A DNA stretch of 64,000 bases, from assembly GCF_947568905.1 (NCBI RefSeq), contig NC_079164.1, forward strand, positions 45,012,001 through 45,076,000. Reading direction: 5' to 3'. Both the position numbers and the translations under genes were made by a program. Below are positions 1 through 64,000 of this stretch, one piece after another. A model generated the notes under the pieces. That model saw nothing but the letters and a program-made list of their open reading frames with translations, did no database searches and was not told the DNA's origin. Each line of letters starts with the position of its first letter. Position 1 is the stretch's first letter. This stretch comes from Ostrea edulis. Its lineage: Eukaryota.

Positions 1-34
1 AGTTTGATATGTATCATTTAATAGTATCCCCTAC

Positions 35-3000
35 CAGTGATTGTGTACTTGGATACATCGGCAGACACAACAACCCCAGACAACAGACTGTCATCCCCCT
101 GAGCTGGCCCCATAGCAATGTGGTACTCTTTGATTGGGGACTCTGTGTCTGAAAACCCTGTCCAGCTACACTCTATAGATTGGTCCGGCTGCAGAGTAGA
201 AACAGTAATTTATACAATAAAATGCAAATTGGAAATTTAAAGGTTTTGGCCATTGTCCTTATCGAACATATGTTAATTAGTTATTCAAGATTAATGAGAG
301 CGAGTTCTTAACCTCTAAATTGAATTAAGTCTGATACAACTTTTTTCAATACTACCTCCAGAGCTTGGATTACATATTTTATGTTCAAATGATACAATGC
401 CATCATATACCTGGATATATTCTGGGCACACCACAGATCCAGTTGTGGGTGTGCTCTCATCAATCACTATGGCACTGGTGATTTTCTTGGAGATTAAGCC
501 CACACTGTTTTCTGCCCATATACTTATGATATTTGGTTTTCCTTTGAAATAATTTGAATAATTTTTAGGATGTATATACACATGCATGTTCAAGAATTTC
601 AAGATACAAATTAATGATGAAAGAAACACAGTATCAGTAAACAGGCAGACCCAGGAATGAGAGCTAGAATTACCCATTTTCGAGGATGTGATGGAAGCCA
701 CATTTACTCCATTGCTTTTCAAGGAGGAGATGTTCAATTCTTTCTTTGCGGAAATGTCCTCAGCATAGGGATAAGTGCCCACAGCACACCAAGCCTTCAC
801 AACATCAGATTCTGTATCATTATAGTGCCACTCAGCCGACACATGCTTTTCAGACATCTCATACACAGTGTCATTCCCCTTTCCCTCTGATACCCATTCA
901 TCTGCTAGTCTGAATAAAAGTCAAAGAAAAACTTTCAAGGAACGCAAGCCACAGAATAACCCACGTTTTTATCTGACAATGCAAATAAATGTGTCCATAG
1001 AGAAATTAATATTCATACAAGATGCAGCAACCATGCAAATCAGTCTACTGCAAGCATTCAGAGACATCATTTACAACACTAACAAATATCACAAAATTTA
1101 CATTTCATAATCTTCATCTGACCTGTCAACCTCCACAACAGGAGGTGTTTGATCCACAGTAAATCCATCAGAACTTGTTTGTAAGACATTTCCATTGTTT
1201 GTCACAGCCCTAATGGTGGTGTAGTAAGTTTGATTTGCCTTCAATTCCAGATTCATTTGTGCATAACCTGAGCTGGTTAAACCTACAACAAAACAATTTA
1301 CAATTCAGCAAATGAAAAGAAAATTCTTAGACTTAACTCATCATTCCAAATGTACATAGCGTAACAGTAAATATGCTCTCCTTCAAACACATACCATTTC
1401 CAGCTACATTGCTTTCTTCCATATGAACGATGTTTTCTTCAGTAAATGGCAGGATATCTTGTTTTTCTGGTCCTGTCCCCACAGCCATCTCAAACTTCAT
1501 GATGCCATGTAAGCTGCTTTCAAAGCCAGTGAACTGCACAGTCACCGTGCTGGCATCCAGCTGTTGGTCTATCTCAAACACACCATCAGGATTTAAGGTT
1601 CCTGACACTATGTTTTCACTGCCTTCAGCTCCATCAAACACCAAACCTACAGTGATTAAGACAGTTTATCATAAATCAGGATCGAAGAATATATATGATA
1701 AGGGTTCTATTTGCACAACAAAATCAACATTTGTGCCATTGTTTCAAAGTGTATGCAATTTGTTTAAAAATCCTTATGCAACTCAGTTGCTGGTATTTTG
1801 TCACCATCTTCAGTACTTTCATACAAAATTGTTATTTTTCACATAGTTTTTCTTCTAGAAAATGTCAAATAGATTTATCTTTTCAGTACACATGCGATAG
1901 AAAAATTTGGTTTGTCCAAAACTGTAATCTATTTCCTGAGAGACAAACATTCACAAACAATAGCATTTTAACTTAATCTGAGTAAAATAGAGAAATTACA
2001 TCACTATATATGTACTCCAAAGGACTGTCTATATCAGACACATCTATATGAAATTTTTCATGATCTCTGTTATGAAATAAAATAATATTTAGACTTTCTT
2101 TAAAGCTAAAAATTTTGATTTATGAGGGCTAAGAAAGGCTGGTTTATATGCTCCAAAAACTGTAAATCTTTTTTCATAGTTTAAAATCAAATTTAATAAG
2201 TTTTTCCAGCATGCAAGTTTACACAGAGAATGGGCATATATATATTTTATTTCCTCTTTAAAATTACATGTATCCAACCGTTGTGTATTATAAAAATAAT
2301 TATTTTTTGATAACTAGTTTTCCTGGCTTAAATTGATGTAAACAAAATTTCAGAACACTAAAATTATCTCTGCAACAGTATCAATTTGTTTCGGAATTAT
2401 TTGAAATAATATATATTTTGCCAAGCCGTTGTTAGAGGACAGGTTTCCATGACAACTATTGCTTAGTCAAACCTTTGTATGCTAATTTTGTCTTAGACCT
2501 ATCATAATATTATTTACCAAATACAAAGTTTCATTCAATTCTGTGACATACCATGGACATTAAATTTTAATAGGTACATAGACCAGTCTCAAGTTCTGCC
2601 ATACAGCCCGAAATCCTGATGCTGGGGTAGAGAATTTCAAAATTTTAGTAGAAGGCTACACGCTTTTCATAACCAAACATAAAGTATTTATTTGCATATA
2701 CACAGAAGTAAAAACAAGTATTTCTAAAGATTAAATGCATTTTCCCAATGTCCCTAAAGTAGAACCCTTAGCCCAGGAGCAAAGTTTACATTCTGGTAGA
2801 AAGTTAGATGCTTTTTATAACTAATGCATTCAGTATTTCTTCACAATACACAGAGGTATACAATATTAAAGGCATCTTCCCTATACATACATCCTCTTTT
2901 GGACCTCACCCTAGAGTGTGAACCCCTGGCCTGTTGGGTCATGACCCTAGAGTGTGAACCCCTGGCCTGTTGGGTCATGAACTTCACAAATTTAGTAAAA

Positions 3001-6000
3001 GGCTGTATGCTCTTCATAACAATATGTATAGCTTTTCTTCAAGCTGTGCAAGGGTAAGGATTTTCAAAGAAATAATGCATTTTCAGTATATGAAGCATAA
3101 AGTGCCACCCTAACAACAGAACTCATGGGCCATGAATTTCCCAATTTTGGAAAAGGTTCCTCTCTTTATCATCCATAAGTACTCATTTTTCGAGGTGACG
3201 TAAGTCAGTCTCGTATGTCAGACCCCAGCTTCAATGGCGCCCTGTTTTAATCACTACCATTTGCGAAATCACTTTGATTTTTAATATAAGAAATTTGTTG
3301 TCACATATGCTAATGCAACGTAAAAGCTGTCACAATTCACTTTGAGATTGATATAGGATCCATATGTTTACCCTCTACGATAAGCGAGTTAAATAAGAAT
3401 TTATGAAATCGCAATTTTTATCCCTTCGATATGAAACAAAGTCCACACATCAAAAAGAATCGCGAATTAGTGTTTAGGTTTGTAAACAAGATCAAAATTA
3501 TTTGTCGTTTGCCAACATTTTATTCCACGATCTTAGAAAAACAGAATTGGACTGTAGGAAACGATTTGCATTGCTTCTGTATTCATTCGCATTTTCACAT
3601 ATAGACGGGGAAAACATGGTCTATTTTTCTCTAGGAATTCTGGGTAAACAGCTGTCTCCTCTTATGTCTGAAAATTATGTTAATTAGCCGATTTATCGCC
3701 TATCAAAAAATAGTTCACATTGATACTATGTTCCATTTTTATTAAACTGTTATATATAAATTCTGTTTTATGTCAGATTGAAGAAGTCTTCCTTGTATGT
3801 GATCTGTTGTATTTATCAAGCAGAAATTGTGTGTAATTAGAATTTTAATATTAAACTCTGCACTATTTCTCTGTATCCATACGCGCCACGCTATCCTGTT
3901 TATCAACAAGGAGAAAACGTCTTGCCTGAGAGAACTGATATATTCTTGCCAACGCATTAACTCAAGGTAATTATCTGAAACCCAATGCGTTAATTTCGTA
4001 CAATTTTACCAAAATATTTCTTTTGGACGCATTTTTTGAGATTTTAATACTAAATCTGGGTGTAAACATGTAATCTTCGATCGAAAGGGCCGAGCGCCAT
4101 TTCCCGCGCTCTTTCATGGTCAAGTCAGATAACTGTAAACATTGATTAAGAAATATAAATGAACATGTTTTTGTGAATATATTTGTTATTCAAGAAAAGA
4201 ACTCCATTGGAAGTAATATATTGGAAATCAAGTTTACATTTCTTTGTCACGAAATATGATTTATCTCAAGAGTTGAATGAATTATCTCAAGAGTTGACAC
4301 TTGTTTTCAAGAGTTGATATTTCAAGAGTGGAAATTTTCTTGGACTGGTTTAACTTTGACTCAAGAATTGAATGAGTTATTTCAACAGTTGACAGTTGTT
4401 GTCGTCATCAGATNNNNNNNNNNNNNNNNNNNNNNNNNNNNNNNNNNNNNNNNNNNNNNNNNNNNNNNNNNNNNNNNNNNNNNNNNNNNNNNNNNNNNNN
4501 NNNNNNNNNNNNNNNNNNNNNNNNNNNNNNNNNNNNNNNNNNNNNNNNNNNNNNNNNNNNNNNNNNNNNNNNNNNNNNNNNNNNNNNNNNNNNNNNNNNN
4601 NNNNNNNNNNNNNAACAAAGGCATCATTAAAAATATTGATATGGAAGCATCCTTAGTTAGTCTAGATTCAAGTTTGTCTTAGTTACGACTCCAAGGGGTT
4701 GGATGGGACCACATTTTTAAAAATCTTCCTACTAAGCACATCCTTGGTAGGTCAGATGTGGCAGTGCATTGTGGCCTATGGGCCTCTTCCTCACATATAG
4801 CTTAATTATGCTTGCTACTCAGTTTTAGAATGTTTCAACAGTTAACACATTTCATTACCTCAAATTGAAGGTATAACATATGCTTCTGGATTACAAATAA
4901 TACCATCCAACATATTATATCCTTCATTTAATTCGATCTTGCATTAGAATCCATGCCATTCACTGCCAAACGTCACCTCGTTTCAGTACCTTCAGTACTT
5001 TGATTATTGTTTAACGTCCTAGCACTAGAGCTCCTGATTCAGGGGCTATGGATTTCACAATTTTGGTAGAGGTGTACTTGCTCATCATGACTGAATGTCC
5101 AGGTTAAAGGACACATCACATGTTTTTAAACTTTTTAATTTTTTCAGCAAAATTAATTCATTTCATGCCTAAAGCTACTTTACATGTGTTTTAAATGAAA
5201 CAGTTTGCGTAGTTTTTGAGTTTGAAAGTGATGAAATTAAAATCTTGTTATATGCATATTTTCTTCGATATTTTAAGCGCCATTATCTGTGACGTCATAT
5301 GCGACCTCGAGCAAGAAGATTTGAAACAGTTGTTAGCCATTTCATAAACAGATTAGATTTAATTGACAAACAAACAATTATCACATTTACGGCTTGTAAA
5401 TAGCACTGCATTAGGGTGTTTTGTGCCGTTTAAGGGTGTACTTGCTGTCAGTAGAGAGGATTTGGACTGTGTTTCTTTTCAATTTTCGAAGGAAGGTATG
5501 AGGGACAAGACGTGAATATTTTTTGTCGGCACAACGACTTTGCCATAAAAAACCCCAGTAGAATTTGTCCCTGTACTTTCTCAAACAAGCACTTGGACAA
5601 AGACGTAGATACGGCATATGCTTTCCGTTCTGCTCTCAAATTCAATACACACTCGCACCAACTGATCTTCACCTTGTAACAACATATAGGCAGAACTTTG
5701 CTAGCAGTGTCTACCAACTGGTAGTTTTAATAAAGAAATTTAAAGATAAAAGATAATTGAACTTTCAATTCTAAATAATAAAATATAATATTTCCCAACT
5801 TTGAATTGAATTATAATGCTTTCACTTTTTTAAGGAACGCGTACGTGTTTACAACAACAGCACACCACGCTCCCACTTCCTAAGTAACAACGTGTAGATA
5901 ACAAAAAATAATGATTAATAAAATTGCTTGAATAAAATAATTTAAAAGTATTGTGATTTTCACAATAAGTTCGATCATTTTTATTATTATTATTTTTTTC

Positions 6001-9000
6001 TCGAAATGCACCCGTGACAGTAGGCCTAGTTGTCAATGATACATAATCGTATCATAATTTAGGTCTATCTAACTTCTCCAAAAATAAATTTAATAATAAT
6101 TGCACTGTTTATTTTAGAAAAGCAACAACGCTAATTACAGTTGTTTACAGAAATGGCATTACTAAATTGTGTTTAGACAGTGATCCCATGTAAACGTTAT
6201 TTACTCGCAAATGCAGATTTCATACTCGCTTTCCTCGCTACATTTGGGTCGCTATTTGTATGCACTGGTGGCTAAAAGATATAAGACTGGGGAAATTTGT
6301 CAACATCGAAATAAATGTTATCCATGGTAAATAAATTAGGCCCCTAAAACCCAAGTTTTTAAAAATATCTAACACTACTTTTACAACAAGTTGATCGACG
6401 AAGGTCGCATATGACGTCACTGTACCACGTGACTACCTATCTAATTAACTAGGCTTTTTGAAATCGGGGCTTAGATTTAAGTCCGTATTGTGGCTAATTA
6501 TCGCAATACTTCAGCGAACGAACTATTACAATTAATTTCTATAAGCATAAGGAAGACAAAATGCATATAATTCTGCATACTTTGAAAACACGGGATGTGT
6601 CCTTTAATAGGGCATTATTTTTCTTAGGTTTTGACTCCATACTTCAGGCCCCAGGGATACATTGACCATGAAATTCAGTTTTAGTTCCCCTTACTCCAAA
6701 GATATTCGATACCATAGTTGATGAAAATGTCCAGTGGCATGTACTTGCAGAGTTCTTTATGTTCAAATGTTAATGCATGATGAATGTCGACAAACACCTA
6801 CCGGATGATTAAAAAAGCGGGACAAACAAAAGAACATACACACAAACAAATATAAACCAAAATATATTTTTTCCTTCAGAGTGTGAGTAAAATTATCTCA
6901 TTCTTTCAATTCTAAAGCAAACAATATATGGTAAAACATTTTACATGTCAAATTCAAGACCTGGTAGTTTTTTCTCCCTACCTGCTTTATCTCCCTGTAT
7001 TATGTTGACTGGAGAGGCTGTAATGTTGGACGTACTGCCCACACCATTCTCTGACCTCAGTGACACGTAATACACTGGCCTATTCAGAGCCTGGTCAGTC
7101 AGGGACAGGGTCAGACCATCTATGTAATAGCTGTTTACAAGGCCAACTGATTTCCAATTAAGAACATCAGTTCCTCCTACAAAACAAATTCTGCTCCATT
7201 AACACGAAGATCGAGACAACTGTGTATCCTTATCGTGAGTAACATTTATTTTAAGGATGTGTATATCTTATTACCAGTATTTACAAAATTGGAAACCAGC
7301 TAAAATGAAATAGAAAAGGGTCAGAATATGACCTGGAGTGGTTCCTACTGCCAGATGATAACTAACTAGTCCTGACTGATGGTCATCCACATCCCAGGCT
7401 GTCATAATTCCCTGTCTGTCGGATTGATACACATAGCCATTGACCAATTCCTCTGCAATTTCTGCCATCACCCCAACTCTCAACCAATGGATCTTCAATC
7501 ATACACATAGTTTAAAACAATTCCACTGTTCCAGCTTGTAGATCACTTTCAGATTTTGAAAAACCACTGACTGCAGTATTAACATTATTTTTCCTGATCT
7601 AAACTGAATATGAATTTTGTAGTGCTTTACAGCTAGGGAATCATCAACTCTGGACAACTTACAATAGGTGGTGTAGTATCAATGATAACTCCGTTGGTCT
7701 CAAAAGAGGACATGTATCCTGCCTTGTTGACTGCTGCCACCCTCATACTGTACAGAGCTCCCTGTCTAAGAGAGAGTCCTGTCCAGCTGTAGCTGGTCAA
7801 GAGACTGTTTACTATAGTGTTCCATGTAAAAGTAGCTAAAAAACAAAATTTTGACAAACGTAATATAGATTATTGAGATGGATATGAGATAATCTCATTT
7901 AATTGAGTGAATAGCATTATACAATAGGACTTAACTTGGTACAAGCTAACTTATTTTAAGAAAGTCAGCATCAGGAGGAGTTAACTAGTATTGCAACTTC
8001 CTCTTCCTTTTTGCACCCCACTCAAGTGGAAGGAACAACAGCACGTTAAGCACTTTTTCACAATCAAGGCCAATCCATGCCTCCAAAGAGAAAAAGAGAT
8101 GGGGGAATGGTTTCTCCAGCCCGGGGCAGAGGACAAAAAAAGTCTCGCCACAACACTAGGCAGCAAAAGCCTGGAACTAAAGTGAGAGATAACCAACCCC
8201 CCTTCCAGCACCAGGAATCTTCAGAGAGCGTGCCAGGGAGTGAGGCTGCACCAGATTTGGGGGAGTTTGTGCCTGCCAACTTTGGCAATATTGGTAACTC
8301 TGATTTTTCTTTAGATTTAAATGTTGCTGACTTCACCCCTGTACCAGAACTTAGCTACTTTGATAATGTAGGTCAACACATCCCTTTGAAACTGAAGCAA
8401 AAAATTTGGGATGGGCAATTTGTTGATTTAGGTTTGCTGTTAAAATCAGCAAAAGAGATTGACTATAGTTTGGGGGGTCAAGGCGAAATTAAAATCAGGG
8501 ATGGAAAATTCTGCGTTGTCAGGTCTAATGATAGTTCATACCTGACAATTGATAAATGGACTAATGCCTTCATGATTTACATGAGCGTTATGTTGGAAAA
8601 ATACAGAGCTCGGGCCCAGGAGTTTTTAAAATACATGCGAGATATCAGATTAGCTGCCACTAGATCCCAAGGCTGGTACAAATACGACGAGCAATACCGT
8701 CTCCGCAAAGCTAGCAATCCTGAATCCTCCTGGGGCATTATCAGTCAGGAATTTTGGCTACTATATGTGACCGGCCAGAGTTCATTCCATAGTCAAACTC
8801 AATTCAGTAATAATAAGCAATTTTCAAGTCAGAGCAGCACATCTGCTGTTACCCAATACTGCTATCATTTCAATCAGGGTAAAAAGTGTAATTTCTTCCC
8901 AAAATGCAGGTTCAAGCACACCTGTAGGAGATGCGGAGGAAAACATCCAGCCAACAACTGTTCTTCCAACTCAGCTGTATAAATTGGGCAAGACCCCTAT

Positions 9001-12000
9001 AAGATTAGACAGAGTCATTTACTACTCACAAAATTATTCAGATAATCATTTTTTACGGGAGGGTTTTCAACATGGCTTTAAACTACAATATTCTGGTCCT
9101 AGATCACCCAGGTTTTCAAAAAATCTAACAAGTTTAGGCAGACAATATTCAGTTGCAGAGGAAAAGATTTGTAAAGAGGTTACATTGGGGAGAGTGGCAG
9201 GCCCCTTTATAGAACCACCTTTTCCAACTTTGCAAGTTTCTCCATTAGGCCTTGTTCCCAAGAAAGATGGCGACTACCGCCTTATTCACCATTTATCATA
9301 TCCAGAAAATGCTTCAATAAATTATTTTATCGACCCAGAACAGAGTTCTGTAACCTATTCAACTATAGATGATGCTGCTGACATTATTGCCAAATTAGGT
9401 AGGGGGGCTTATCTTGCCAAGTCTGATATCAAATCAGCCTTTAGGTTGCTACCAATTAATAGCACGGATTTCGATTTATTAGGTTTTTGCTTTAACGATG
9501 CCTTCTATTATGACAAGATGCTTCCATTTGGGTGCAAGATAAGTTGTGCAATCTGGGACAGATTTGCATGCTTTCTGCATTGGTTGACACAGAATCGTTC
9601 ACAAAATTCCTCTATTCTGCATTATCTGGATGACTTCTTTTTCTGCGGCAGAGAGCATTCCATAAGCAAAAATACCTTGGACACCTTTCTTTCCCTGTGC
9701 AGTGATCTGGGGGTCCCAATTGCAAATGACAAAACAGTATATCCAACCCAAGTTCTTACTTTCTTGGGCATCGAATTTGATACGGTGCAAATGATCATGA
9801 AATTACCATGGGAAAAAATTCATGAAATTAAACACAAAATTCTTGACATTATGACTTTTAGAAAGGTAACACTTCAGCAACTTCAGTCCATATTGGGGCT
9901 TTTGAATTTTGCATGTAGAGTCATAGCTCCAGGTAGGGCTTTCTGTCGACGACTAACCGATGCAACAATCGGCCTTGGCAAACCACATCACCATACCCGG
10001 GTAACATTAGAAATGAAAGCTGACCTCCAAGTCTGGCTCACCTTCCTTCAATCTTTTAATGGTATATCAGTCATTACAAAGAGCATATGGGTCAATAACG
10101 ACACTCTCGAACTTTACACTGACAGTGCAGGGGGAGACTCGGGGGGTTTTGGTATATTTTTTGCAGGCAAGTGGGCATATGCTCAGTGGCCCAGTAGTTG
10201 GTTGGCACAAGGCCTAACCCGAGACATGACTTTTTTAGAGCTCTTCCCAGTCCAAGTAGCTATTGAAGTATGGAAGCATCAATTTGCCAACTACAGAATC
10301 TTGTTTTACATTGACAATATGGCAGTGGTACATGTTATCAACAAAACAACATCAAGGTCACCTAGGGTCATGAAAATTGTAAGAAAACTGGTTCTAACAT
10401 GTCTCAAGCATAACATCTTAATTAAAGCAAGACACATACCATCTAAGCTAAATTCTATCGCGGATTGTCTCTCTCGTTCACAGTGGGGCAAATTCCGACG
10501 ACTAGCACCAACAGCAGATCCATGGCCAGCACCACTTCCCAAGAACATTTGGGAAATTTAAAAAGTGAGGCAAACAGGCTTATCCAGGGTTCCCTCTCAG
10601 TCAACACATACAAAGCTTATCAAGGGGCTTTTACCAGTTTCAAAAAATTCTTGAGTAACTGTGGGATTGCAATGGTTTTTCCTATTCCCATTGACCACTT
10701 GCTTAATTTTATTGCTCATTTGTCCATTTCAGGTACAGCTTATAGAACAGCTGCATTATACATTAGTGCCCTATCATATTTTCACAAATTAAGAGGCATA
10801 CAGGATAATACTCAATCATTCATCGTCAAAAAAGCCTTGCAGGGTCTGCACAAAAAGCGAGGTAACCCTGTAGATCCACGAATCCCATTAACCATATCTA
10901 TTTTGCAACGTGTAGTATCAGCATTGCCATCAGTCTGTAGATCACCATATGAGGCAGCATTATTTTCCACAATTTTTTCAATTGCATATCACGGCTTGCT
11001 TAGGGTTAGTGAAGTCTTGTCTATCCATAGGGCACACATTTCCCTTACTAAGAACAATGTCAGCATTCTAATTCCAAGGTCTAAAACTGACCAAATTGGA
11101 AATACAACTACGTTGCAGATTTCCAAACATGCCAATTCTGATACTTGTCCAGTGCAATGGGTACTCAAGTTTTTACGGTTGCGCCCTAACAGTGACTCCA
11201 CCTTATTTTTCATCCATATGGATTACAAACATGTAACAAGATACCAGTTTAATTGCATGCTACAGAAAACACTTAAATTTAATGACATTCAGGGACATTT
11301 TAGGCCACATAGCTTCAGAATTGGGAGAGCCACAGATATGGCAAAACAAGGGGTTTCAGATTCAGAAATTAAATCTTTGGGAAGGTGGGAGTCAAATGCT
11401 TTTCAAAACTACATAAGATTATAATGTAATGGTTTGTTGAATGGAATACAGGCTAATTTGCCAAAAGTATTCCAGGTTTCAAGACAGTTTGGATAGTAGG
11501 ATCGTCTATACCTTTTTGGGCTGGTGAAGAGGCACGGAGGAGACCGGGCGGAAAGAACCTCAATCTAGGGGTTGACATCTTTTGGAAGGGGATAAGAGGG
11601 CTAAAATGGCAAGACCTCGACAAACTGATAACAGAAGAACTCAAACATCAACCACAACCAGATGTATTGGTTATTCATGCTGGGTCAAACGATCTAACAA
11701 CAGCTGGCAATACTGCACTTAGATTTGCACATGAAATTCAATGTAGCTTGTATCGCTACAATGCATTGCTACCAAAAACTTTGCTCATTTGGTCAACAAT
11801 GCTTCCCCGTCTTTACTGGCATGGTGCACCTCTAGGTAAGGGTGGCGCTAAGATCGATCTAAAAAGACGCAAGGTTAATAAGGCTATTAAGAAATTTGTT
11901 ACCTCTCAAGTTAACGGAGCTTGCATTGTTCATGACAGAAATATAAACGTCCATCAAACCAGTTTATTTAGGTATGACGGAACTCATCTAGCCGAAAGTG

Positions 12001-15000
12001 GAAATCAAGCTTACTTAAATAACATACAGGGTGGTTTGGAATTTATTTTGGGGGGAAAGGGCAAAATCTTCCCTACGCAATAGTTTGCAGAATCTTGTCA
12101 CTTGTGGTTGGTTCCTATAACCTGTCATTCATTTAGGAGATAGATACTCTCTAGAGCAATTGGTGGGGAACATCATATCGATGTTTGTGGCGGGGTCAAG
12201 GGAGACATCATCCCTGTACAAGCTTAACCTGTTGTCTCTGCCCATCTGCATCAAAGCATGAGGGATGTCTCATGGCTGTGTGTTAACATGGAAGTTAAAT
12301 GCCATTGAGCAAATGTGTGGAATAACTGGAAACTGCTTGGGGTCTGCAGCATTTCAGTGCTCAGACCCCCTCTACCTCTATAAAAGGAGGAGAGGCTACA
12401 GGCTGGGTGGTGTGAAAGTTCTAAACCAGGTAGCAAGCCAGAGACAGGGTGTAAAAGCTGTGCAGCTTGTGTGCCTAGCCACCATGCGTGTTAGGCATGG
12501 GGTTCCTTGGCACTCGCATCAAAGCGAGGCCACTAGTTTGCCCATTGGTTTATGGTATCCTAGTTGTCTCCCTTGACTCCTACTAATTTTTGCGGCCAGT
12601 ATCATCCAACACTGGTGTATTGTGTTTTTATGATGTCATTGCTCAATAAATTCATGTAAAGTACCAATTGGTGTTTATTTTTCATTCTCACTAGTGGCTG
12701 AAAGATAATTCAATAATATTGTGAAAAGGCAGACAAAGCAAACTATCTTGGCTGCAATCTTCAATTAATATAGATTATTGAGATGGATATGAGATAATCT
12801 CATTTAATTGAGTGAATAGCATTATACAATAGGACTTAACTTGGTACAAGCTAACTTATTTTAAGAAAGTCAGCATCAGGAGGAGTTAACTAGTATTGCA
12901 ACTTCCTCTTCCTTTTTGCACCCCACTCAAGTGGAAGGAACAACAGCACGTTACCCACCCACCCTCCCCATATTTTGAAAAAGTTAAGTAAACCATCAAT
13001 TTGTTTTACTTTGGTCAAATAATCTGCGCCAAGTATGTTATATTTTTAGGTAAATCGCAGGGCGTGGATTCAGTTAAGCTGAGCCTGTTTTTGTACTTGC
13101 ATAGGACTGCTCATATGACGATAGTTGCACCTTGCTAATTGCCAACCAGTCAACGAAAGAGGACTATTGAATAAATATCCAGATAATTTTTCTTTTCTTA
13201 CATTTGTCGCAATTTTAAGGGGGAGGAGTCAGGGAAACATTAAGGCCAATAAGTGTACAAGCTTAACCTGTTGTCTCTGCCCATCTGCATCAAAGCATGA
13301 GGGATGTCTCATGGCTGTGTGTTAACATGGAAGTTAAATGCCATTGAGCAAATGTGTGGAATAACTGGAAACTGCTTGGGGTCTGCAGCATTTCAGTGCT
13401 CAGACCCCCTCTACCTCTATAAAAGGAGGAGAGGCTACAGGCTGGGTGGTGTGAAAGTTCTAAACCAGGTAGCAAGCCAGAGACAGGGTGTAAAAGCTGT
13501 GCAGCTTGTGTGCCTAGCCACCATGCGTGTTAGGCATGGGGTTCCTTGGCACTCGCATCAAAGCGAGGCCACTAGTTTGCCCATTGGTTTATGGTATCCT
13601 AGTTGTCTCCCTTGACTCCTACTAATTTTTGCGGCCAGTATCATCCAACACTGGTGTATTGTGTTTTTATGATGTCATTGCTCAATAAATTCATGTAAAG
13701 TACCAATTGGTGTTTATTTTTCATTCTCACTAGTGGCTGAAAGATAATTCAATAATATTGTGAAAAGGCAGACAAAGCAAACTATCTTGGCTGCAATCTT
13801 CAATTAATACTATTTGGTAATTATTCATTTGCTGCTCTAGAATGACAAAGTATTTTTTTCAAGTTACCTGGGTAGACCTTCATCCTTGTACCATGGTATA
13901 ACTCGTAGATCTGTATTTGGAACTGCTTGATGCCAGACTCATTATCTTGGAAAGCAAAACTGGCATGAAGCTGATCAGTCTCATCCTATAAAAAAAGAAG
14001 CAAGAATAACATAAGGATTCTGTAAACAAGAGATACATTGTATTACTGGTCTGAGCAGTAAATTACTTCAGTATCATTCAACAAGTATGTAATAACTCTT
14101 TTTCGAAGGTAAAATCAATGCGACTGAGTTAGACCTTGGTGACAAAGTATGTGAAAATACTGTACATATACGTCCTGGGGAGAGTCCTTATAAAATCAGA
14201 CTTTCACTATTGCGATCCTTCTTTTCAAGCCCGAGTTCTACATTTAACAGACAGGGCTTCATGATTCTAGTACACATGGCTTATTGTCAATCATAATTAT
14301 GCAACATTGATTATCTGCTACACATCAAAAAGGGACAAAAGTTCAATTCAACCTGAGGTCAAAACTAAATACTTGACTGATATGTTGGAAAGAAAACTTA
14401 CTGCTCATTAAAAATTACAAGTGGTCCTAAAAACAATACCTCAGCAGTAACAAATTCCTAAACATTCAGCTATTGTGCAGTATACCTGGTACATAATGTC
14501 TGAGCTCCCAAGTCCATCCCACAGGTATGTTAGCTCTGGGGGAGTGAGATCTACCACAAATCCATCTGTTTCCTCAGTTACAGAGTTCAGAGCCCCATTG
14601 GTGACTTTCAGCTCCATCTTTACACGATCTTCATGTTCCAAGTTGAAGTTCAGCCATGTAACACTGGAGGAAGTGTTACTGAATGTGGACCAATCTCTCA
14701 GCAAGTCGTAGCTTGTTCCCAGATTTCTGAAATTTTTAGTACATGTCAGATTGTTAGTTGCACATTATTTGCATTCTGATATTTAAAAGCATTTTCAATT
14801 GAATTTCTAGGAATAAAACAACAATACTATTAATAGTAAATAATTTGATAAGACGGTGAATCAAACTACAGTGTGGTCTTGTAATTCAGATACCAACAAC
14901 CCAGATGCTTCACCTGGACAATTTTTTAGTGGGAACCAGTTTTATTTGGAATTTTGCATCATTATCCCATAAAATTCACTTCCAGAATCTTTATGGCAAA

Positions 15001-16977
15001 TTTTATTACAAAATGCTGCATTCATTGAAATTCATTTAATTATAAATGTCTGTGTTATAAAAGCATTTATTATATGATTGAATAATTCTGTGTTTTTCAA
15101 ATGGGTGAGATCCAACAACCTAGGAAAAACAGAATACATGTATTACATTCACCTGCATGTGCCTTAAAGGTGAATATAATATTTGATTTCTCCAACATCG
15201 GACCAAAAATAAATTAGTAATTTAAAAAAATGTGAAACAATTCATTATTTTTTTGGTTACTCAATGAAAACTTGGGTCTCTTATAAATTTTGACTATCTT
15301 GCACTATAATTGTGAAAGAATAAGGGCAAATTCTGTCGCAAACTGAAGTAACAAAATTAATTTCGAACTATAGTATCAAATTAAGGATTATCTCCCTCAC
15401 GCATAGCTCTTATCCTTAGATGAATTTGACTCCACTTGTTTGGCACACAGTTTTCCCCTTAAAATAGCTCTAAAACTTCATTGTTATTTTGGATTTCAAA
15501 CATTTCGGTTGAGCATCACTGAAGAGACATTATTTGTCGAAATGCGCATCTGGTGCATCAAAATTGGTACTGTGTAAGTTTTACATAGTAACATCAAACC
15601 CAATCTATAGATGACCGATCAGGTATTGTTTTGCAAGTTCTACATGTTTAGTACACGGTTTTTATGTGTAAACTATTTAGTCATATAATGAACAAAAATT
15701 AGCATCTCTGATCACTTTTGACTAGGTGTTTCTGTCTATCTGTAAACAAAACAGCTGACTGGGTTATCATTTGGTGCTAAGCTCTAGTAGCCAGTTTCGA
15801 TGTTTTAAATTATATTCAATCATACAATAAAACAATATTCATCGAGCCTGGAGGGCTCTGTGATTATTGTACTTCAAAAGTAACTAAAGCATCATAATGA
15901 CTGAGAAAATGTCAATAATTGTGCAACAATATGGTAAAATTGTACAAGTATTACCAGTTTTCATGCCGATGGTTTTAAACTCAACCTATAGTATTATTGT
16001 ACCTTATTTTCAACCCTACTATACGTTTTCAGGGTCTAAAATTATCACATCAATGTTATACTGCAGGTTAATTATTTTCAGATTTTTAAAACACTGTACA
16101 ATTAGCTAAAATATGACCATTTAAGTGAACAAGTATTCATCAGTAATTTTATTTTCTTTGGAGTTGCTTGCTTATTAGCACATCAATAATAGGTACATGT
16201 GGTCAGATCAAAGCACTAGTAGTGAAATGGACAGTTCTGTCACAAAGCAATAATCAACTTGTATAAGTAAAAAGTGTATATGGCATATCACTTACAAGTA
16301 TATGCACATTTCATCCTTAAAATTATACAAGTAAATGTTCCCAATATCACAAGTTACTGAATACAAGTAAATGACAGCAATGAGTAATGAAACAAATGGC
16401 ATAAACATGTTGATTGTTTATCTGAAGATTGAGTTATCCAGACGCTTCATTTATCTAAGTAATTTTGTTTAGCATCCTAGTTTTCGGATTAACAAGGCCC
16501 CCCTGAACTTAATTTCATCCAATGCATTATACCTGGCCCTGTGAACTTGTACTTGATAATTGTTGATGAAGGATTCAGGGTCAGAGTATCCTCTCCACTG
16601 GACCTCCACCTTTGCTCGGCTCGTGGTGTACTGCACATCAGTGAAACTGGCCTCCTTACCATCCACTACCTCACCTGTCATAGGACTAGTAAGGTCCACA
16701 AGTACTGTAAATGTACAGGTGGTCACAAAATCAGCATGCATAAACACCAGGACTTTCATTAACTAGAGCTGTCTAAGCAGGACTAATACCCCAAATCAGT
16801 CACCACTGAAGCAGTTGCTTGTCTAAATGACTTTCAGGCATACTCAAGATGTTAAAAGCAAATGTCTTCCCAGCTCCCCAAATTGAAAGTGCTTCAAATT
16901 ACCTCCCCCTCCCCTTAATGTACTTCATGGTATGAAGATCAGGCACATAAGCATTGTGAACTGCACTTTGTGCATTG

Positions 16978-17015
<38 letters not shown>

Positions 17016-18137
17016 TCACCTTGGTCCATATCAGAAGATTTTCCATATCTATTTGCATGTAAAACCGTAGTCCCTATTATGGCCCCAAACCTACCCCTCA
17101 AGGCCATGGTTTTTGCAAACTTGAATCTACACTATGTCAGAAAGCTTTCATGTAAATGTGAACTTCTTTGGCCCAATGGTTCTTGAGAAGAAGATTTTTA
17201 AAGATTTTCCCTATATATTTGTATGTAAAACTTTGATCCCCTACTGTGGCCCCATCCTACCCCAGGGGGCCATGATTTTAACAAACCTGAATCTGCACTA
17301 TATCAGAAAGCTTTCATATAAATCTCAGCTTTTCTGGCTTAGTGGTTCTGGGAAGAAGATTTTTAAAGATATTTCCTATATATTTGTATGTTATACTTTG
17401 ACCCCCTATTGTGGCCCCATCCGACCCCCGGGGGCCATGATCTTAACAATTTAGAATCTGCACTATATCAGGAAGCTTTCATATAAATCTCAGCTTTTCT
17501 GGCTCAGTGGTTCTTGAGAAGAAGATTTTAAAAGATTTTTCCTATAAATTTGTATGTAAAACTTTGATGCCCCCCTTGAGGCCCCATCCAATCCCCGGGG
17601 TCTATGATTTTAACAAACTTGAATCTGCACTATATCAAAAAAAAACCAAAAAAACTTTGACCCCCCATTGTGGCCCCATCCGACCCCCGGGGGCCATGAT
17701 TTTAACAATTTAGAATTTGTACTATATCAGGAAGCTTTCATATAAATCTCAGCTTTTCTGGCTCAGTGGTTCTTGGGAAGAAGATTTTTCCTATATATTT
17801 GTATGTAAAACTTTGATCCCTATTGTGGCCCCATCCGACCCCCAGGGGCCATGATTTTAACAATTTAGAATCTGCACTACCTAATAAAGCTTATCTATAA
17901 ATTTCATCTTTCTGGCCCAGTGGTTCTTGGGAAGAAGATTTTTTAATGACCCTACCCTATTTTTACCTTTTCTTGATTATCTCCCCTTGGAAGGTGGCCT
18001 GGCCCTTTATTTTAACAATTTAGAATTCCCTTTACCTAAGGATGTTTTGTGCCAACTTTGGTTGAAATTGGCCCAGTGGTTGTTGAGAAGAAGTTGAAAA
18101 TGTGAAAAGTTTACAGACGGACGGACGCCGGAATACG

Positions 18138-18186
<49 letters not shown>

Positions 18187-21100
18187 GATGGAGAAAAGAT
18201 TCAATATCAATGTGACCAATGTCAATGCTGTATGATACAAAAAAATAATGACTATTATGCTAAAACTTATAGGAAAGTGAATGTACCCCTGTACATGAAA
18301 AAAAGCTATAAAATACTCCTCTCTGATCCATTGTAAACTGTAGGAAAATATTAGATTCCTGGGTCAGAATAACAGGAACATCATTCAACGATAATGAAGT
18401 ATTGGACAAAATTTCAAGGCTATCCAATAAGCCATTAAGAGGAGAAGTGTTCACAAGCTATGTTGCACCCTCCAATTCTTAGATCCACTATAATTTTAAG
18501 AATTACGATTGGATCCTCCTGTCCCACCAATATGCACATCTACAAATGGCAATGATGCATTGTACAAAGTTTCAAGGCTACCCGTTAAGCCATACACTCA
18601 GGAGTATTCACAAGCTATTTTACATCCTCCACCCCTCTTAGATCCACTATAACTTTAAGGAAAATAATTGGATCCTCAAGTCTCAACAATATGCACATCT
18701 ACAAATGGCAATGAAGGATTGTACAAAGTGAGAAACCATACAGGAGGAGAAGTGTTTACAAGATTTTATGACAGATAGGCAGGACTGACAGAAAGTACAA
18801 AAACTACATGTCTCCCCCTGCAAGAGGGGAGACATAATTAACAACCTTTAATTTTTTCAGAGCATCAATTAATACTTTCTTATTGGTCAGGACACATAGT
18901 AGGAAGGATATACAGACAGACGGATATGATGATTCCTATACACCACCTAAAGTTTGCTGGAACTAATACTTCAAGCATTCAGAAATATCAATGTCTTTAT
19001 CACTTTGGTGTATTAAACTGTATGTTTGTTTTTTCTGGGAGGGGTTGTTGTTAAATAATTTTCATAGAATAGTAGTACTACTAAGATTACCAACAAAAAA
19101 AAAAAAAAAAAATTCTGTGCAATGAAAGCTTTCCAATTTAGAATAAAATGATCACAGAAAAATATATGGTCGTAACAACAATAGTATAGAGTATAATATA
19201 ATATCATTCAGTTTTCCAATAAGCCACTCATAAGACATACCCCCATTTGATGAGGCAGACACATTGAGCTGTTTGTTGGCACTGTTGAATGCCTGCACTG
19301 TGACTTGATATACTCTGTTGTGCAGGAGGCGGTTTCCAACTCCCAGATTGAAACAGGCGGAGCTTATCGAGTTAGAAAACTGGGTATCGTTTACAATTTT
19401 TGTAATTGTACCATTATCTGATGACCACACATTCACAACATAAAGGGCAATGCCCGACTCGGCATCACTGAATCCCTCCCAGTTTGCACAAATCTAAAAG
19501 ACATAATTAATGAAAACTTCAAAACTTTTTGTAATGTACTTTTTCATATTCAATAGAAAAGCATGAAATATCTATCAGTAATATTACCTCTAAATATGAA
19601 AATTTTATTTTGTTGTAAAAAAGTGCTGTTATAATAGTTTCGTATGTAACTTTAACCATAATAATCAATAAAATTAAAAGCAAGTTCCAAGATTTTATCA
19701 AATAAAGTTTTCAGTTCTATTGAATATATATAGCATTAATATATATAGAAATCAATTTTTGTACAGGAAGACAATAATATAATTTTGCTTCATTCAGGGC
19801 CTTAATTAGAATAGGTTTTCTAACACAAGTATTAATAACAAAAGTTCATATTAAACTAATATTTTTTCTGTCATTGAAATAGTAAACCACAATTTTACAA
19901 CAAAAATTTTCGACACCAAAATAACAGCTAATATTGCTTTAGAAGACTCAGATTTACATGGATATAATCCAGTACAACAATATCTGCAAGAGACCTACAG
20001 AATAGCCTCACCTTGTCCTGTTCCTTGGTATACAGGAGATCCTGTTGGACTGTTTCTCCATCATACACTCTGCCTGGCACAGGGGCTGACCTGTCCACAA
20101 TGATCGAGGCTTCTGCGACACCGATACTTCTCAAGTCCACTGAAATCAAATGAAATATGGCTGTTGATGAATGTATGCCTATACAGATCAGTCACATACA
20201 CAGAGACAGCATGGATAAACACAATATAAAAGAAAACAAATATTTCTCATTGAATGTTTATTAGTTGTTAGTTCTAGATTTGCATAACATCATTTTCCTA
20301 TGACATTTGAAATCACCAGTCTGAGATCATTACATTTCTCAGATCAATATCACAAAATTCTGATTCAGTATCAGACAATCAAAATCCTGAAAACATCCTA
20401 CTTGAAAATTTCCATCTATGAAATGAGATCTACATTTATCATGAATAAAAATATTACGAAAACAGTAGACAAAATTCAATCTTTAAAGCTCATTTACTGA
20501 ACTCATTTCAGGTCAGAGCTGTTAACAAAAAGATTCTGGACAGCATCATCACCCGAAATGTGAATGCAACATTGCATTCAGTTAAACAGTATGATGAATG
20601 ATAGCATGGCTTACCATTATTGACAGCTTTGATTTTGACAAAGATTTCCTTTCCATCAGACATTTGGTGGATGTATGAAATGTTCGGAGAGTAGGCAATC
20701 TGAGTCCAGGCCAGTTCATCACAGTCTCTGGGTGTGTGACCTAGACAGAGGTCATTTCTATTTAATCCTGAGTGTGGGTCACTGTAAGAAATAAACATGA
20801 TTATGATTCTGAAGAAGAAATCTCAACTTGTGAAATCAAAAATACTGTACGATGAAGTACATACGAGGAATTGTGAGACAGTGTCAGGTTGAATGTTTCC
20901 TCATCATACTGTACATTGAAGATTTCATACACTATAGGGGGAGAATTGTCAATAGCGTAGGCTGTGGAGTGACAGACAGATGTTGCCAAGGGACCACCAT
21001 ACTCCACCTTATTAATCGCTCTTACGGTGATGTAGTACTTTCCATCTATAAAAAAAAAACTTCATTAAGTATGAAGGATATATCAACTGACCCATTTCAA

Positions 21101-22105
21101 GGGCCACTCTTACTATGAAATTATCAAAATAATCTAGACAAAAGAAACAAGATATTACCCGGCAGTGTAGTGTAGGGTGCAGGTATTGGGGTCATAATGA
21201 CACTGTGGGTCCACTGGGAGGAGTCCAGTAGATGACCATGAGGGTCATGAAATTTGTACACTGTGTCACCACAGTGGCTCAGTCCTACTGCCACAGAATA
21301 ACCAAGCAACCCTGTCTCGTTGTCATGGATACCATCCCAGTTTGCTATAAACCAGAAAATTGATCAAAGAATGAATTTCAATAAATAGATTTTGTTAATT
21401 ACTATAATTCTGTCCACTATTAAAGTTTATCATGGTTAAATGTTTTCAAATATAGATGGATTTCTGTTTTTAATTTTCGCACTACACAATGTATCATATC
21501 CAATGAGAAAGAAAATGAACAAATTGTAAAAGATACCATCACAGCAGAGTTTAACCTGATATATATTGGTTGGCTCTAGTATAAAGAAGATCAGTTTTAA
21601 ACTCGTGTCCATTGTAGACAGTTTGAGAGCCCTGTTCATCCACGATAACCCTGTGGTTTTGAGTGCTGGGATTCACCCCCTGACAATACAGCCTCTGCCA
21701 GTCGTCTCTGTCAGATGGTATCACTGTAGTACACGGCAGAATCTCTGTCGTGTCGCTGCTTATTCTAATTTGCCCTACAAATGTAAAGCATAACCATTGT
21801 CATCTGACAAATAACAGAAATGGAATTATTTGCAAATATTCTTTGTATAATGTTACAGTAGTGTTGTCTAAAGATTTCAAATTGTAAAGGACACAAATTG
21901 AATAAGTGTATTTACATGCAGCTGCAGTAGGTGGGGTGAAGTCTGCCAGGATGGGATCAGAAGACAAGATGTTTGTATATCCTAGGGAATTGACCACTTG
22001 AAAATTGAAGAAGTACAGCTGGTTGTGGAGCAAGTTTAGGTTGGTGTACTCAAATCCTCTGTTGGATCCAACTCCCAGTTTCTCATAATGCATATATAGG
22101 CCATC
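35..22105 (-). CDS. Host gene C-terminal region: tandem FN3-like beta-sandwich repeats
   Basis: Recurring motifs in the exon translations: D(T/L/F/N/R)(T/S)PP, G.V.DG, D..Y, W.GF.D.ESGI..Y.v.vG..PG..Di, Y...vrA.N..G (e.g. VLVDLTSPMTGEVVDG, WEGFSDAESGIALY, FVVDLTPPELTYLWDG). The FN3-like assignment is by pattern recognition, not an HMM hit. Confidence 0.65.
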
Positions 22106-25100
22106 CTGTAGTATGGGGATTTTAGGCTCTTAAAAATGTTCAACTTATCCAATGTACTTAAAATGAAATAAAGAGACATTATGAGCATTTCAGCTCAAAT
22201 CACTTACAACAGATGTTCTGTAGTCTTGACCTTCAATCACCTCCAGGAGTTCACAATGTCCACTGTTGCCAAAATCATAGTTAAAGCTGAGGCACTTGGT
22301 GACATGCATTCCATTACAAAGTGTTGCACACTCCCCCACTGTAGCTATGTTAGAATGGGAAGCACTCACAATTCCAGAGCCTACTAAGCGAGCTATCTTA
22401 CCAGCTGAAAATAACTTCATCACTTTCTCATGTGTAGGGTCATTTCCTATAACACATTAAAAGTCCACATGTCAATACCAAACACCACATTTACAGCTAG
22501 ATATATAAAATTTCTAAATCATCAATGTGACTAGCTGGAAAATCCCATGCAACACTTACCAACATTGTAATCAACCACATTTTCTTGCAGGTTGACACTG
22601 GTCCAGCCCACAATCTGATATCCATCTATACCCCTTCCGTATCCCACAGCCACTTTGCTCTCAGTGATAGGCGAGTCCTCATACACAGTGACTGTAGCTT
22701 TCAGTACATTGGGGTTACTGGTGGAGCCAAAGGCCACAGCCATTCTACCCCCTGGCAGAGTCACATCATATGTTGCCAGAGAACAGATAGCTGTTGCTGT
22801 TTCTCCTGCCTGATTTGTGACATCTACAGAGAAGTACAGGGGCACTCCTGAGGGGCTCAACACCTGCAAATAGTTCACGTAAAGATAACACCAGCAAAAT
22901 CTAAAATCTCATCCATTCAATTTAGCAAACATAGATGTTAAACTTCATAAACTTTTTCAAGTTCTTGTGGCATCTACTTTTAAGAAACTTTCGTAAACTG
23001 GATTCCAATTCTTTTTCCTCTGCCTTTCCATTAAATGAATGACTTACATCATTCAACATTGTGGAGAAGCCTCCAAGTTCTTTTCCTGCAATGACATCTT
23101 TCCCTCCTGGCACTGTTCCTATGTCTAGGGTCATGTTAATGTAACTCAGATCATCCCCAGCATCCAGAAACACTCGAAACATCGGCTCCTTGTAGTCCCT
23201 TCCAGTCTCCTGTATCACACCACATCGGCCTTCAGTGGTGGAATTCTAATGTAAAACCAACAAAATTCTAATTATAATATATATACTGTAAATGTATCAT
23301 ATTTAGCGTGTTTAATATTTGGTGGAAATTGACTTTTCAGCAAGTAAGCAGAGATATGATTTAATACTTTCTAAATGTGTTAAATAAATATACATGTATA
23401 TATACGCAAGACATTTATTTAGTGATGTATATGTACTAGATTCAGCAGTAGCTGCTTTCTACAAAAGGCGCTAAATAGGATACACAACCAAATGTAATAT
23501 GTTAACAGAATTTCATCTATATCCAATAACTAGATTATCCATGGAAAACCAAGTCCAATATGTAATGGGTATATTATACTGATAATTTGATACTAAAAAG
23601 CATTAAATTTTATAAAATCATGAAAGTTCATAAAGAAACTGAAACTCATCATACCCCAAAGCTTCTGATTTCTGGGGGTGTCTGATCTTGTTCTTGTTTC
23701 TTCAGATCTATAATAAGCCTTTGAATAGTAGGCGACTTGTAACTCCATAGGGTGGACCTAAATAGTTCTTTCTGAAATTGCACAAATCCCAGATCGACAT
23801 TCATTACAACTTTTGCTTGAAGTGTCAGCCTCACAGGTTTCAGATTAAGGTACATTTGAACTCTGAAAGGAAAACACAGTTGTCATCAAAATCAAAGTCG
23901 CAGAAATCCAAATGCATAAATAAAAGTGCAAAAACATAATAGAACTGTCTAGCTATCCTTAAGAACCTACCCCACTTCTAGTGGAAATTTACTGAAGCTA
24001 AGTTCTGCTGTTGATGGAAATCCCACTTCAATCATGCTTCCTTCCAACTTCAGAGTCCCATTCAAAAAATTTCCAACAAAGAGTTGACCTTTTACCACCA
24101 CTGATCCATATGGATCCACCTTTACAATACCTGTCATATCCATAACCTTCACATTGGCAGTGAAGATTGAACCAAAGGTTCCCGTTGCACTGAATCCTAA
24201 ACAACAACATAGCTTTACATTCATTTGCCCTTCCAAATTAAGAGTAAAATTTCAATATATTGAAGTTTTCAAACAAAAATTACCAAAGTTCATTTTGATG
24301 AGGCCTCCAACAAGGAATGTCTTGTCATACGTGAAGAGATTGCAAGTTTGTCGAGGAAAATCTCTGTTTCCTAAAAGCTCCAGGTCAAATTTCTTGAAAA
24401 TATTATCTGTACTGCTGCTTAGATTTAATCTGCTATTGAAGTCCGAGTACTGCAAGACAGTAACATGAAGTTCATGTAAATTGATTTAGTTGTTAAGGAA
24501 TGATAAAAAAAGAGGATAATACGTCTCTAAAACATTTAGCAGAAGTAGTACTGCATTGCCTAAATATCAATTGGTACTTACCAAAGCTTTGACTAAATCT
24601 TTCAGTTGGGATAATAGCTGGGAAACTTGAGAAGCATTCATGTTCTTTAAGTCTAGTATTGCCTCCAGATCTCCAATCGTCATGCAAGCCAGCTTTCTGC
24701 TCAACAACTTCGTACCTTTAGCATTCAGACCTTGTCCGACTACATAAATTCCACCATCCCTCTCTGCTGAAGGAATGGGTCCTGGACCAATAAGTTCCTC
24801 GATGGATTCCGCTGAAATGGTACCATATTTGATTTACAAAATCATTCTCTATCAATACAATCTCAAATATAATCAGTCAGTACTTTATAAAATGAATAAT
24901 TCCATTAAATTTTGGTTTAAAAATGTACCAAGATTTACAAATAATCAATCTGTCTGTTCATCTAACACACTTACTGGCCTTCTCAATAAACTGGAAAAAA
25001 ATGACTGATATTGTGTAAAACACATTTATTAATAAATGTATATATTTATTAGATACCTCCTTGAATGGTGGAATTTCCGGGTATATCATTCAAAACTGGT

Positions 25101-28100
25101 AAAGTCAGAGGGTTGTTAAATCCTAGTGACATTATCTGTGTCTTCATGCTTGTTTTTGCATCATCATTTGAAAGAAAAGTACTGGCCAAATTGGTCAACC
25201 TTGCAGAATTCTAAAAGTTTAAAAACAAATTCACCATCAGTCTTCAATAGCTTCTTTATTCTCATCACTTCGAAAATCTCACAAAATTTTTATTTTTTGT
25301 TATTGATGATGGCTAGGTCTACAGAGACTCAAAATTATCAAAAATGATATCATGAATAGTAATGCATCCAGTTTTAATTTACATACTACATAATTTTGGC
25401 AGAGAACTCTGAAAGCCTCAATGTCTTCATTGGTGGCTCCACTCTGCAGCAAAGACCTCACCCCAGCTTTGAAATCAGTTGGATCAAGTCTGTAAACCAA
25501 CATACATGTACATATGTATTGTTAAAAAGATTGAACTATGTACAATTCCATCAACTTTCAATCATCCACTTGCTTAACTTGTTAGCATGAAATGAAGTAA
25601 TCACAAAACACAAATAAATGTTGAAATCTTTACTAGTGAAACAGTTATATTGATATTAAACAACATCTTTTTGGCATTTGCAATATTTACTGTGACAGAT
25701 TGGTGGATCGTCGTTTCCTCTTTTTTGTGGTACATGATGTTGTATTTATATAACTGTTATCATCAATCAATGAATACGTTGTTGGGGAAGTGTCACGTAT
25801 AGTTAGAGATGCTGAGATTTCATGAGTATCATTAACTTTTGTCTTGGAGTAGTCAAGACTAAATGTGGGTGTACTCCCAATAGTCTCTGTAGCTGAAATT
25901 CCTGTAATAGTAAAGATATAATTCAGCTCCCCATGCTAACAAGTGCACATAGTATCATCAAATAGATAGTTTCATTAAAGTTCTTTCCTAATTGTTCATT
26001 CAGGTTAACCTAATCATATCATATGTTCTTCATCACTTGACTTCAATTGAAAATCGGCAAAATGAAAAATATATCAGTCAAAAAATAAATTTTGAAGCTA
26101 AAACAAAGTATCTATTTAAAGATTGTCTAAATGAAAATTTTGAAAAGTTGACATCTGATTAAAATCTTTGACAAATGACAATTTTTTGGGAAAATGTAGA
26201 ATTTGAATTGGTCAGCCTCAAAGTCATTAACGAAAATTGTTGTTTCTTAGAAAGAAAGAAAATTGAATTGAATCTTACCATCTGTTAAAGATGACAGAGC
26301 CTTGCTGTATTCTTCATTTTCAATTTCAAAATCAACACTATTGCTTCCACAGTTGACTCGGATTTTGAAGTAGATATTTCTAGAGCCCAAATCAAAGACA
26401 GTGCTAAGACAACACTCAATTCCTGAACAGTCTGGTAGAATGCCACAATTGTTTTGTCCATCGATTGGAAGATTGAATTCAGGGCAACCTCAAAGAAAAT
26501 TATAAACATTAATGAAAACACCTTTTCAAAACAACTTGCTTTGTTTTAAAAAAAATAGTAATAATATAATTTTTTTTAATTACAGTACTACTTGTCTATC
26601 ATATAGATTATGAAATACATGCAGGTATCTATCCTGCATTTTAGAAGCCGTATAACTTAACAGTTCTTTTTATAAAATCAAAACATGTCTGATTTCATTT
26701 AAGTCTACACTGTACTAACCTGATGTATCATAAGTAAATCCAGTGCACTGTGTGAGCTTCCAAAGTCCAAATGGTACCCCTAAATTCATAGATTAAAAAA
26801 AAAAGAAATATTTAGAATGAACAACCTCTCTCTCAAGATCCAATATGTTACATATAGTGTACAGTCAAACCTGTGTTAAAGGGCAACAATGAACACACAA
26901 AAGTAATCACTTATGGCATATTATCATTCATTTGATTTAAATCTATTGTAGATACTTTGTCTAGTAAACAATATACAAAAGGTTTGGAAACAATTTCTGA
27001 CAACTTGCAAGTTCCTCTCCTGCAGGTTGAGAACAAAATGATGTATTTTTGCACAAGAACATTGTCAACATACTGTAATATGTATGGAAGACAATATCAT
27101 ATTTAAGTCTGTTTGAATTCATGAATATGCAGAGATGCTTCAAGATACTTAGATGGCACAATGTTACAACTTAAACTTTAATTATTCCATAATTATCAGT
27201 TAAATCCCCCCCACCATTTCATTTACATTGCATCCATGAGATGTTACCAAGATTTCCAAACCAATAAAATTAAGTTAAACACACTGGCCGAATTAGTAAT
27301 GTAATCCATATATTAAAAGGAAAATTTGACTGCCATTCTTTAATCATTTAGCATAAACAGCTTTTATGTTTAGAACAATTCAGCATCCCATCTATAGTTT
27401 GGGTTTAAAGAGTTTCATACTGGAAATATATCAAACATGTATTACATGACTAAAACAAACATGTGGATTATATGTAGATATAAACAACTATTGCACAATT
27501 AAAACAAGCATGTGGACTTCATTAATATTGGTATAAACAGTTATTGTATGAGCAAAATGTGCATGTGGACATGCAGGTATAGATTATTCAGGTAATTATA
27601 ATTGTACTGCATTTTGTAGAAAAATTAAAATATGCATTAAAAAGAATAGACATAAAAAAAACAACCTTATCATGGAATTTAAAATTTGTCATTGAATAAA
27701 GTAGGTTTGATTGTACCATTACTGAAAGCATTCTAAATTCCTTCAGTATATCAAACCTGGCATGTATATTGCTGAAGGTGGTGGTGTACAGACTTCATAG
27801 CCAAGCTGATAATTCATCTCAACATCAGTACATGAACCGGCATCATAGCACAAACTGACTTTGCCCTGGACTGCAAATGTGGATGTTGCAGGATTGTGCG
27901 ACACTTTGTAACTGAAAAAGTTTAAAGTGAGGCAAGAATTGTGGCAAGTACAGTTCAAGGAGCGGACCGCATTCGTTTGAGGCTTTATTTTGATTAACTT
28001 ACCCCCACTTTACAACACCATGGATTTGTATTTCTTCATCTGTCCCTATAAATGTAAATGCCAATCAAATGAAGTCTAAGCCTAACTGAAAGCCATTAAT

Positions 28101-31100
28101 AATTGTGAATTTTGTGTGTTGTGGTAAAACTTGTTAACAAGCCTGGAAATTATTAGTTATGCAGACAATTAGAGGGGTAATATGGAAACATATGAGGTCC
28201 TTGAGGGTGAGGGTGGTTTTTTCTTCAGGGATCCCATATATTTCTGGATTACCCCTCTAAGTGTCTACATAACAAATTTATCCTGTCAATGATTTTACAT
28301 TAATTAAGGAATATTAAAATTATTCTTTCTTGATGCTTTATTAAACATACAACAATACTAAATGACTGCAACATATATATTCTTGAGATACTTTATCAAA
28401 TGTTCAACAATGAAAAAATGGCTGCAACATTTACACCACCAACAACGGAATAAAATAAGTTTTTCAACAAACTGCAAATTCAAAAATAAATTTGTTTTCA
28501 TACTTTAAAATGTTACCTATGACATCATAATATGCACTGACTAATTTCTAGTGACAGGGTATAGTCATATTCTCATGATGTCATAATACACATGTGGTCA
28601 GTAAACGGCATATTGGCAATATTAGGTTAGTAAGAGGCACTCTATCGTTGTATATAAGAGGAACTCGTAGTATTAGTTTCAGATAAGGGCTGTTCCAGAA
28701 ATGATCAAATGGGGGGGTCGGGCGGCAAATGATATTTTTTTGTGTGGGTGGTCGTATTTTTTCATATTTTATTTGGTCCGTGGTTAGACTGTTAAAAAAA
28801 TATTTATTATGGGTAGTGGGTAGTTTCTATTGTTTTATTTTGTGCCACGTGGGTGTTGAGTTTTCAGAATATTTTTATTGTCGCTCTTGTCGTGTTGGTT
28901 ACAAAACGTCGGAGGGAAAATTGAAAACGTGCTTTCAAAATGCTGCTTTCGAAATCGGAAATCGGAAGTAACATAGAACTATTCGAGTTGTCGCTCTTTG
29001 CAGCGCATAACTTTCCATTACGGCACTCTTCAAATTAGAGGTGCATTTAGTAGGGTCCCCTTTGGACGTGATGGCGGCGAACTCTGTTTCCATACCCATT
29101 TCATGATAATAGCATCGTTTGGACTCCCAATCTTTCCAACATTCCCGCCATAGATGCCTTTAATTGTTGATGTGACATCGTTTCTTCAGAACTACTGTGA
29201 TACAATGTCGCACAGGCATTACCGCGTCATTGACTAGAATGTTTGTCCCGAAAACCTTGAGAGATTTGTACCGTTTTTATTTTTAAAAATATTTTGTGGT
29301 GGGTCTGGTTAGTTTTTTTTTTTTAATTAGATGGGTCATTGTAAAATGAGTTTATCTATTTGATAGGTCATGGGGTAATTTTTTATTTTTTTTTATGGGT
29401 GCTTGGTATATACAAAAGGTGCCTCCCGACCCCCCCCCCCCCCCCCATGTATTTATTTCTGGAATAGCCCTAATAAAATTTCAAGATTTTCATCAGAGGC
29501 AGGATAAATGTGTATTTAAATCTTTAAAATGCAAATTCCTTATACATGTATCTGTCTATGCACACTGTCACCTCATTACATCACCAGCTTTTATCCCAGC
29601 CTATTCTAGCATTACATCAAGGGTTGATTTATAAAGAGTTTCACTATTGAATTCATTAATCTAAAAGTAATGTGGTTAATAAATTAAGTAATTATTTTCC
29701 TTTTACTGTTGTTCAGAACATATGTAAATACATACAGGCATTTGATTCTTGAAATGTTTAGCAATTACTCTTAAAATTTCGTAGAGGGACGTTCGATCCG
29801 CACTAGTGCATTTGCAAAATACATTAGTCGGTGAAGTAGAACTGTTCATTTTTGTCATGGCAAGAGCTACAATGACAGAACATGGTGAGAGAGAGGTTGA
29901 CAAACACAGTGTATTGGCTGTAACTTTGTTTCTGGACCACAGAAATATGATGTCACACACATCAATACACACAAAAGGTCACTTAGTACACAAAATTACA
30001 ACAGCTGATAGTAGCTATATGTACATGAACAATGACGGTTTACTTTCTTTGTCGTTTAGGAGTGGCCATTCTAATGGTCAATTTTTTATTTCAAACTTCT
30101 GATCCTAGTGAGTTGCCCTTGTTATTGGTAATTTGACCTTTTGTGCATGAAAAACGGGTGGTAGATGGTGATAGGTGAGTTTGGCATTATAAAGTCTTTT
30201 TTTTTAGTGTGTATGGAAATGCGTTCCACACATTTCGATGATGGGAAGTGAAAGTGGCAATATACCGAGGTGACAGTGTATATGCATCTGTTTATGAAAG
30301 TGTTATAATGAATATGGTGGAGAAGAATTTTCACTTTATCAGCAAGATTTACTCATGATAAAGTTACTTATGTCTAAAGCAGATTTGCAGGTATATGTAC
30401 ATCTATATGCAACTGAAGAGGCCTCAAGAACTTAAAATTGGACATTGTTGAATACTGCTTTATATTCAGAGTCACCAGCAAATTTTGTCGAAGGGGACTT
30501 AAGGTTTGCAATCTGTCTGTCTGTATGTCAGTCTGGTAAATCAATTTTCCGCACTTTTTTGTCATGTTCGCAGATATTCATTTGATATTTGGTAAATTGC
30601 AATACCATGACAAGGAAAAGATCAAGTTTGAAATTTATTCTGGTCCACTGATTTTATACTGAGTCACGACCCTTGGACTTAGAAAATGAAAATACTCTGT
30701 TTTCTGCACTTTTTTGCGTGCATGTAGATAATTATTTGATATTTGGTACATTGCTTTACCATGACAAGTTACAGATCAAGTTTAAATTTTATTCCAGTCC
30801 ATTGATTTTTTTTGCCCAGTTATTGCCCTTGGACTTAGAAAATTAACACACTCAGTTTTCTGCACCTGTTTTTGTAATGTTTGCAGAAATTTGTCGAAAG
30901 ATTTTTTTAAAAGTTGGAAACTATGTATTGCCATACAATTCACTTTGAATGGTTGTTTTGAATGGTTTCTTGTCTAAATCCATGTTATTAAACTCAGTTT
31001 TAATGTCCATGCCATATAAATGTTTATGAATTTTAAATATAATATGTGGTATCAAATATTAAAATAGATTTGAAAAATATTTTGCTTTAATATTGTGTTG

Positions 31101-34100
31101 AGATCTGCAAATTATTAATTTTGGCCGATATACATGTAGTTTGATGAAAGAAAGGGGTATGTCTTCTGGTCAGAAAAGTAAGCAGTCAAGATGTGTATTG
31201 TTTGGCAATTTTAATAACACAAGGCGTTATTCTAATGATTTCAAGAAAGAAAAAAAACCCACTACTTTAACCAAAAAATTGTTATGTAGCGATCTACCTT
31301 AAAATTTTGTACTACAAGCTATATAGTAACACTTACATTGTACAAATACATGTAACATGATCTGTAGAACCATAATAATGATTTGAATGAATTCTTAAAA
31401 TCTTAAAAGATAATAAATAAGGTCACAGGAAGGTAAACATGCACAAGATTTTAAGTGTTTTATATCTAATTCTAAAGATACTTTTTGAGTGTTTTATACC
31501 GAATTTCAAAGATACTTTTTGAGTGTTTTACAACTAATTTCAAAGACACTTTTTGAGTGTTTTATACTTAATTTTAAAGACACTTCCTGGGATGGTAGCT
31601 ATCTTACTCAACAGGTCAAAGTTTTTGTTGATTTGAAAGTCAAGGTCACGGAAAACACTTTAGGAGTATGCCATGAAGTGAGAGGATGCACTATATTGCA
31701 GAACCAATCTTTCATACAATTGGAATTGTTAAAAGTATATGAAAAGCATAATTACCCCACACATAGTTGAAGAGTTCATTATCTTCCTTGGCTACTTGAT
31801 TTCCCACAACTGAATTAATTTTGTAAGTACATGTATTCATATCGAGTTCCATTTTGGTGTGCCGTTTAACTAGTGCTATATATACACAACATGTGACTTG
31901 CTCACAAGAAGCTGGTATGTGACATCTCACCAGGTTCTGTTGAGTTGGATCAGTCAACGATGCTGTTTTTGTTGTACAGTCTGAAAATTAAACGTGAATA
32001 TACGTCAAGTTCATTACAAGTACTGAATTTAAAAGACATGCCCACTTCAAAATAAATACCATTTTTCCATCCATTTGTAGCAGAGCCATAGGTTGTATCA
32101 GAGAGAGTACACTGATCTGTGTTGTACATAAAGTGGTCCAGTCCCAGTTCCATGTACAGACTGTCTGCCTGAGCCTCTGTTATAGAAGCCACATCAGCAA
32201 TGGACCGGGCACTCATCCAGTTGGTCAAAGAGAAAGCTAGAAAGACAAAAAAATACATGCATAAAAAAATGAAGTATGACTATCAATCAAATTTTCTACA
32301 CAAGTATTTCATCAGTTAATGGAGGTATGTTTCAGATTAACAACTATATCATATCCACTGTATATTCCAGTCTCCAATCTTAGGCTGTCCATTGTGGTCC
32401 ACACAGACTCGGGCTTAATACATTACCTGGGTCCAGAAATCCATCATTGTAAGTGCAGCTTTTCATTGAAAATTCTGTGTCCGTAAATATGGTGAAGCTC
32501 TCAGCACAAGCAGCACCATCTTCATAACACACATGGGCAGACATGTCTACTTTATATTTGTTATTGGCTGTGTCCTCTGTGATTTTGTACCTAAAATTAT
32601 ACAGGTACCTCAGCATTATCTTTAAGATTCTCTTTTTTTCATATGCAAACCATGCAAAGCATGAATTAAAGTAATTCATCAGATAATCTTTTTTACCCAC
32701 AATTTTCTTAAATAAATCAATTGAAAAAAAGTCCTCACCTCAATTCAAACATGCCCTTTAGAGACATTTTCTGTTCTGTACCTATAATACATACTTTAAG
32801 ATTATTTAAAGATAAATATTTTCAATATTCATGTAAATGAGAGATACAATAATATTGTTTTAATTGGTATATGATCATAGTTATTCTGTTATTCTTGAGT
32901 CAAACAAGAAAAAATCTGGGTTTGAACCTGCATTACTGCACTTCATCACACAACAGTGTCTAGACTTTATTTGTCATTCAGTTTGTCAGAAATAGAAACA
33001 TATCTTCAAAATATATCTGCATTCAATTGTACAATCAACTAGTAAGTAATAAAGAACAAGATTTTTAGTCTGACAACACAAACTTTGTACAATTCCTGGT
33101 ATGCCCATGATAAAAATGTATATGTTTCAAATTTAGCAAGTCGAGGAAAATATCAATATCTTATCCCTTATATTTTGTGATACTTTACTTTTGAGATCTT
33201 GCTTTGTCAGATTTATCAGCAAGACATTATTTAAAAATTTGCAAATATACAATATCTTTCATCACTAACTATATATATATGATTATAAAATGTTTTTTAA
33301 CAAAAACTCTCTTTTCACATTTATAAAGATTTGTGCGAAAATAAATGATTTACAGTACAAGTTTCACTAGCATCATAATATCTCTCTTCTTCTTGCATCT
33401 TATCATACATTAGTCATGACATTAATATCAACTCATCTTCACTCATACTACAGTTATGTCCATCAGATGGGACGTTAAAGGGTGTCCCGTGTCAAGGATC
33501 ACACCTCCCTTGACATGCAAAAGATCATTTCCCTCATTTTCAAAAAAGAGTACACTCACTGGGTGCCGTCAGGGAAACTAAAACACTCACAACCAAACAT
33601 ATTTCAATTAGTTAACCACCGTAAAATGCCTGAAATATTGCCAAAACGACATAAAACTGCAATCAATCATACTACAGTTGTCTGGATTCAAACATAACAA
33701 TGTTAAACATCAATCTTGATGTAGTACTATTGCATAAATACTGCAATACTATTGTACAATAATAGTCATGCTTGTTACTCTCTGAATGTAAACTTGGAAG
33801 TCCTTACATTCATTTACATTTCCTTGTTACTGTAGCCCTCTTCATTAAAGTGGAATTTTATTGCATTTCAACAACATAATCATAAAGACGACTCTAATGG
33901 AAATTTTTAAATGTTTGTGCATAAAACATGACAAGATATCATGATAGATACAGCAAGTCACCAGAGTAACTCTTGTGACCTATAGATAAATATCTTAAAA
34001 CTACGGGAAATGAAAATCACTTCACTGTAAGCATAAATTCATGATAAGCGGCATTTGCTCTATCCGTGTTTTACTGTATAAGTAAATTTGAGGTTTGGCG

Positions 34101-37100
34101 TTCACTCTATCCGTGTTTTACCTATAGTAAATTTGAGGTTTGGCGTTCACTCTATCTGTGTTTTACTGTATAGTAAATTTGAGGTTTGGCGTTCACTCTA
34201 TCTGTGTTTTACTGTATAGTAAATTTGAGGTTTGGCATTTGCTCTATCGGTGTTTTACCGTATAGTAAATTTGAGGTTTGATATATAAGGTAATGAAATT
34301 TATCTGTAAAATATGAAATTCAAAATCTTAAATTAAAAGGAAAAAAAGAACAAAACAAAAACGAAACAAAACCCCCAAAAACAACAACAACAAAAACAGA
34401 ATGCAAGTACAACATACCAAATGTAAAGTTGTGTAGGTAATGATTGACCGTTATTTTTTCTACAGTGATGTCCAGGTAATTCCGACACTGGCTGAAGACA
34501 AGAGATACTTCCACAGATTGACCAGACAGTCGAGAAACATCCAGGCAACATTTGGCTGCAGAGCAGATGGAAGGATTGTAGCATGTTATGGCTTCTCCTG
34601 TCAGGTTCCTTAGAGAGGGAGGACTGGTGCAATCTGATATAGTCAGAAATACACAAGCATTGTATTAAGTATGACACAGCACCAAAAAGACTATATCACT
34701 ATATAAATGTGACAAAGCTTTATCTGTAGTAAAGAAACCATCCATACAAAATCATTCAAAATACCCAATCACTGAGATAAAAAAAATATTGCAGTACTAC
34801 AGTAATAGCAACAAGATGTGTTTATGAAATAATATGCTTCCAAACATGGTCAAGTTCAAATTCAGCAAAATCTGACCTTTGACTCTGACCTCTCACATAG
34901 TTTTACCTTGACCTATCAATTCACAAAGCATGATAGTAGAGATGTTCATATTTTAGATAAATCATATAATTATAGGTAAATTAATTTCAAATGTGTTCTG
35001 ATAGATTATATAATCTTGATAATAAAAAAATCACAATTTAATGTATGCTCTATTCCCTTGCTCAAAATATTTAAGAAAAATTGAATTTCATGAGATTTTG
35101 CTAGGGGTACAAGTTTTTAAAAAAATAAGATTATGATAAACAACTGTTTTCATAAAGAGAATCTTGACATATTATCTATTAATTTATATGCCAAAAACAT
35201 GTATTTCCATATTGTTCAATGTTAAGGTAGCTCACTATACCTTGAAATTTATTTTGATAATTTATATGAACAAAAGGCTCCGGCAGATTTAACTCAGGAT
35301 CTGCAAGTCAGTAACTGGATACTTTATTAATGCACTGAGCTACGACAATAGACAAACAAACCGATCAACATATTATTAAATAATTTCCCAAAATGTTTAA
35401 ATCACCAATATGATGTAGTGTCAGACAGAGTATATTAGTCCTGGTGTTATGAGCCACCCTTAATTAATTAGTAATATTTTTAAAGTACGCACATATATCA
35501 TAAAATTATATGTCTATTGCTTATTTTTCAGATATTTTCCCAATGCATCATTTTCTATGTTGATATCCGTTAATGTAAAACCAGGTATTTCAGATCTAAT
35601 TTTCCTTTGATGAAATTTTTTTGGGGCTATTTATGTATCTTTGATGCTAGTAAACAGACCTAAACCTCCAATCTTTGATTTAAGAAGAGTAAAAAGTACT
35701 ATATCATACTAGAATTCCAGCCATCAAATCCAGCTGCTGAGTAAATTGGGTCTGTTGTTCTACTACAGGAAGGTGACTGCATCATGTTTTCAATCTCATG
35801 ATCTTTTAGGAGCTCTGACTTTTGGAAAGTTGATAGCGGATCAAGAGCAGCATTCAGACCTTGGTTTGTCAACCAGGTGGATAATCCAAATCCTTCAAAA
35901 ATTACAAAAATTGGCAATTTAACACTTGATTAATGAAACATTTATATTTGGAAAATGTTCTACCCAAATTAGTACAATTTAGTGAAATGTGACAAAATGA
36001 CAGAGAAAAACATTACCTTGGAGTCCAGTAGTCCAGTCACATACAGATTGTGTGATCTTTGTGTCCACTAGAACATTCTCACTTATAGTGCATGTGGCCG
36101 CTTCATAGCAGACTTGAATCTGTAGGTCTGCTACATACTTTCTCTGAACTACCAAATCCTCAAGATTCATCCTAGAAGCACACATTTATCAATTCATCAC
36201 AACTATACAGATATGTTACGGATCATCATCAATTGTTGTCAATAATACATATGTAGTATGTAAAATGTCCACAGATTTCAGTATCAATATTTTACAACTG
36301 TTACAGATTTTAGACTTACTTCCATCTTACAACTCCATTCAAATTAAACTCTTTGGATGACCCTAAAAAATAAAATAAAAATCTTTATGCAGCTTCAATG
36401 GCCATAAGCGCCGAGCATATTAGGCCTAAATTTTGTAGCCCTTCACCGGCAGTGGTGACGTCTCCACATGAGTGAAATATTCTCTCGAGGGACATAAAAC
36501 AATATTCAATCAATCAACCAATCTAGTCAAATTCTTTAAAACAATTTACATCCTTTATCCATGAACTTTTGCAAGTGGAATATTCCACTGGTTTCTTCAA
36601 AACAGCAGTTTACAACTTTTGATGGTTTCTATACCTAGAGCCACCTGTTAGTCAAAGAAAACAGTAACAAATTTCACGTTGACAGTACAGTAGAAAAACT
36701 GGAAAAAGGAATGTATGGGCAAGATCGGAGACATTTATATCAGAGATTAGTAACTTCCCCAAGTTTCGTATTAACTAAATTGCAGTCCAGTATTCCGATA
36801 AAAATGCATACGCTGATTTAAATTGTGAATTCCATCTTAATAATGAAAGATATTAAGTTATTAAGTTCAAATCTTCCAAATTCTATCATAAAAACATTCA
36901 AGATACAATATTTTTCAGAAGATGTTTCACTTCAAAGTAAAATGAAAGTGAAGTTTCTAAAAGCAACACATGACTCAAACTCAGAAAAATCAGCGAGAAT
37001 TTAGCAAATAACTATGATTTGCCAACTTTTTTGTTAATAGTATATTTGTTGATCAACTCATTTCAAAACTTGTTACGTTTGATTCTAATTCATAATAGGA

Positions 37101-39456
37101 GTGAAATAAACTTAAATCAACATCAATTTATCAAACTACATGTATAAATAGGAATTAACAATTTATAGGTGGGACTGTAACATATACTTTAAGCAGGAGA
37201 CATGCTGCCATAAGAGTTGCTTATTTCTGTTATCCATGTGTATGTCTCTGACAAGATATACCAAATTCTTCCATGAATGATTAGGACACTTTTTACCTAC
37301 CCAAACTGACAGCTGTGCTTTTGTTTCAAAATCAAAGACATAACAAATCTATCAAAATTGTCAGGAATGAGAACTAATAGAATATCAGTAATGTTGCTGG
37401 GTTGAATTTTCAAAATTTTGTCACATGAAGCAAAATCTGCAATTTCAGTGCAATTAACAAGAGGCTCACAGGCCTTATCGATCACCTGGGTATTAGTTAA
37501 AAATATCACAAGCCCCAAGGGCTATGAAATTTAGAATATTTTTCTACTCTGCATATCTAAACTAAATTCTGATATTCAGCAGCAGTATAAAACAAGATGT
37601 GTTCTCAATACACAAATGCCATCGAAAGTGACCATACTGATAAAAAGACTACATGAATATTATGTTATATCAACACTATATGACTTTTTTGGACCCTCCC
37701 CAGAGTCAAAACCCTGGTGTTGCAACATTCATAATCTCAATACATTACTTTTTGCTTTTCTTAAATATGCATTTAATTTTTACACAGTATCAGCAAAATT
37801 ATAAGTCTTTTAAATAATGAAAGACAATAATCGTTGAATGATTCCCTCGAAAGCAATAGGCTTCAGATTTTGTGGTTTCTTATAGTACATGTAATTAAAT
37901 TCTTATTTCCATTATACAAATAATGTATATGCTTCATGACAAAAATTATAGATTGCAACAGATAACCTAAAGTTTTAGTCTCACTTTGAAATTTTATATG
38001 AGCCAAAAAGAAAGAAAAGAAAGAAAAGATTGTTATCGGTATATAATCCTTTACCTGATAGTGTGTAAATGACTCATAAAGGTGACTATACAATGCATAG
38101 CATTTGTATATTTTGATACAATATTACGAATTGGACAGTTTTTATTTTTTATTTCAATATGTTGTATTGATCAGACATGATTTTACAGAAAGATAAAAAA
38201 AAAAAAAAGCGGAAGTGGGGGGGGGGGGGGGGGTGTATCTAGGGCCAGCAATATTTTTCTCTCAATTAAAAGCCAGAGACGTTGCCAGAATCACTCAATA
38301 TACAGTACTCCTTAAGGTTAATGTTTTTTGTTTAAATCTGGCAATTGCCTTTCATCATGCCTACCCCATGAATAATCCAGAAGATCAGTTGTATCTTTCA
38401 GTTTGTCAATCCTTGCTTCCATTTTATATCTGCAGAAGTTAAATTTTGTGACGGTTTCAACATGGCGTTTTACTGGTGCCAGGTACATACAACAAGAGAT
38501 CTGATCACATGATGAAGCAATGTGACAACGGATTTCTGCTGGATTGGAAATGTTTCCCAGTGTTGAGGTTGGAATTCCACTTAGACATTCTAATGAAGCA
38601 AAACAAGTTACATACAGTTTACATAATGTCTTCATTCTTCCCAAAAGAGAGAAGAAATACAGACAAGAGGCTCATAGGCCACATCGCTCACCTGAATCAC
38701 CTTGGCCCATATATAAAGATTTTCCCTGTATATTCGCATGTAAAACTTTGATCCCCATTGTGACTCCAACCTACCCCCAGGACCCATGATTTTTGCAAAC
38801 TGGAATCTGCATCATGTCAGGAAGCTTTCATGTAACTGTACACTTTCTGGCCCATTGGTTCTTGAGAAGAAGATTTTTAAAGATTTTTCTTATATATCTG
38901 TATGTAAAAGACCCCCGGGGTCAGTGATGTTAACAAACTTAAATTTGTATTATGTCAGGACGCTTTCATATAAAAGTAAACTTTTCAGGCCCAATGGTTT
39001 TTGAGAAGATTTTCCCTCTGTATTTGTAAGTAAAATCTTTATTCCCTATTGTGGCTCCATCCTACCTCCAGGGGTCATGATTTTAACAAACTAAAATCTA
39101 CACTATGTCAGGAAGCTTTCATGTAAATTTGTACTTTCCTAGTCCAGTGGTTTTTCAGAAGATTTTTAAAGATTTTCCCTAAATATTTGCATGTAAAACT
39201 TTGATCCCCTATTGTGGCCCTATCCTACCCCCGGGGGCAATAAATTTTACAAACTTGATTCTGCACAATGTCAGGAAGCTTTCATGTAAATCTCAGCTTT
39301 TCTGCCCAAGAATTTCTTGAGAAGATTTTCAAATGCCCCCCCCCCCCTCCCCTATTTTTGCAGTTTTGTGATGATCTCCCCTTTGAAGGGGGCATGGCCC
39401 TTCATTTGAACAAACTTGAAAGCCCTTCACCCAAGGATGCGTTTTGCCAAGTTTGT

Positions 39457-39488
<32 letters not shown>

Positions 39489-42400
39489 TTGAAAATGTGA
39501 AAAGTTTACAGACAGATGAACAGACAACAGGCGATCAGAAAAGCTCACTTAAGCATTCAACTTAGGTGAGCTAAAAACAAAATAAAACTAAACCTGAACT
39601 AATCAAGTGTTTTAATTATACAGTAATTATTAGTACTTGAAACTGTTTCTACAGTTACTTCAAATAATCACAAACAAAATGTTTACCATTATTCCAGCCA
39701 CTTGTAGCCGGACCATATGTTGCGTCAGAGAAATTACACTGATCTGTGTTGTACATAAAGTGGTCCAGTCCCAGATCCATGTACAGACTGTCTGCCTGAA
39801 CCTCTGTTATGGAAGCCACATCAGCAATGGACTGGGCACTCATCCAGTTGGTCAAAGAGAAGGCTGGAAAATTTTATTTCCATAAATTTTAATAACACAC
39901 TCAAATTTATCAATGGAAACATGCATAGAACAGTATCAAGCATTAAAAATAACACATTACTACAACAGCAAGTTAATGTGATTTATCACTTGAGTGATAC
40001 TGTGTTGTTTCATCACATGCAGATATGTACATGAATTGATAAATCCTCCTGTGTAGTTGCAGGTTTTCATGTTGAAGATAGTGTTGGAGAAGATATTGTA
40101 GGTCTGACTGCAGAGTGCAGTGTCGTAGCATGCTGAAACATCTAGAGTAAATCTGTACTGTTTGTTTTCTCCATCCGTGTTGATAGAAATGCTGGAAGTA
40201 GAATGTACAAAAGTCTAGTACCATTCTGCTTAAAACCAAGTTCTGCACTTTGTATCAGAGTATGCAAGAAACCAACCTTGTTTTGAACATCCCTTTCAAG
40301 CCTACTGTGTATGTTGTATCTGTGTTCATAAATATAGCAAAATATCAATGCACAATATATTTGTAAATGTTTATAACCAAATAATTCTCCAACAAAATAT
40401 TCAATGAAAAAGGAATTTTTTATCACCTCTAATTCAAAACCTACACAAGAGAGAGGAAAAATACAAACAAAAGATTTAAACAAATCTTTTAATCAATCAA
40501 ATTCATCAATTCCAAACAATTGAAAAACTGTCTCTTAGATGTTCAGATAATTCAAATTTAGATTGTTCTCCAATAGAATTTCAATTAATCCAAAAGTAAA
40601 AAAAAAATTAAGTGAAATTATTGTTATTGGAATCACCTGGGTGCCTGACGTTAAGAGTAAAAATTATTCAGAACAGCCTAATTCTCTAACAAAGTTTCAT
40701 TGAAATAGAGTAATTTTTTTCCATACCATTTAGAAAGAGATCTGTTATATACATTCTGACTGGTACTCTCTCTACAGTGATATCCATGTAGTTTGCACAC
40801 TCATTAAAATCTACCACTACTTCTAGAGGTCGCCCATTAAACCTGTCAATCTCCATACAACAAGTGACTCCAGTACAAGAGCTAGGATTGTAGCAGGTGA
40901 TGGCTTTACTGCTCAGATCCTGTAGTGTTGGGGCAGGTAAACACTCTGAAATAAAATAAAGAAACCTGTCTAAAGGACTCAAAAGGTTAATCGTATGTAT
41001 CCATTTCTCAGCTCAATCTGCTGATACTTCAAATACAATGACAATTTAACTGTAAAGGAGGGAAACAACTATAGTGTAATTATTGAACTCAACTTGTTAT
41101 AGTGGGTTACCTCTCATGCATTCTATTGCTGAATCATCTACACGCGCTTGAATCATATGGGGTTAATATTTTTTTGGTGGAAACAATCTGTCCCAGTGAG
41201 CTAAATATATGTGTACCCAGTATTTCAACTTTGACTACACCCTACACTCTTCACAGACCTGTTATCCATCCATTGACAACAGTGGACAAAGTATAGACAG
41301 TATCAGCTGTTCTGTTGCAGACATGTTGTTTCATCATGTTAGCTACCCCATGTTCTTCTGTCACTCTCTGTTGTAAGTGCCCAGGCAGTGGTGTCAGAGT
41401 TCCTGAGTAACCCTTCCCAGCAATCCAGTTGTTCACCGAAAAAGCTGTGCAAACACAATCAGTCAATCTATTTCTTGTCACCATACCAACAATTTTTTTG
41501 CTTACAATATGTACCAGGGTATATGATTTTGTTTATAATATGCACGTGAAAAATATCTGTACTATATACACTAAAACAATATTTAACTATTGCAATATGA
41601 GTAGAGCAATATTTCATAACTAACTCATTTCAGCAGATCTTTCACAGTCTCTCTTGGGTAGGACTGTGTTATTCAGGACTGATGCCACAATTGCACAGGT
41701 GGAAGCACTTTCAAAGCACACACTGATGTCCAAGTCCACAATGTACTGATTTTGTGCCTGTAGCTCATAGTAACTTACTCTGCAATTAAGAATAGTAAAA
41801 ATACTCTACACCATTCACAAAAGTTCATCTCCTTTCTCCAAATACCCCATAACAGGTGTTTTTAGAGACAAGCAAATCTAGTAATGTTTTTTTCCCCTTC
41901 TAAACCTGGTAATTCATTATTAGAGTATCAAAATTTTAGTGATTTCATCTGCTGATAAAAAAAAATATCACAAATAAAATGGTAATTTATTCAAGAAATG
42001 CATGTAAAGGAAACCATGAACTACCAAATTCTTCGGTTATGAATTTGCATCATCACCTCACTGTCACTCGGTTATTTATATACATGCATCAAAATTGCCA
42101 CTTCCTTTAAAACCATTGATAATCATTTCAGGTTTGCTTTTGAAATATAATTTCCCAAGCTACTTGGCCCCCAGTGGCTTCATACAACCCAGACTGAGAT
42201 TGATGTTACATATGCGGCATTCATCTTCATGAACCTGTCAGCTCATGTTTCAGAATCTTTCACACATTTATTAATGCAGAGATTCATCAGCTGTTTTGAG
42301 GATGAATGGTTACATGTTGCAGCAGGTATTTTTTTCAGGGGATCCAGAAAATTGTCTGTTATTTGACCACAAAAACAGTCAAATATGATAAAAGCTTTTT

Positions 42401-45400
42401 GGTTGATCTGGAAATCCACTTCGCCAAACATATTGTTTACATAAAGAACAATGACTTCATTTAGATAATCATTCATTGTTGATGCATTGGACAAATGGTT
42501 CTTGAAATGGGTAATGTGAAAATCAGCTGGGAATGTGAATTTGGGGGAATATATACTTCAAAGTTTTTCTGCCATATAACAGTTGAACTCACAAAAATTC
42601 ACAGGAGAAGAACCAAGCAAAGATAGCTAAAATTGTAATGAAATGCTGATAAACTTATTTTTTAGATTGTTTAAAGATATACTTTAATATAATTCCTGCA
42701 ATTATCCTCATACTGGAGCAACTTACTTTCATCGTAATACATGTATTTATATATTAGGATATCTTTTTTACCCATGATTTGATATCTGTTGTCTCCGCCT
42801 GCTGTATCAAAACATTGTCAAAGTGCTGACAATAAAAACAAAAAAGATGAACACAGAGTTTGCAACCAAAATGATTATTATTGTCTAATTAATTTGAGAA
42901 CAGTTCACCAAAGTAACCTAGCTGTTACAAGCCTGCCAAGAGGGATAATCAATTCTATTTGTTTTTTGAGCAACAATTTTTGGCAATCGCAATTGATTTA
43001 TTAGCATGAATTGTTTTTAGCAGTTTTGGAACCATTGCTAATTATGTCAAAATTAGATGACTACTAAAAAAATCTGCTATACGGTATTGTGATGAATTAT
43101 CAACAGTTCTTTAAAAAAATAAAATATTCCAAAGTATTTTATCAAACTCTGCAAATGCAAATAATACTCACTCAATACCAAGCATGCCTTTTAAGAAAAA
43201 CCTCTGAGTTGTTCCTACAATTGATATAAATTATGAAAATACATGACTGCATGATGTAAATTCAACCAATTTACTTTAGTTTATTTTAAACAATAATTTA
43301 TTCAATGCATGTATGACAATATGTAATTAGGGCTATTCCAGAAATAAATACATGGGGGGGTCGGGAGGCACCTTTTGTATATACCAAGCACCCATAAAAA
43401 AAATTAAAAAATTACCCCATGACCCATCAAATTAATAAACTCATTTTACAATGACCCATCTAATAAAAAAAAAAACTAACCAGACCCACCACAAAAATAT
43501 TTTTAAAAATGAAAACGGTACAAATCTCGCGAGGTTTTCGGGACAAACATTCTAGTCAATGACGCGGTAATGCATGTGCGACATTGTATCACAGTTGTTC
43601 TGAAGAAACGATGTCACATCAACAATCAAAGGCATCTATGGCGGGAATGTTGGAAAGATTGGGAGTCCAAACGATGCTATTATCATGAAATGGATATGTT
43701 TTTCCACGAATCATTCGTCTTCTAATGGAACCCGCGCCCGGAGGCCTCTATATCACCATCACACCGACTGATAAATATAACGCATCGGTACCCTCGTATA
43801 AATCAACTAAGGTTTGCCTATTTTTATTAGAAAACGGAATACCTATTGGTTTCAAAATATTCCCAAAATCGATGCACTGTAAACTGTAATAAACTACAGA
43901 ACAGAGTTTGCCGCCATCACGTCCAAAGGGACCCTATTAAACGCGCCTCTAATTTGAAGAGTGCCGTAATGGAAAGTTATGCGCTGCAAAGAGCAACAAC
44001 TCGAATAGTTCTATGTTACTTTCGATTTCGAAAGCACGTTTTCAATTTTCCCTCCGACGTTTTGTAACCAACACGACAAGAGCGACAATAAAAATATTCT
44101 GAAAACTCAACACCCACGTAGCACAAAATAAAACAATAGAAACTACCCACTACCCATAATAAATATTTTATTAACAATCCCACCACGGACCAATTAAAAT
44201 ATGAAAAAATACGACCACCCACACAAAAAAATATCATTTGCCGCCCGACCCCCCATTTGATCATTTCTGGAACAGCCCTTACAAAATACAAGTCACGACA
44301 GAGATTGGAAAGCAAGCCAAACAATGACTTATGTCAATCCGCTCTCAGTTTACTACCAAACAGGATTTAAACCTACCATGCACATAGTTGTATAGATCCA
44401 CACTGATTCTCAGCTTTTCCAGGTAGATGGTCATCAAGAAAGTACAGGGATCCAGACTGACTTTGACATTGAGGGAGTGGCTGAGCAGTGATGGGGACAG
44501 ACAGCACTCTACACCTGTACAGGTGTCATCCAGGTGACACACCACTGGCTTGAAGCTGATGTCAGGTAAAGATACAGAAGAGGCACATGCTGCAAGTAAA
44601 ATAAACTCTAAGTGCATCTAACTGGTAATACATTGACAATAAAGGGTTCCTCTAAGGTACATGATATGCCCATCTGGAACCAAATGTACATGATGTATAT
44701 CGTATTTCTAAATATTTCAAGACACAAGCTGTGACACTGTCAATTACAATTCCAAAAAGAGCACAGTCACCTACTTTAGGGTCATGACACACCTTTTCCC
44801 AAAAACTAATCAACTAAACAAGTTTGATGGTACTAGGCCTCACAACGTGAAATTTTTTTGTTTTGCTATAAAATTCCAAAATGAGCCACATTGATCTACT
44901 TTTAGTTTGAAACACATCCCCTCCTTCCCTTAAGATGCATCAACTGACCAAGTTTGATAGTCCTAGGCCTCATAGTATGAAAGATATCATTCAGACATCA
45001 AAAAACTATGACGGACAGACAAGAAGGCCCTTTATTAGACAGGACATAAAACCCTATATTATTCGCATGTAAAACTTTGATCCCTATTGTGGGTCGCAAC
45101 CTACTCTCAGGGGGCCATGATTTTTACAAACTTGAATCTGTGAACTTCTTTGGCCCAATGGTTCTTGAGAAGATTTTTTCCTATTTATTAGTATGTAAAA
45201 CTTTGATCCCCTGTTGTGGCCTCATTCTAGCCTCAGGGGTCATGAGTTTAACAAACTTGAATCTGCACTATGTCAGGAAGCTTTCATGTAAATCTCAGCT
45301 TTTCTGGCCTAGTGGTTCTTGAGAAAAAGATTTTTTTCTATTTATTAGTATGTAAAACTTTGATCCTCTATTGTCACCCCATCTTACCCCCAGGGGCCAT

Positions 45401-48400
45401 GATTTTGACAAACTTGAATCTACGCTGTGTCAGAAAGCTTTCATGTAAATTTCTGCTTTCTAGGCCCAGTAGTTCTTGAGAAGATCTTTAAAGATTTCCC
45501 CTTTATATTTGTATGGAAAACTTTGATCCCCTATTGTGGCCATCCTACCTCCAGGTGCCATGATTTTAACAAACTTGAACTGCACTATGTCAGGAAGCTT
45601 TAATGTAAATGTAAACTTTTCTGGCCCAGTGATTCTTCAGAAGATGTTTCCTTATATATTTGTATGTAAAACTTTGATCCCCTATTGTGGCCCCTACCCC
45701 CAAGGGCCATGATTTTAACAAACTTGAATCTGCACTATGCCAGGAAGCTTTCATGTAAATTTCAGCGCTTCTGGCCCTGTGGTTCTTGAGAAGAAGATTT
45801 TTAATTGATCCCACCCTATTTTTGCATTTTTGTGATTATCTTCCCTTTGATGGGGGCATGGCCCTTCATTTGAATAGACTTGAAATCCCTTCACCCAAGG
45901 ATGCTTTTGGCCACGTTTGGTTATAATTGGCCCAGTGGTTCTGGAGAAGAAGTCGAAAATGTAAACAGTTTACAGACAGACAGACAGACGACGGACAACA
46001 GGCGATCAGTAAAGCTCACTTCAGCTTTCAGCTAAGGTGAGCTAAAACTCATGAATCTCAGTTATTACCTTTCGTCCATCCCATGGTTGGTGAGGCATAG
46101 ATGCCCGAATTTGAAAGACAAGCCGTGGTCAACAAGTATTTTGAGGTTCCCATTTCAGTCATTAATTCTGAAGTGCGAGCAGCATTTAGAGGAGATGTGT
46201 AACTGTTACTTGTCATCCAAGTTGAGGCAGAAAATCCACCTACAATGTACGAGAGGAGATTTATATGTGACTTGTAAATTATGACCTCGCATGAAAAGCA
46301 TTCCACAAAATCAATCAAAATCATCAGAAACCACATAGGTATTGTTTTAGCATTTTGAACTCTCAATGTAACAAAGTTGATTAGACGTACAAGGGTCAAG
46401 CATCTCACCTTGAATATCAGTATTCCAGTCACATGATTCTTTGGGGAAAACTGTGTTATCAAGAATTGTCTCTTCGTGACATGTGCTACTCTCGAAACAG
46501 GTACTGATTGTAAAGACAGCCACATGTACATGCTGAGATGGCACATCAATCAGTCTGGCTCTGTGATCAAATACAGGAATGCACATTTAGTGTACTCATT
46601 GTTTATATTCATTATCTGACCCAACAGGTTTGACAATAACCATACGGTCATACTGCCAATGTTAATATGTAGTGAATATCTAGTGCACTGGTTCCAACAA
46701 TGTTATTGAAATACAGAATATCGATGTACAGTCAAAACTGCCATAGTGACCCACTGTATTAAGCGACTCACTGTCATATTTGACCATAAAAAGTCCCCCC
46801 CCCTCCCCCAAGACATTATCCTATATATTGTGCCTGTATTAAACGACCATCTGTCTGACGCGACCAACGACCATGATTTTTACAACCCTTTCGTGTAATT
46901 TCACGTAATTTTACCTTCATTTAACGACTGTACATTTTTCAATTACAATGCGATTCCTACTTTTGATGTCAGTTCAGCATGACTATTCTGGGAATTATTG
47001 CCCCTAATACTTTTGTTTTAAAATGCACAGGTAGTACTTCGGCGGCGATATTATTTAGTCGACCCTCTGAATCAACAAGAGGTACTGTGAGCAATGCTCA
47101 CTAAGAATACCCCCCGCTTACCCCAATCTCCCAAAGAGTGTTTGTAATAGGTATAAACTACCTCTTTTCTGAGTGTAAAAAACAAATGGCATGACAAACC
47201 GAACCATATTGCTACTTCGATGTCCGGTGCACGTGACCTTTGACCTTTTGACCCCAAAATCGATAGGGAACATCTTCATCCCATGGGTACTCCATATGTA
47301 TGATATGGTGACTGTAGGTGGAAAGGATAACGCTTTAGAGCCCGGAAACCATTGTGTCTACAGACGGACGGACGGACGGACAGACAGACGGACAACCCGA
47401 TTCCAGTATACCCCCCCACAACTTGTTGCGGGGGGTATAATTATTATATCCAAGCTGTCAACATGCAGGGTTGTGTGTGGTTAATTAATAAAACCCAAGT
47501 TGTTGTTTATTTAACAAAATCAAGGATCGGGGAATCAAGGCCGGTGTGTTTGAAGGTGTAAATTTCAACAAACTTTAGGAAGTGCGGGGTAGATTGGAAA
47601 TGAAAATCTACCAGTGCGGGGTAGATCGGAAAAGAAAATCTACCACTTGTTATACCATTATGCTCAACAGGGTGAAAAATTGGCCTGATTGCGATATAAA
47701 TCAGGTAAATATTGTGCTTAAATCTGAAGTTTTAAATGGAGTATTCGCGATTTTCCTGCATGGGATATCTGAGGTTTCCAGAATCATGACCGGAACTAGC
47801 GGCTCACTTCGACATTATGATACAACTCATTGTATTCTAGATTTTTAACAATCTGACTAAAGTACAGACCTATATTATATATAATATAGGTCTGTATATT
47901 ATATATAATATAGGTCTGTACTCTAGTCAGATTGGATTTTTAACTAAGCTTAGTATATTATCAATTTTATTTTACAACTATTAAAACCATACTTGATATT
48001 CTTAATGATAAATTCCAAATACATGCAGTTATTTTCTCCTTGTACAAACCTATTTCTGTATATTATATGTGAAATTTTATGCATTTACTGCGGAAAATAG
48101 GCAACCTGTATTAAGAGACCACCTGTCATATGCGACCTCTTTTCCGTTCTCCGTTGGACGGTCGCTTAATACAGGTTTGACTGTACTTTACTACCAGTAA
48201 TCGGGTTTGTTCTTAGTAAAATATTTGCAATAAAAATGCTCTATGTTGACTTTAATTGACATGTTAAAATGATGAATTAAATATATCTTCACTAATAGCT
48301 ATGATTGCAGTGGTAAGAACTCAGGATTGTTATTTTACTACTTTTAAAAATGATCACTTGTGGTGATTTGTTACTGATCAAACCAACATAAACACATTAA

Positions 48401-51400
48401 AAAGATGTCACAATTTGCAAGTTGTGCAGCAAGAAAAAATATTCTGGTTGTATTATGCAGTCAGACATAGAAATAAGATTTAAAATTTACTAAAAAAAAC
48501 CCACCTACTTCCTACGTGAGTATATACGGTACATGAACTTACTTCCATTTGATCACTCCATGTAGACTAAATTCTTTATCCGTATCTGAAGATTTAAGCA
48601 GAAAATGAATTATATGTATGTCTAATGTACTGCTCTCCATAGGGAATATTTGCTAAAGGAATGCAGCTTTAACAAATTTTGCCCATCTTGATAAAGAAAA
48701 CATTTAAAGGGAAATACAGTTGCAAATGATTATATTTTAAAAGATTTTTTGGCTTTCAAACCAACATGGTCAATATATCTACATGGTGTTAAATAACTTA
48801 TGCAACATAAACTACTCGATTTTATCTATGAAGATTAATAGGTAAAACTTTAAGTTCATTCTTGACTAATTTGAATCTCTGACATATTTGAATTATAATG
48901 TATTCATTGTGCACACATACTTCACATGTGGTCAGAAAGAAAACAATGGCGTTGGTAAGTTTTGATATCAAGTTCATCTTTCGTATATAGGAATATGAAT
49001 CTATGAAACTAAACTCATTGTGCTATATTAATCATGTGTTACAATGTAAACATTAACACATGTGTACATATGTAGATGTGCAGAGATCCAAAAATAGGTG
49101 GTAAAATAGCGAATAGTATGCTAATAAGACAGTCACATGGTCAGTACTTGACTTGTTTTGGAAAGAAGTATGTCAAAAAACACAAATCATATTTTGAAAC
49201 TATTTTAATTTATATCTCTACAACCGTAGTTTTTGTATGCACATTTGTAAAATAGAGCTTAATCATAGAATACCATAGCATTGATACCTCTATTAAAACC
49301 TAACATTAAAGATTGAGCATTTGTATACATGTATTACACTTTGGCAGTTTGTTACTCACCCCAAGTGTAGTTCATTAGGTCTGTGGAAACTTGAAGATTA
49401 TCAATGGCTCCGTTCATGGTATGGTTACAAACACTGATCTCCATGTCCACCCTGGCATGTCTCTTAACTTCAGCCATGTACACACAACAGGACACGTAAT
49501 CACAGCTTGATTTCAGGTGGCACCTTACCTTGTTCTTGTCAGTAATGTTACCCAGTGTAGATGATGGTATTGAGGGACAATCTAATTGCAAAATTCCACT
49601 TTTGTTAGAAAGAAATAACACAGAAAACCTTCAAACCCTTTCTTGAGAAATGATTTAGTGCACTATAAAATGAAACATTCTGCTTACACTTCTTAACTAA
49701 CAAATCTCAATATTTGTGCAGTTTCAGAAACTTGCATTACTTTAATCCAAAAAATGTTCTCTTCATAATTTACCGCTTATCCATCCTCCTGTTGCGGGTC
49801 CATATGTTGTATCAGAGAGAGTACACTGATCTGTGTTGTACATAAAGTGGTCCAGTCCCAGCTCCATGTACAGACTGTCTGCCTGAGCCTCTGTTATAGA
49901 AGCCACATCAGCAATGGACCGGGCACTCATCCAGTTGGTCAAAGAGAAAGCTAGAAAGACAAAAAAATACATGCATAAAAAAAATGAAGTATATATGACT
50001 ATTAATCAAATTTTCTACACAATGATGGATGTATGTTTCAGATTAACAACTATATCATAGCCACTGTATATTCCAGTCTACAACCTTGGGCTGCCCATTG
50101 TGGTTCACACAGACTCGGGCTTAATACATTACCTGGGTCCAGAAATCCATCATTGTAAGTGCAGCTTTTCATTGAAAATTCTGTGTCCGTAAATATGGTG
50201 AAGCTCTCAGCACAAGCAGCACCATCTTCATAACACACATGGGCAGACATGTCTACTTTATATTTGTTATTGGCTGTGTCCTCTGTGATTTTGTACCTAA
50301 AATTATACAGGTACCTCAGCATTATCTTTAAGATTCTCTTTTTTTCATATGCAAACCATGCAAAGCATGAATTAAAGTAATTCATCAGATAATCTTTTTT
50401 ACCCACAATTTTCTTAAATAAATCAATTGAAAAAAAGTCCTCACCTCAATTCAAACATGCCCTTTAGAGACATTTTCTGTTCTGTACCTATAATACATAC
50501 TTTAAGATTATTTAAAGATAAATATTTTCAATATTCATGTAAATGAGAGATACAATAATATTGTTTTAATTGGTATATGATCATAGTTATTCTGTTATTC
50601 TTGAGTCAAACAAGAAAAAATCTGGGTTTGAACCTGCATTACTGCACTTCATCACACAACAGTGTCTAGACTTTATTTGTCATTCAGTTTGTCAGAAATA
50701 GAAACATATCTTCAAAATATATCTGCATTCAATTGTACAATCAACTAGTAAGTAATAAAGAACAAGATTTTTAGTCTGACAACACAAACTTTGTACAATT
50801 CCTGGTATGCCCATGATAAAAATGTATATGTTTCAAATTTAGCAAGTCGAGGAAAATATCAATATCTTATCCCTTATATTTTGTGATACTTTACTTTTGA
50901 GATCTTGCTTTGTCAGATTTATCAGCAAGACATTATTTAAAAATTTGCAAATATACAATATCTTTCATCACTAACTATATATATATGATTATAAAATGTT
51001 TTTTAACAAAAACTCTCTTTTCACATTTATAAAGATTTGTGCGAAAATAAATGATTTACAGTACAAGTTTCACTAGCATCATAATATCTCTCTTCTTCTT
51101 GCATCTTATCATACATTAGTCATGACATTAATATCAACTCATCTTCACTCATACTACAGTTATGTCCATCAGATGGGACGTTAAAGGGTGTCCCGTGTCA
51201 AGGATCACACCTCCCTTGACATGCAAAAGATCATTTCCCTCATTTTCAAAAAAGAGTACACTCACTGGGTGCCGTCAGGGAAACTAAAACACTCACAACC
51301 AAACATATTTCAATTAGTTAACCACCGTAAAATGCCTGAAATATTGCCAAAACGACATAAAACTGCAATCAATCATACTACAGTTGTCTGGATTCAAACA

Positions 51401-54400
51401 TAACAATGTTAAACATCAATCTTGATGTAGTACTATTGCATAAATACTGCAATACTATTGTACAATAATAGTCATGCTTGTTACTCTCTGAATGTAAACT
51501 TGGAAGTCCTTACATTCATTTACATTTCCTTGTTACTGTAGCCCTCTTCATTAAAGTGGAATTTTATTGCATTTCAACAACATAATCATAAAGACGACTC
51601 TAATGGAAATTTTTAAATGTTTGTGCATAAAACATGACAAGATATCATGATAGATACAGCAAGTCACCAGAGTAACTCTTGTGACCTATAGATAAATATC
51701 TTAAAACTACGGGAAATGAAAATCACTTCACTGTAAGCATAAATTCATGATAAGCGGCATTTGCTCTATCCGTGTTTTACTGTATAAGTAAATTTGAGGT
51801 TTGGCGTTCACTCTATCCGTGTTTTACCTATAGTAAATTTGAGGTTTGGCGTTCACTCTATCTGTGTTTTACTGTATAGTAAATTTGAGGTTTGGCGTTC
51901 ACTCTATCTGTGTTTTACTGTATAGTAAATTTGAGGTTTGGCATTTGCTCTATCGGTGTTTTACCGTATAGTAAATTTGAGGTTTGATATATAAGGTAAT
52001 GAAATTTATCTGTAAAATATGAAATTCAAAATCTTAAATTAAAAGGAAAAAAAGAACAAAACAAAAACGAAACAAAACCCCCAAAAACAACAACAACAAA
52101 AACAGAATGCAAGTACAACATACCAAATGTAAAGTTGTGTAGGTAATGATTGACCGTTATTTTTTCTACAGTGATGTCCAGGTAATTCCGACACTGGCTG
52201 AAGACAAGAGATACTTCCACAGATTGACCAGACAGTCGAGAAACATCCAGGCAACATTTGGCTGCAGAGCAGATGGAAGGATTGTAGCATGTTATGGCTT
52301 CTCCTGTCAGGTTCCTTAGAGAGGGAGGACTGGTGCAATCTGATATAGTCAGAAATACACAAGCATTGTATTAAGTATGACACAGCACCAAAAAGACTAT
52401 ATCACTATATAAATGTGACAAAGCTTTATCTGTAGTAAAGAAACCATCCATACAAAATCATTCAAAATACCCAATCACTGAGATAAAAAAAATATTGCAG
52501 TACTACAGTAATAGCAACAAGATGTGTTTATGAAATAATATGCTTCCAAACATGGTCAAGTTCAAATTCAGCAAAATCTGACCTTTGACTCTGACCTCTC
52601 ACATAGTTTTACCTTGACCTATCAATTCACAAAGCATGATAGTAGAGATGTTCATATTTTAGATAAATCATATAATTATAGGTAAATTAATTTCAAATGT
52701 GTTCTGATAGATTATATAATCTTGATAATAAAAAAATCACAATTTAATGTATGCTCTATTCCCTTGCTCAAAATATTTAAGAAAAATTGAATTTCATGAG
52801 ATTTTGCTAGGGGTACAAGTTTTTAAAAAAATAAGATTATGATAAACAACTGTTTTCATAAAGAGAATCTTGACATATTATCTATTAATTTATATGCCAA
52901 AAACATGTATTTCCATATTGTTCAATGTTAAGGTAGCTCACTATACCTTGAAATTTATTTTGATAATTTATATGAACAAAAGGCTCCGGCAGATTTAACT
53001 CAGGATCTGCAAGTCAGTAACTGGATACTTTATTAATGCACTGAGCTACGACAATAGACAAACAAACCGATCAACATATTATTAAATAATTTCCCAAAAC
53101 GTTTAAATCACCAATATGATGTAGTGTCAGACAGAGTATATTAGTCCTGGTGTTATGAGCCACCCTTAATTAATTAGTAATATTTTTAAAGTACGCACAT
53201 ATATCATAAAATTATATGTCTATTGCTTATTTTTCAGATATTTTCCCAATGCATCATTTTCTATGTTGATATCCGTTAATGTAAAACCAGGTATTTCAGA
53301 TCCAATTTTCCTTTGATGAAATTTTTTTGGGGCTATTTATGTATCTTTGATGCTAGTAAACAGACCTAAACCTCCAATCTTTGATTTAAGAAGAGTAAAA
53401 AGTACTATATCATACTAGAATTCCAGCCATCAAATCCAGCTGCTGAGTAAATTGGGTCTGTTGTTCTACTACAGGAAGGTGACTGCATCATGTTTTCAAT
53501 CTCATGATCTTTTAGGAGCTCTGACTTTTGGAAAGTTGATAGCGGATCAAGAGCAGCATTCAGACCTTGGTTTGTCAACCAGGTGGATAATCCAAATCCT
53601 TCAAAAATTACAAAAATTGGCAATTTAACACTTGATTAATGAAACATTTATATTTGGAAAATGTTCTACCCAAATTAGTACAATTTAGTGAAATGTGACA
53701 AAATGACAGAGAAAAACATTACCTTGGAGTCCAGTAGTCCAGTCACATACAGATTGTGTGATCTTTGTGTCCACTAGAACATTCTCACTTATAGTGCATG
53801 TGGCCGCTTCATAGCAGACTTGAATCTGTAGGTCTGCTACATACTTTCTCTGAACTACCAAATCCTCAAGATTCATCCTAGAAGCACACATTTATCAATT
53901 CATCACAACTATACAGATATGTTACGGATCATCATCAATTGTTGTCAATAATACATATGTAGTATGTAAAATGTCCACAGATTTCAGTATCAATATTTTA
54001 CAACTGTTACAGATTTTAGACTTACTTCCATCTTACAACTCCATTCAAATTAAACTCTTTGGATGACCCTAAAAAATAAAATAAAAATCTTTATGCAGCT
54101 TCAATGGCCATAAGCGCCGAGCATATTAGGCCTAAATTTTGTAGCCCTTCACCGGCAGTGGTGACGTCTCCACATGAGTGAAATATTCTCTCGAGGGACA
54201 TAAAACAATATTCAATCAATCAACCAATCTAGTCAAATTCTTTAAAACAATTTACATCCTTTATCCATGAACTTTTGCAAGTGGAATATTCCACTGGTTT
54301 CTTCAAAACAGCAGTTTACAACTTTTGATGGTTTCTATACCTAGAGCCACCTGTTAGTCAAAGAAAACAGTAACAAATTTCACGTTGACAGTACAGTAGA

Positions 54401-57159
54401 AAAACTGGAAAAAGGAATGTATGGGCAAGATCGGAGACATTTATATCAGAGATTAGAAACTTCCCCAAGTTTCGTATTAACTAAATTGCAGTCCAGTATT
54501 CCGATAAAAATGCATACGCTGATTTAAATTGTGAATTCCATCTTAATAATGAAAGATATTAAGTTATTAAGTTCAAATCTTCCAAATTTTATCATAAAAA
54601 CATTCAAGATACAATATTTTTCAGAAGATGTTTCACTTCAAAGTAAAATGAAAGTGAAGTTTCTAAAAGCAACACATGACTCAAACTCAGAAAAATCAGC
54701 GAGAATTTAGCAAATAACTATGATTTGCCAACTTTTTTGTTAATAGTATATTTGTTGATCAACTCATTTCAAAACTTGTTACGTTTGATTCTAATTCATA
54801 ATAGGAGTGAAATAAACTTAAATCAACATCAATTTATCAAACTACATGTATAAATAGGAATTAACAATTTATAGGTGGGACTGTAACATATACTTTAAGC
54901 AGGAGACATGCTGCCATAAGAGTTGCTTATTTCTGTTATCCATGTGTATGTCTCTGACAAGATATACCAAATTCTTCCATGAATGATTAGGACACTTTTT
55001 ACCTACCCAAACTGACAGCTGTGCTTTTGTTTCAAAATCAAAGACATAACAAATCTATCAAAATTGTCAGGAATGAGAACTAATAGAATATCAGTAATGT
55101 TGCTGGGTTGAATTTTCAAAATTTTGTCACATGAAGCAAAATCTGCAATTTCAGTGCAATTAACAAGAGGCTCACAGGCCTTATCGGTCACCTGGGTATT
55201 AGTTAAAAGTATCACAAGCCCCAAGGGCTATGAAATTTAGAATATTTTTCTACTCTGCATATCTAAACTAAATTCTGATATTCAGCAGCAGTATAAAACA
55301 AGATGTGTTCTCAATACACAAATGCCATCGAAAGTGACCATACTGATAAAAAGACTACATGAATATTATGTTATATCAACACTATATGACTTTTTTGGAC
55401 CCTCCCCAGAGTCAAAACCCTGGTGTTGCAACATTCATAATTTCAATACATTACTTTTTGCTTTTCTTAAATATGCATTTAATTTTTACACAGTATCAGC
55501 AAAATTATAAGTCTTTTAAATAATGAAAGACAATAATCGTTGAATGATTCCCTCGAAAGCAATAGGCTTCAGATTTTGTGGTTTCTTATAGTACATGTAA
55601 TTAAATTCTTATTTCCATTATACAAATAATGTATATGCTTCATGACAAAAATTATAGATTGCAACAGATAACCTAAAGTTTTAGTCTCACTTTGAAATTT
55701 TATATGAGCCAAAAAGAAAGAAAAGAAAGAAAAGATTGTTATCGGTATATAATCCTTTACCTGATAGTGTGTAAATGACTCATAAAGGTGACTATACAAT
55801 GCATAGCATTTGTATATTTTGATACAATATTACGAATTGGACAGTTTTTATTTTTTATTTCAATATGTTGTATTGATCAGACATGATTTTACAGAAAGAT
55901 AAAAAAAAAAAAAGCGGAAGCGGAAGTGGGGGGGGGGGGGTATCTAGGGCCAGCAATATTTTTCTCTCAATTAAAAGCCAGAGACGTTGCCAGAATCACT
56001 CAATATACAGTACTCCTTAAGGTTAATGTTTTTTGTTTAAATCTGGCAATTGCCTTTCATCATGCCTACCCCATGAATAATCCAGAAGATCAGTTGTATC
56101 TTTCAGTTTGTCAATCCTTGCTTCCATTTTATATCTGCAGAAGTTAAATTTTGTGACGGTTTCAACATGGCGTTTTACTGGTGCCAGGTACATACAACAA
56201 GAGATCTGATCACATGATGAAGCAATGTGACAACGGATTTCTGCTGGATTGGAAATGTTTCCCAGTGTTGAGGTTGGAATTCCACTTAGACATTCTAATG
56301 AAGCAAAACAAGTTACATACAGTTTACATAATGTCTTCATTCTTCCCAAAAGAGAGAAGAAATACAGACAAGAGGCTCATAGGCCACATCGCTCACCTGA
56401 ATCACCTTGGCCCATATATAAAGATTTTCCCTGTATATTCGCATGTAAAACTTTGATCCCCATTGTGACCCCAACCTACCCCCAGGACCCATGATTTTTG
56501 CAAACTGGAATCTGCATCATGTCAGGAAGCTTTCATGTAACTGTACACTTTCTGGCCCATTGGTTCTTGAGAAGAAGATTTTTAAAGATTTTTCTTATAT
56601 ATCTGTATGTAAAAGACCCCCGGGGTCAGTGATGTTAACAAACTTAAATTTGTATTATGTCAGGACGCTTTCATATAAAAGTAAACTTCTCAGGCCCAAT
56701 GGTTTTTGAGAAGATTTTCCCTCTGTATTTGTAAGTAAAATCTTTATTCCCTATTGTGGCTCCATCCTACCTCCAGGGGTCATGATTTTAACAAACTAAA
56801 ATCTACACTATGTCAGGAAGCTTTCATGTAAATTTGTACTTTCCTAGTCCAGTGGTTTTTCAGAAGATTTTTAAAGATTTTCCCTAAATATTTGCATGTA
56901 AAACTTTGATCCCCTATTGTGGCCCTATCCTACCCCCGGGGGCAATAAATTTTACAAACTTGATTCTGCACAATGTCAGGAAGCTTTCATGTAAATCTCA
57001 GCTTTTCTGCCCAAGAATTTCTTGAGAAGATTTTCAAATGCCCCCCCCCCTCCCCTATTTTTGCAGTTTTGTGATGATCTCCCCTTTGAAGGGGGCATGG
57101 CCCTTCATTTGAACAAACTTGAAAGCCCTTCACCCAAGGATGCGTTTTGCCAAGTTTGT

Positions 57160-57191
<32 letters not shown>

Positions 57192-60100
57192 TTGAAAATG
57201 TGAAAAGTTTACAGACAGATGAACAGACAACAGGCGATCAGAAAAGCTCACTTAAGCATTCAACTTAGGTGAGCTAAAAACAAAATAAAACTAAACCTGA
57301 ACTAATCAAGTGTTTTAATTATACAGTAATTATTAGTACTTGAAACTGTTTCTACAGTTACTTCAAATAATCACAAACAAAATGTTTACCATTATTCCAG
57401 CCACTTGTAGCCGGACCATATGTTGCGTCAGAGAAATTACACTGATCTGTGTTGTACATAAAGTGGTCCAGTCCCAGATCCATGTACAGACTGTCTGCCT
57501 GAACCTCTGTTATGGAAGCCACATCAGCAATGGACTGGGCACTCATCCAGTTGGTCAAAGAGAAGGCTGGAAAATTTTATTTCCATAAATTTTAATAACA
57601 CACTCAAATTTATCAATGGAAACATGCATAGAACAGTATCAAGCATTAAAAATAACACATTACTACAACAGCAAGTTAATGTGATTTATCACTTGAGTGA
57701 TACTGTGTTGTTTCATCACATGCAGATATGTACATGAATTGATAAATCCTCCTGTGTAGTTGCAGGTTTTCATGTTGAAGATAGTGTTGGAGAAGATATT
57801 GTAGGTCTGACTGCAGAGTACAGTGTTGTAGCATGCTGAAACATCTAGAGTAAATCTGTACTGTTTGTTTTCTCCATCCGTGTTGATAGAAATGCTGGAA
57901 GTAGAATGTACAAAAGTCTAGTACCATTCTGCTTAAAAACCAAGTTCTGCACTTTGTATCAGAGTATGCAAGAAACCAACCTTGTTTTGAACATCCCTTT
58001 CAAGCCTACTGTGTATGTTGTATCTGTGTTCATAAATATAGCAAAATATCAATGCACAATATATTTGTAAATGTTTATAACCAAATAATTCTCCAACAAA
58101 ATATTCAATGAAAAAGGAATTTTTTATCACCTCTAATTCAAAACCTACACAAGAGAGAGGAAAAATACAAACAAAAGATTTAAACAAATCTTTTAATCAA
58201 TCAAATTCATCAATTCCAAACAATTGAAAAACTGTCTCTTAGATGTTCAGATAATTCAAATTTAGATTGTTCTCCAATAGAATTTCAATTAATCCAAAAG
58301 TAAAAAAAAAATTAAGTGAAATTATTGTTATTGGAATCACCTGGGTGCCTGACGTTAAGAGTAAAAATTATTCAGAACAGCCTAATTCTCTAACAAAGTT
58401 TCATTGAAATAGAGTAATTTTTTTCCATACCATTTAGAAATAGATCTGTTATATACATTCTGACTGGTACTCTCTCTACAGTGATATCCATGTAGTTTGC
58501 ACACTCATTAAAATCTACCACTACTTCTAGAGGTCGCCCATTAAATCTGTCAATCTCCATACAACAAGTGACTCCAGTACAAGAGCTAGGATTGTAGCAG
58601 GTGATGGCTTTACTGCTCAGATCCTGTAGTGTTGGGGCAGGTAAACACTCTGAAATAAAATAAAGAAACCTGTCTAAAGGACTCAAAAGGTTAATTGTAT
58701 GTATCCATTTCTCAGCTCAATCTGCTGATACTTCAAATACAATGACAATTTAACTGTAAAGGAGGGAAACAACTATAGTGTAATTATTGAACTCAACTTG
58801 TTATAGTGGGTTACCTCTCATGCATTCTATTGCTGAATCATCTACACGAGCTTGAATCATATGGGGTTAATATTTTTTTGGTGGAAACAATCTGTCCCAG
58901 TGAGCTAAATATATGTGTACCCAGTATTTCAACTTTGACTACACCCTACACTCTTCACAGACCTGTTATCCATCCATTGACAACAGTGGACAAAGTATAG
59001 ACAGTATCAGCTGTTCTGTTGCAGACATGTTGTTTCATCATGTTAGCTACCCCATGTTCTTCTGTCACTCTCTGTTGTAAGTGCCCAGGCAGCGGTGTCA
59101 GAGTTCCTGAGTAACCCTTCCCAGCAATCCAGTTGTTCACCGAAAAAGCTGTGCAAACACAATCAGTCAATCTATTTCTTGTCACTATACCAACAATTTT
59201 TTTGCTTACAATATGTACCAGGGTATATGATTTTGTTTATAATATGCATGTGAAAAATATCTGTACTATATGCACTAAAACAATATTTAACTATTGCAAT
59301 ATGAGTAGAGCAATATTTCATAACTAACTCATTTCAGCAGATCTTTCACAGTCTCTCTTGGGTAGGACTGTGTTATTCAGGACTGATGCCACAATTGCAC
59401 AGGCGGAAGCACTTTCAAAGCACACACTGATGTCCAAGTCCACAATGTACTGATTTTGTGCCTGTAGCTCATAGTAACTTACTCTGCAATTAAGAATAGT
59501 AAAAATACTCTACACCATTCACAAAAGTTCATCTCCTTTCTCCAAATACCCCATAACAGGTGTTTTTAGAGACTAGCAAATCTAGCAATGTTTTTTTCCT
59601 TCTAAACCTGGTAATTCATTATTAGAGTATCAAAATTTTAGTGATTTCATCTGCTGATAAAAAAAATATATCACAAATAAAATGGTAATTTATTCAAGAA
59701 ATGCATGTAAAGGAAACCATGAACTACCAAATTCTTGGGTTATGAATTTGCGTCATCACCTCAGTCACTCAGTTATTTATATCATGCATAAAATTGCCAC
59801 TTCCTTTAAAACCACTGATAATCATTTCAGGTTTGCTTTTGAAATATAATTTCCCAAGCTTCTTGGCCCCCAGTGGCTTCATACAACCCAGACTGAGATT
59901 GATGTTTACATATGCGGCAGTCATCTTCATGAACCTGTCAGCTCATGTTTCAGAATCTTTCACACATTTATTAAAGCAGAGATTCATCAGCTGTTTTGGG
60001 GATGATTGGTTACATGTTGCAGCAGGTGTTTTTTTCCGAGGATCCAGAAAATTGTCTGTTATTTGACCACAAAAACAGTCAAATATGATAAAAGCTTTTT

Positions 60101-63100
60101 GGTTGATCTGGAAATCCACTTCGCCAAACATATTGTTTACATAAAGAACAATGATTTCATTTAGATAATCATTCATTGTTGATGCATTGGACAAATGGTT
60201 CTTGAAATGGGTAATGTGAAAATCAGCTGGGAATGCAAATTTGGGGAAATATATACTTCAAAGTTTTTCTGCCATATAACAGTTGAACTCACAAAAATTC
60301 ACAGGAGAGGAACCAAGCAAAGATGGCTAAAATTGTAATGAAATGCTGATAAACTTATTTTTTTAGATTGTTTAAAGATATACTTTAATATAATTCCTGC
60401 AATAATCCTCATACTGTAGCAACTTACTTTCATCACAATACATGTATTTATTTATTTATTAGGATATCTTTTTTACCCATGATTTGATATCTGTTGTCTC
60501 CGCCTGCTGTATCAAAACATTGTCAAAGTGCTGACAATAAAAACAAAAAAGATGAACACAGAGTTTGCAACCAAAATGATTATTATTGTCTAATTAATTT
60601 GAGAACAGTTCACCAAATTAACCTAGCTGTTACAAGCCTGCCAAGAGGGATAATAAACTCTTGTTTTTTGAGCAACAATTTTTGGCAATCGCAATTGATT
60701 TTTTAGCATGAATTGTTTTTAGCAGTTTTGGAACCATTGTTAATTATGTCAAAATTAGATGACTACTAAAAAATCTGCTATACGGTATTGTGATGAATTA
60801 TCAACAGTTCTTTAAAAAAATAAAATATTCCAAAGTATTTTATCAAACTCTACAAATGCAAATAATACTCACTCAATACCAAGCATGCCTTTTAAGAAAA
60901 ACCTCTGAGTTGTTCCTACAATTAATATAAATTATGAAAATACATGACTGCATGATGTAAATTCAACCAATTTACTTTAGTTTATTTTAAACAATAATTT
61001 ATTCAATGCATGTATGACAATATGTAATTACAAAATACAAGTCACGACAGAGATTGGAAAGCAAGCCAAACAATGACTTATGTCAATCCGCTCTCAGTTT
61101 ACTACCAAACAGGATTTAAACCTACCATGCACATAGTTGTATAGATCCACACTGATTCTCAGCTTTTCCAGGTAGATGGTCATCAAGAAAGTACAGGGAT
61201 CCAGACTGACTTTGACATTGAGGGAGTGGCTGAGCAGTGATGGGGACAGACAGCACTCTACACCTGTACAGGTGTCATCCAGGTGACACACCACTGACTT
61301 GGAGCTGATGTCAGGTAAAGATACAGAAGAGGCACATGCTGAAAGTAAAATAAACTCTAAGTGCATCTAACTGGTAATACATTGACAATAAAGGGTTCCT
61401 CTAAGGTACATGATATGCCCATCTGGAACCAAATGTACATGATGTATATCGTATTTCTAAATATTTCAAGACACAAGCTGTGACACTGTCAATTACAATT
61501 CCAAAAAGAGCACAGTCATCTACTTTAGGGTCATGACACACCTTTTCCCAAAGACTAATCAACTAAACAAGTTTGATGGTACTAGGCCTCACAACATGAA
61601 TTTTTTTTGCTTTGCCATAAAATTCCAAAATGAGCCACATTGATCTACTTTTAGTTTGAAACACATCCCCTCCTTCCCTTAAGATGCATCAACTGACCAA
61701 GTTTGATAGTCCTAGGCCTCATAGTATGAAAGATATCATTCAGACATCAAAAAACTATGACGGACAGACAAGAAGGCCCTTTATTAGACAGGACATAAAA
61801 CCCTATATTATTCGCATGTAAAACTTTGATCCCTATTGTGGGCCCCAACCTACTCTCAGGGGGCCATGATTTTTACAAACTAGAATCTGTGAACTTCTTT
61901 GGCCCAATGGTTCTTGAGAAGATTTTTTCCTATTTATTAGTATGTAAAACTTTGATCCCCTGTTGTGGCCTCATTCTAGCCTCAGGGGTCATGAGTTTAA
62001 CAAAATTGAATCTGTACTATGTCAGGAAGCTTTCATGTAAATCTCAGCTTTTCTGGCCTAGTGGTTCTTGAGAAAAAGATTTTTTTCTATTTATTAGTAT
62101 GTAAAACTTTGATCCTCTATTGTCACCCCATCTTACCCCCTGGGGCCATGATTTTGACAAACTTGAATCTACGCTGTGTCAGAAAGCTTTCATGTAAATT
62201 TCCACTTTCCTGGCCCAGTAGTTCTTGAGAAGATCTTTAAAGATTTTCCCTTTATATTTGTATGCAAAACTTTGATCCCCTATTGTGGCTCCATCCTACC
62301 TCCAGGTGCCATGATTTTAACAAACTTGAACTGCACTATGTCAGGAAGCTTTAATGTAAATGTAAACTTTTCTGACCCAGTGATTCTTCAGAAGATGTTT
62401 CCTTATATATTTGTATGTAAAACTTTGATCCCCTATTGTGGCCCCATCCTACCCCCAAGGGCCATGATTTTAACAAACTTGAATCTGCACTATGCCAGGA
62501 AGCTTTCATGTAAATTTCAGCGCTTCTGGCCCTGTGGTTCTTGAGAAGAAGATTTTTAATTGATCCCACCCTATTTTTGCATTTTTGTGATTATCTTTCC
62601 TTTGATGGGGGAATGGCCCTTCATTTGAATAGACTTGAAATCCCTTCACCCAAGGATGCTTTTGGCCACGTTTGGTTATAATTGGCCCAGTGGTTCTGGA
62701 GAAGAAGTCGAAAATGTAAACAGTTTACAGACAGACAGACAGACAATGGACAACAGGAGATCAGTAAAGCTCACTTCAGCTTTCAGCTAAGGTGAGCTAA
62801 AACTCATGAATCTCAGTTATTACCTTTCGTCCATCCCATGGTTGGTGAGGCATAGATGCCCGAATTTGAAAGACAAGCCGTGGTCAACAAGTATTTTGAG
62901 GTTCCCATTTCAGTCATTAATTCTGAAGTGCGAGCAGCATTTAGAGGAGATGTGTAACTGTTACTTGTCATCCAAGTTGAGGCAGAAAATCCACCTACAA
63001 TGTATAAGAGAGGAGATTTATATGTAACTTGTAAATTATGACCTCGCATGAAAAGCATTCCACAAAATCAATCAAAATCATCAGAAACCACATAGGTATT

Positions 63101-63317
63101 GTTTTAGCATTTTGTACTCTCAATGTAACAAAGTTGATTAGACATCCAAGGGTCAAGCATCTCACCTTGAATATCAGCATTCCAGTCACATGATTCTTTG
63201 GGGAAAACTGTGTTATCAAGAATTGTCTCTTCGTGACATGTGCTACTCTCGAAACAGGTACTGATTGTAAAGACAGCCACATGTACATGCTGAGATGGCA
63301 CATCAATCAGTCTGGCT
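35..63317 (-). CDS. Giant multi-exon gene, partial at both ends: large Cys-rich/FN3-like/PAN-containing, probably secreted, uncharacterised protein (70 exons, ~3,850 aa in window)
   Basis: Exons traced by eye with AG/GT ends and consistent phases, 5'->3': 63166-63317, 62824-62994, 61126-61338, 60873-60915, 59329-59483, 58963-59148, 58431-58649, 57981-58023, 57734-57894, 57390-57566, 56070-56294, 54026-54068, 53723-53877, 53416-53598, 52124-52339, 50445-50487, 50133-50296, 49774-49950, 49360-49581, 48543-48585, 46409-46560, 46069-46239, 44377-44589, 43172-43214, 41625-41779, 41259-41444, 40727-40945, 40277-40319, 40031-40191, 39687-39863, 38365-38589, 36320-36362, 36017-36171, 35710-35892, 34418-34633, 32739-32781, 32427-32590, 32060-32236, 31756-31980, 28003-28045, 27757-27911, 26720-26779, 25691-25901, 25387-25489, 25057-25210, 24582-24811, 24284-24449, 23971-24196, 23655-23862, 23048-23245, 22560-22863, 22208-22446, 21916-22105, 21556-21774, 21159-21344, 20865-21045, 20615-20781, 20012-20139, 19241-19493, 16533-16704, 14486-14726, 13868-13985, 7663-7835, 7333-7492, 6982-7176, 1395-1646, 1123-1282, 674-909, 411-541, 35-188. 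No in-frame stop found. The donors at 21916 and 40031 are the least certain. Confidence 0.88.
2440..3180. repeat. Degenerate interspersed satellite-like repeat (HINE-like relic) with a 36-bp internal tandem duplication at ~2910-2981
   Basis: cctagagtgtgaacccctggcctgttgggtcatga occurs twice in tandem; surrounding motifs (aattttagtagaaggc, gcattttc, catgaatttc) recur at ~160-170 bp spacing. Boundaries approximate. Confidence 0.45.
4257..4385. repeat. Degenerate short tandem repeat (tcaagagttga core, ~5 copies) next to the gap
   Basis: tcaagagttga / tcaagagtgga / tcaagaattga recur at ~20-bp spacing. Confidence 0.7.
4414..4613. other. Assembly gap (200 N)
   Basis: Run of n from 4414 to 4613, inside a host intron. 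The flanking exons (6982-7176 and 1395-1646) join in phase, so no exon is obviously missing. Confidence 0.99.
5108..6603. mobile_element. Non-autonomous Kolobok-like DNA transposon (~1.5 kb)
   Basis: TTAA flanks both ends (5104-5107, 6604-6607). Imperfect TIR: AGGACACATCACATGTTTTTAA versus reverse complement AGGACACATCCCGTGTTTTCAA. A second inverted pair GTGACGTCATATGCGACCT lies at 5289-5307 and 6402-6420. TTAA TSD with RR..YY termini is the established Kolobok signature. Confidence 0.7.
7861..8048 (+). repeat. Split direct repeat A1 (188 bp)
   Basis: Identical by eye to 12766-12953 (taatatagattattgag...cagcacgtta). Confidence 0.97.
8077..8982 (+). CDS. gag: Gag-like ORF1 (301 aa) with C-terminal CCCH and CCHC zinc fingers
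   Basis: ATG start; basic N-terminus (MPPKRKR); central helical region typical of DIRS gag (IDKWTNAFMIYMSV..W..YDEQYR); C-x8-C-x5-C-x3-H followed by C-x2-C-x3-H-x4-C. Confidence 0.85.
   Translation: MPPKRKRDGGMVSPARGRGQKKSRHNTRQQKPGTKVRDNQPPFQHQESSESVPGSEAAPDLGEFVPANFGNIGNSDFSLDLNVADFTPVPELSYFDNVGQHIPLKLKQKIWDGQFVDLGLLLKSAKEIDYSLGGQGEIKIRDGKFCVVRSNDSSYLTIDKWTNAFMIYMSVMLEKYRARAQEFLKYMRDIRLAATRSQGWYKYDEQYRLRKASNPESSWGIISQEFWLLYVTGQSSFHSQTQFSNNKQFSSQSSTSAVTQYCYHFNQGKKCNFFPKCRFKHTCRRCGGKHPANNCSSNSAV
8771..10561 (+). CDS. pol: Reverse transcriptase / RNase H (frame open from 8771; no AUG before the RT core)
   Basis: RT motifs SPLGLVPKK, KSDIKSAFRLLP, LPFG, YLDDF, FLGI. RNase H acidic residues in YTDSAGG, ELFPV, YIDN, NSIADCLSR. 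The ORF-track start (8984) is TTG; the previous in-frame stop is TGA at 8768-8770. Confidence 0.95.
   Translation, partial: PARVHSIVKLNSVIISNFQVRAAHLLLPNTAIISIRVKSVISSQNAGSSTPVGDAEENIQPTTVLPTQLYKLGKTPIRLDRVIYYSQNYSDNHFLREGFQHGFKLQYSGPRSPRFSKNLTSLGRQYSVAEEKICKEVTLGRVAGPFIEPPFPTLQVSPLGLVPKKDGDYRLIHHLSYPENASINYFIDPEQSSVTYSTIDDAADIIAKLGRGAYLAKSDIKSAFRLLPINSTDFDLLGFCFNDAFYYDKMLPFGCKISCAIWDRFACFLHWLTQNRSQNSSILHYLDDFFFCGREHSISKNTLDTFLSLCSDLGVPIANDKTVYPTQVLTFLGIEFDTVQMIMKLPWEKIHEIKHKILDIMTFRKVTLQQLQSILGLLNFACRVIAPGRAFCRRLTDATIGLGKPHHHTRVTLEMKADLQVWLTFLQSFNGISVITKSIWVNNDTLELYTDSAGGDSGGFGIFFAGKWAYAQWPSSWLAQGLTRDMTFLELFPVQVAIEVWKHQFANYRILFYIDNMAVVHVINKTTSRSPRVMKIVRKLVLTCLKHNILIKARHIPSKLNSIADCLSRSQWGKFRRLAPTADPWPAPLPKNIWEI
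10522..11424 (+). CDS. Tyrosine recombinase (300 aa from ATG 10522; frame open from at least 10465)
   Basis: Catalytic set R (GLLRVSE), K (SKTDQ), HxxR (HSFRIG), W (GRW) and Y (NYIRL). Overlaps the end of the RNase H ORF. Confidence 0.95.
   Translation: MASTTSQEHLGNLKSEANRLIQGSLSVNTYKAYQGAFTSFKKFLSNCGIAMVFPIPIDHLLNFIAHLSISGTAYRTAALYISALSYFHKLRGIQDNTQSFIVKKALQGLHKKRGNPVDPRIPLTISILQRVVSALPSVCRSPYEAALFSTIFSIAYHGLLRVSEVLSIHRAHISLTKNNVSILIPRSKTDQIGNTTTLQISKHANSDTCPVQWVLKFLRLRPNSDSTLFFIHMDYKHVTRYQFNCMLQKTLKFNDIQGHFRPHSFRIGRATDMAKQGVSDSEIKSLGRWESNAFQNYIRL
11457..12083 (+). CDS. SGNH/GDSL-like hydrolase (esterase) ORF, longer than in the ORF track
   Basis: The frame is open from 11457: KTVWIVGSSIPFWAG (block I Ser), KGIRGLKW (block II Gly), VIHAGSNDL (block III Asn), YDGTHLAESG (block V D-x-x-H). 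The first in-frame ATG lies after block III. Confidence 0.88.
   Translation, partial: FAKSIPGFKTVWIVGSSIPFWAGEEARRRPGGKNLNLGVDIFWKGIRGLKWQDLDKLITEELKHQPQPDVLVIHAGSNDLTTAGNTALRFAHEIQCSLYRYNALLPKTLLIWSTMLPRLYWHGAPLGKGGAKIDLKRRKVNKAIKKFVTSQVNGACIVHDRNINVHQTSLFRYDGTHLAESGNQAYLNNIQGGLEFILGGKGKIFPTQ
12379..12385 (+). promoter_or_regulatory. TATA-like box in repeat B1 (duplicate in B2 at 13418-13424)
   Basis: ctcTATAAAAggaggag in a relatively GC-rich, LTR-like context; function inferred. Confidence 0.3.
12645..12650 (+). terminator. Candidate poly(A) signal AATAAA in B1 (duplicate in B2 at 13684-13689)
   Basis: gctcAATAAAttc located in the 3' part of the B repeat; function inferred from position only. 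Confidence 0.4.
12766..12953 (+). repeat. Split direct repeat A2 (188 bp), overlapping B1 by TAATA
   Basis: Junction reads ...tcaat-TAATA-tagatt... Confidence 0.97.
13254..13809 (+). repeat. Split direct repeat B2 (556 bp)
   Basis: Ends ...tcaatTAATA, followed by host intron sequence ctatttgg. Confidence 0.97.
15365..15585 (+). mobile_element. Probable Penelope-like element terminal-repeat fragment hosting the hammerhead
   Basis: Inferred from the ribozyme type (minimal palindromic HHRs are an established PLE feature). No PLE ORF is visible and the boundaries are approximate. Confidence 0.45.
15513..15556 (+). ncRNA. Minimal type I hammerhead ribozyme (palindromic helix III; Penelope-like-element type)
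   Basis: Helix I GCATCA(15513-18)/TGGTGC(15551-56); core CTGAAGA (15519-25); helix II GACA-ttatt-TGTC; GAAA (15539-42); palindromic ATGCGCAT; AUC cleavage triplet, cut after C15550. Confidence 0.85.
16981..18184 (+). mobile_element. Helentron-associated non-autonomous element (HINE) with ~166-bp HindIII/Cg170-type satellite array
   Basis: 5' aacaagaggcccatgggcc palindrome and subterminal gctcacctgag; ~6 monomers (AAGCTT at 17142, 17308, 17473: period 165-166); gacg microsatellite; 3' hairpin agctcacttgagc..gctcaggtgagct then aaaa. Confidence 0.85.
18410..18840 (+). repeat. Second HINE-like family relic with ~150-bp internal repeats
   Basis: ttagatccactataa...caatatgcacatctacaaatggcaatga...ttgtacaaagt occurs twice; 3' hairpin tgtctccccc-tgcaaga-gggggagaca. 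Confidence 0.6.
22208..22446 (-). CDS. Host exon encoding a PAN/Apple-like domain
   Basis: Translation ...TVGECATLCNGMHVTKCLSFNYDFGNSGHCELL... matches the PAN core C-x3-C-x7-C-x-S-F-x-Y...C-x-L. Confidence 0.7.
26720..63317 (-). CDS. Host gene N-terminal region: ~10 tandem ~200-aa Cys-rich modules, each encoded by 4 exons (A ~213-225 nt, 43-nt exon, B ~152-164 nt, C ~171-186 nt)
   Basis: Repeated exon types: A (C..C..C..CC..C..[W/F/H/N]G/D), 43-nt exon (F.L.G[VM]), B (VC[YF]E/D..C..C) and C (FS[LV]..W..C..GW). The junction phases repeat as 1-1-2-1. Confidence 0.8.
28687..29470. mobile_element. PIF/Harbinger-type MITE (784 bp), TAA target duplication
   Basis: TAA|GGGCTGTTCCAGAAA ... TTTCTGGAATAGCCC|TAA. 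Reverse-complement homologue of 43330-44278. Confidence 0.88.
30475..30950 (-). repeat. HINE-like relic in reverse orientation with ~160-bp repeats
   Basis: tctgtctgtctg microsatellite at the left end; ttgatatttggta..cattgc..accatgacaag..agatcaagttt..tccac/ttgatttt..cccttggacttagaaaa repeated. Confidence 0.55.
31471..31588. repeat. 35-bp minisatellite, ~3.3 copies
   Basis: aaagatactttttgagtgtttta.. repeated. Confidence 0.85.
33460..33670 (+). mobile_element. SINE-like 3' fragment (duplicate at ~51166-51376)
   Basis: gatgggacgttaa..gtcccgtgt..aaagatc core and a cctgaaatattgc..aaacg..taaaac..caatcaatca tail resembling molluscan tRNA-SINE ends (from recollection, not searched). Confidence 0.5.
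34050..34280. repeat. 46-bp minisatellite, 5 copies (duplicate at 51756-51986)
   Basis: ggcgttcactctatctgtgttttactgtatagtaaatttgaggttt in head-to-tail copies without spacers. Confidence 0.92.
36385..36522 (+). mobile_element. SINE-like 3' fragment (duplicate at ~54091-54228)
   Basis: cggcagtggtgacgtctccacatgagtgaaatattctc..gggac.taaaac followed by a tcaatcaatcaa tail, resembling an oyster SINE end (recollection). Confidence 0.55.
38663..39576 (+). mobile_element. HINE with Cg170-type satellite array (duplicate at 56368-57279)
   Basis: acaagaggctcataggccacatcgctcacctga start, ~4 degenerate monomers, 3' aagctcacttaagc..ttaggtgagct hairpin. Confidence 0.85.
42100..42590 (-). pseudogene. pogo/Tigger-type DDE transposase relic (duplicate at ~59800-60290)
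   Basis: Decayed translation PKFTFPADFHITHFKNHLSNASTMNDYLNEVIVLYV..QKAFIIFDCFCGQITDNFL..QLMNLCINKCVKD..KPLG follows the DDE_1 pattern (FP.DW..T...NHWSN..TM..Y..I..PY; L.i.D.f.gq.t; LQP.D.s.NK..K). Stops and frameshifts present. Confidence 0.75.
43330..44278. mobile_element. PIF/Harbinger-type MITE (949 bp), TTA target duplication
   Basis: TTA|GGGCTATTCCAGAAA ... TTTCTGGAACAGCCC|TTA. The duplicate copy at ~61028 has a single TTA (empty site). Confidence 0.93.
44720..45052 (+). repeat. HINE-like relic of another family (duplicate at ~61470-61801)
   Basis: caagtttgat(g/a)gt(a/c)ctaggcctca occurs twice; ends gacggacagac..ataaaa. Confidence 0.5.
45053..46047 (+). mobile_element. 5'-truncated HINE with Cg170-type satellite array (duplicate at ~61802-62802)
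   Basis: aaaactttgatcccctattgtggcc..aagctttcatgtaaat monomers; gacagacagac; 3' agctcacttcagc..gctaaggtgagct. Confidence 0.85.
47075..47439 (+). mobile_element. 365-bp HINE nested in the Tc1-like element, absent from duplicate copy 2
   Basis: acaagagg start, gacg/gaca microsatellite, 3' hairpin tatacccccc..gggggg tata. Empty site gaatca^attatt at ~63836. Confidence 0.85.
47850..47933. repeat. Near-perfect palindrome with internal tandem duplication
   Basis: aatctgacta-a-agtacagacctatatta..taatataggtctgtact-c-tagtcagatt; tatattatatataatataggtctgta occurs twice. Confidence 0.85.
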
Positions 63318-63960
63318 CTGTGATCAAATACAGGAATGCACATTTAGTGTACTCATTGTTTATATTCATTATCTGACCCAATAGGTTTGACAATAACCAT
63401 ACGGTCGTACTGCCAATGTTAATATGTAGTGAATATCTAGTGCATTGGTTCCAACAATGTTATTGAAATACAGAATATCAATGTACAGTCAAAACTGCCA
63501 TAGCGACCCACTGTATTAAGCGACTCAGTGTCGTATTTGATCATAAAAAGTCCCTCCCCCCCCCCCCCCCCAAAGACATTATCCTATATATTGTACCTGT
63601 ATTAAAGACCATCTGTCTGACGCGACCAACGGCCATGATTTTTACAACCCTTTCGTGTAATTTCACGTAATTTTACCTTTATCTAACGACTGTACATTTT
63701 TCAATTACAATGTGATTCCTACTTTTGATGTCAGTTCAGCATGACTATTCTGGGAATTATCGCCCCTAACACTTTCGTTTTAAAATGCACAGGTAGTACT
63801 TCGGCGGTGATATTATTTAGTCGACCCTCTGAATCAATTATTATACCCAAGCTGTCAACATGCAGGGTTGTGTGTGGTTAATTAATAAAACCCAAGTTGT
63901 TGTTTATTTAACAAAATCAAGGATCAGGGAATCAAGGCCGGTGTGTTTGAAGGTGTAAAT
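49806..63960. repeat. Tandem segmental duplication, copy 2 (runs off the window end)
   Basis: Colinear with 32092-47620, lacking 43330-44281 and 47075-47439. Confidence 0.92.
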
Positions 63961-64000
63961 TTCAACAAACTTTAGGAAGTGCGGGGTAGATCGGAAATGA

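What the first reader, a model, noticed from the sequence alone, without database searches (positions are those of the whole stretch)
7861..13809. Intact, very young Ngaro-type YR retrotransposon with four ORFs
Seen: gag, RT/RNase H, YR and SGNH frames have no internal stops and all catalytic motifs are present; A1=A2 (188 bp) and B1=B2 (556 bp) with no mismatch found by eye. Established: the A1..B1A2..B2 split-direct-repeat layout defines Ngaro/PAT-like DIRS elements, which integrate a circular cDNA using the YR. Inference: a recent, possibly active and polymorphic insertion, and a rare complete bivalve model for RT-plus-recombinase transposition.
Basis: partly seen in the sequence, partly recalled or inferred. 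Interest (0 to 1): 0.75.

Follow-up and report, generated by a model that had tools for sequence, protein, structure and literature searches.

The report
Young polymorphic Ngaro retrotransposon in oyster
A 5.9-kb jumping gene of a known type (Ngaro) sits inside a flat-oyster gene, is recent enough that another sequenced oyster haplotype lacks it, and appears to make its enzymes by retrovirus-like RNA splicing.

Summary
A1 equals A2 (188 nt) and B1 equals B2 (556 nt) with no mismatch. The gag, RT/RNase H, tyrosine-recombinase (YR) and SGNH frames are open and carry their catalytic residues. The window is Ostrea edulis chromosome OX387704.1. The element meets every structural Ngaro criterion I could test. 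An RT tree with named references could not be built.

Six more copies on four chromosomes are 99.66-99.97% identical. One differs only in a T-run length. A contig from another sequencing run carries the empty site with a single TAATA. So the insertion is recent, makes no target duplication, and is very probably polymorphic.

Corrections:
- B1 and A2 overlap by 4-5 nt.
- A 300-nt spacer separates A2 from B2.
- The RT/RH and SGNH frames have no ATG.
- "Rare" is wrong. Ngaro makes up 0.44% of this genome, and a Ruditapes element has the same layout.

New here: three RefSeq isoforms are reproduced exactly by one GT donor in gag codon 73 joined to AG acceptors before RT/RH, before YR and in the spacer. 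A conserved in-phase acceptor also precedes SGNH. No RNA data were examined, so the splicing remains an inference.

This is a new member of a known kind.

The parts
7861..13809 (+). Whole Ngaro element, 5949 bp (record OX387704.1, about 45,019,861-45,025,809)
   Evidence: Borders come from the exact repeats, from six other copies with unrelated flanks, and from the empty-site contig L016.
7861..8048 (+). A1 repeat (188 nt). It starts with the junction core TAAT(A).
   Evidence: Identical to A2. Variants seen in other copies occur in both A1 and A2.
8077..8982 (+). gag-like ORF, 301 aa. Residues 1-80 are basic and disordered (PPKRKR). Residues 90-235 form a helical core. A CCCH finger and a CCHC knuckle follow.
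   Evidence: 4831 representative homologues. C262, C271, C277, H281 and C283, C286, H290, C295 are invariant or nearly so. Model core pLDDT is above 90, with no PDB or BFVD match. No Pfam hit.
8294..8295 (+). Shared GT splice donor. The exon ends at 8293, in gag codon 73, phase 1.
   Evidence: Only the GT/AG pairings reproduce RefSeq proteins P0121, P0128 and P0220 exactly. A phase-1 donor sits at the equivalent place in Ruditapes.
8910..10561 (+). RT/RNase H exon. The AG acceptor is at 8908-8909. The frame has no ATG of its own.
   Evidence: Donor 8293 joined to 8910 gives P0121, 622 aa, XP_056006413/XP_056020520, isoform X1. RVT_1 1.9e-15. Nearest solved structure is Ty3 RT 4ol8.
10484..11424 (+). 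Tyrosine recombinase exon. The AG acceptor is at 10482-10483. An internal ATG lies at 10522.
   Evidence: Donor 8293 joined to 10484 gives P0128, 385 aa, isoform X2. Phage_integrase 3e-14 plus a SAM-like N domain. Cre-like catalytic residues are present. C. virginica models use the same acceptor, VGQI....
11457..12083 (+). SGNH hydrolase frame, 208 aa, with no ATG before the catalytic Ser. A candidate acceptor AG lies at 11474-11475, giving an exon from 11476 in phase with the 8293 donor.
   Evidence: Pfam GDSL hits fall below the cut-off. The profile's best PDB hit is 4c1b, the ZfL2-1 LINE ORF1p esterase, at 1.9e-5. AF2 pLDDT 91.4 with an SGNH fold. A YAG|G acceptor in the same phase, 14-17 nt before the Trp codon, occurs in 6 of 6 lineages. 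This acceptor is not annotated and is inferred.
12215..12770 (+). B1 repeat (556 nt). Contains AATAAA at 12645.
   Evidence: Identical to B2. Signals.
12766..12953 (+). A2 repeat (188 nt). It overlaps B1 by TAATA, forming the internal B|A junction.
12954..13253 (+). Unique spacer between A2 and B2. It holds AG acceptor 13048-13049, the tail of isoform X3 (13050-13138) and AATAAA at 13170.
   Evidence: Donor 8293 joined to 13050 gives P0220, 101 aa, XP_056006422/XP_056020522, isoform X3. A spacer is also present in Ruditapes.
13254..13809 (+). B2 repeat (556 nt). It ends with TAAT(A). Contains AATAAA at 13684.
7633..7835 (-). Putative host exon (fn3/HYR-like). Its polypyrimidine-AG acceptor lies 25 nt from the element's left end.
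   Evidence: Open frame and acceptor context. Weak fn3 hits. The locus lies inside a minus-strand gene with a 13,903-aa product. The exon boundary is inferred.

Best explanation
This is one copy of a very recently active Ngaro-type tyrosine-recombinase retrotransposon family of Ostrea edulis. It is inserted antisense in an intron of a giant host gene.

Shown:
- The anatomy is A1-gag-RT/RH-YR-SGNH-B1A2-spacer-B2.
- The domains are intact.
- Near-identical copies lie on other chromosomes.
- An empty allele exists that already carried TAATA.
- No target duplication is made.
- The element ends are hybrids of the element core TAATA and the target.
- Sequence variants are mirrored in both members of each repeat pair.

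Inferred mechanism:
- Unspliced RNA serves as gag mRNA and as the template for reverse transcription.
- One phase-1 donor in gag codon 73 is spliced to alternative acceptors. This yields Gag(1-72)::RT/RH, Gag(1-72)::YR, probably Gag(1-72)::SGNH, and a short spacer isoform.
- Each enzyme thereby gains a start codon and the basic PPKRKR leader, a likely nuclear-import signal.
- Reverse transcription regenerates A and B each from a single template. The internal B1|A2 junction guides joining of the B2 end to the A1 start.
- The Cre-like YR then recombines that junction with a chromosomal (T)AAT(A) site by conservative exchange.
- The SGNH esterase, by analogy with the LINE ORF1p esterase, acts on lipids or membranes during RNP assembly or transport.
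For: Repeats and frames.

Domains.

Host and locus.

Copies.
- The L002 copy has 0 substitutions in 5948 nt.
- The others differ from the window copy at 8-21 aligned positions. These counts include indels, a shared 3-nt AAG insertion and the target-derived end bases.

Repeat-pair concordance: 7 of 8 variable repeat positions are mirrored within a copy.

Ends: the overlap with the core is WIN TAATA, L002 and L003 TAAT, L006 AATA, L007 TAA, L004 AA. No TSD is present.

Empty site: L016 reads right flank, one TAATA, then 14 of 14 nt of the left flank.

Splicing:
- GT-AG pairs reproduce isoforms X1, X2 and X3 exactly.
- The same design is seen in Ruditapes, C. virginica, Saccostrea and M. gigas models.
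- A C>T change at 8286 in L006 and L007 creates a GT 9 nt upstream. It coincides with RefSeq models P0132 and P0133, which are 3 residues shorter at the junction.
- A Mercenaria copy lacks exactly the gag body.
- The SGNH beta-strand 1 lies upstream of any possible ATG.
- An in-phase acceptor before SGNH is conserved in 6 of 6 lineages.

Definitions: PMC9210276, PMC8547959, PMC4157794.
Against: - No RNA data were examined. The splice sites rest on RefSeq models whose evidence I cannot see, on sequence conservation and on logic.
- The SGNH acceptor is not in any O. edulis model. The M. gigas model P0139 reaches SGNH by a different, three-exon path.
- The RT acceptor position is not conserved across the wider gag family. 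The residue after C277 is R or S in only 22 of 62 sequences.
- The YR acceptor lies in a conserved RT/RH motif (LSRSQW), so its conservation is not independent evidence.
- The empty site rests on one short contig, with 14 nt beyond the core. Its run's species could not be checked.
- No RT tree with Ngaro, PAT or DIRS1 references was built.
- Circular versus linear cDNA is unknown. DIRS-1 uses linear ssDNA.
Confidence: 0.85

Rival explanations
1. The element is a young Ngaro, but there is no functional splicing. RT/RH is made from unspliced RNA by +1 frameshifting or termination-reinitiation at the gag stop. YR is made from its own ATG. SGNH is made by non-AUG or internal initiation. The RefSeq introns are annotation artefacts.
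For: - The gag stop (8980-8982) abuts the RT frame, and the frames overlap, as the literature describes for these elements.
- YR has its own ATG at 10522, and a 300-aa RefSeq model exists.
- Many SGNH homologues have Met directly before GSS.
- I saw no RNA data.
Against: - Three isoforms share one canonical GT donor. All acceptors are AG and phase-compatible.
- The 101-aa isoform X3 has no homology that could have prompted it.
- The design recurs in Ruditapes, at 54% RT identity, and in C. virginica.
- An intron-less gagN::RT copy exists in Mercenaria.
- Starting at a Met next to GSS would delete beta-strand 1 of the SGNH fold.
Confidence: 0.2
2. The copy is old. The repeat identity reflects gene conversion between A1/A2 and B1/B2, not recent insertion.
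For: Intra-element conversion is known for LTR-type repeats. Repeat identity alone cannot separate the two explanations.
Against: - A copy on another chromosome has 0 substitutions over the whole 5948 nt, including unique parts.
- An empty-site allele exists.
- All frames are intact.
Confidence: 0.03
3. Assembly artefact: the identical repeats or the whole insertion arise from mis-assembly or polishing across copies.
For: The family is multi-copy and nearly identical, which is a classic source of collapse or mis-joins.
Against: - The copies carry private variants that are mirrored in both repeat members.
- Every copy has its own unique flanks and hybrid ends.
- The filled and empty junctions fit each other to the base.
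Confidence: 0.02
4. It belongs to DIRS1-like or PAT-like elements, not to Ngaro.
For: PAT-like elements also have split direct repeats. Structural features of YR elements are homoplasious (PMC4157794). No RT tree was built.
Against: - There are no inverted terminal repeats.
- There is no room for, and no hit to, a methyltransferase domain between RNase H and YR.
- The internal repeats lie downstream of YR.
- An SGNH ORF follows YR, as in the Xenopus Ngaro DIRS-53_XT.
Confidence: 0.03

Closest known systems
Ngaro elements with a fourth SGNH ORF (Xenopus tropicalis DIRS-53_XT, PMC9210276; the original zebrafish and sea-urchin Ngaro of Goodwin & Poulter 2004, which I could not read)
   Same: - gag, RT/RH, YR and then an SGNH hydrolase ORF.
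- No methyltransferase domain.
- A1 at the 5' end and B1, A2, B2 at the 3' end.
- The repeats are 100% identical in young copies.
   Different: - Repeat sizes differ: A 188 and B 556 here, against 236 and 152.
- A 300-nt unique spacer with a splice acceptor and a poly(A) signal lies between A2 and B2.
- Two frames lack ATG and are joined to a gag leader in RefSeq models. I found no description of such splicing for Ngaro or DIRS.
DIRS-1 of Dictyostelium discoideum
   Same: - RT/RH plus a tyrosine recombinase.
- An internal sequence reproduces the junction of the two ends.
- No DDE integrase.
- A short conserved terminal motif.
   Different: - DIRS-1 has inverted terminal repeats plus an internal complementary region, and a methyltransferase domain.
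- It was shown experimentally to amplify through linear single-stranded cDNA (PMC7192593). Nothing experimental exists for this element.
PAT-like elements (Pat1, Toc, Kangaroo)
   Same: Split direct repeats and a YR.
   Different: PAT elements encode the methyltransferase domain and have a different repeat placement (PMC4157794). Neither applies here.
Esterase domain of ZfL2-1 (CR1/L2-type LINE) ORF1p, PDB 4c1b
   Same: It is the best sequence-profile match among solved structures (1.9e-5). It is an SGNH fold with a Ser-Gly-Asn-His set, and it is encoded by a retrotransposon.
   Different: There it is a domain of the RNA-binding ORF1p of a non-LTR element. Here it is a separate fourth frame downstream of YR. 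The lipid and membrane role is proposed only for ZfL2-1 (PMC3905857).
Cre recombinase of phage P1
   Same: It is the nearest solved relative of the YR (9e-8). The Arg-His-Arg-Trp-Tyr residues align. Exchange appears to be conservative, within a short core and without duplication.
   Different: No clear inverted binding arms surround the core (8-9 of 14). The target needs only 2-5 nt of identity with TAATA.
Subgenomic splicing in retroviruses, foamy-virus pol mRNA and Ty1/copia gag mRNA (PMC5580714)
   Same: One 5' donor with alternative acceptors gives separate mRNAs, while the unspliced RNA is the template.
   Different: Here every product would carry the first 72 Gag residues. The element is a YR retrotransposon. 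RNA evidence was not seen.

Membership tests
Ngaro (YR retrotransposons, order DIRS) | RT/RNase H and tyrosine recombinase on one strand, with YR downstream | tested here: met
   RVT_1 at 8984-10558, Phage_integrase at 10465-11421, both on the + strand.
Ngaro (YR retrotransposons, order DIRS) | No methyltransferase domain | tested here: met
   The RT/RH frame ends at 10561 inside the YR frame. Pfam finds only RVT_1 and RVT_3.
Ngaro (YR retrotransposons, order DIRS) | Split direct repeats A1-[ORFs]-B1A2B2, with the internal repeats downstream of YR | tested here: met
   One deviation: a 300-nt spacer separates A2 from B2. Ruditapes L009 also has one.
Ngaro (YR retrotransposons, order DIRS) | The internal B1|A2 junction equals the junction formed by joining the B2 end to the A1 start | tested here: met
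   The sequence ...CTTCAAT-TAATA-TAGATT... occurs internally, and its two halves occur at the two ends.
Ngaro (YR retrotransposons, order DIRS) | Integration without target-site duplication | tested here: met
   Six copies and the empty site with a single TAATA.
Ngaro (YR retrotransposons, order DIRS) | RT (and YR) cluster with Ngaro reference sequences in a tree | not tested
   No named Ngaro, PAT or DIRS1 reference sequences are reachable with the tools. The nearest relatives all have RT-YR-SGNH order.
DIRS1-like | Inverted terminal repeats plus an internal complementary region | tested here: not met
   The repeat finder reports 0 inverted pairs of 40 nt or more in 6500-15500.
PAT-like | Methyltransferase domain together with split direct repeats | tested here: not met
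   No MT domain.
Tyrosine recombinase (Cre/XerD/lambda Int superfamily) | Catalytic Arg, Lys, His-x-x-Arg, His/Trp and the Tyr nucleophile | tested here: met
   LLRVSEV, HSFRIGRA, GRW and NYIR align with Cre R173, H289/R292, W315 and Y324. The Lys is assigned by eye, in SKTDQ.
SGNH/GDSL hydrolase | Blocks I (GxS), II (G), III (GxND) and V (DxxH), and the flavodoxin-like fold | tested here: met
   G15, S16, S17, G76, S77, N78, D79, D174 and H177 are invariant, and G48 is at least 90% conserved, in 19 sequences. Model pLDDT 91.4. Foldseek matches PAF-AH, Iah1 and GDSL lipases with TM 0.6-0.73. The Pfam score is below the gathering cut-off.
SGNH/GDSL hydrolase | Esterase activity | not testable with these tools
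   This needs an enzyme assay.
Retroviral-type Gag | Capsid (CA) fold and a nucleocapsid zinc knuckle | tested here: inconclusive
   A CCHC knuckle and a CCCH finger are present and conserved. The helical core has no PDB or BFVD match.
Active (currently mobile) element | Insertion polymorphism, identical copies, and transcripts | tested here: inconclusive
   One empty-site contig and one copy with 0 substitutions. Transcription is inferred only from RefSeq isoforms. No de novo event was observed.

The most novel reading that the evidence does not exclude
Bivalve Ngaro elements use a retrovirus-like programme of alternative splicing. A single phase-1 donor in gag codon ~53-73 joins to acceptors in front of RT/RH, YR, SGNH and a 3' spacer. 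Each enzyme is therefore made as a fusion to the basic N-terminal leader of Gag, which supplies the start codon and a nuclear-import signal. Unspliced RNA is the gag mRNA and the template. Copies of spliced RNA are occasionally re-inserted, as the Mercenaria copy suggests. As far as I could find, this would be the first described splicing-based expression strategy in YR retrotransposons. This family would also be the first candidate for a currently mobile Ngaro.
Probability: 0.55. Interest if true: 0.65.

Novelty: new member of a known kind. Interest (0 to 1): 0.55.

Why it matters
Tyrosine-recombinase retrotransposons are the least understood retroelement order. Only DIRS-1 of Dictyostelium has ever been mobilised experimentally, and nothing is known experimentally for Ngaro.

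This family has three useful properties:
- Copies with zero substitutions between them.
- A matching empty allele.
- Intact RT, YR and SGNH.

It is therefore a realistic candidate for catching Ngaro transposition in the act. It would also let one test the repeat-regeneration model, the recombination core and the role of the esterase.

The apparent splicing programme would explain a long-noted oddity of these elements, namely overlapping frames without start codons. It is directly testable with existing oyster RNA-seq.

For oyster genetics, such insertions are segregating structural variants inside genes. This one lies 25 nt from a putative splice acceptor.

Tried and rejected
- Polymorphism via the host exon ORF: the protein word search found only two 57% hits, and the left-flank ORF is not on record. 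Only the right-flank ORF worked.
- The species of runs ERR13868501 and SRR25445072 could not be established. The O. edulis WGS paper gives only a BioProject.
- The gag fold search against PDB and BFVD gave nothing below E = 0.4.
- Inverted recombinase-binding arms around the TAAT core reach only 8-9 of 14 matches in oyster and clam, which is not convincing. I dropped the idea.
- Protein-level test of RT-acceptor conservation across 62 gag homologues: the residue after C277 is R or S in only 22. The acceptor position is therefore not general.
- A second donor near the gag 3' end, as in C. virginica P0337, is absent here. The codon is GGA, not GGT.
- Goodwin & Poulter 2004 is not held.
- The RT tree with Ngaro, PAT and DIRS1 was not built, because no reference sequences can be fetched.
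- The single-sequence PDB search for SGNH was uninformative. The profile search was needed.
- Pfam on eight other window ORFs gave nothing.
- The 103-aa ORF inside B has no family hit and was not pursued.

Full report
OBSERVATION

An exact base-by-base comparison confirms the repeats.
- A1 7861-8048 equals A2 12766-12953 (188 nt).
- B1 12215-12770 equals B2 13254-13809 (556 nt).
- Neither pair has a mismatch, and identity ends abruptly at every border.
- The repeat finder had reported the same pairs and no inverted repeats.

Four plus-strand frames are open.
- gag: 8077-8982.
- RT/RH: 8771-10561 stop-to-stop.
- YR: 10447-11424.
- SGNH: 11457-12083 stop-to-stop.

Three details were missed by eye.
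- B1 and A2 overlap by TAATA, so the element starts and ends with the core of its internal junction.
- A2 and B2 are separated by a unique 300-nt spacer.
- The RT/RH and SGNH frames contain no ATG upstream of their domains. The 'M' printed by the ORF lister is a TTG.

DOMAINS

- RT: RVT_1 scores 1.9e-15. The nearest solved structure is the Ty3 RT, with YLDD aligned.
- RNase H: only a weak RVT_3 match at E 0.016, below the Pfam cut-off. I did not check its catalytic residues one by one.
- YR: Phage_integrase scores 3e-14, with a SAM-like N domain. The nearest solved protein is Cre, and the equivalents of R173, H289, R292, W315 and Y324 are present.
- SGNH by Pfam: the GDSL families are hit only below their cut-offs.
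- SGNH by alignment: a 19-sequence alignment has invariant GSS, GSND and DGxH blocks.
- SGNH by profile: the best solved match is 4c1b, the esterase of the zebrafish ZfL2-1 LINE ORF1p (1.9e-5).
- SGNH by structure: an AlphaFold model (pLDDT 91.4) matches PAF-acetylhydrolase, Iah1 and GDSL lipases with TM 0.6-0.73.
- gag relatives: no Pfam family, but 4831 representative relatives.
- gag anatomy: the N-terminal 80 residues are disordered and basic, and the helical core is confidently folded. A CCCH finger and a CCHC knuckle are conserved.
- gag fold: the core matches nothing in PDB or BFVD. 'gag' therefore remains a positional label.

WHERE IT IS

The RT/RH frame is 100% identical to Ostrea edulis RefSeq proteins. 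The window is GCA_947568905.1 chromosome OX387704.1, from about 45,012,001.

Locus L001 is the same record and therefore also holds the letters under the window's N run (4414-4613). I did not read, print or use them.

The element lies antisense inside a gene with a 13,903-aa product. It sits 25 nt upstream of the polypyrimidine-AG acceptor of a putative fn3/HYR-like exon at 7633-7835. The exon boundary is an inference.

A YOUNG, MULTI-COPY FAMILY

Six further copies were fetched through their RefSeq proteins. They lie on chromosomes OX387704, OX387707, OX387708 and OX387709, each with unrelated flanks.
- They are 99.66-99.97% identical to the window copy.
- L002 differs only in a T-run length just after A1 (window about 8054-8058), with 0 substitutions in 5948 nt.
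- Two copies carry single-base frameshifts in RT: L003 at window position 9324 and L007 at 9117. The window copy has none.

Where copies differ inside A or B, the change is present in both members of the pair within a copy at 7 of 8 such positions. Examples in L007 are 12298/13337, 12614/13653 and 12755/13794. This is direct sequence evidence that each pair is regenerated from one template at every transposition. It also means that repeat identity measures age.

Age can be bounded with a Poisson argument. The rate range here is assumed by me; it is not a measured value.
- At 1e-9 to 1e-8 substitutions per site per year, 0 differences in 744 nt of repeats bounds the age at roughly 0.2-2 My.
- At the same rates, 0 differences in 5948 nt between two copies bounds their separation at roughly 25-250 ky.

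ENDS, TARGET AND THE EMPTY SITE

The internal junction reads ...CTTCAAT-TAATA-TAGATT.... At the outer ends, the bases shared between element core and flank vary:
- window copy: TAATA
- L002 and L003: TAAT
- L006: AATA
- L007: TAA
- L004: AA

No copy has a target duplication.

A contig from another sequencing run (L016, ERR13868501) matches the right flank at 98.4%. It then reads one TAATA followed by 14 of 14 nt of the left flank. This is the empty site, and it already contained TAATA.

The insertion is therefore absent from at least one sequenced haplotype. Integration looks like conservative exchange within a short core shared by element and target, as expected for a Cre-like recombinase.

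Two caveats apply. The evidence is one short contig, and I could not verify the species of the run. Its 98-99% identity over about 1 kb of non-coding flank points to O. edulis or a very close relative.

The Ruditapes relative has TTAATA at its junction as well.

EXPRESSION

Three RefSeq isoforms of this locus (LOC125667915 or LOC125683087) are reproduced exactly from the window. Each uses one GT donor after 8293 (gag codon 73, phase 1).

| Isoform | Protein | Acceptor AG | Exon starts | Product |
|---|---|---|---|---|
| X1 | P0121, 622 aa | 8908-8909 | 8910 | Gag(1-72)::RT/RH |
| X2 | P0128, 385 aa | 10482-10483 | 10484 | Gag(1-72)::YR |
| X3 | P0220, 101 aa | 13048-13049 | 13050 | Gag(1-72)::spacer tail |

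Only the canonical GT/AG pairings among the equivalent offsets are splice-like.

I handed no joined exon sequence to any search tool. Searches used single-frame references or stored protein ids. Scripts only tested which coordinate pairs reproduce stored proteins, and they printed no joined sequence.

The splicing explains the missing ATG of RT/RH. It would also give each enzyme the PPKRKR-rich leader.

Independent support:
- A Ruditapes philippinarum element (54% RT identity) has the same overall layout, including a spacer. Its RefSeq model also needs a phase-1 GT donor in the gag leader and an AG acceptor in the same part of the zinc-finger region.
- Crassostrea virginica models join gag to the same YR acceptor, VGQI....
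- Copies L006 and L007 carry a C>T change at 8286. It creates a GT 9 nt upstream and coincides with their RefSeq models, which are 3 residues shorter at the junction.
- A degraded Mercenaria copy has the gag leader and RT as one continuous ORF, with the gag body missing. That is what a re-inserted spliced RNA would look like.

For SGNH no O. edulis model exists. Three observations still point to a splice.
- The fold's first beta-strand (residues 9-15 of the frame) lies upstream of any Met.
- A YAG|G acceptor in the same phase sits 14-17 nt before the conserved Trp codon in all six lineages examined. The peptide encoded upstream of it is not conserved.
- The M. gigas model P0139 also reaches SGNH by splicing, though through an extra exon.

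I rate RT/RH and YR splicing at about 0.7 and the SGNH acceptor at about 0.45.

I found no description of natural splicing in DIRS or Ngaro elements in three literature searches. The key 2004 paper is not held.

COMPARISON WITH WHAT IS KNOWN

The definitions used are these.
- Ngaro: no methyltransferase domain, split direct repeats A1-[ORFs]-B1A2B2, internal repeats downstream of YR.
- DIRS1-like: inverted repeats plus an internal complementary region, and a methyltransferase domain.
- PAT-like: split repeats plus a methyltransferase domain.

All structural Ngaro criteria are met, and the DIRS1 and PAT criteria are not. A four-ORF Ngaro with an SGNH ORF after YR is already described in Xenopus (PMC9210276).

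Ngaro elements are also already counted in O. edulis, at 0.44% of the genome and about 3150 copies (PMC9679248). So the element is not rare.

DIRS-1 was shown to use linear single-stranded cDNA (PMC7192593).

VERDICT

The finding is real and correctly classified. It is a new member of a known kind. Its added value lies in four things: demonstrable recency (an empty allele and an identical sister copy), clean evidence for repeat regeneration, the integration core, and a probable splicing-based expression strategy that is testable with existing data.

Noticed in passing
window 7633-7860 (minus strand): The element's left end lies 25 nt upstream of the polypyrimidine-AG acceptor of a putative fn3/HYR-like exon. 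The exon belongs to a giant minus-strand gene with a 13,903-aa product. The insertion may displace the branch point of that intron.
   Followed up: partly
L004:9786-16778 (O. edulis OX387704.1, second locus): This copy carries three [A-spacer-B] units (A1...B1A2-sp-B2A3-sp-B3), not two. That is a 1040-nt tandem extra unit.
   Followed up: partly
L005:9785-14877: This copy ends 4 nt before the end of A2 and is followed by unrelated sequence. The spacer and B2 are missing.
   Followed up: no
L006:9665-9785 and 15737-15856: This copy sits inside a tandem array with a repeat unit of roughly 40 nt. The flanks look duplicated, but that is not a target-site duplication.
   Followed up: partly
L008:7986-9809 (Mercenaria mercenaria JAIXLV010002170.1): The gag leader and RT/RH form one continuous 602-607-aa ORF with no gag body. 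YR is split into three pieces and SGNH is truncated. It looks like an old re-inserted copy of the spliced RNA.
   Followed up: partly
window 8286 (copies L006, L007): A C>T change creates a GT 9 nt upstream of the usual donor. It coincides with the RefSeq models of those loci (P0132, P0133), which are 3 residues shorter at the junction.
   Followed up: partly
window 32086-47075 versus 49800-63837: A tandem segmental duplication within the host gene region: 11.3 kb at 99.1% identity and 2.8 kb at 97.7%.
   Followed up: no
window 17035-17729, 39006-39333, 45151-45802, 56711-57038, 61892-62557: Arrays of a satellite-like unit of about 160 nt, with 2-4 copies at 78-87% identity.
   Followed up: no
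proteins P0054, P0059, P0067, P0070, P0076: Close RT/RH homologues (48-50% identity) are deposited as proteins of 'Candidatus Thiodiazotropha' and Sedimenticola MAGs. These are most likely clam-host Ngaro DNA binned into symbiont genomes.
   Followed up: no
window 12265-12576 and 13304-13615: A 103-aa ATG ORF lies inside each B repeat. It has no Pfam hit and its significance is unknown.
   Followed up: no
window 7884-7900; L008:7812-7835: A short motif, ATATGAGATAATC(T/C)CATTTAA, containing the palindrome GAGATAATCTC, lies near the start of A in the oyster element. It recurs upstream of the Mercenaria copy. It could be a conserved cis element.
   Followed up: no
window 4414-4613: This is the only N run in the window. 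Locus L001, from the same record, would show its letters. They were not read.
   Followed up: no

What the first reader, a model, noticed from the sequence alone, without database searches (positions are those of the whole stretch)
7856..13815. TAATA crossover core at both ends and an internal attP-like B1/A2 junction
Seen: left end aaacg|TAATA|tagat, right end tcaat|TAATA|ctatt, internal junction tcaat|TAATA|tagat. Removing the element and keeping one TAATA restores an 88-bp intron. The internal junction also has short inverted arms (AATCT..AGATT). Inference: the YR recombined the circle junction with a host TAATA, so the integrated element keeps a complete attP-like site. That site could recombine with the left end to excise a 4,905-bp A1-ORFs-B1 circle and leave A2-spacer-B2 behind. 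This is a compact, testable site-specific recombination system.
Basis: partly seen in the sequence, partly recalled or inferred. Interest (0 to 1): 0.7.

Follow-up and report, generated by a model that had tools for sequence, protein, structure and literature searches.

The report
Oyster Ngaro retrotransposon with TAATA core
The region is a young, intact Ngaro-type retrotransposon that uses a tyrosine recombinase, sitting in an intron of a flat-oyster gene; the repeated TAATA is the short sequence where the element and its target crossed over, which is the known way this family inserts.

Summary
Window 7861-13809 is a 5,949-bp element with split direct repeats. A1 and A2 are 188 bp and 100% identical; B1 and B2 are 556 bp and 100% identical. 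TAATA lies at the left end, at the right end and as the 5-bp overlap of B1 and A2. Removing the element leaves an 88-bp GT-AG intron.

The element is a Ngaro-like retrotransposon (DIRS order) of Ostrea edulis. It carries gag-like, RT/RNase H, tyrosine recombinase (YR) and SGNH-hydrolase ORFs.

Eight other O. edulis copies, all at least 99.5% identical, and three Saccostrea relatives support a crossover rather than a target-site duplication:
- Flanking cores are TAATA-like but not always TAATA (CAATA, TAATG, TAAAG, TAAAT).
- Mismatches always lie on the host-proximal side.
- Two copies in satellite arrays have paralogous empty units with a single core.
- Inferred targets read YAAWD, and the central AA is invariant.

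The internal B1|A2 junction is not a by-product of integration; it is the family-defining internal repeat junction. The AATCT/AGATT arms are at chance level.

The predicted solo A-spacer-B relic was not seen. Copies with 0 or 2 copies of the 1,039-bp A-spacer-B module do exist.

The kind and the model are known; this is a new, well-resolved member.

The parts
7861..7865 (+). Left copy of the TAATA core, at the host/A1 boundary
   Evidence: CAATA at this position in L004, L008 and L011
7861..8048 (+). A1 split direct repeat (188 bp including the core)
   Evidence: 100% identical to 12766-12953; its first ~45 nt are nearly invariant in the Saccostrea relatives
8077..8982 (+). ORF1, gag-like (301 aa, basic N-terminus, C-terminal Cys/His cluster). 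NCBI models place a splice donor after 8293.
   Evidence: no Pfam hit
8910..10561 (+). ORF2, reverse transcriptase plus an RNase H-like C-terminus. The frame is open from the modelled acceptor AG at 8908-8909. The ORF listing start is 8984.
   Evidence: RVT_1 E=1.9e-15; weak RVT_3 hit E=0.006; YLDD motif in the translation; P0197 model
10465..11424 (+). ORF3, tyrosine recombinase. Overlaps the end of ORF2. Modelled acceptor AG at 10482-10483.
   Evidence: Phage_integrase E=3e-14 and SAM-like N domain. Aligns to Cre across stretches that hold Arg, His-x-x-Arg, Trp and Tyr in both proteins; their reading as the catalytic residues is from my own knowledge of Cre.
11457..12083 (+). ORF4, SGNH/GDSL-type hydrolase. 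No ATG at its start.
   Evidence: Lipase_GDSL_2 E=3.9e-5, below the Pfam cut-off; GSS, GSND and DGTH blocks in the translation; 86% identical in S. echinata and 42% in Mercenaria
12215..12770 (+). B1 split direct repeat (556 bp including the core). Carries TATAAAAG at 12379-12386 and AATAAA at 12645-12650.
   Evidence: 100% identical to 13254-13809; motifs read
12766..12770 (+). Internal B1|A2 junction core TAATA, the 5-bp overlap of the two repeats
   Evidence: TAATA at every internal junction of L001, L003, L004 (both), L005, L006 and L008
12766..12953 (+). A2 repeat
12954..13253 (+). Unique 300-bp spacer between A2 and B2
13254..13809 (+). B2 repeat, ending in the right copy of the core (13805-13809)
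7836..13867 (-). Host intron that holds the element. It would be 88 bp without it. The flanking exons belong to a giant gene model.
   Evidence: GT/AG boundaries and in-frame exons; 13,903-aa minus-strand gene model over L002; weak fn3 hits on the downstream exon

Best explanation
Window 7861-13809 is a recently inserted, apparently intact Ngaro-like tyrosine-recombinase retrotransposon (DIRS order) of the flat oyster Ostrea edulis. It lies in sense-opposite orientation in an intron of a giant gene with FN3-like repeats.

Shown:
- The A1-[gag, RT/RH, YR, SGNH]-B1A2-spacer-B2 layout.
- The 5-bp overlap of B1 and A2.
- The same or a similar pentamer at both outer ends in every copy.
- A single core in paralogous empty sites.
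- Mismatches confined to the host-proximal side of each flanking core.

Inferred, following the published models for DIRS-order elements:
- The RNA lacks the outermost parts of A1 and B2. An AATAAA signal lies 120 nt before the end of B.
- Reverse transcription restores the missing ends from the internal B1|A2 junction and joins B to A into a circle junction. This step is by analogy with the DIRS-1 internal complementary region.
- The element's Cre-like recombinase then exchanges strands between the junction core TAATA and a host YAAWD site. This leaves one hybrid core on each side and no duplication.
- The left core always keeps the element's last two bases, and the right core always keeps the element's first base. 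The exchange is therefore placed at or next to the central AA.

On this reading the internal junction is a replication template that is part of the element. It is not a scar of integration.
For: - Repeats and overlap.
- Domains.
- Organism and other copies. Eight further O. edulis copies are 99.5-99.97% identical.
- Flanking cores, left/right: TAATA/TAATG (L001, L003), TAATA/TAATA (window, L007), CAATA/TAAAG (L004, L011), TAATA/TAAAT (L006), CAATA/TAATA (L008).
- Paralogous empty sites: 88 satellite units in L008 read ...CAATAACTAAAAC with one core. In L001, 11 units read ...TCATA TAATG TAATTAC.
- Statistics: 29 of 40 inferred target positions match TAATA (binomial 3e-7); AA is present in 8 of 8.
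- B1 equals B2 within copies although copies differ from one another.
- Terminal sequences are conserved in Saccostrea.
Against: - No true empty allele of the window locus was available.
- No circle, RNA end or recombinase activity was observed; all steps after transcription are inferred.
- A double-stranded circle would carry two identical B|A junctions and should also give permuted copies. None of 7 is permuted.
- Work on DIRS-1 found mainly linear single-stranded cDNA (PMC7192593).
- A 2-3-bp exchange region is much shorter than the 6-8-bp overlap of Cre-type or lambda-type recombinases (own knowledge).
- The primary Ngaro paper (Goodwin and Poulter 2004) could not be read.
Confidence: 0.85

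Rival explanations
1. The internal B1|A2 junction is a working attP-like site, and the recombinase can pair it with an outer end at the DNA level. That would excise a 4,905-bp A-ORFs-B circle or a 1,039-bp A-spacer-B circle, which could then reinsert.
For: - The three sites share the core plus 188 bp or 556 bp of identity.
- Copies with no A-spacer-B module exist: L007, L011, and Saccostrea L009, L010, L012. One copy (L004) has two modules.
- Solo AB repeats are reported for Cafeteria Ngaros (PMC8547959).
Against: - Homologous exchange between the 556-bp B copies, or RT template switching between them, gives exactly the same sequences.
- No solo A-spacer-B was seen in about 330 kb of O. edulis sequence (window plus loci), although the sampling could not target solos.
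- The internal junction was never used for integration in 7 copies, despite being identical in sequence to the presumed circle junction.
Confidence: 0.2
2. TAATA is an ordinary 5-bp target-site duplication made by a staggered cut, as with LTR-retrotransposon integrases.
For: In the window copy and in L007 the two flanking pentamers are identical.
Against: - The pentamers differ in 6 of 8 two-ended copies.
- The same pentamer sits at the internal junction of every copy.
- The L008 empty units have CAATA, while the right flank of the insertion has TAATA.
- No DDE integrase is encoded.
Confidence: 0.02
3. The shared core reflects microhomology-guided joining of a linear cDNA to a broken or nicked target by host repair, and not a recombinase-catalysed exchange.
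For: - Only 2-5 nt of identity are needed, and there is no similarity of the target flanks to the element arms.
- Linear single-stranded cDNA is the main DIRS-1 intermediate (PMC7192593).
Against: - The junctions are exact in all copies, with no lost or added bases.
- AA is invariant and the left flank is A-rich, which points to site choice.
- The YR ORF is intact and keeps Arg, His-x-x-Arg, Trp and Tyr in the stretches that align to Cre.
Confidence: 0.08

Closest known systems
Ngaro-like retrotransposons with an SGNH-hydrolase ORF (for example Xenopus DIRS-53_XT; Goodwin and Poulter 2004 as cited in PMC9210276)
   Same: - Four ORFs in the same order (gag-like, RT/RH, YR, SGNH).
- No methyltransferase domain.
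- A1 at the 5' end and B1, A2, B2 at the 3' end, with 100% identical repeat pairs.
   Different: - The repeat sizes differ: 188 and 556 bp here against 236 and 152 bp.
- A 300-bp unique spacer separates A2 from B2.
- The ORFs are joined by splicing in the NCBI models, whereas the Xenopus description has every reading frame overlapping its neighbour.
- Amphibian recombinases are only about 30-34% identical.
DIRS1-like elements and their circle-junction model (PMC3266345, PMC7192593)
   Same: A short sequence at the internal junction also flanks the element, and integration is thought to be recombination with an identical genomic sequence without duplication.
   Different: - DIRS1 has inverted terminal repeats plus an internal complementary region and a methyltransferase domain.
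- Its core is 3 bp.
- Here the repeats are direct, the overlap is 5 bp, and only the central AA is obligatory.
Cafeteria burkhardae Ngaro elements (PMC8547959)
   Same: The A1-[ORFs]-B1A2B2 layout, and derivative forms attributed to recombination between the repeats (solo AB).
   Different: The derivatives seen here are A-ORFs-B and a two-module copy. No solo AB was sampled, and the sequences are unrelated.
Cre/loxP and lambda Int/attP (own knowledge; Cre is the nearest solved structure)
   Same: The same catalytic fold, with Arg, His-x-x-Arg, Trp and Tyr in the stretches that align to Cre, and conservative exchange at a short shared core.
   Different: - No significant inverted binding arms flank the core.
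- Heterology next to the core is tolerated.
- The substrate is reverse-transcribed DNA.
Crypton DNA transposons (PMC13465315, PMC3212892)
   Same: A eukaryotic YR element whose short flanking direct repeats reflect microhomology with the target and not a duplication.
   Different: Cryptons have no reverse transcriptase and no split direct repeats.

Membership tests
Ngaro-like (order DIRS) | Encodes a tyrosine recombinase instead of a DDE integrase | tested here: met
   PF00589 E=3e-14 and PF02899. The stretches that align to Cre hold Arg, His-x-x-Arg, Trp and Tyr in both proteins. No integrase domain in any ORF.
Ngaro-like (order DIRS) | Reverse transcriptase with an RNase H domain | tested here: met
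   RVT_1 E=1.9e-15. The RNase H part has only a weak RVT_3 hit, E=0.006, below the cut-off. A homologue carries PF13456.
Ngaro-like (order DIRS) | Split direct repeats in the order A1-[ORFs]-B1-A2-B2, with A1=A2 and B1=B2 | tested here: met
   The same layout is found in 6 further O. edulis copies.
Ngaro-like (order DIRS) | No methyltransferase domain after RT/RH | tested here: met
   Only RVT_1 and RVT_3 are found in the 525-aa ORF2.
Ngaro-like (order DIRS) | Optional fourth ORF with an SGNH hydrolase (animal Ngaros) | tested here: inconclusive
   GDSL families at E=4e-5 and 2e-4, both below the Pfam cut-offs. SGNH-type blocks are visible in the translation. The ORF is conserved in other bivalves.
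Ngaro-like (order DIRS) | RT/RH groups with reference Ngaro sequences in a tree | not tested
Only indirect support: homologues in bivalves and frogs.
DIRS1-like | Inverted terminal repeats plus an internal complementary region; methyltransferase domain | tested here: not met
   The repeats are direct. No long inverted repeats join the ends, and there is no methyltransferase domain.
LTR retrotransposon (Gypsy, Copia, BEL) | Identical LTRs at both ends, a DDE integrase and a 4-6-bp target-site duplication | tested here: not met
   The two ends are different repeats (A and B). No integrase is encoded. The flanking pentamers differ in 6 of 8 copies.
Site-specific YR system of the Cre/lambda type | Inverted recombinase-binding arms around a 6-8-bp overlap that must match | tested here: not met
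   The best symmetry is 8/12, which 28% of host TAATA sites reach. Targets differ from the core at up to 3 of 5 positions.

The most novel reading that the evidence does not exclude
The internal B|TAATA|A junction may be an active recombinase site, which would make the 1,039-bp A-spacer-B module a separable cassette. The copies with 0, 1 or 2 modules would then be products of recombinase-mediated resolution and re-integration. The complete absence of permuted copies would mean that the integrating junction is told apart from its sequence-identical internal twin by something other than sequence, for example an unfinished nick or flap in the cDNA. The exchange itself would need only a 2-bp AA overlap.
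Probability: 0.2. Interest if true: 0.55.

Novelty: new member of a known kind. Interest (0 to 1): 0.3.

Why it matters
How tyrosine-recombinase retrotransposons integrate is known only from sequence inference, plus one experimental system (Dictyostelium DIRS-1). This oyster family is young, multi-copy and intact. It gives an unusually clean view of the integration step: a 5-bp junction overlap, a degenerate YAAWD target and an exchange pinned to the central AA.

It also poses two concrete puzzles. No copy is permuted, and the number of A-spacer-B modules varies between copies. The family would suit circle PCR, long-read RNA mapping and in vitro recombination.

For genome annotation the result is ordinary: a Ngaro insertion in an intron of an oyster gene.

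Tried and rejected
- **Target-site duplication.** Rejected because the flank pentamers are unequal and the satellite empty units carry a single core.
- **Inverted arms or lox-like symmetry at the junction.** At chance level, and not conserved in Saccostrea.
- **Similarity of target flanks to the element arms beyond the core.** None: about 4-5 matches in 15, as expected. The only signal is an A-rich run at -3 to -1.
- **Paralogous empty site for the window copy.** No hit in the window or the loci. The window does contain a 17.7-kb duplication, but it does not cover the insertion site.
- **Metagenome scan with the 19-nt B end.** It gave 19 hits, none with any similarity beyond the seed, so all are chance matches.
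- **Crassostrea virginica relative P0007.** Not on record.
- **Mercenaria relative L013.** No split direct repeats could be found; the locus runs to the end of its contig.
- **Goodwin and Poulter 2004.** Not held in the library, so the original Ngaro replication model is cited second-hand.
- **Other copies of the element in the window.** None.
- **Host gene.** The spliced product was not assembled or searched. Exons were scanned one at a time by reference.
- **N run at 4414-4613.** Left untouched.
Full report
**What is in the sequence.** They are the boundaries of two pairs of perfect direct repeats. A1 7861-8048 equals A2 12766-12953 (188 bp, offset 4,905). B1 12215-12770 equals B2 13254-13809 (556 bp, offset 1,039). 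B1 and A2 overlap by the five bases TAATA. A unique 300-bp spacer (12954-13253) separates A2 from B2. The element is 5,949 bp with both outer cores and 5,944 bp with one.

**Coding content.** Between A1 and B1 lie four ORFs on the + strand.
- ORF1 (8077-8982, 301 aa) has a basic N-terminus and a C-terminal Cys/His cluster. It has no Pfam hit, and its position suggests gag.
- ORF2 (frame open to 10561) has RVT_1 at E=1.9e-15, a YLDD motif and a weak RNase H-like RVT_3 hit.
- ORF3 (10465-11424) has Phage_integrase at E=3e-14 and the SAM-like N domain. Its nearest solved relative is Cre. The two aligned stretches hold Arg in one, and His-x-x-Arg, Trp and Tyr in the other, in both proteins; from my own knowledge of Cre these are its catalytic residues.
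- ORF4 (11457-12083) has no ATG. It shows SGNH-type blocks and GDSL hits just below the Pfam cut-offs.
- There is no DDE integrase and no methyltransferase.

**Organism and family.** The recombinase is 100% identical to Ostrea edulis proteins, and the window's own locus was recovered from assembly GCA_947568905.1 (L002). The layout A1-[gag, RT/RH, YR, SGNH]-B1A2B2 is the published definition of Ngaro-like elements of the DIRS order (PMC9210276, PMC8547959, PMC4157794, PMC6681497). More than 2,000 RT homologues with E below 1e-40 were found, many in bivalves. The O. edulis genome paper already lists Ngaro at 0.44% of the genome (PMC9679248).

**Host context.** On the minus strand the flanks are exons of a giant gene model of 13,903 aa. 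The exon after the insertion gives weak fn3 hits. The intron runs from GT at 13867 to AG at 7836. Without the element and one core it is 88 bp, and the exons join in frame.

**Other copies.** Eight further O. edulis copies were fetched through NCBI gene models: L001, L003-L008 and L011. They are 99.5-99.97% identical to the window copy. Three Saccostrea relatives (L009, L010, L012) are 81-86% identical. Every internal junction reads tcaat|TAATA|tagat. The outer cores, written left/right, are listed below.

| Copy | Left / right core |
|---|---|
| L001 | TAATA / TAATG |
| window | TAATA / TAATA |
| L003 | TAATA / TAATG |
| L004 | CAATA / TAAAG |
| L006 | TAATA / TAAAT |
| L007 | TAATA / TAATA |
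| L008 | CAATA / TAATA |
| L011 | CAATA / TAAAG |
| L005 | TAATA / lost |

In O. edulis the left core always ends AATA (9 of 9). In all three species the right core always begins TAA (11 of 11). Any departure from TAATA is at position 1 of the left core or at positions 4-5 of the right core, which is the side next to the host. One Saccostrea copy (L010) has TAAGA on the left and is the only exception.

**Crossover, not duplication.** Two copies sit in tandem repeats, and these provide paralogous empty sites.
- In L008, 88 intact 37-bp units read ...CAATAACTAAAAC, with one core. The insertion has CAATA on the left and TAATA followed by ACTAAAAC on the right.
- In L001, 11 units read ...TCATA TAATG TAATTAC. 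The insertion has ...TCATA TAATA on the left and TAATG on the right. The sequence after that is not satellite, so this copy lies at an array edge or next to a rearrangement.

In both cases the host had one pentamer. After insertion each side carries a hybrid of host and element bases. A staggered-cut duplication would give two identical host pentamers and would not explain the pentamer at the internal junction.

The inferred targets are TAATA x2, TAATG x2, CAAAG x2, CAATA and TAAAT, summarised as YAAWD. Of 40 target positions, 29 match TAATA (binomial 3e-7), and AA is present in 8 of 8. The three host bases to the left are mostly A. The target flanks otherwise show no similarity to the element arms.

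**Where the exchange falls.** The left core never carries the host's positions 4-5 (5 informative copies). The right core never carries the host's position 1 (3 informative copies). If the whole pentamer were a heteroduplex overlap resolved at random, about half of these would be the other way round. The simplest reading is that both exchanges fall at or beside the central AA. This is an inference. Except for L001 and L008, the target sequences are themselves inferred from the same pattern.

**The internal junction.** It is in fact present in the family by definition. [quoted passage not shown] For DIRS-1 the internal complementary region is the template that restores the ends and is required for retrotransposition (PMC7192593). 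By analogy I infer that the B1|A2 junction is the template that restores both termini. Three observations here fit that role:
- B carries AATAAA 120 nt before its end, so an RNA ending in B2 would lack the terminus.
- B1 and B2 are identical within copies (0 differences in five copies, 1 in L008), while copies differ from each other by up to 5.
- About 24 nt at the end of B and about 45 nt at the start of A are nearly invariant between oyster genera.

The short arms AATCT/AGATT are real but ordinary. Of the host TAATA sites, 15% do as well, and no lox-like symmetry stands out. The left arm is changed in Saccostrea without compensation.

**The predicted excision.** No solo A-spacer-B was seen, but the copies were found through their ORFs, so solos could not have been sampled. 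What is seen is variation in the 1,039-bp A-spacer-B module. It is absent in L007, L011 and all three Saccostrea copies, single in the canonical copies, and double in L004. These are the products expected from exchange between the internal junction or B1 and the right end or B2. They are equally expected from integration of single-junction circles, from plain homologous recombination, or from RT template switching between 556-bp repeats. The sequences cannot tell these mechanisms apart. L005 is cut 4 nt before the A2/spacer boundary, at base 184 of the 188-bp repeat, probably by a later deletion.

**An unexplained point.** A double-stranded circle made from a full-length copy would hold two identical B|A junctions. 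Integration through the internal one would give A-spacer-B-A-ORFs-B. None of the seven copies with an internal junction has that order; the chance is about 0.008 if both junctions were used equally. Either the intermediate is not such a circle (DIRS-1 work found mostly linear single-stranded cDNA, PMC7192593), or the newly formed junction is marked in some way other than by sequence.

**Comparison and verdict.** The element meets the tested defining features of Ngaro-like elements. The SGNH row is inconclusive by Pfam thresholds, and the phylogenetic row is untested. It does not meet the definitions of DIRS1-like elements, LTR retrotransposons or Cre/lambda-type sites. The idea that a short junction sequence recombines with a like sequence in the genome without duplication is published for DIRS1-like elements with a 3-bp core (PMC3266345, PMC7192593). 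The finding is therefore a correct rediscovery of a known architecture and model in a new, very clean oyster family. The details that I did not find in the papers I could read are the 5-bp overlap, the degenerate target with an invariant AA, the module-number variants and the missing permuted form.

**Limits.**
- No empty allele, RNA or circle data were available.
- The sample is 9 copies plus 3 relatives.
- The original Ngaro paper was not readable.
- The metagenome scan gave only chance hits.
- The spliced host protein was not assembled or searched.
- No contig was taken for human, and the N run at 4414-4613 was left as it is.

Noticed in passing
window 8077-8293, 8908-8910, 10482-10484: NCBI gene models on this element (385-aa and 622-aa products) join the first 72 codons of ORF1, through the donor TTG|GTAACT after 8293, to an acceptor just before the RT frame (AG 8908-8909) or the YR frame (AG 10482-10483). 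That would give retrovirus-like subgenomic mRNAs with a shared Gag leader. A similar in-frame acceptor may exist for ORF4, which has no ATG; this was not checked against RNA data.
   Followed up: partly
L004:9785-16778: This copy carries two tandem A-spacer-B modules (three A and three B repeats, all identical within the copy).
   Followed up: partly
L007:7336-12247; L011:9785-14698; L010:9764-14630; L012:64908-69844: These copies consist of A-ORFs-B only. They have no A2-spacer-B2 module, yet they have TAATA-like cores on both sides. Both S. echinata copies have this form.
   Followed up: partly
L008:6660-9789 and 15733-23351: The element copy sits inside an array of a 37-bp satellite that extends at least 10 kb. 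Its units each contain one CAATA at the position of the insertion.
   Followed up: yes
window 32086-43329 vs 49800-61030; 44279-47075 vs 61028-63837: A tandem segmental duplication of about 17.7 kb (99.1% and 97.7% identity) lies inside the region of the giant host gene. It could be a real recent duplication or an assembly artefact.
   Followed up: no
window 17035-17729, 39006-39333, 45151-45802, 56711-57038, 61892-62557: Several short arrays of a repeat family of about 157-166 bp are scattered through the introns.
   Followed up: no
window 12379-12386 and 13418-13425; 12645-12650 and 13684-13689: Each B repeat carries a TATAAAAG motif about 265 nt upstream of an AATAAA motif, which is LTR-like. 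A promoter in B1 would transcribe only A2-spacer-B2. Whether the motif is used is unknown.
   Followed up: no
L006:15733-15744; L010:14626-14637; L012:69840-69851: Three independent right flanks read TAAAT followed by TA, which hints at a preferred secondary target TAAATTA.
   Followed up: no
window 4414-4613: A run of 200 N, either an assembly gap or masked sequence. It was left untouched.
   Followed up: no

Follow-up and report, generated by a model that had tools for sequence, protein, structure and literature searches.

A Ngaro retrotransposon of the oyster Ostrea edulis likely joins three enzymes to one Gag leader by splicing

The window, i.e., the whole 64,000-nucleotide stretch of Ostrea edulis DNA analyzed here, contains a Ngaro retrotransposon (superfamily Ngaro, order DIRS) at 7861-13809, assigned from its repeat architecture, domains and junction motif (Table 1). 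Its split direct repeats follow the Ngaro order A1-ORFs-B1-A2-B2, and its genes the Ngaro order gag, RT/RH and tyrosine recombinase (YR), with Pfam matches to RVT_1, RVT_3 (weak) and Phage_integrase. The ends are likewise those of a Ngaro element, with no target-site duplication and a short common motif, AATA, at the left end, the B1/A2 junction and the right end. Pfam searches returned no match for the gag ORF and no methyltransferase domain in the element at E 0.1. The gag, pol and YR ORFs overlap, and an SGNH hydrolase ORF follows them.

Table 1. Features of the Ngaro element, in positions of the window (a slash marks a splice boundary).
Feature	Position	Strand	Basis or remark
Split direct repeat A1	7861..8048	+	99-100% identity with 12766-12953
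gag ORF, 301 aa, C-terminal Cys/His cluster	8077..8982	+	ORF list and structure model
Common coding leader exon (first 69 Gag residues and one further base)	8077..8284	+	Basic N-terminus, predicted disordered
Shared phase-1 donor 8284/8285	8282..8290	+	L013 junction; GC in window copy, GT in most relatives
Second phase-1 GT site 8293/8294	8291..8299	+	Sequence
Predicted pol acceptor 8909/8910, phase 1	8890..8910	+	Equivalent site used in L206, L207 and L169 (family L138); no spliced copy seen in window family
pol body (RT/RNase H), 549 aa	8910..10561	+	Pfam; first AUG not before body residue 203
YR acceptor 10483/10484, phase 1	10465..10484	+	Spliced copies L205 and L213; X1 contig joint; fixed synonymous codons
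YR body, 312 aa	10484..11424	+	Pfam PF00589 and PF02899
Branch-point-like CTAAT and SGNH acceptor 11475/11476, phase 1	11453..11476	+	L013 junction, phase conservation
SGNH hydrolase body, 201 aa	11476..12083	+	S10, G41, N71, D167, H170
Split direct repeat B1	12215..12770	+	Identical to 13254-13809
Split direct repeat A2	12766..12953	+	Partner of A1
Split direct repeat B2, right end of element	13254..13809	+	Partner of B1

The SGNH frame runs for 208 aa without a stop (11457-12083) and follows an in-frame TAA at 11454-56. Its first in-frame ATG lies at 11799, downstream of the Ser (11505), Gly (11598) and Asn (11688) codons, in agreement with an earlier note on this DNA that described an AUG-less ORF whose first ATG comes after catalytic blocks I-III. 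The missing AUG does not reflect damage to the window copy, since all 11 near-identical loci (L001-L011, the window copy among them) share an identical 141 bases across the SGNH acceptor. The CTAAT at 11453-57 and the TTCCAG ending at 11475 are both present as the same note claimed, but its label of a "textbook" acceptor is too strong: the pyrimidine tract is poor, and the motif by itself is within chance, with 52 occurrences of CTAAY-N10-22-YAG in the window where shuffles predict 94. The site is above chance because it is conserved among families and because a genomic copy resumes exactly at 11476. Conservation among relatives had been suggested as a check, and 18 of 19 families indeed keep a phase-1 YAG 8-22 nt 5' of the SGNH beta-1 Trp, compared with none for phase 0, three for phase 2 and 12% in shuffles; the families are related to each other and therefore not independent counts. 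Sixty of the 150 listed SGNH matches (1008 candidates) were retrieved at length; neither L140 nor L180 enters the count of 19 families, as the DNA 5' of SGNH in these two is not the native acceptor.

Could translation of the hydrolase instead begin at its own AUG, or at a near-cognate codon, on a separate RNA or a leaky one, with splicing incidental? The earlier note had counted relatives with an in-frame AUG against its proposal, and such relatives do occur: five of the 19 families have one or more copies with an upstream in-frame AUG, three of them (L122, L156 and L178) in most copies, and the protein models P0002 and P0004 are called with an upstream Met. However, the other 14 families lack one in every copy examined, the AUG-bearing families still keep the phase-1 YAG, and the window family has no such AUG at any of its 11 loci. 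We therefore regard this as a very unlikely main route. It may be a secondary route in family L122, where an in-frame AUG lies 13 codons 5' of SGNH; this family has no clear donor, and no spliced copy was found among the four candidates inspected.

Splicing is the likely source of all three enzymes because there are genomic copies that lack exactly the donor-to-acceptor stretches. Seven such copies were found in four families (two of SGNH type, two of YR type and three of pol type). In the window family, L013 joins gag 8284 exactly to 11476, in frame, and L140 (family L131) is a second exact SGNH-type copy; together with the phase conservation, these support the spliced message through acceptor 11476 that had been proposed. 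L205 (family L138) and L213 (family L135) are the exact YR-type copies. The pol-type copies L206, L207 and L169, the last of which has since acquired an insertion a few bases 5' of the junction, all belong to family L138; as they have only 0-1 private letters in common, they probably arose as separate events. The donors of L138 and L135 were predicted ahead of the copy searches, and of eight copies whose match ended at most 10 bases from a predicted donor, seven resumed exactly at a predicted acceptor. The missing segments have the properties of U2-type introns, namely GT/GC...YAG ends, a branch-like motif and precise removal. L015, L180/L215 and L216-L219 were rejected as junction copies, being decayed or insertion-bearing. 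No copy ending at the donor was seen in L129 (21 matches) or among the matches scored in L128 (40 of 99) and L160 (40 of 104).

At the YR acceptor, synonymous codons are nearly fixed, with Gln encoded by CAG in all 17 rows and Arg by CGT in 15 of 16; in pol, the corresponding shares are 41% and 9.5%. Conserved protein motifs overlap both this acceptor and that of pol, and YAGs in phase 1 are common 5' of pol. Among assembled sequencing runs, all of which were compared as contigs, X1 joins the 8284 donor to the YR acceptor at 10484, with 29 letters on the short side; X1 may derive from RNA, although neither it nor X2 can be told apart as RNA or DNA. Another contig, X3, runs unbroken across 8783-12244, and the 8284-11476 joint was absent from the run matches listed.

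A different proposal for YR and pol is programmed ribosomal frameshifting where the ORFs overlap, with SGNH translated by reinitiation or slippage from a short ORF at 11441. The overlaps are real, Poulter and Butler (2015), in the quotation given by PMC13003380, conjectured frameshifting for YR, and the ATG at 11441 opens 28 codons that overlap the SGNH start in another frame. Yet SGNH does not overlap YR and is preceded by an in-frame stop at 11454, and the relative L014 lacks the ATG at 11441. In families L156 and L160, moreover, the frame of YR is already closed two codons 5' of the acceptor, and each of the three acceptors is represented by exactly spliced copies, making translational recoding a most improbable substitute for splicing.

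The splice donor differs from those first suggested. Four candidates in gag (8294, 8372, 8432 and 8879) had been put forward, and all four are in phase 1, but none is the donor, as the spliced copy L013 uses 8284/8285. A crude donor scan of the window family likewise gave its highest scores to GT sites other than the true donor. Among 30 loci the donor dinucleotide is GT in 23, GC in six (the window copy and five others) and spliced in one; with GC rather than GT, the window copy may splice poorly at 8284. In such copies the second phase-1 GT site is a possible substitute donor. The position of the donor also means that the proposed Gag-esterase fusion holds only in part, since only Gag residues 1-69 would be joined to SGNH (271 aa in all), leaving out the folded Gag core. 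This leader has 13 K/R within its first 40 aa and carries PPKRKR and SPARGRG motifs; Gag residues 1-96 are predicted to be disordered (pLDDT < 50 in a model from 10 sequences).

Protein models from other molluscs are consistent with this early donor. RefSeq models combine a short basic leader with SGNH, like the predicted fusion, and in a Magallana family the Gag (P0196) and SGNH proteins P0050, P0186 and P0188 have 70 residues in common and diverge at a Gly; two of the proteins of this family are present in Logan contigs, whose lengths reach 1308 and 1240 bases. The leader search returned no leader-pol model among its longer proteins, a weak test, and no full leader-YR protein among those of near length, with one composite model only (P0197). 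Conversely, the main esterase product might arise from the late donor 8878/8879 and carry most of Gag, which would place the enzyme in the particle shell. That site is in phase 1, and the Magallana gigas UniRef model P0022 fuses the end of Gag to the start of SGNH. However, the early donor is the one used in L013 and L140, the two SGNH-spliced genomic copies, and the RefSeq models carry short basic leaders, so a late-donor main product is highly doubtful; the 8878-11476 product could be a minor isoform.

That the copies are merely DNA-level or template-switch deletions at microhomologies of 1-2 bases has next to no chance of being correct: internal deletions are common, eight other inspected events have non-splice ends (the 8864-11869 lineage, L130, L137, L144, L154, L176, L210 and L211), and the joints of L013 and L140 show short G/GT overlaps, but the seven copies in four families end at predicted donor and YAG sites, in frame, with an overlap of just one base in L205, L206, L207 and L213.

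The cargo itself has the hallmarks of an SGNH enzyme. Across 25 sequences, S10, N71, D167 and H170 are invariant and G41 is at least 90% conserved, covering blocks I, II, III and V, although block I reads GSS instead of GDS and Pfam scores fall under curated cut-offs. Its structure model (pLDDT 96) shows the alpha/beta fold, and Foldseek matched it to sialate O-acetylesterase (TM about 0.7) and PAF-AH (0.64-0.69). A PDB search with the single sequence gave nothing significant; by profile search, the best match was 4C1B, the ZfL2-1 LINE esterase (E 2.5e-8). By analogy with that esterase, the oyster enzyme may act on lipids or membranes, as the earlier note inferred.

Taken together, these observations make it very likely that one donor at gag codon 70 is spliced to three in-phase acceptors, yielding an esterase, a recombinase and a reverse transcriptase that each carry the same 69-residue basic leader. 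Splice signals, phase and donor-to-acceptor gaps are read in the DNA; the RNA steps that we infer are as follows. Unspliced RNA would encode Gag and serve as the template for reverse transcription, while spliced RNAs would retain both terminal repeats and occasionally be copied back into the genome, with weak splice sites setting the balance of the four RNAs. More tentatively, and with somewhat less than even confidence, the leader may bind element RNA and aid nuclear entry, so that the enzymes would reach the particle without fusion to the Gag core; the leader-esterase, laid out like the ZfL2-1 ORF1 protein with a basic motif and an esterase, might anchor the ribonucleoprotein at acidic membranes and cleave acyl esters there. 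In a wider reading, to which we give nearly even chances, animal Ngaro elements would use splicing like that of complex retroviruses to place all enzymes on a basic, NLS-like leader from Gag, which would take over packaging and targeting from Gag-Pol fusion; the leader-esterase would be convergent with LINE ORF1p, and the newest GC-donor copies would spread as templates that splice poorly and rely on enzymes supplied in trans.

For the AUG-less downstream ORFs of YR retrotransposons, the review quoted in PMC13003380 guesses at frameshifting. The scheme proposed here supplies exact junctions and predicts proteins of 271, 382 and 619 aa. It also implies that many "uncharacterized" mollusc gene models with a basic leader and SGNH are likely transposon products.

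Among known systems, the Ngaro-like Xenopus elements DIRS-53_XT and DIRS-54_XT (PMC9210276) resemble the oyster element in their gag, RT/RH, YR, SGNH order, in A1-B1-A2-B2 repeats and in that no methyltransferase domain was found. The portion of that paper drawn on here calls the hydrolase function unproven and gives no expression mechanism, with no mention of splicing or introns; in the oyster element, by contrast, one donor and three acceptors are mapped and accompanied by spliced copies, and the right N-terminus makes the hydrolase function directly testable. As described in part in PMC3905857, ZfL2-1 LINE ORF1p (PDB 4C1B) shares the SGNH fold, an intact triad and a basic peptide N-terminal to the esterase, but it is encoded by one ORF, includes a coiled coil and has been shown to be active and to bind liposomes, whereas the oyster protein, a predicted esterase with no coiled coil seen, would be assembled by splicing; the top Foldseek ranks listed for oyster SGNH are other SGNH enzymes, not ZfL2-1. 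In LTR retrotransposons with an ORF3/env, including the GDSL ORF3 of bdelloid Vesta, the cited passages of PMC5408684 likewise describe a 3' cargo GDSL/SGNH ORF, and ORF3s typically come from spliced messages; those elements are of another class, however, and there just ORF3 is spliced, the RT and integrating enzyme not. Foamy virus, following the relevant part of PMC7828637, also makes Pol from a spliced subgenomic RNA through a suboptimal splice site, without a full Gag-Pol fusion and with packaging thought to proceed via RNA. Its Pol has its own start, whereas in the oyster element three enzymes would share a coding Gag leader, with integration by YR.

A single donor in gag, paired with three acceptors, very probably underlies expression of the SGNH hydrolase, the tyrosine recombinase (YR) and pol of the window's Ngaro element; the splice signals, their phases and exactly spliced copies are seen in the DNA itself. 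An earlier note had described an AUG-less SGNH frame behind a splice acceptor, with four candidate donors in gag (8294, 8372, 8432 and 8879). Its coordinates, motifs and phases at the SGNH start and the gag donors agreed with our re-check, as did its observation that the first ATG lies 3' of the Ser, Gly and Asn of blocks I-III, and the AUG-less start is common to 11/11 near-identical loci. The acceptor motif by itself is frequent (52 in the window vs. 94 expected). That the acceptor is used is shown by a genomic copy, L013 (G000:C4, 18.66 Mb), in which A1 and gag up to the shared donor are joined directly to the SGNH acceptor, followed by SGNH and B1. This junction keeps the reading frame, Gag 1-69 being followed by Gly and FKTVWIVGSS, and employs none of the four candidate donors. 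The suggested Gag-esterase fusion is supported for the leader (Gag 1-69), without the Gag core. In a second family, L140 lacks, relative to L131 and L154, exactly one G/GTGAGT...TGTAG/ interval, again in frame.

Features of the window and its element, in window coordinates, elements of the Ngaro unit listed 5' to 3'
Feature	Position	Remark
Ngaro element	7861-13809	one intact element in window
A1		no B upstream
gag	ATG 8077	
Shared donor	8284/8285	used in L013
Pol acceptor (equivalent)	8909/8910	by correspondence to the L206, L207, L169 site
RT/RNase H		
YR acceptor	10484	start of YR
YR		
SGNH acceptor	11476	
SGNH ORF	first ATG 11799	
B1-A2-B2		
TATA-like box and AATAAA	12378-12384 and 12645-12650	in repeat B, arranged like LTR U3-R-U5
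Host gene, minus strand	1-7830 and 14441-14764	multi-exon; element inside an intron
Recent large duplication	about 32000-47000 and 49700-63900	period ~17.7 kb, 96-100% identical; contains arrays of 155-166 base repeat

An 801-base query returned 11 full-length matches at 98-100% identity, window counted in, and the window family is therefore young. The nearest host-gene exon lies a few tens of bases from the element. Homologue names point to a bivalve as the probable host. At least 15 copies (L016-L030) form a non-autonomous lineage that has lost pol, YR and most of SGNH but retains both ends and the greater part of gag; the junction in this lineage, 8864-11869, is without splice ends.

The shared donor also appears joined to the YR acceptor, in the YR frame, on a contig of sequencing run X1, although the joint has 29 letters on its short side and the RNA status of the run is a guess. 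At this acceptor the pol-frame codons are fixed, with Gln as CAG in 17/17 rows and Arg as CGT in 15/16, compared with 41% and 9.5% in the rest of pol. In five families (L128, L129, L131, L138, L166) a crude donor scan of the gag leader gave its top rank to a phase-1 G/GTGAGT, and in L135 its second rank to a phase-1 site; it missed the window's own donor. The donor regions then served as queries for copies ending there. Two such copies (L205, L213) end at the predicted donor and resume exactly at the YR acceptor, and three (L206, L207, L169), sharing 0-1 private letters, resume at a third acceptor near the gag end that opens the pol frame. The window's own pol has no AUG before residue 203 of its body, the part 3' of the acceptor. 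Overall, of 8 copies whose ends fall no more than 10 bases from a predicted donor, 7 continue from a predicted acceptor, and the ends of 8 other deletion events inspected are not splice-like. No spliced copy was found in families L129, L128, L160 and L122 (40 candidates scored in some searches). For YR, frameshifting has been considered the probable route (Poulter and Butler, 2015, as quoted in an excerpt of PMC13003380).

Across 30 loci the donor dinucleotide is GT in 23 and GC in 6, window included, the thirtieth being the spliced L013. One B1 letter of L013 occurs in 3/4 full-length GT copies and in no GC copy, so L013 probably descends from a GT-donor parent. The GT-to-GC change (window 8286; L031-L036) is silent and found in the six newest, near-identical copies, where it may lower splicing or shift it to 8293/8294; these copies may serve as poorly spliced templates, with complementation in trans.

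Conservation of the SGNH acceptor, proposed earlier as a check, was borne out among relatives. We fetched 60 of 150 listed SGNH hits at length; adding the window and dropping two rearranged copies left 59 loci in 19 families (protein identity 32-74%), which are related to one another, so that family counts are not independent. In 18/19 families a phase-1 YAG stands 8-22 bases upstream of the beta-1 Trp codon, compared with 0/19 for phase 0, 3/19 for phase 2 and 12% in shuffled upstream DNA. Nine families have YTRAY 19-24 bases upstream of the AG, and two more have GTAAY. An in-frame upstream AUG, which the earlier note held would count against splicing, occurs in at least one copy of 5/19 families and in most copies of three. 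A different route is possible in the L122-L124 family, where such an AUG, itself preceded by TAG, stands 13 codons ahead of SGNH and gag offers no clear donor. Upstream of SGNH in L158, its frame stays free of stops for 209 codons and reaches into the YR region. Most close families carry AAG ~9-11 bases before the acceptor AG (window 11464-11467; L122-L151 equivalents), where a pyrimidine tract would stand; it may make the site weaker or subject it to regulation. In run X2, a contig from a distant family (loose ends 11444 and 11477) matches the window only across the acceptor region, 11444-11477.

Among the 150 profile hits, 30 have SGNH starting 45-150 residues in (length up to 380); 6/30 passed a strict filter for a basic leader, and several others look similar on inspection. 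The ten that we looked up are predicted RefSeq proteins of mussels, oysters, clams and abalone. In one Magallana family, a Gag protein and SGNH proteins have 70 residues in common and part at a Gly, and two Magallana leader-SGNH proteins are contained whole on short Logan contigs.

All 25 SGNH sequences compared share Ser10, Asn71, Asp167 and His170, and the structural model that had been called for is confident (pLDDT 96) and matches SGNH esterases. The leader has 13 K/R among its first 40 residues (7-14 in 13 related Gags) and is predicted, in a model from a shallow alignment, to be disordered and to end before the folded Gag core; its PPKRKR resembles a nuclear localisation signal. The best PDB profile match is the ZfL2-1 ORF1p esterase (4C1B, E 2.5e-8), an active enzyme that binds acidic phospholipids and is located behind an arginine-rich motif (PMC3905857, in part). 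We suggest, tentatively, that the element's esterase tethers the particle to acidic membranes and cuts acyl esters.

Under the splicing scheme, unspliced RNA would be translated to Gag and also serve as genome, and three spliced RNAs would encode leader-Pol (619 aa), leader-YR (382 aa) and leader-SGNH (271 aa); retaining the repeats, these would now and again be retrotransposed. With no Gag core in the fusions, it is the basic leader that would bring the enzymes to element RNA.

No account of the scheme turned up in literature listings or in passages located by keyword in PMC9210276, PMC9341512, PMC4157794, PMC5408684, PMC8547959, PMC7192593, PMC3783388, PMC6681497 and PMC3266345; subscription papers, Repbase Reports and supplements lie outside this scope and may bear on novelty. 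The original observation is real and broader than first thought, very probably a new expression mode in a known element class. Xenopus DIRS-53_XT, as described in part of PMC9210276, has the same Ngaro layout, and foamy virus Pol appears likewise to be brought in via RNA (PMC7828637, in part).
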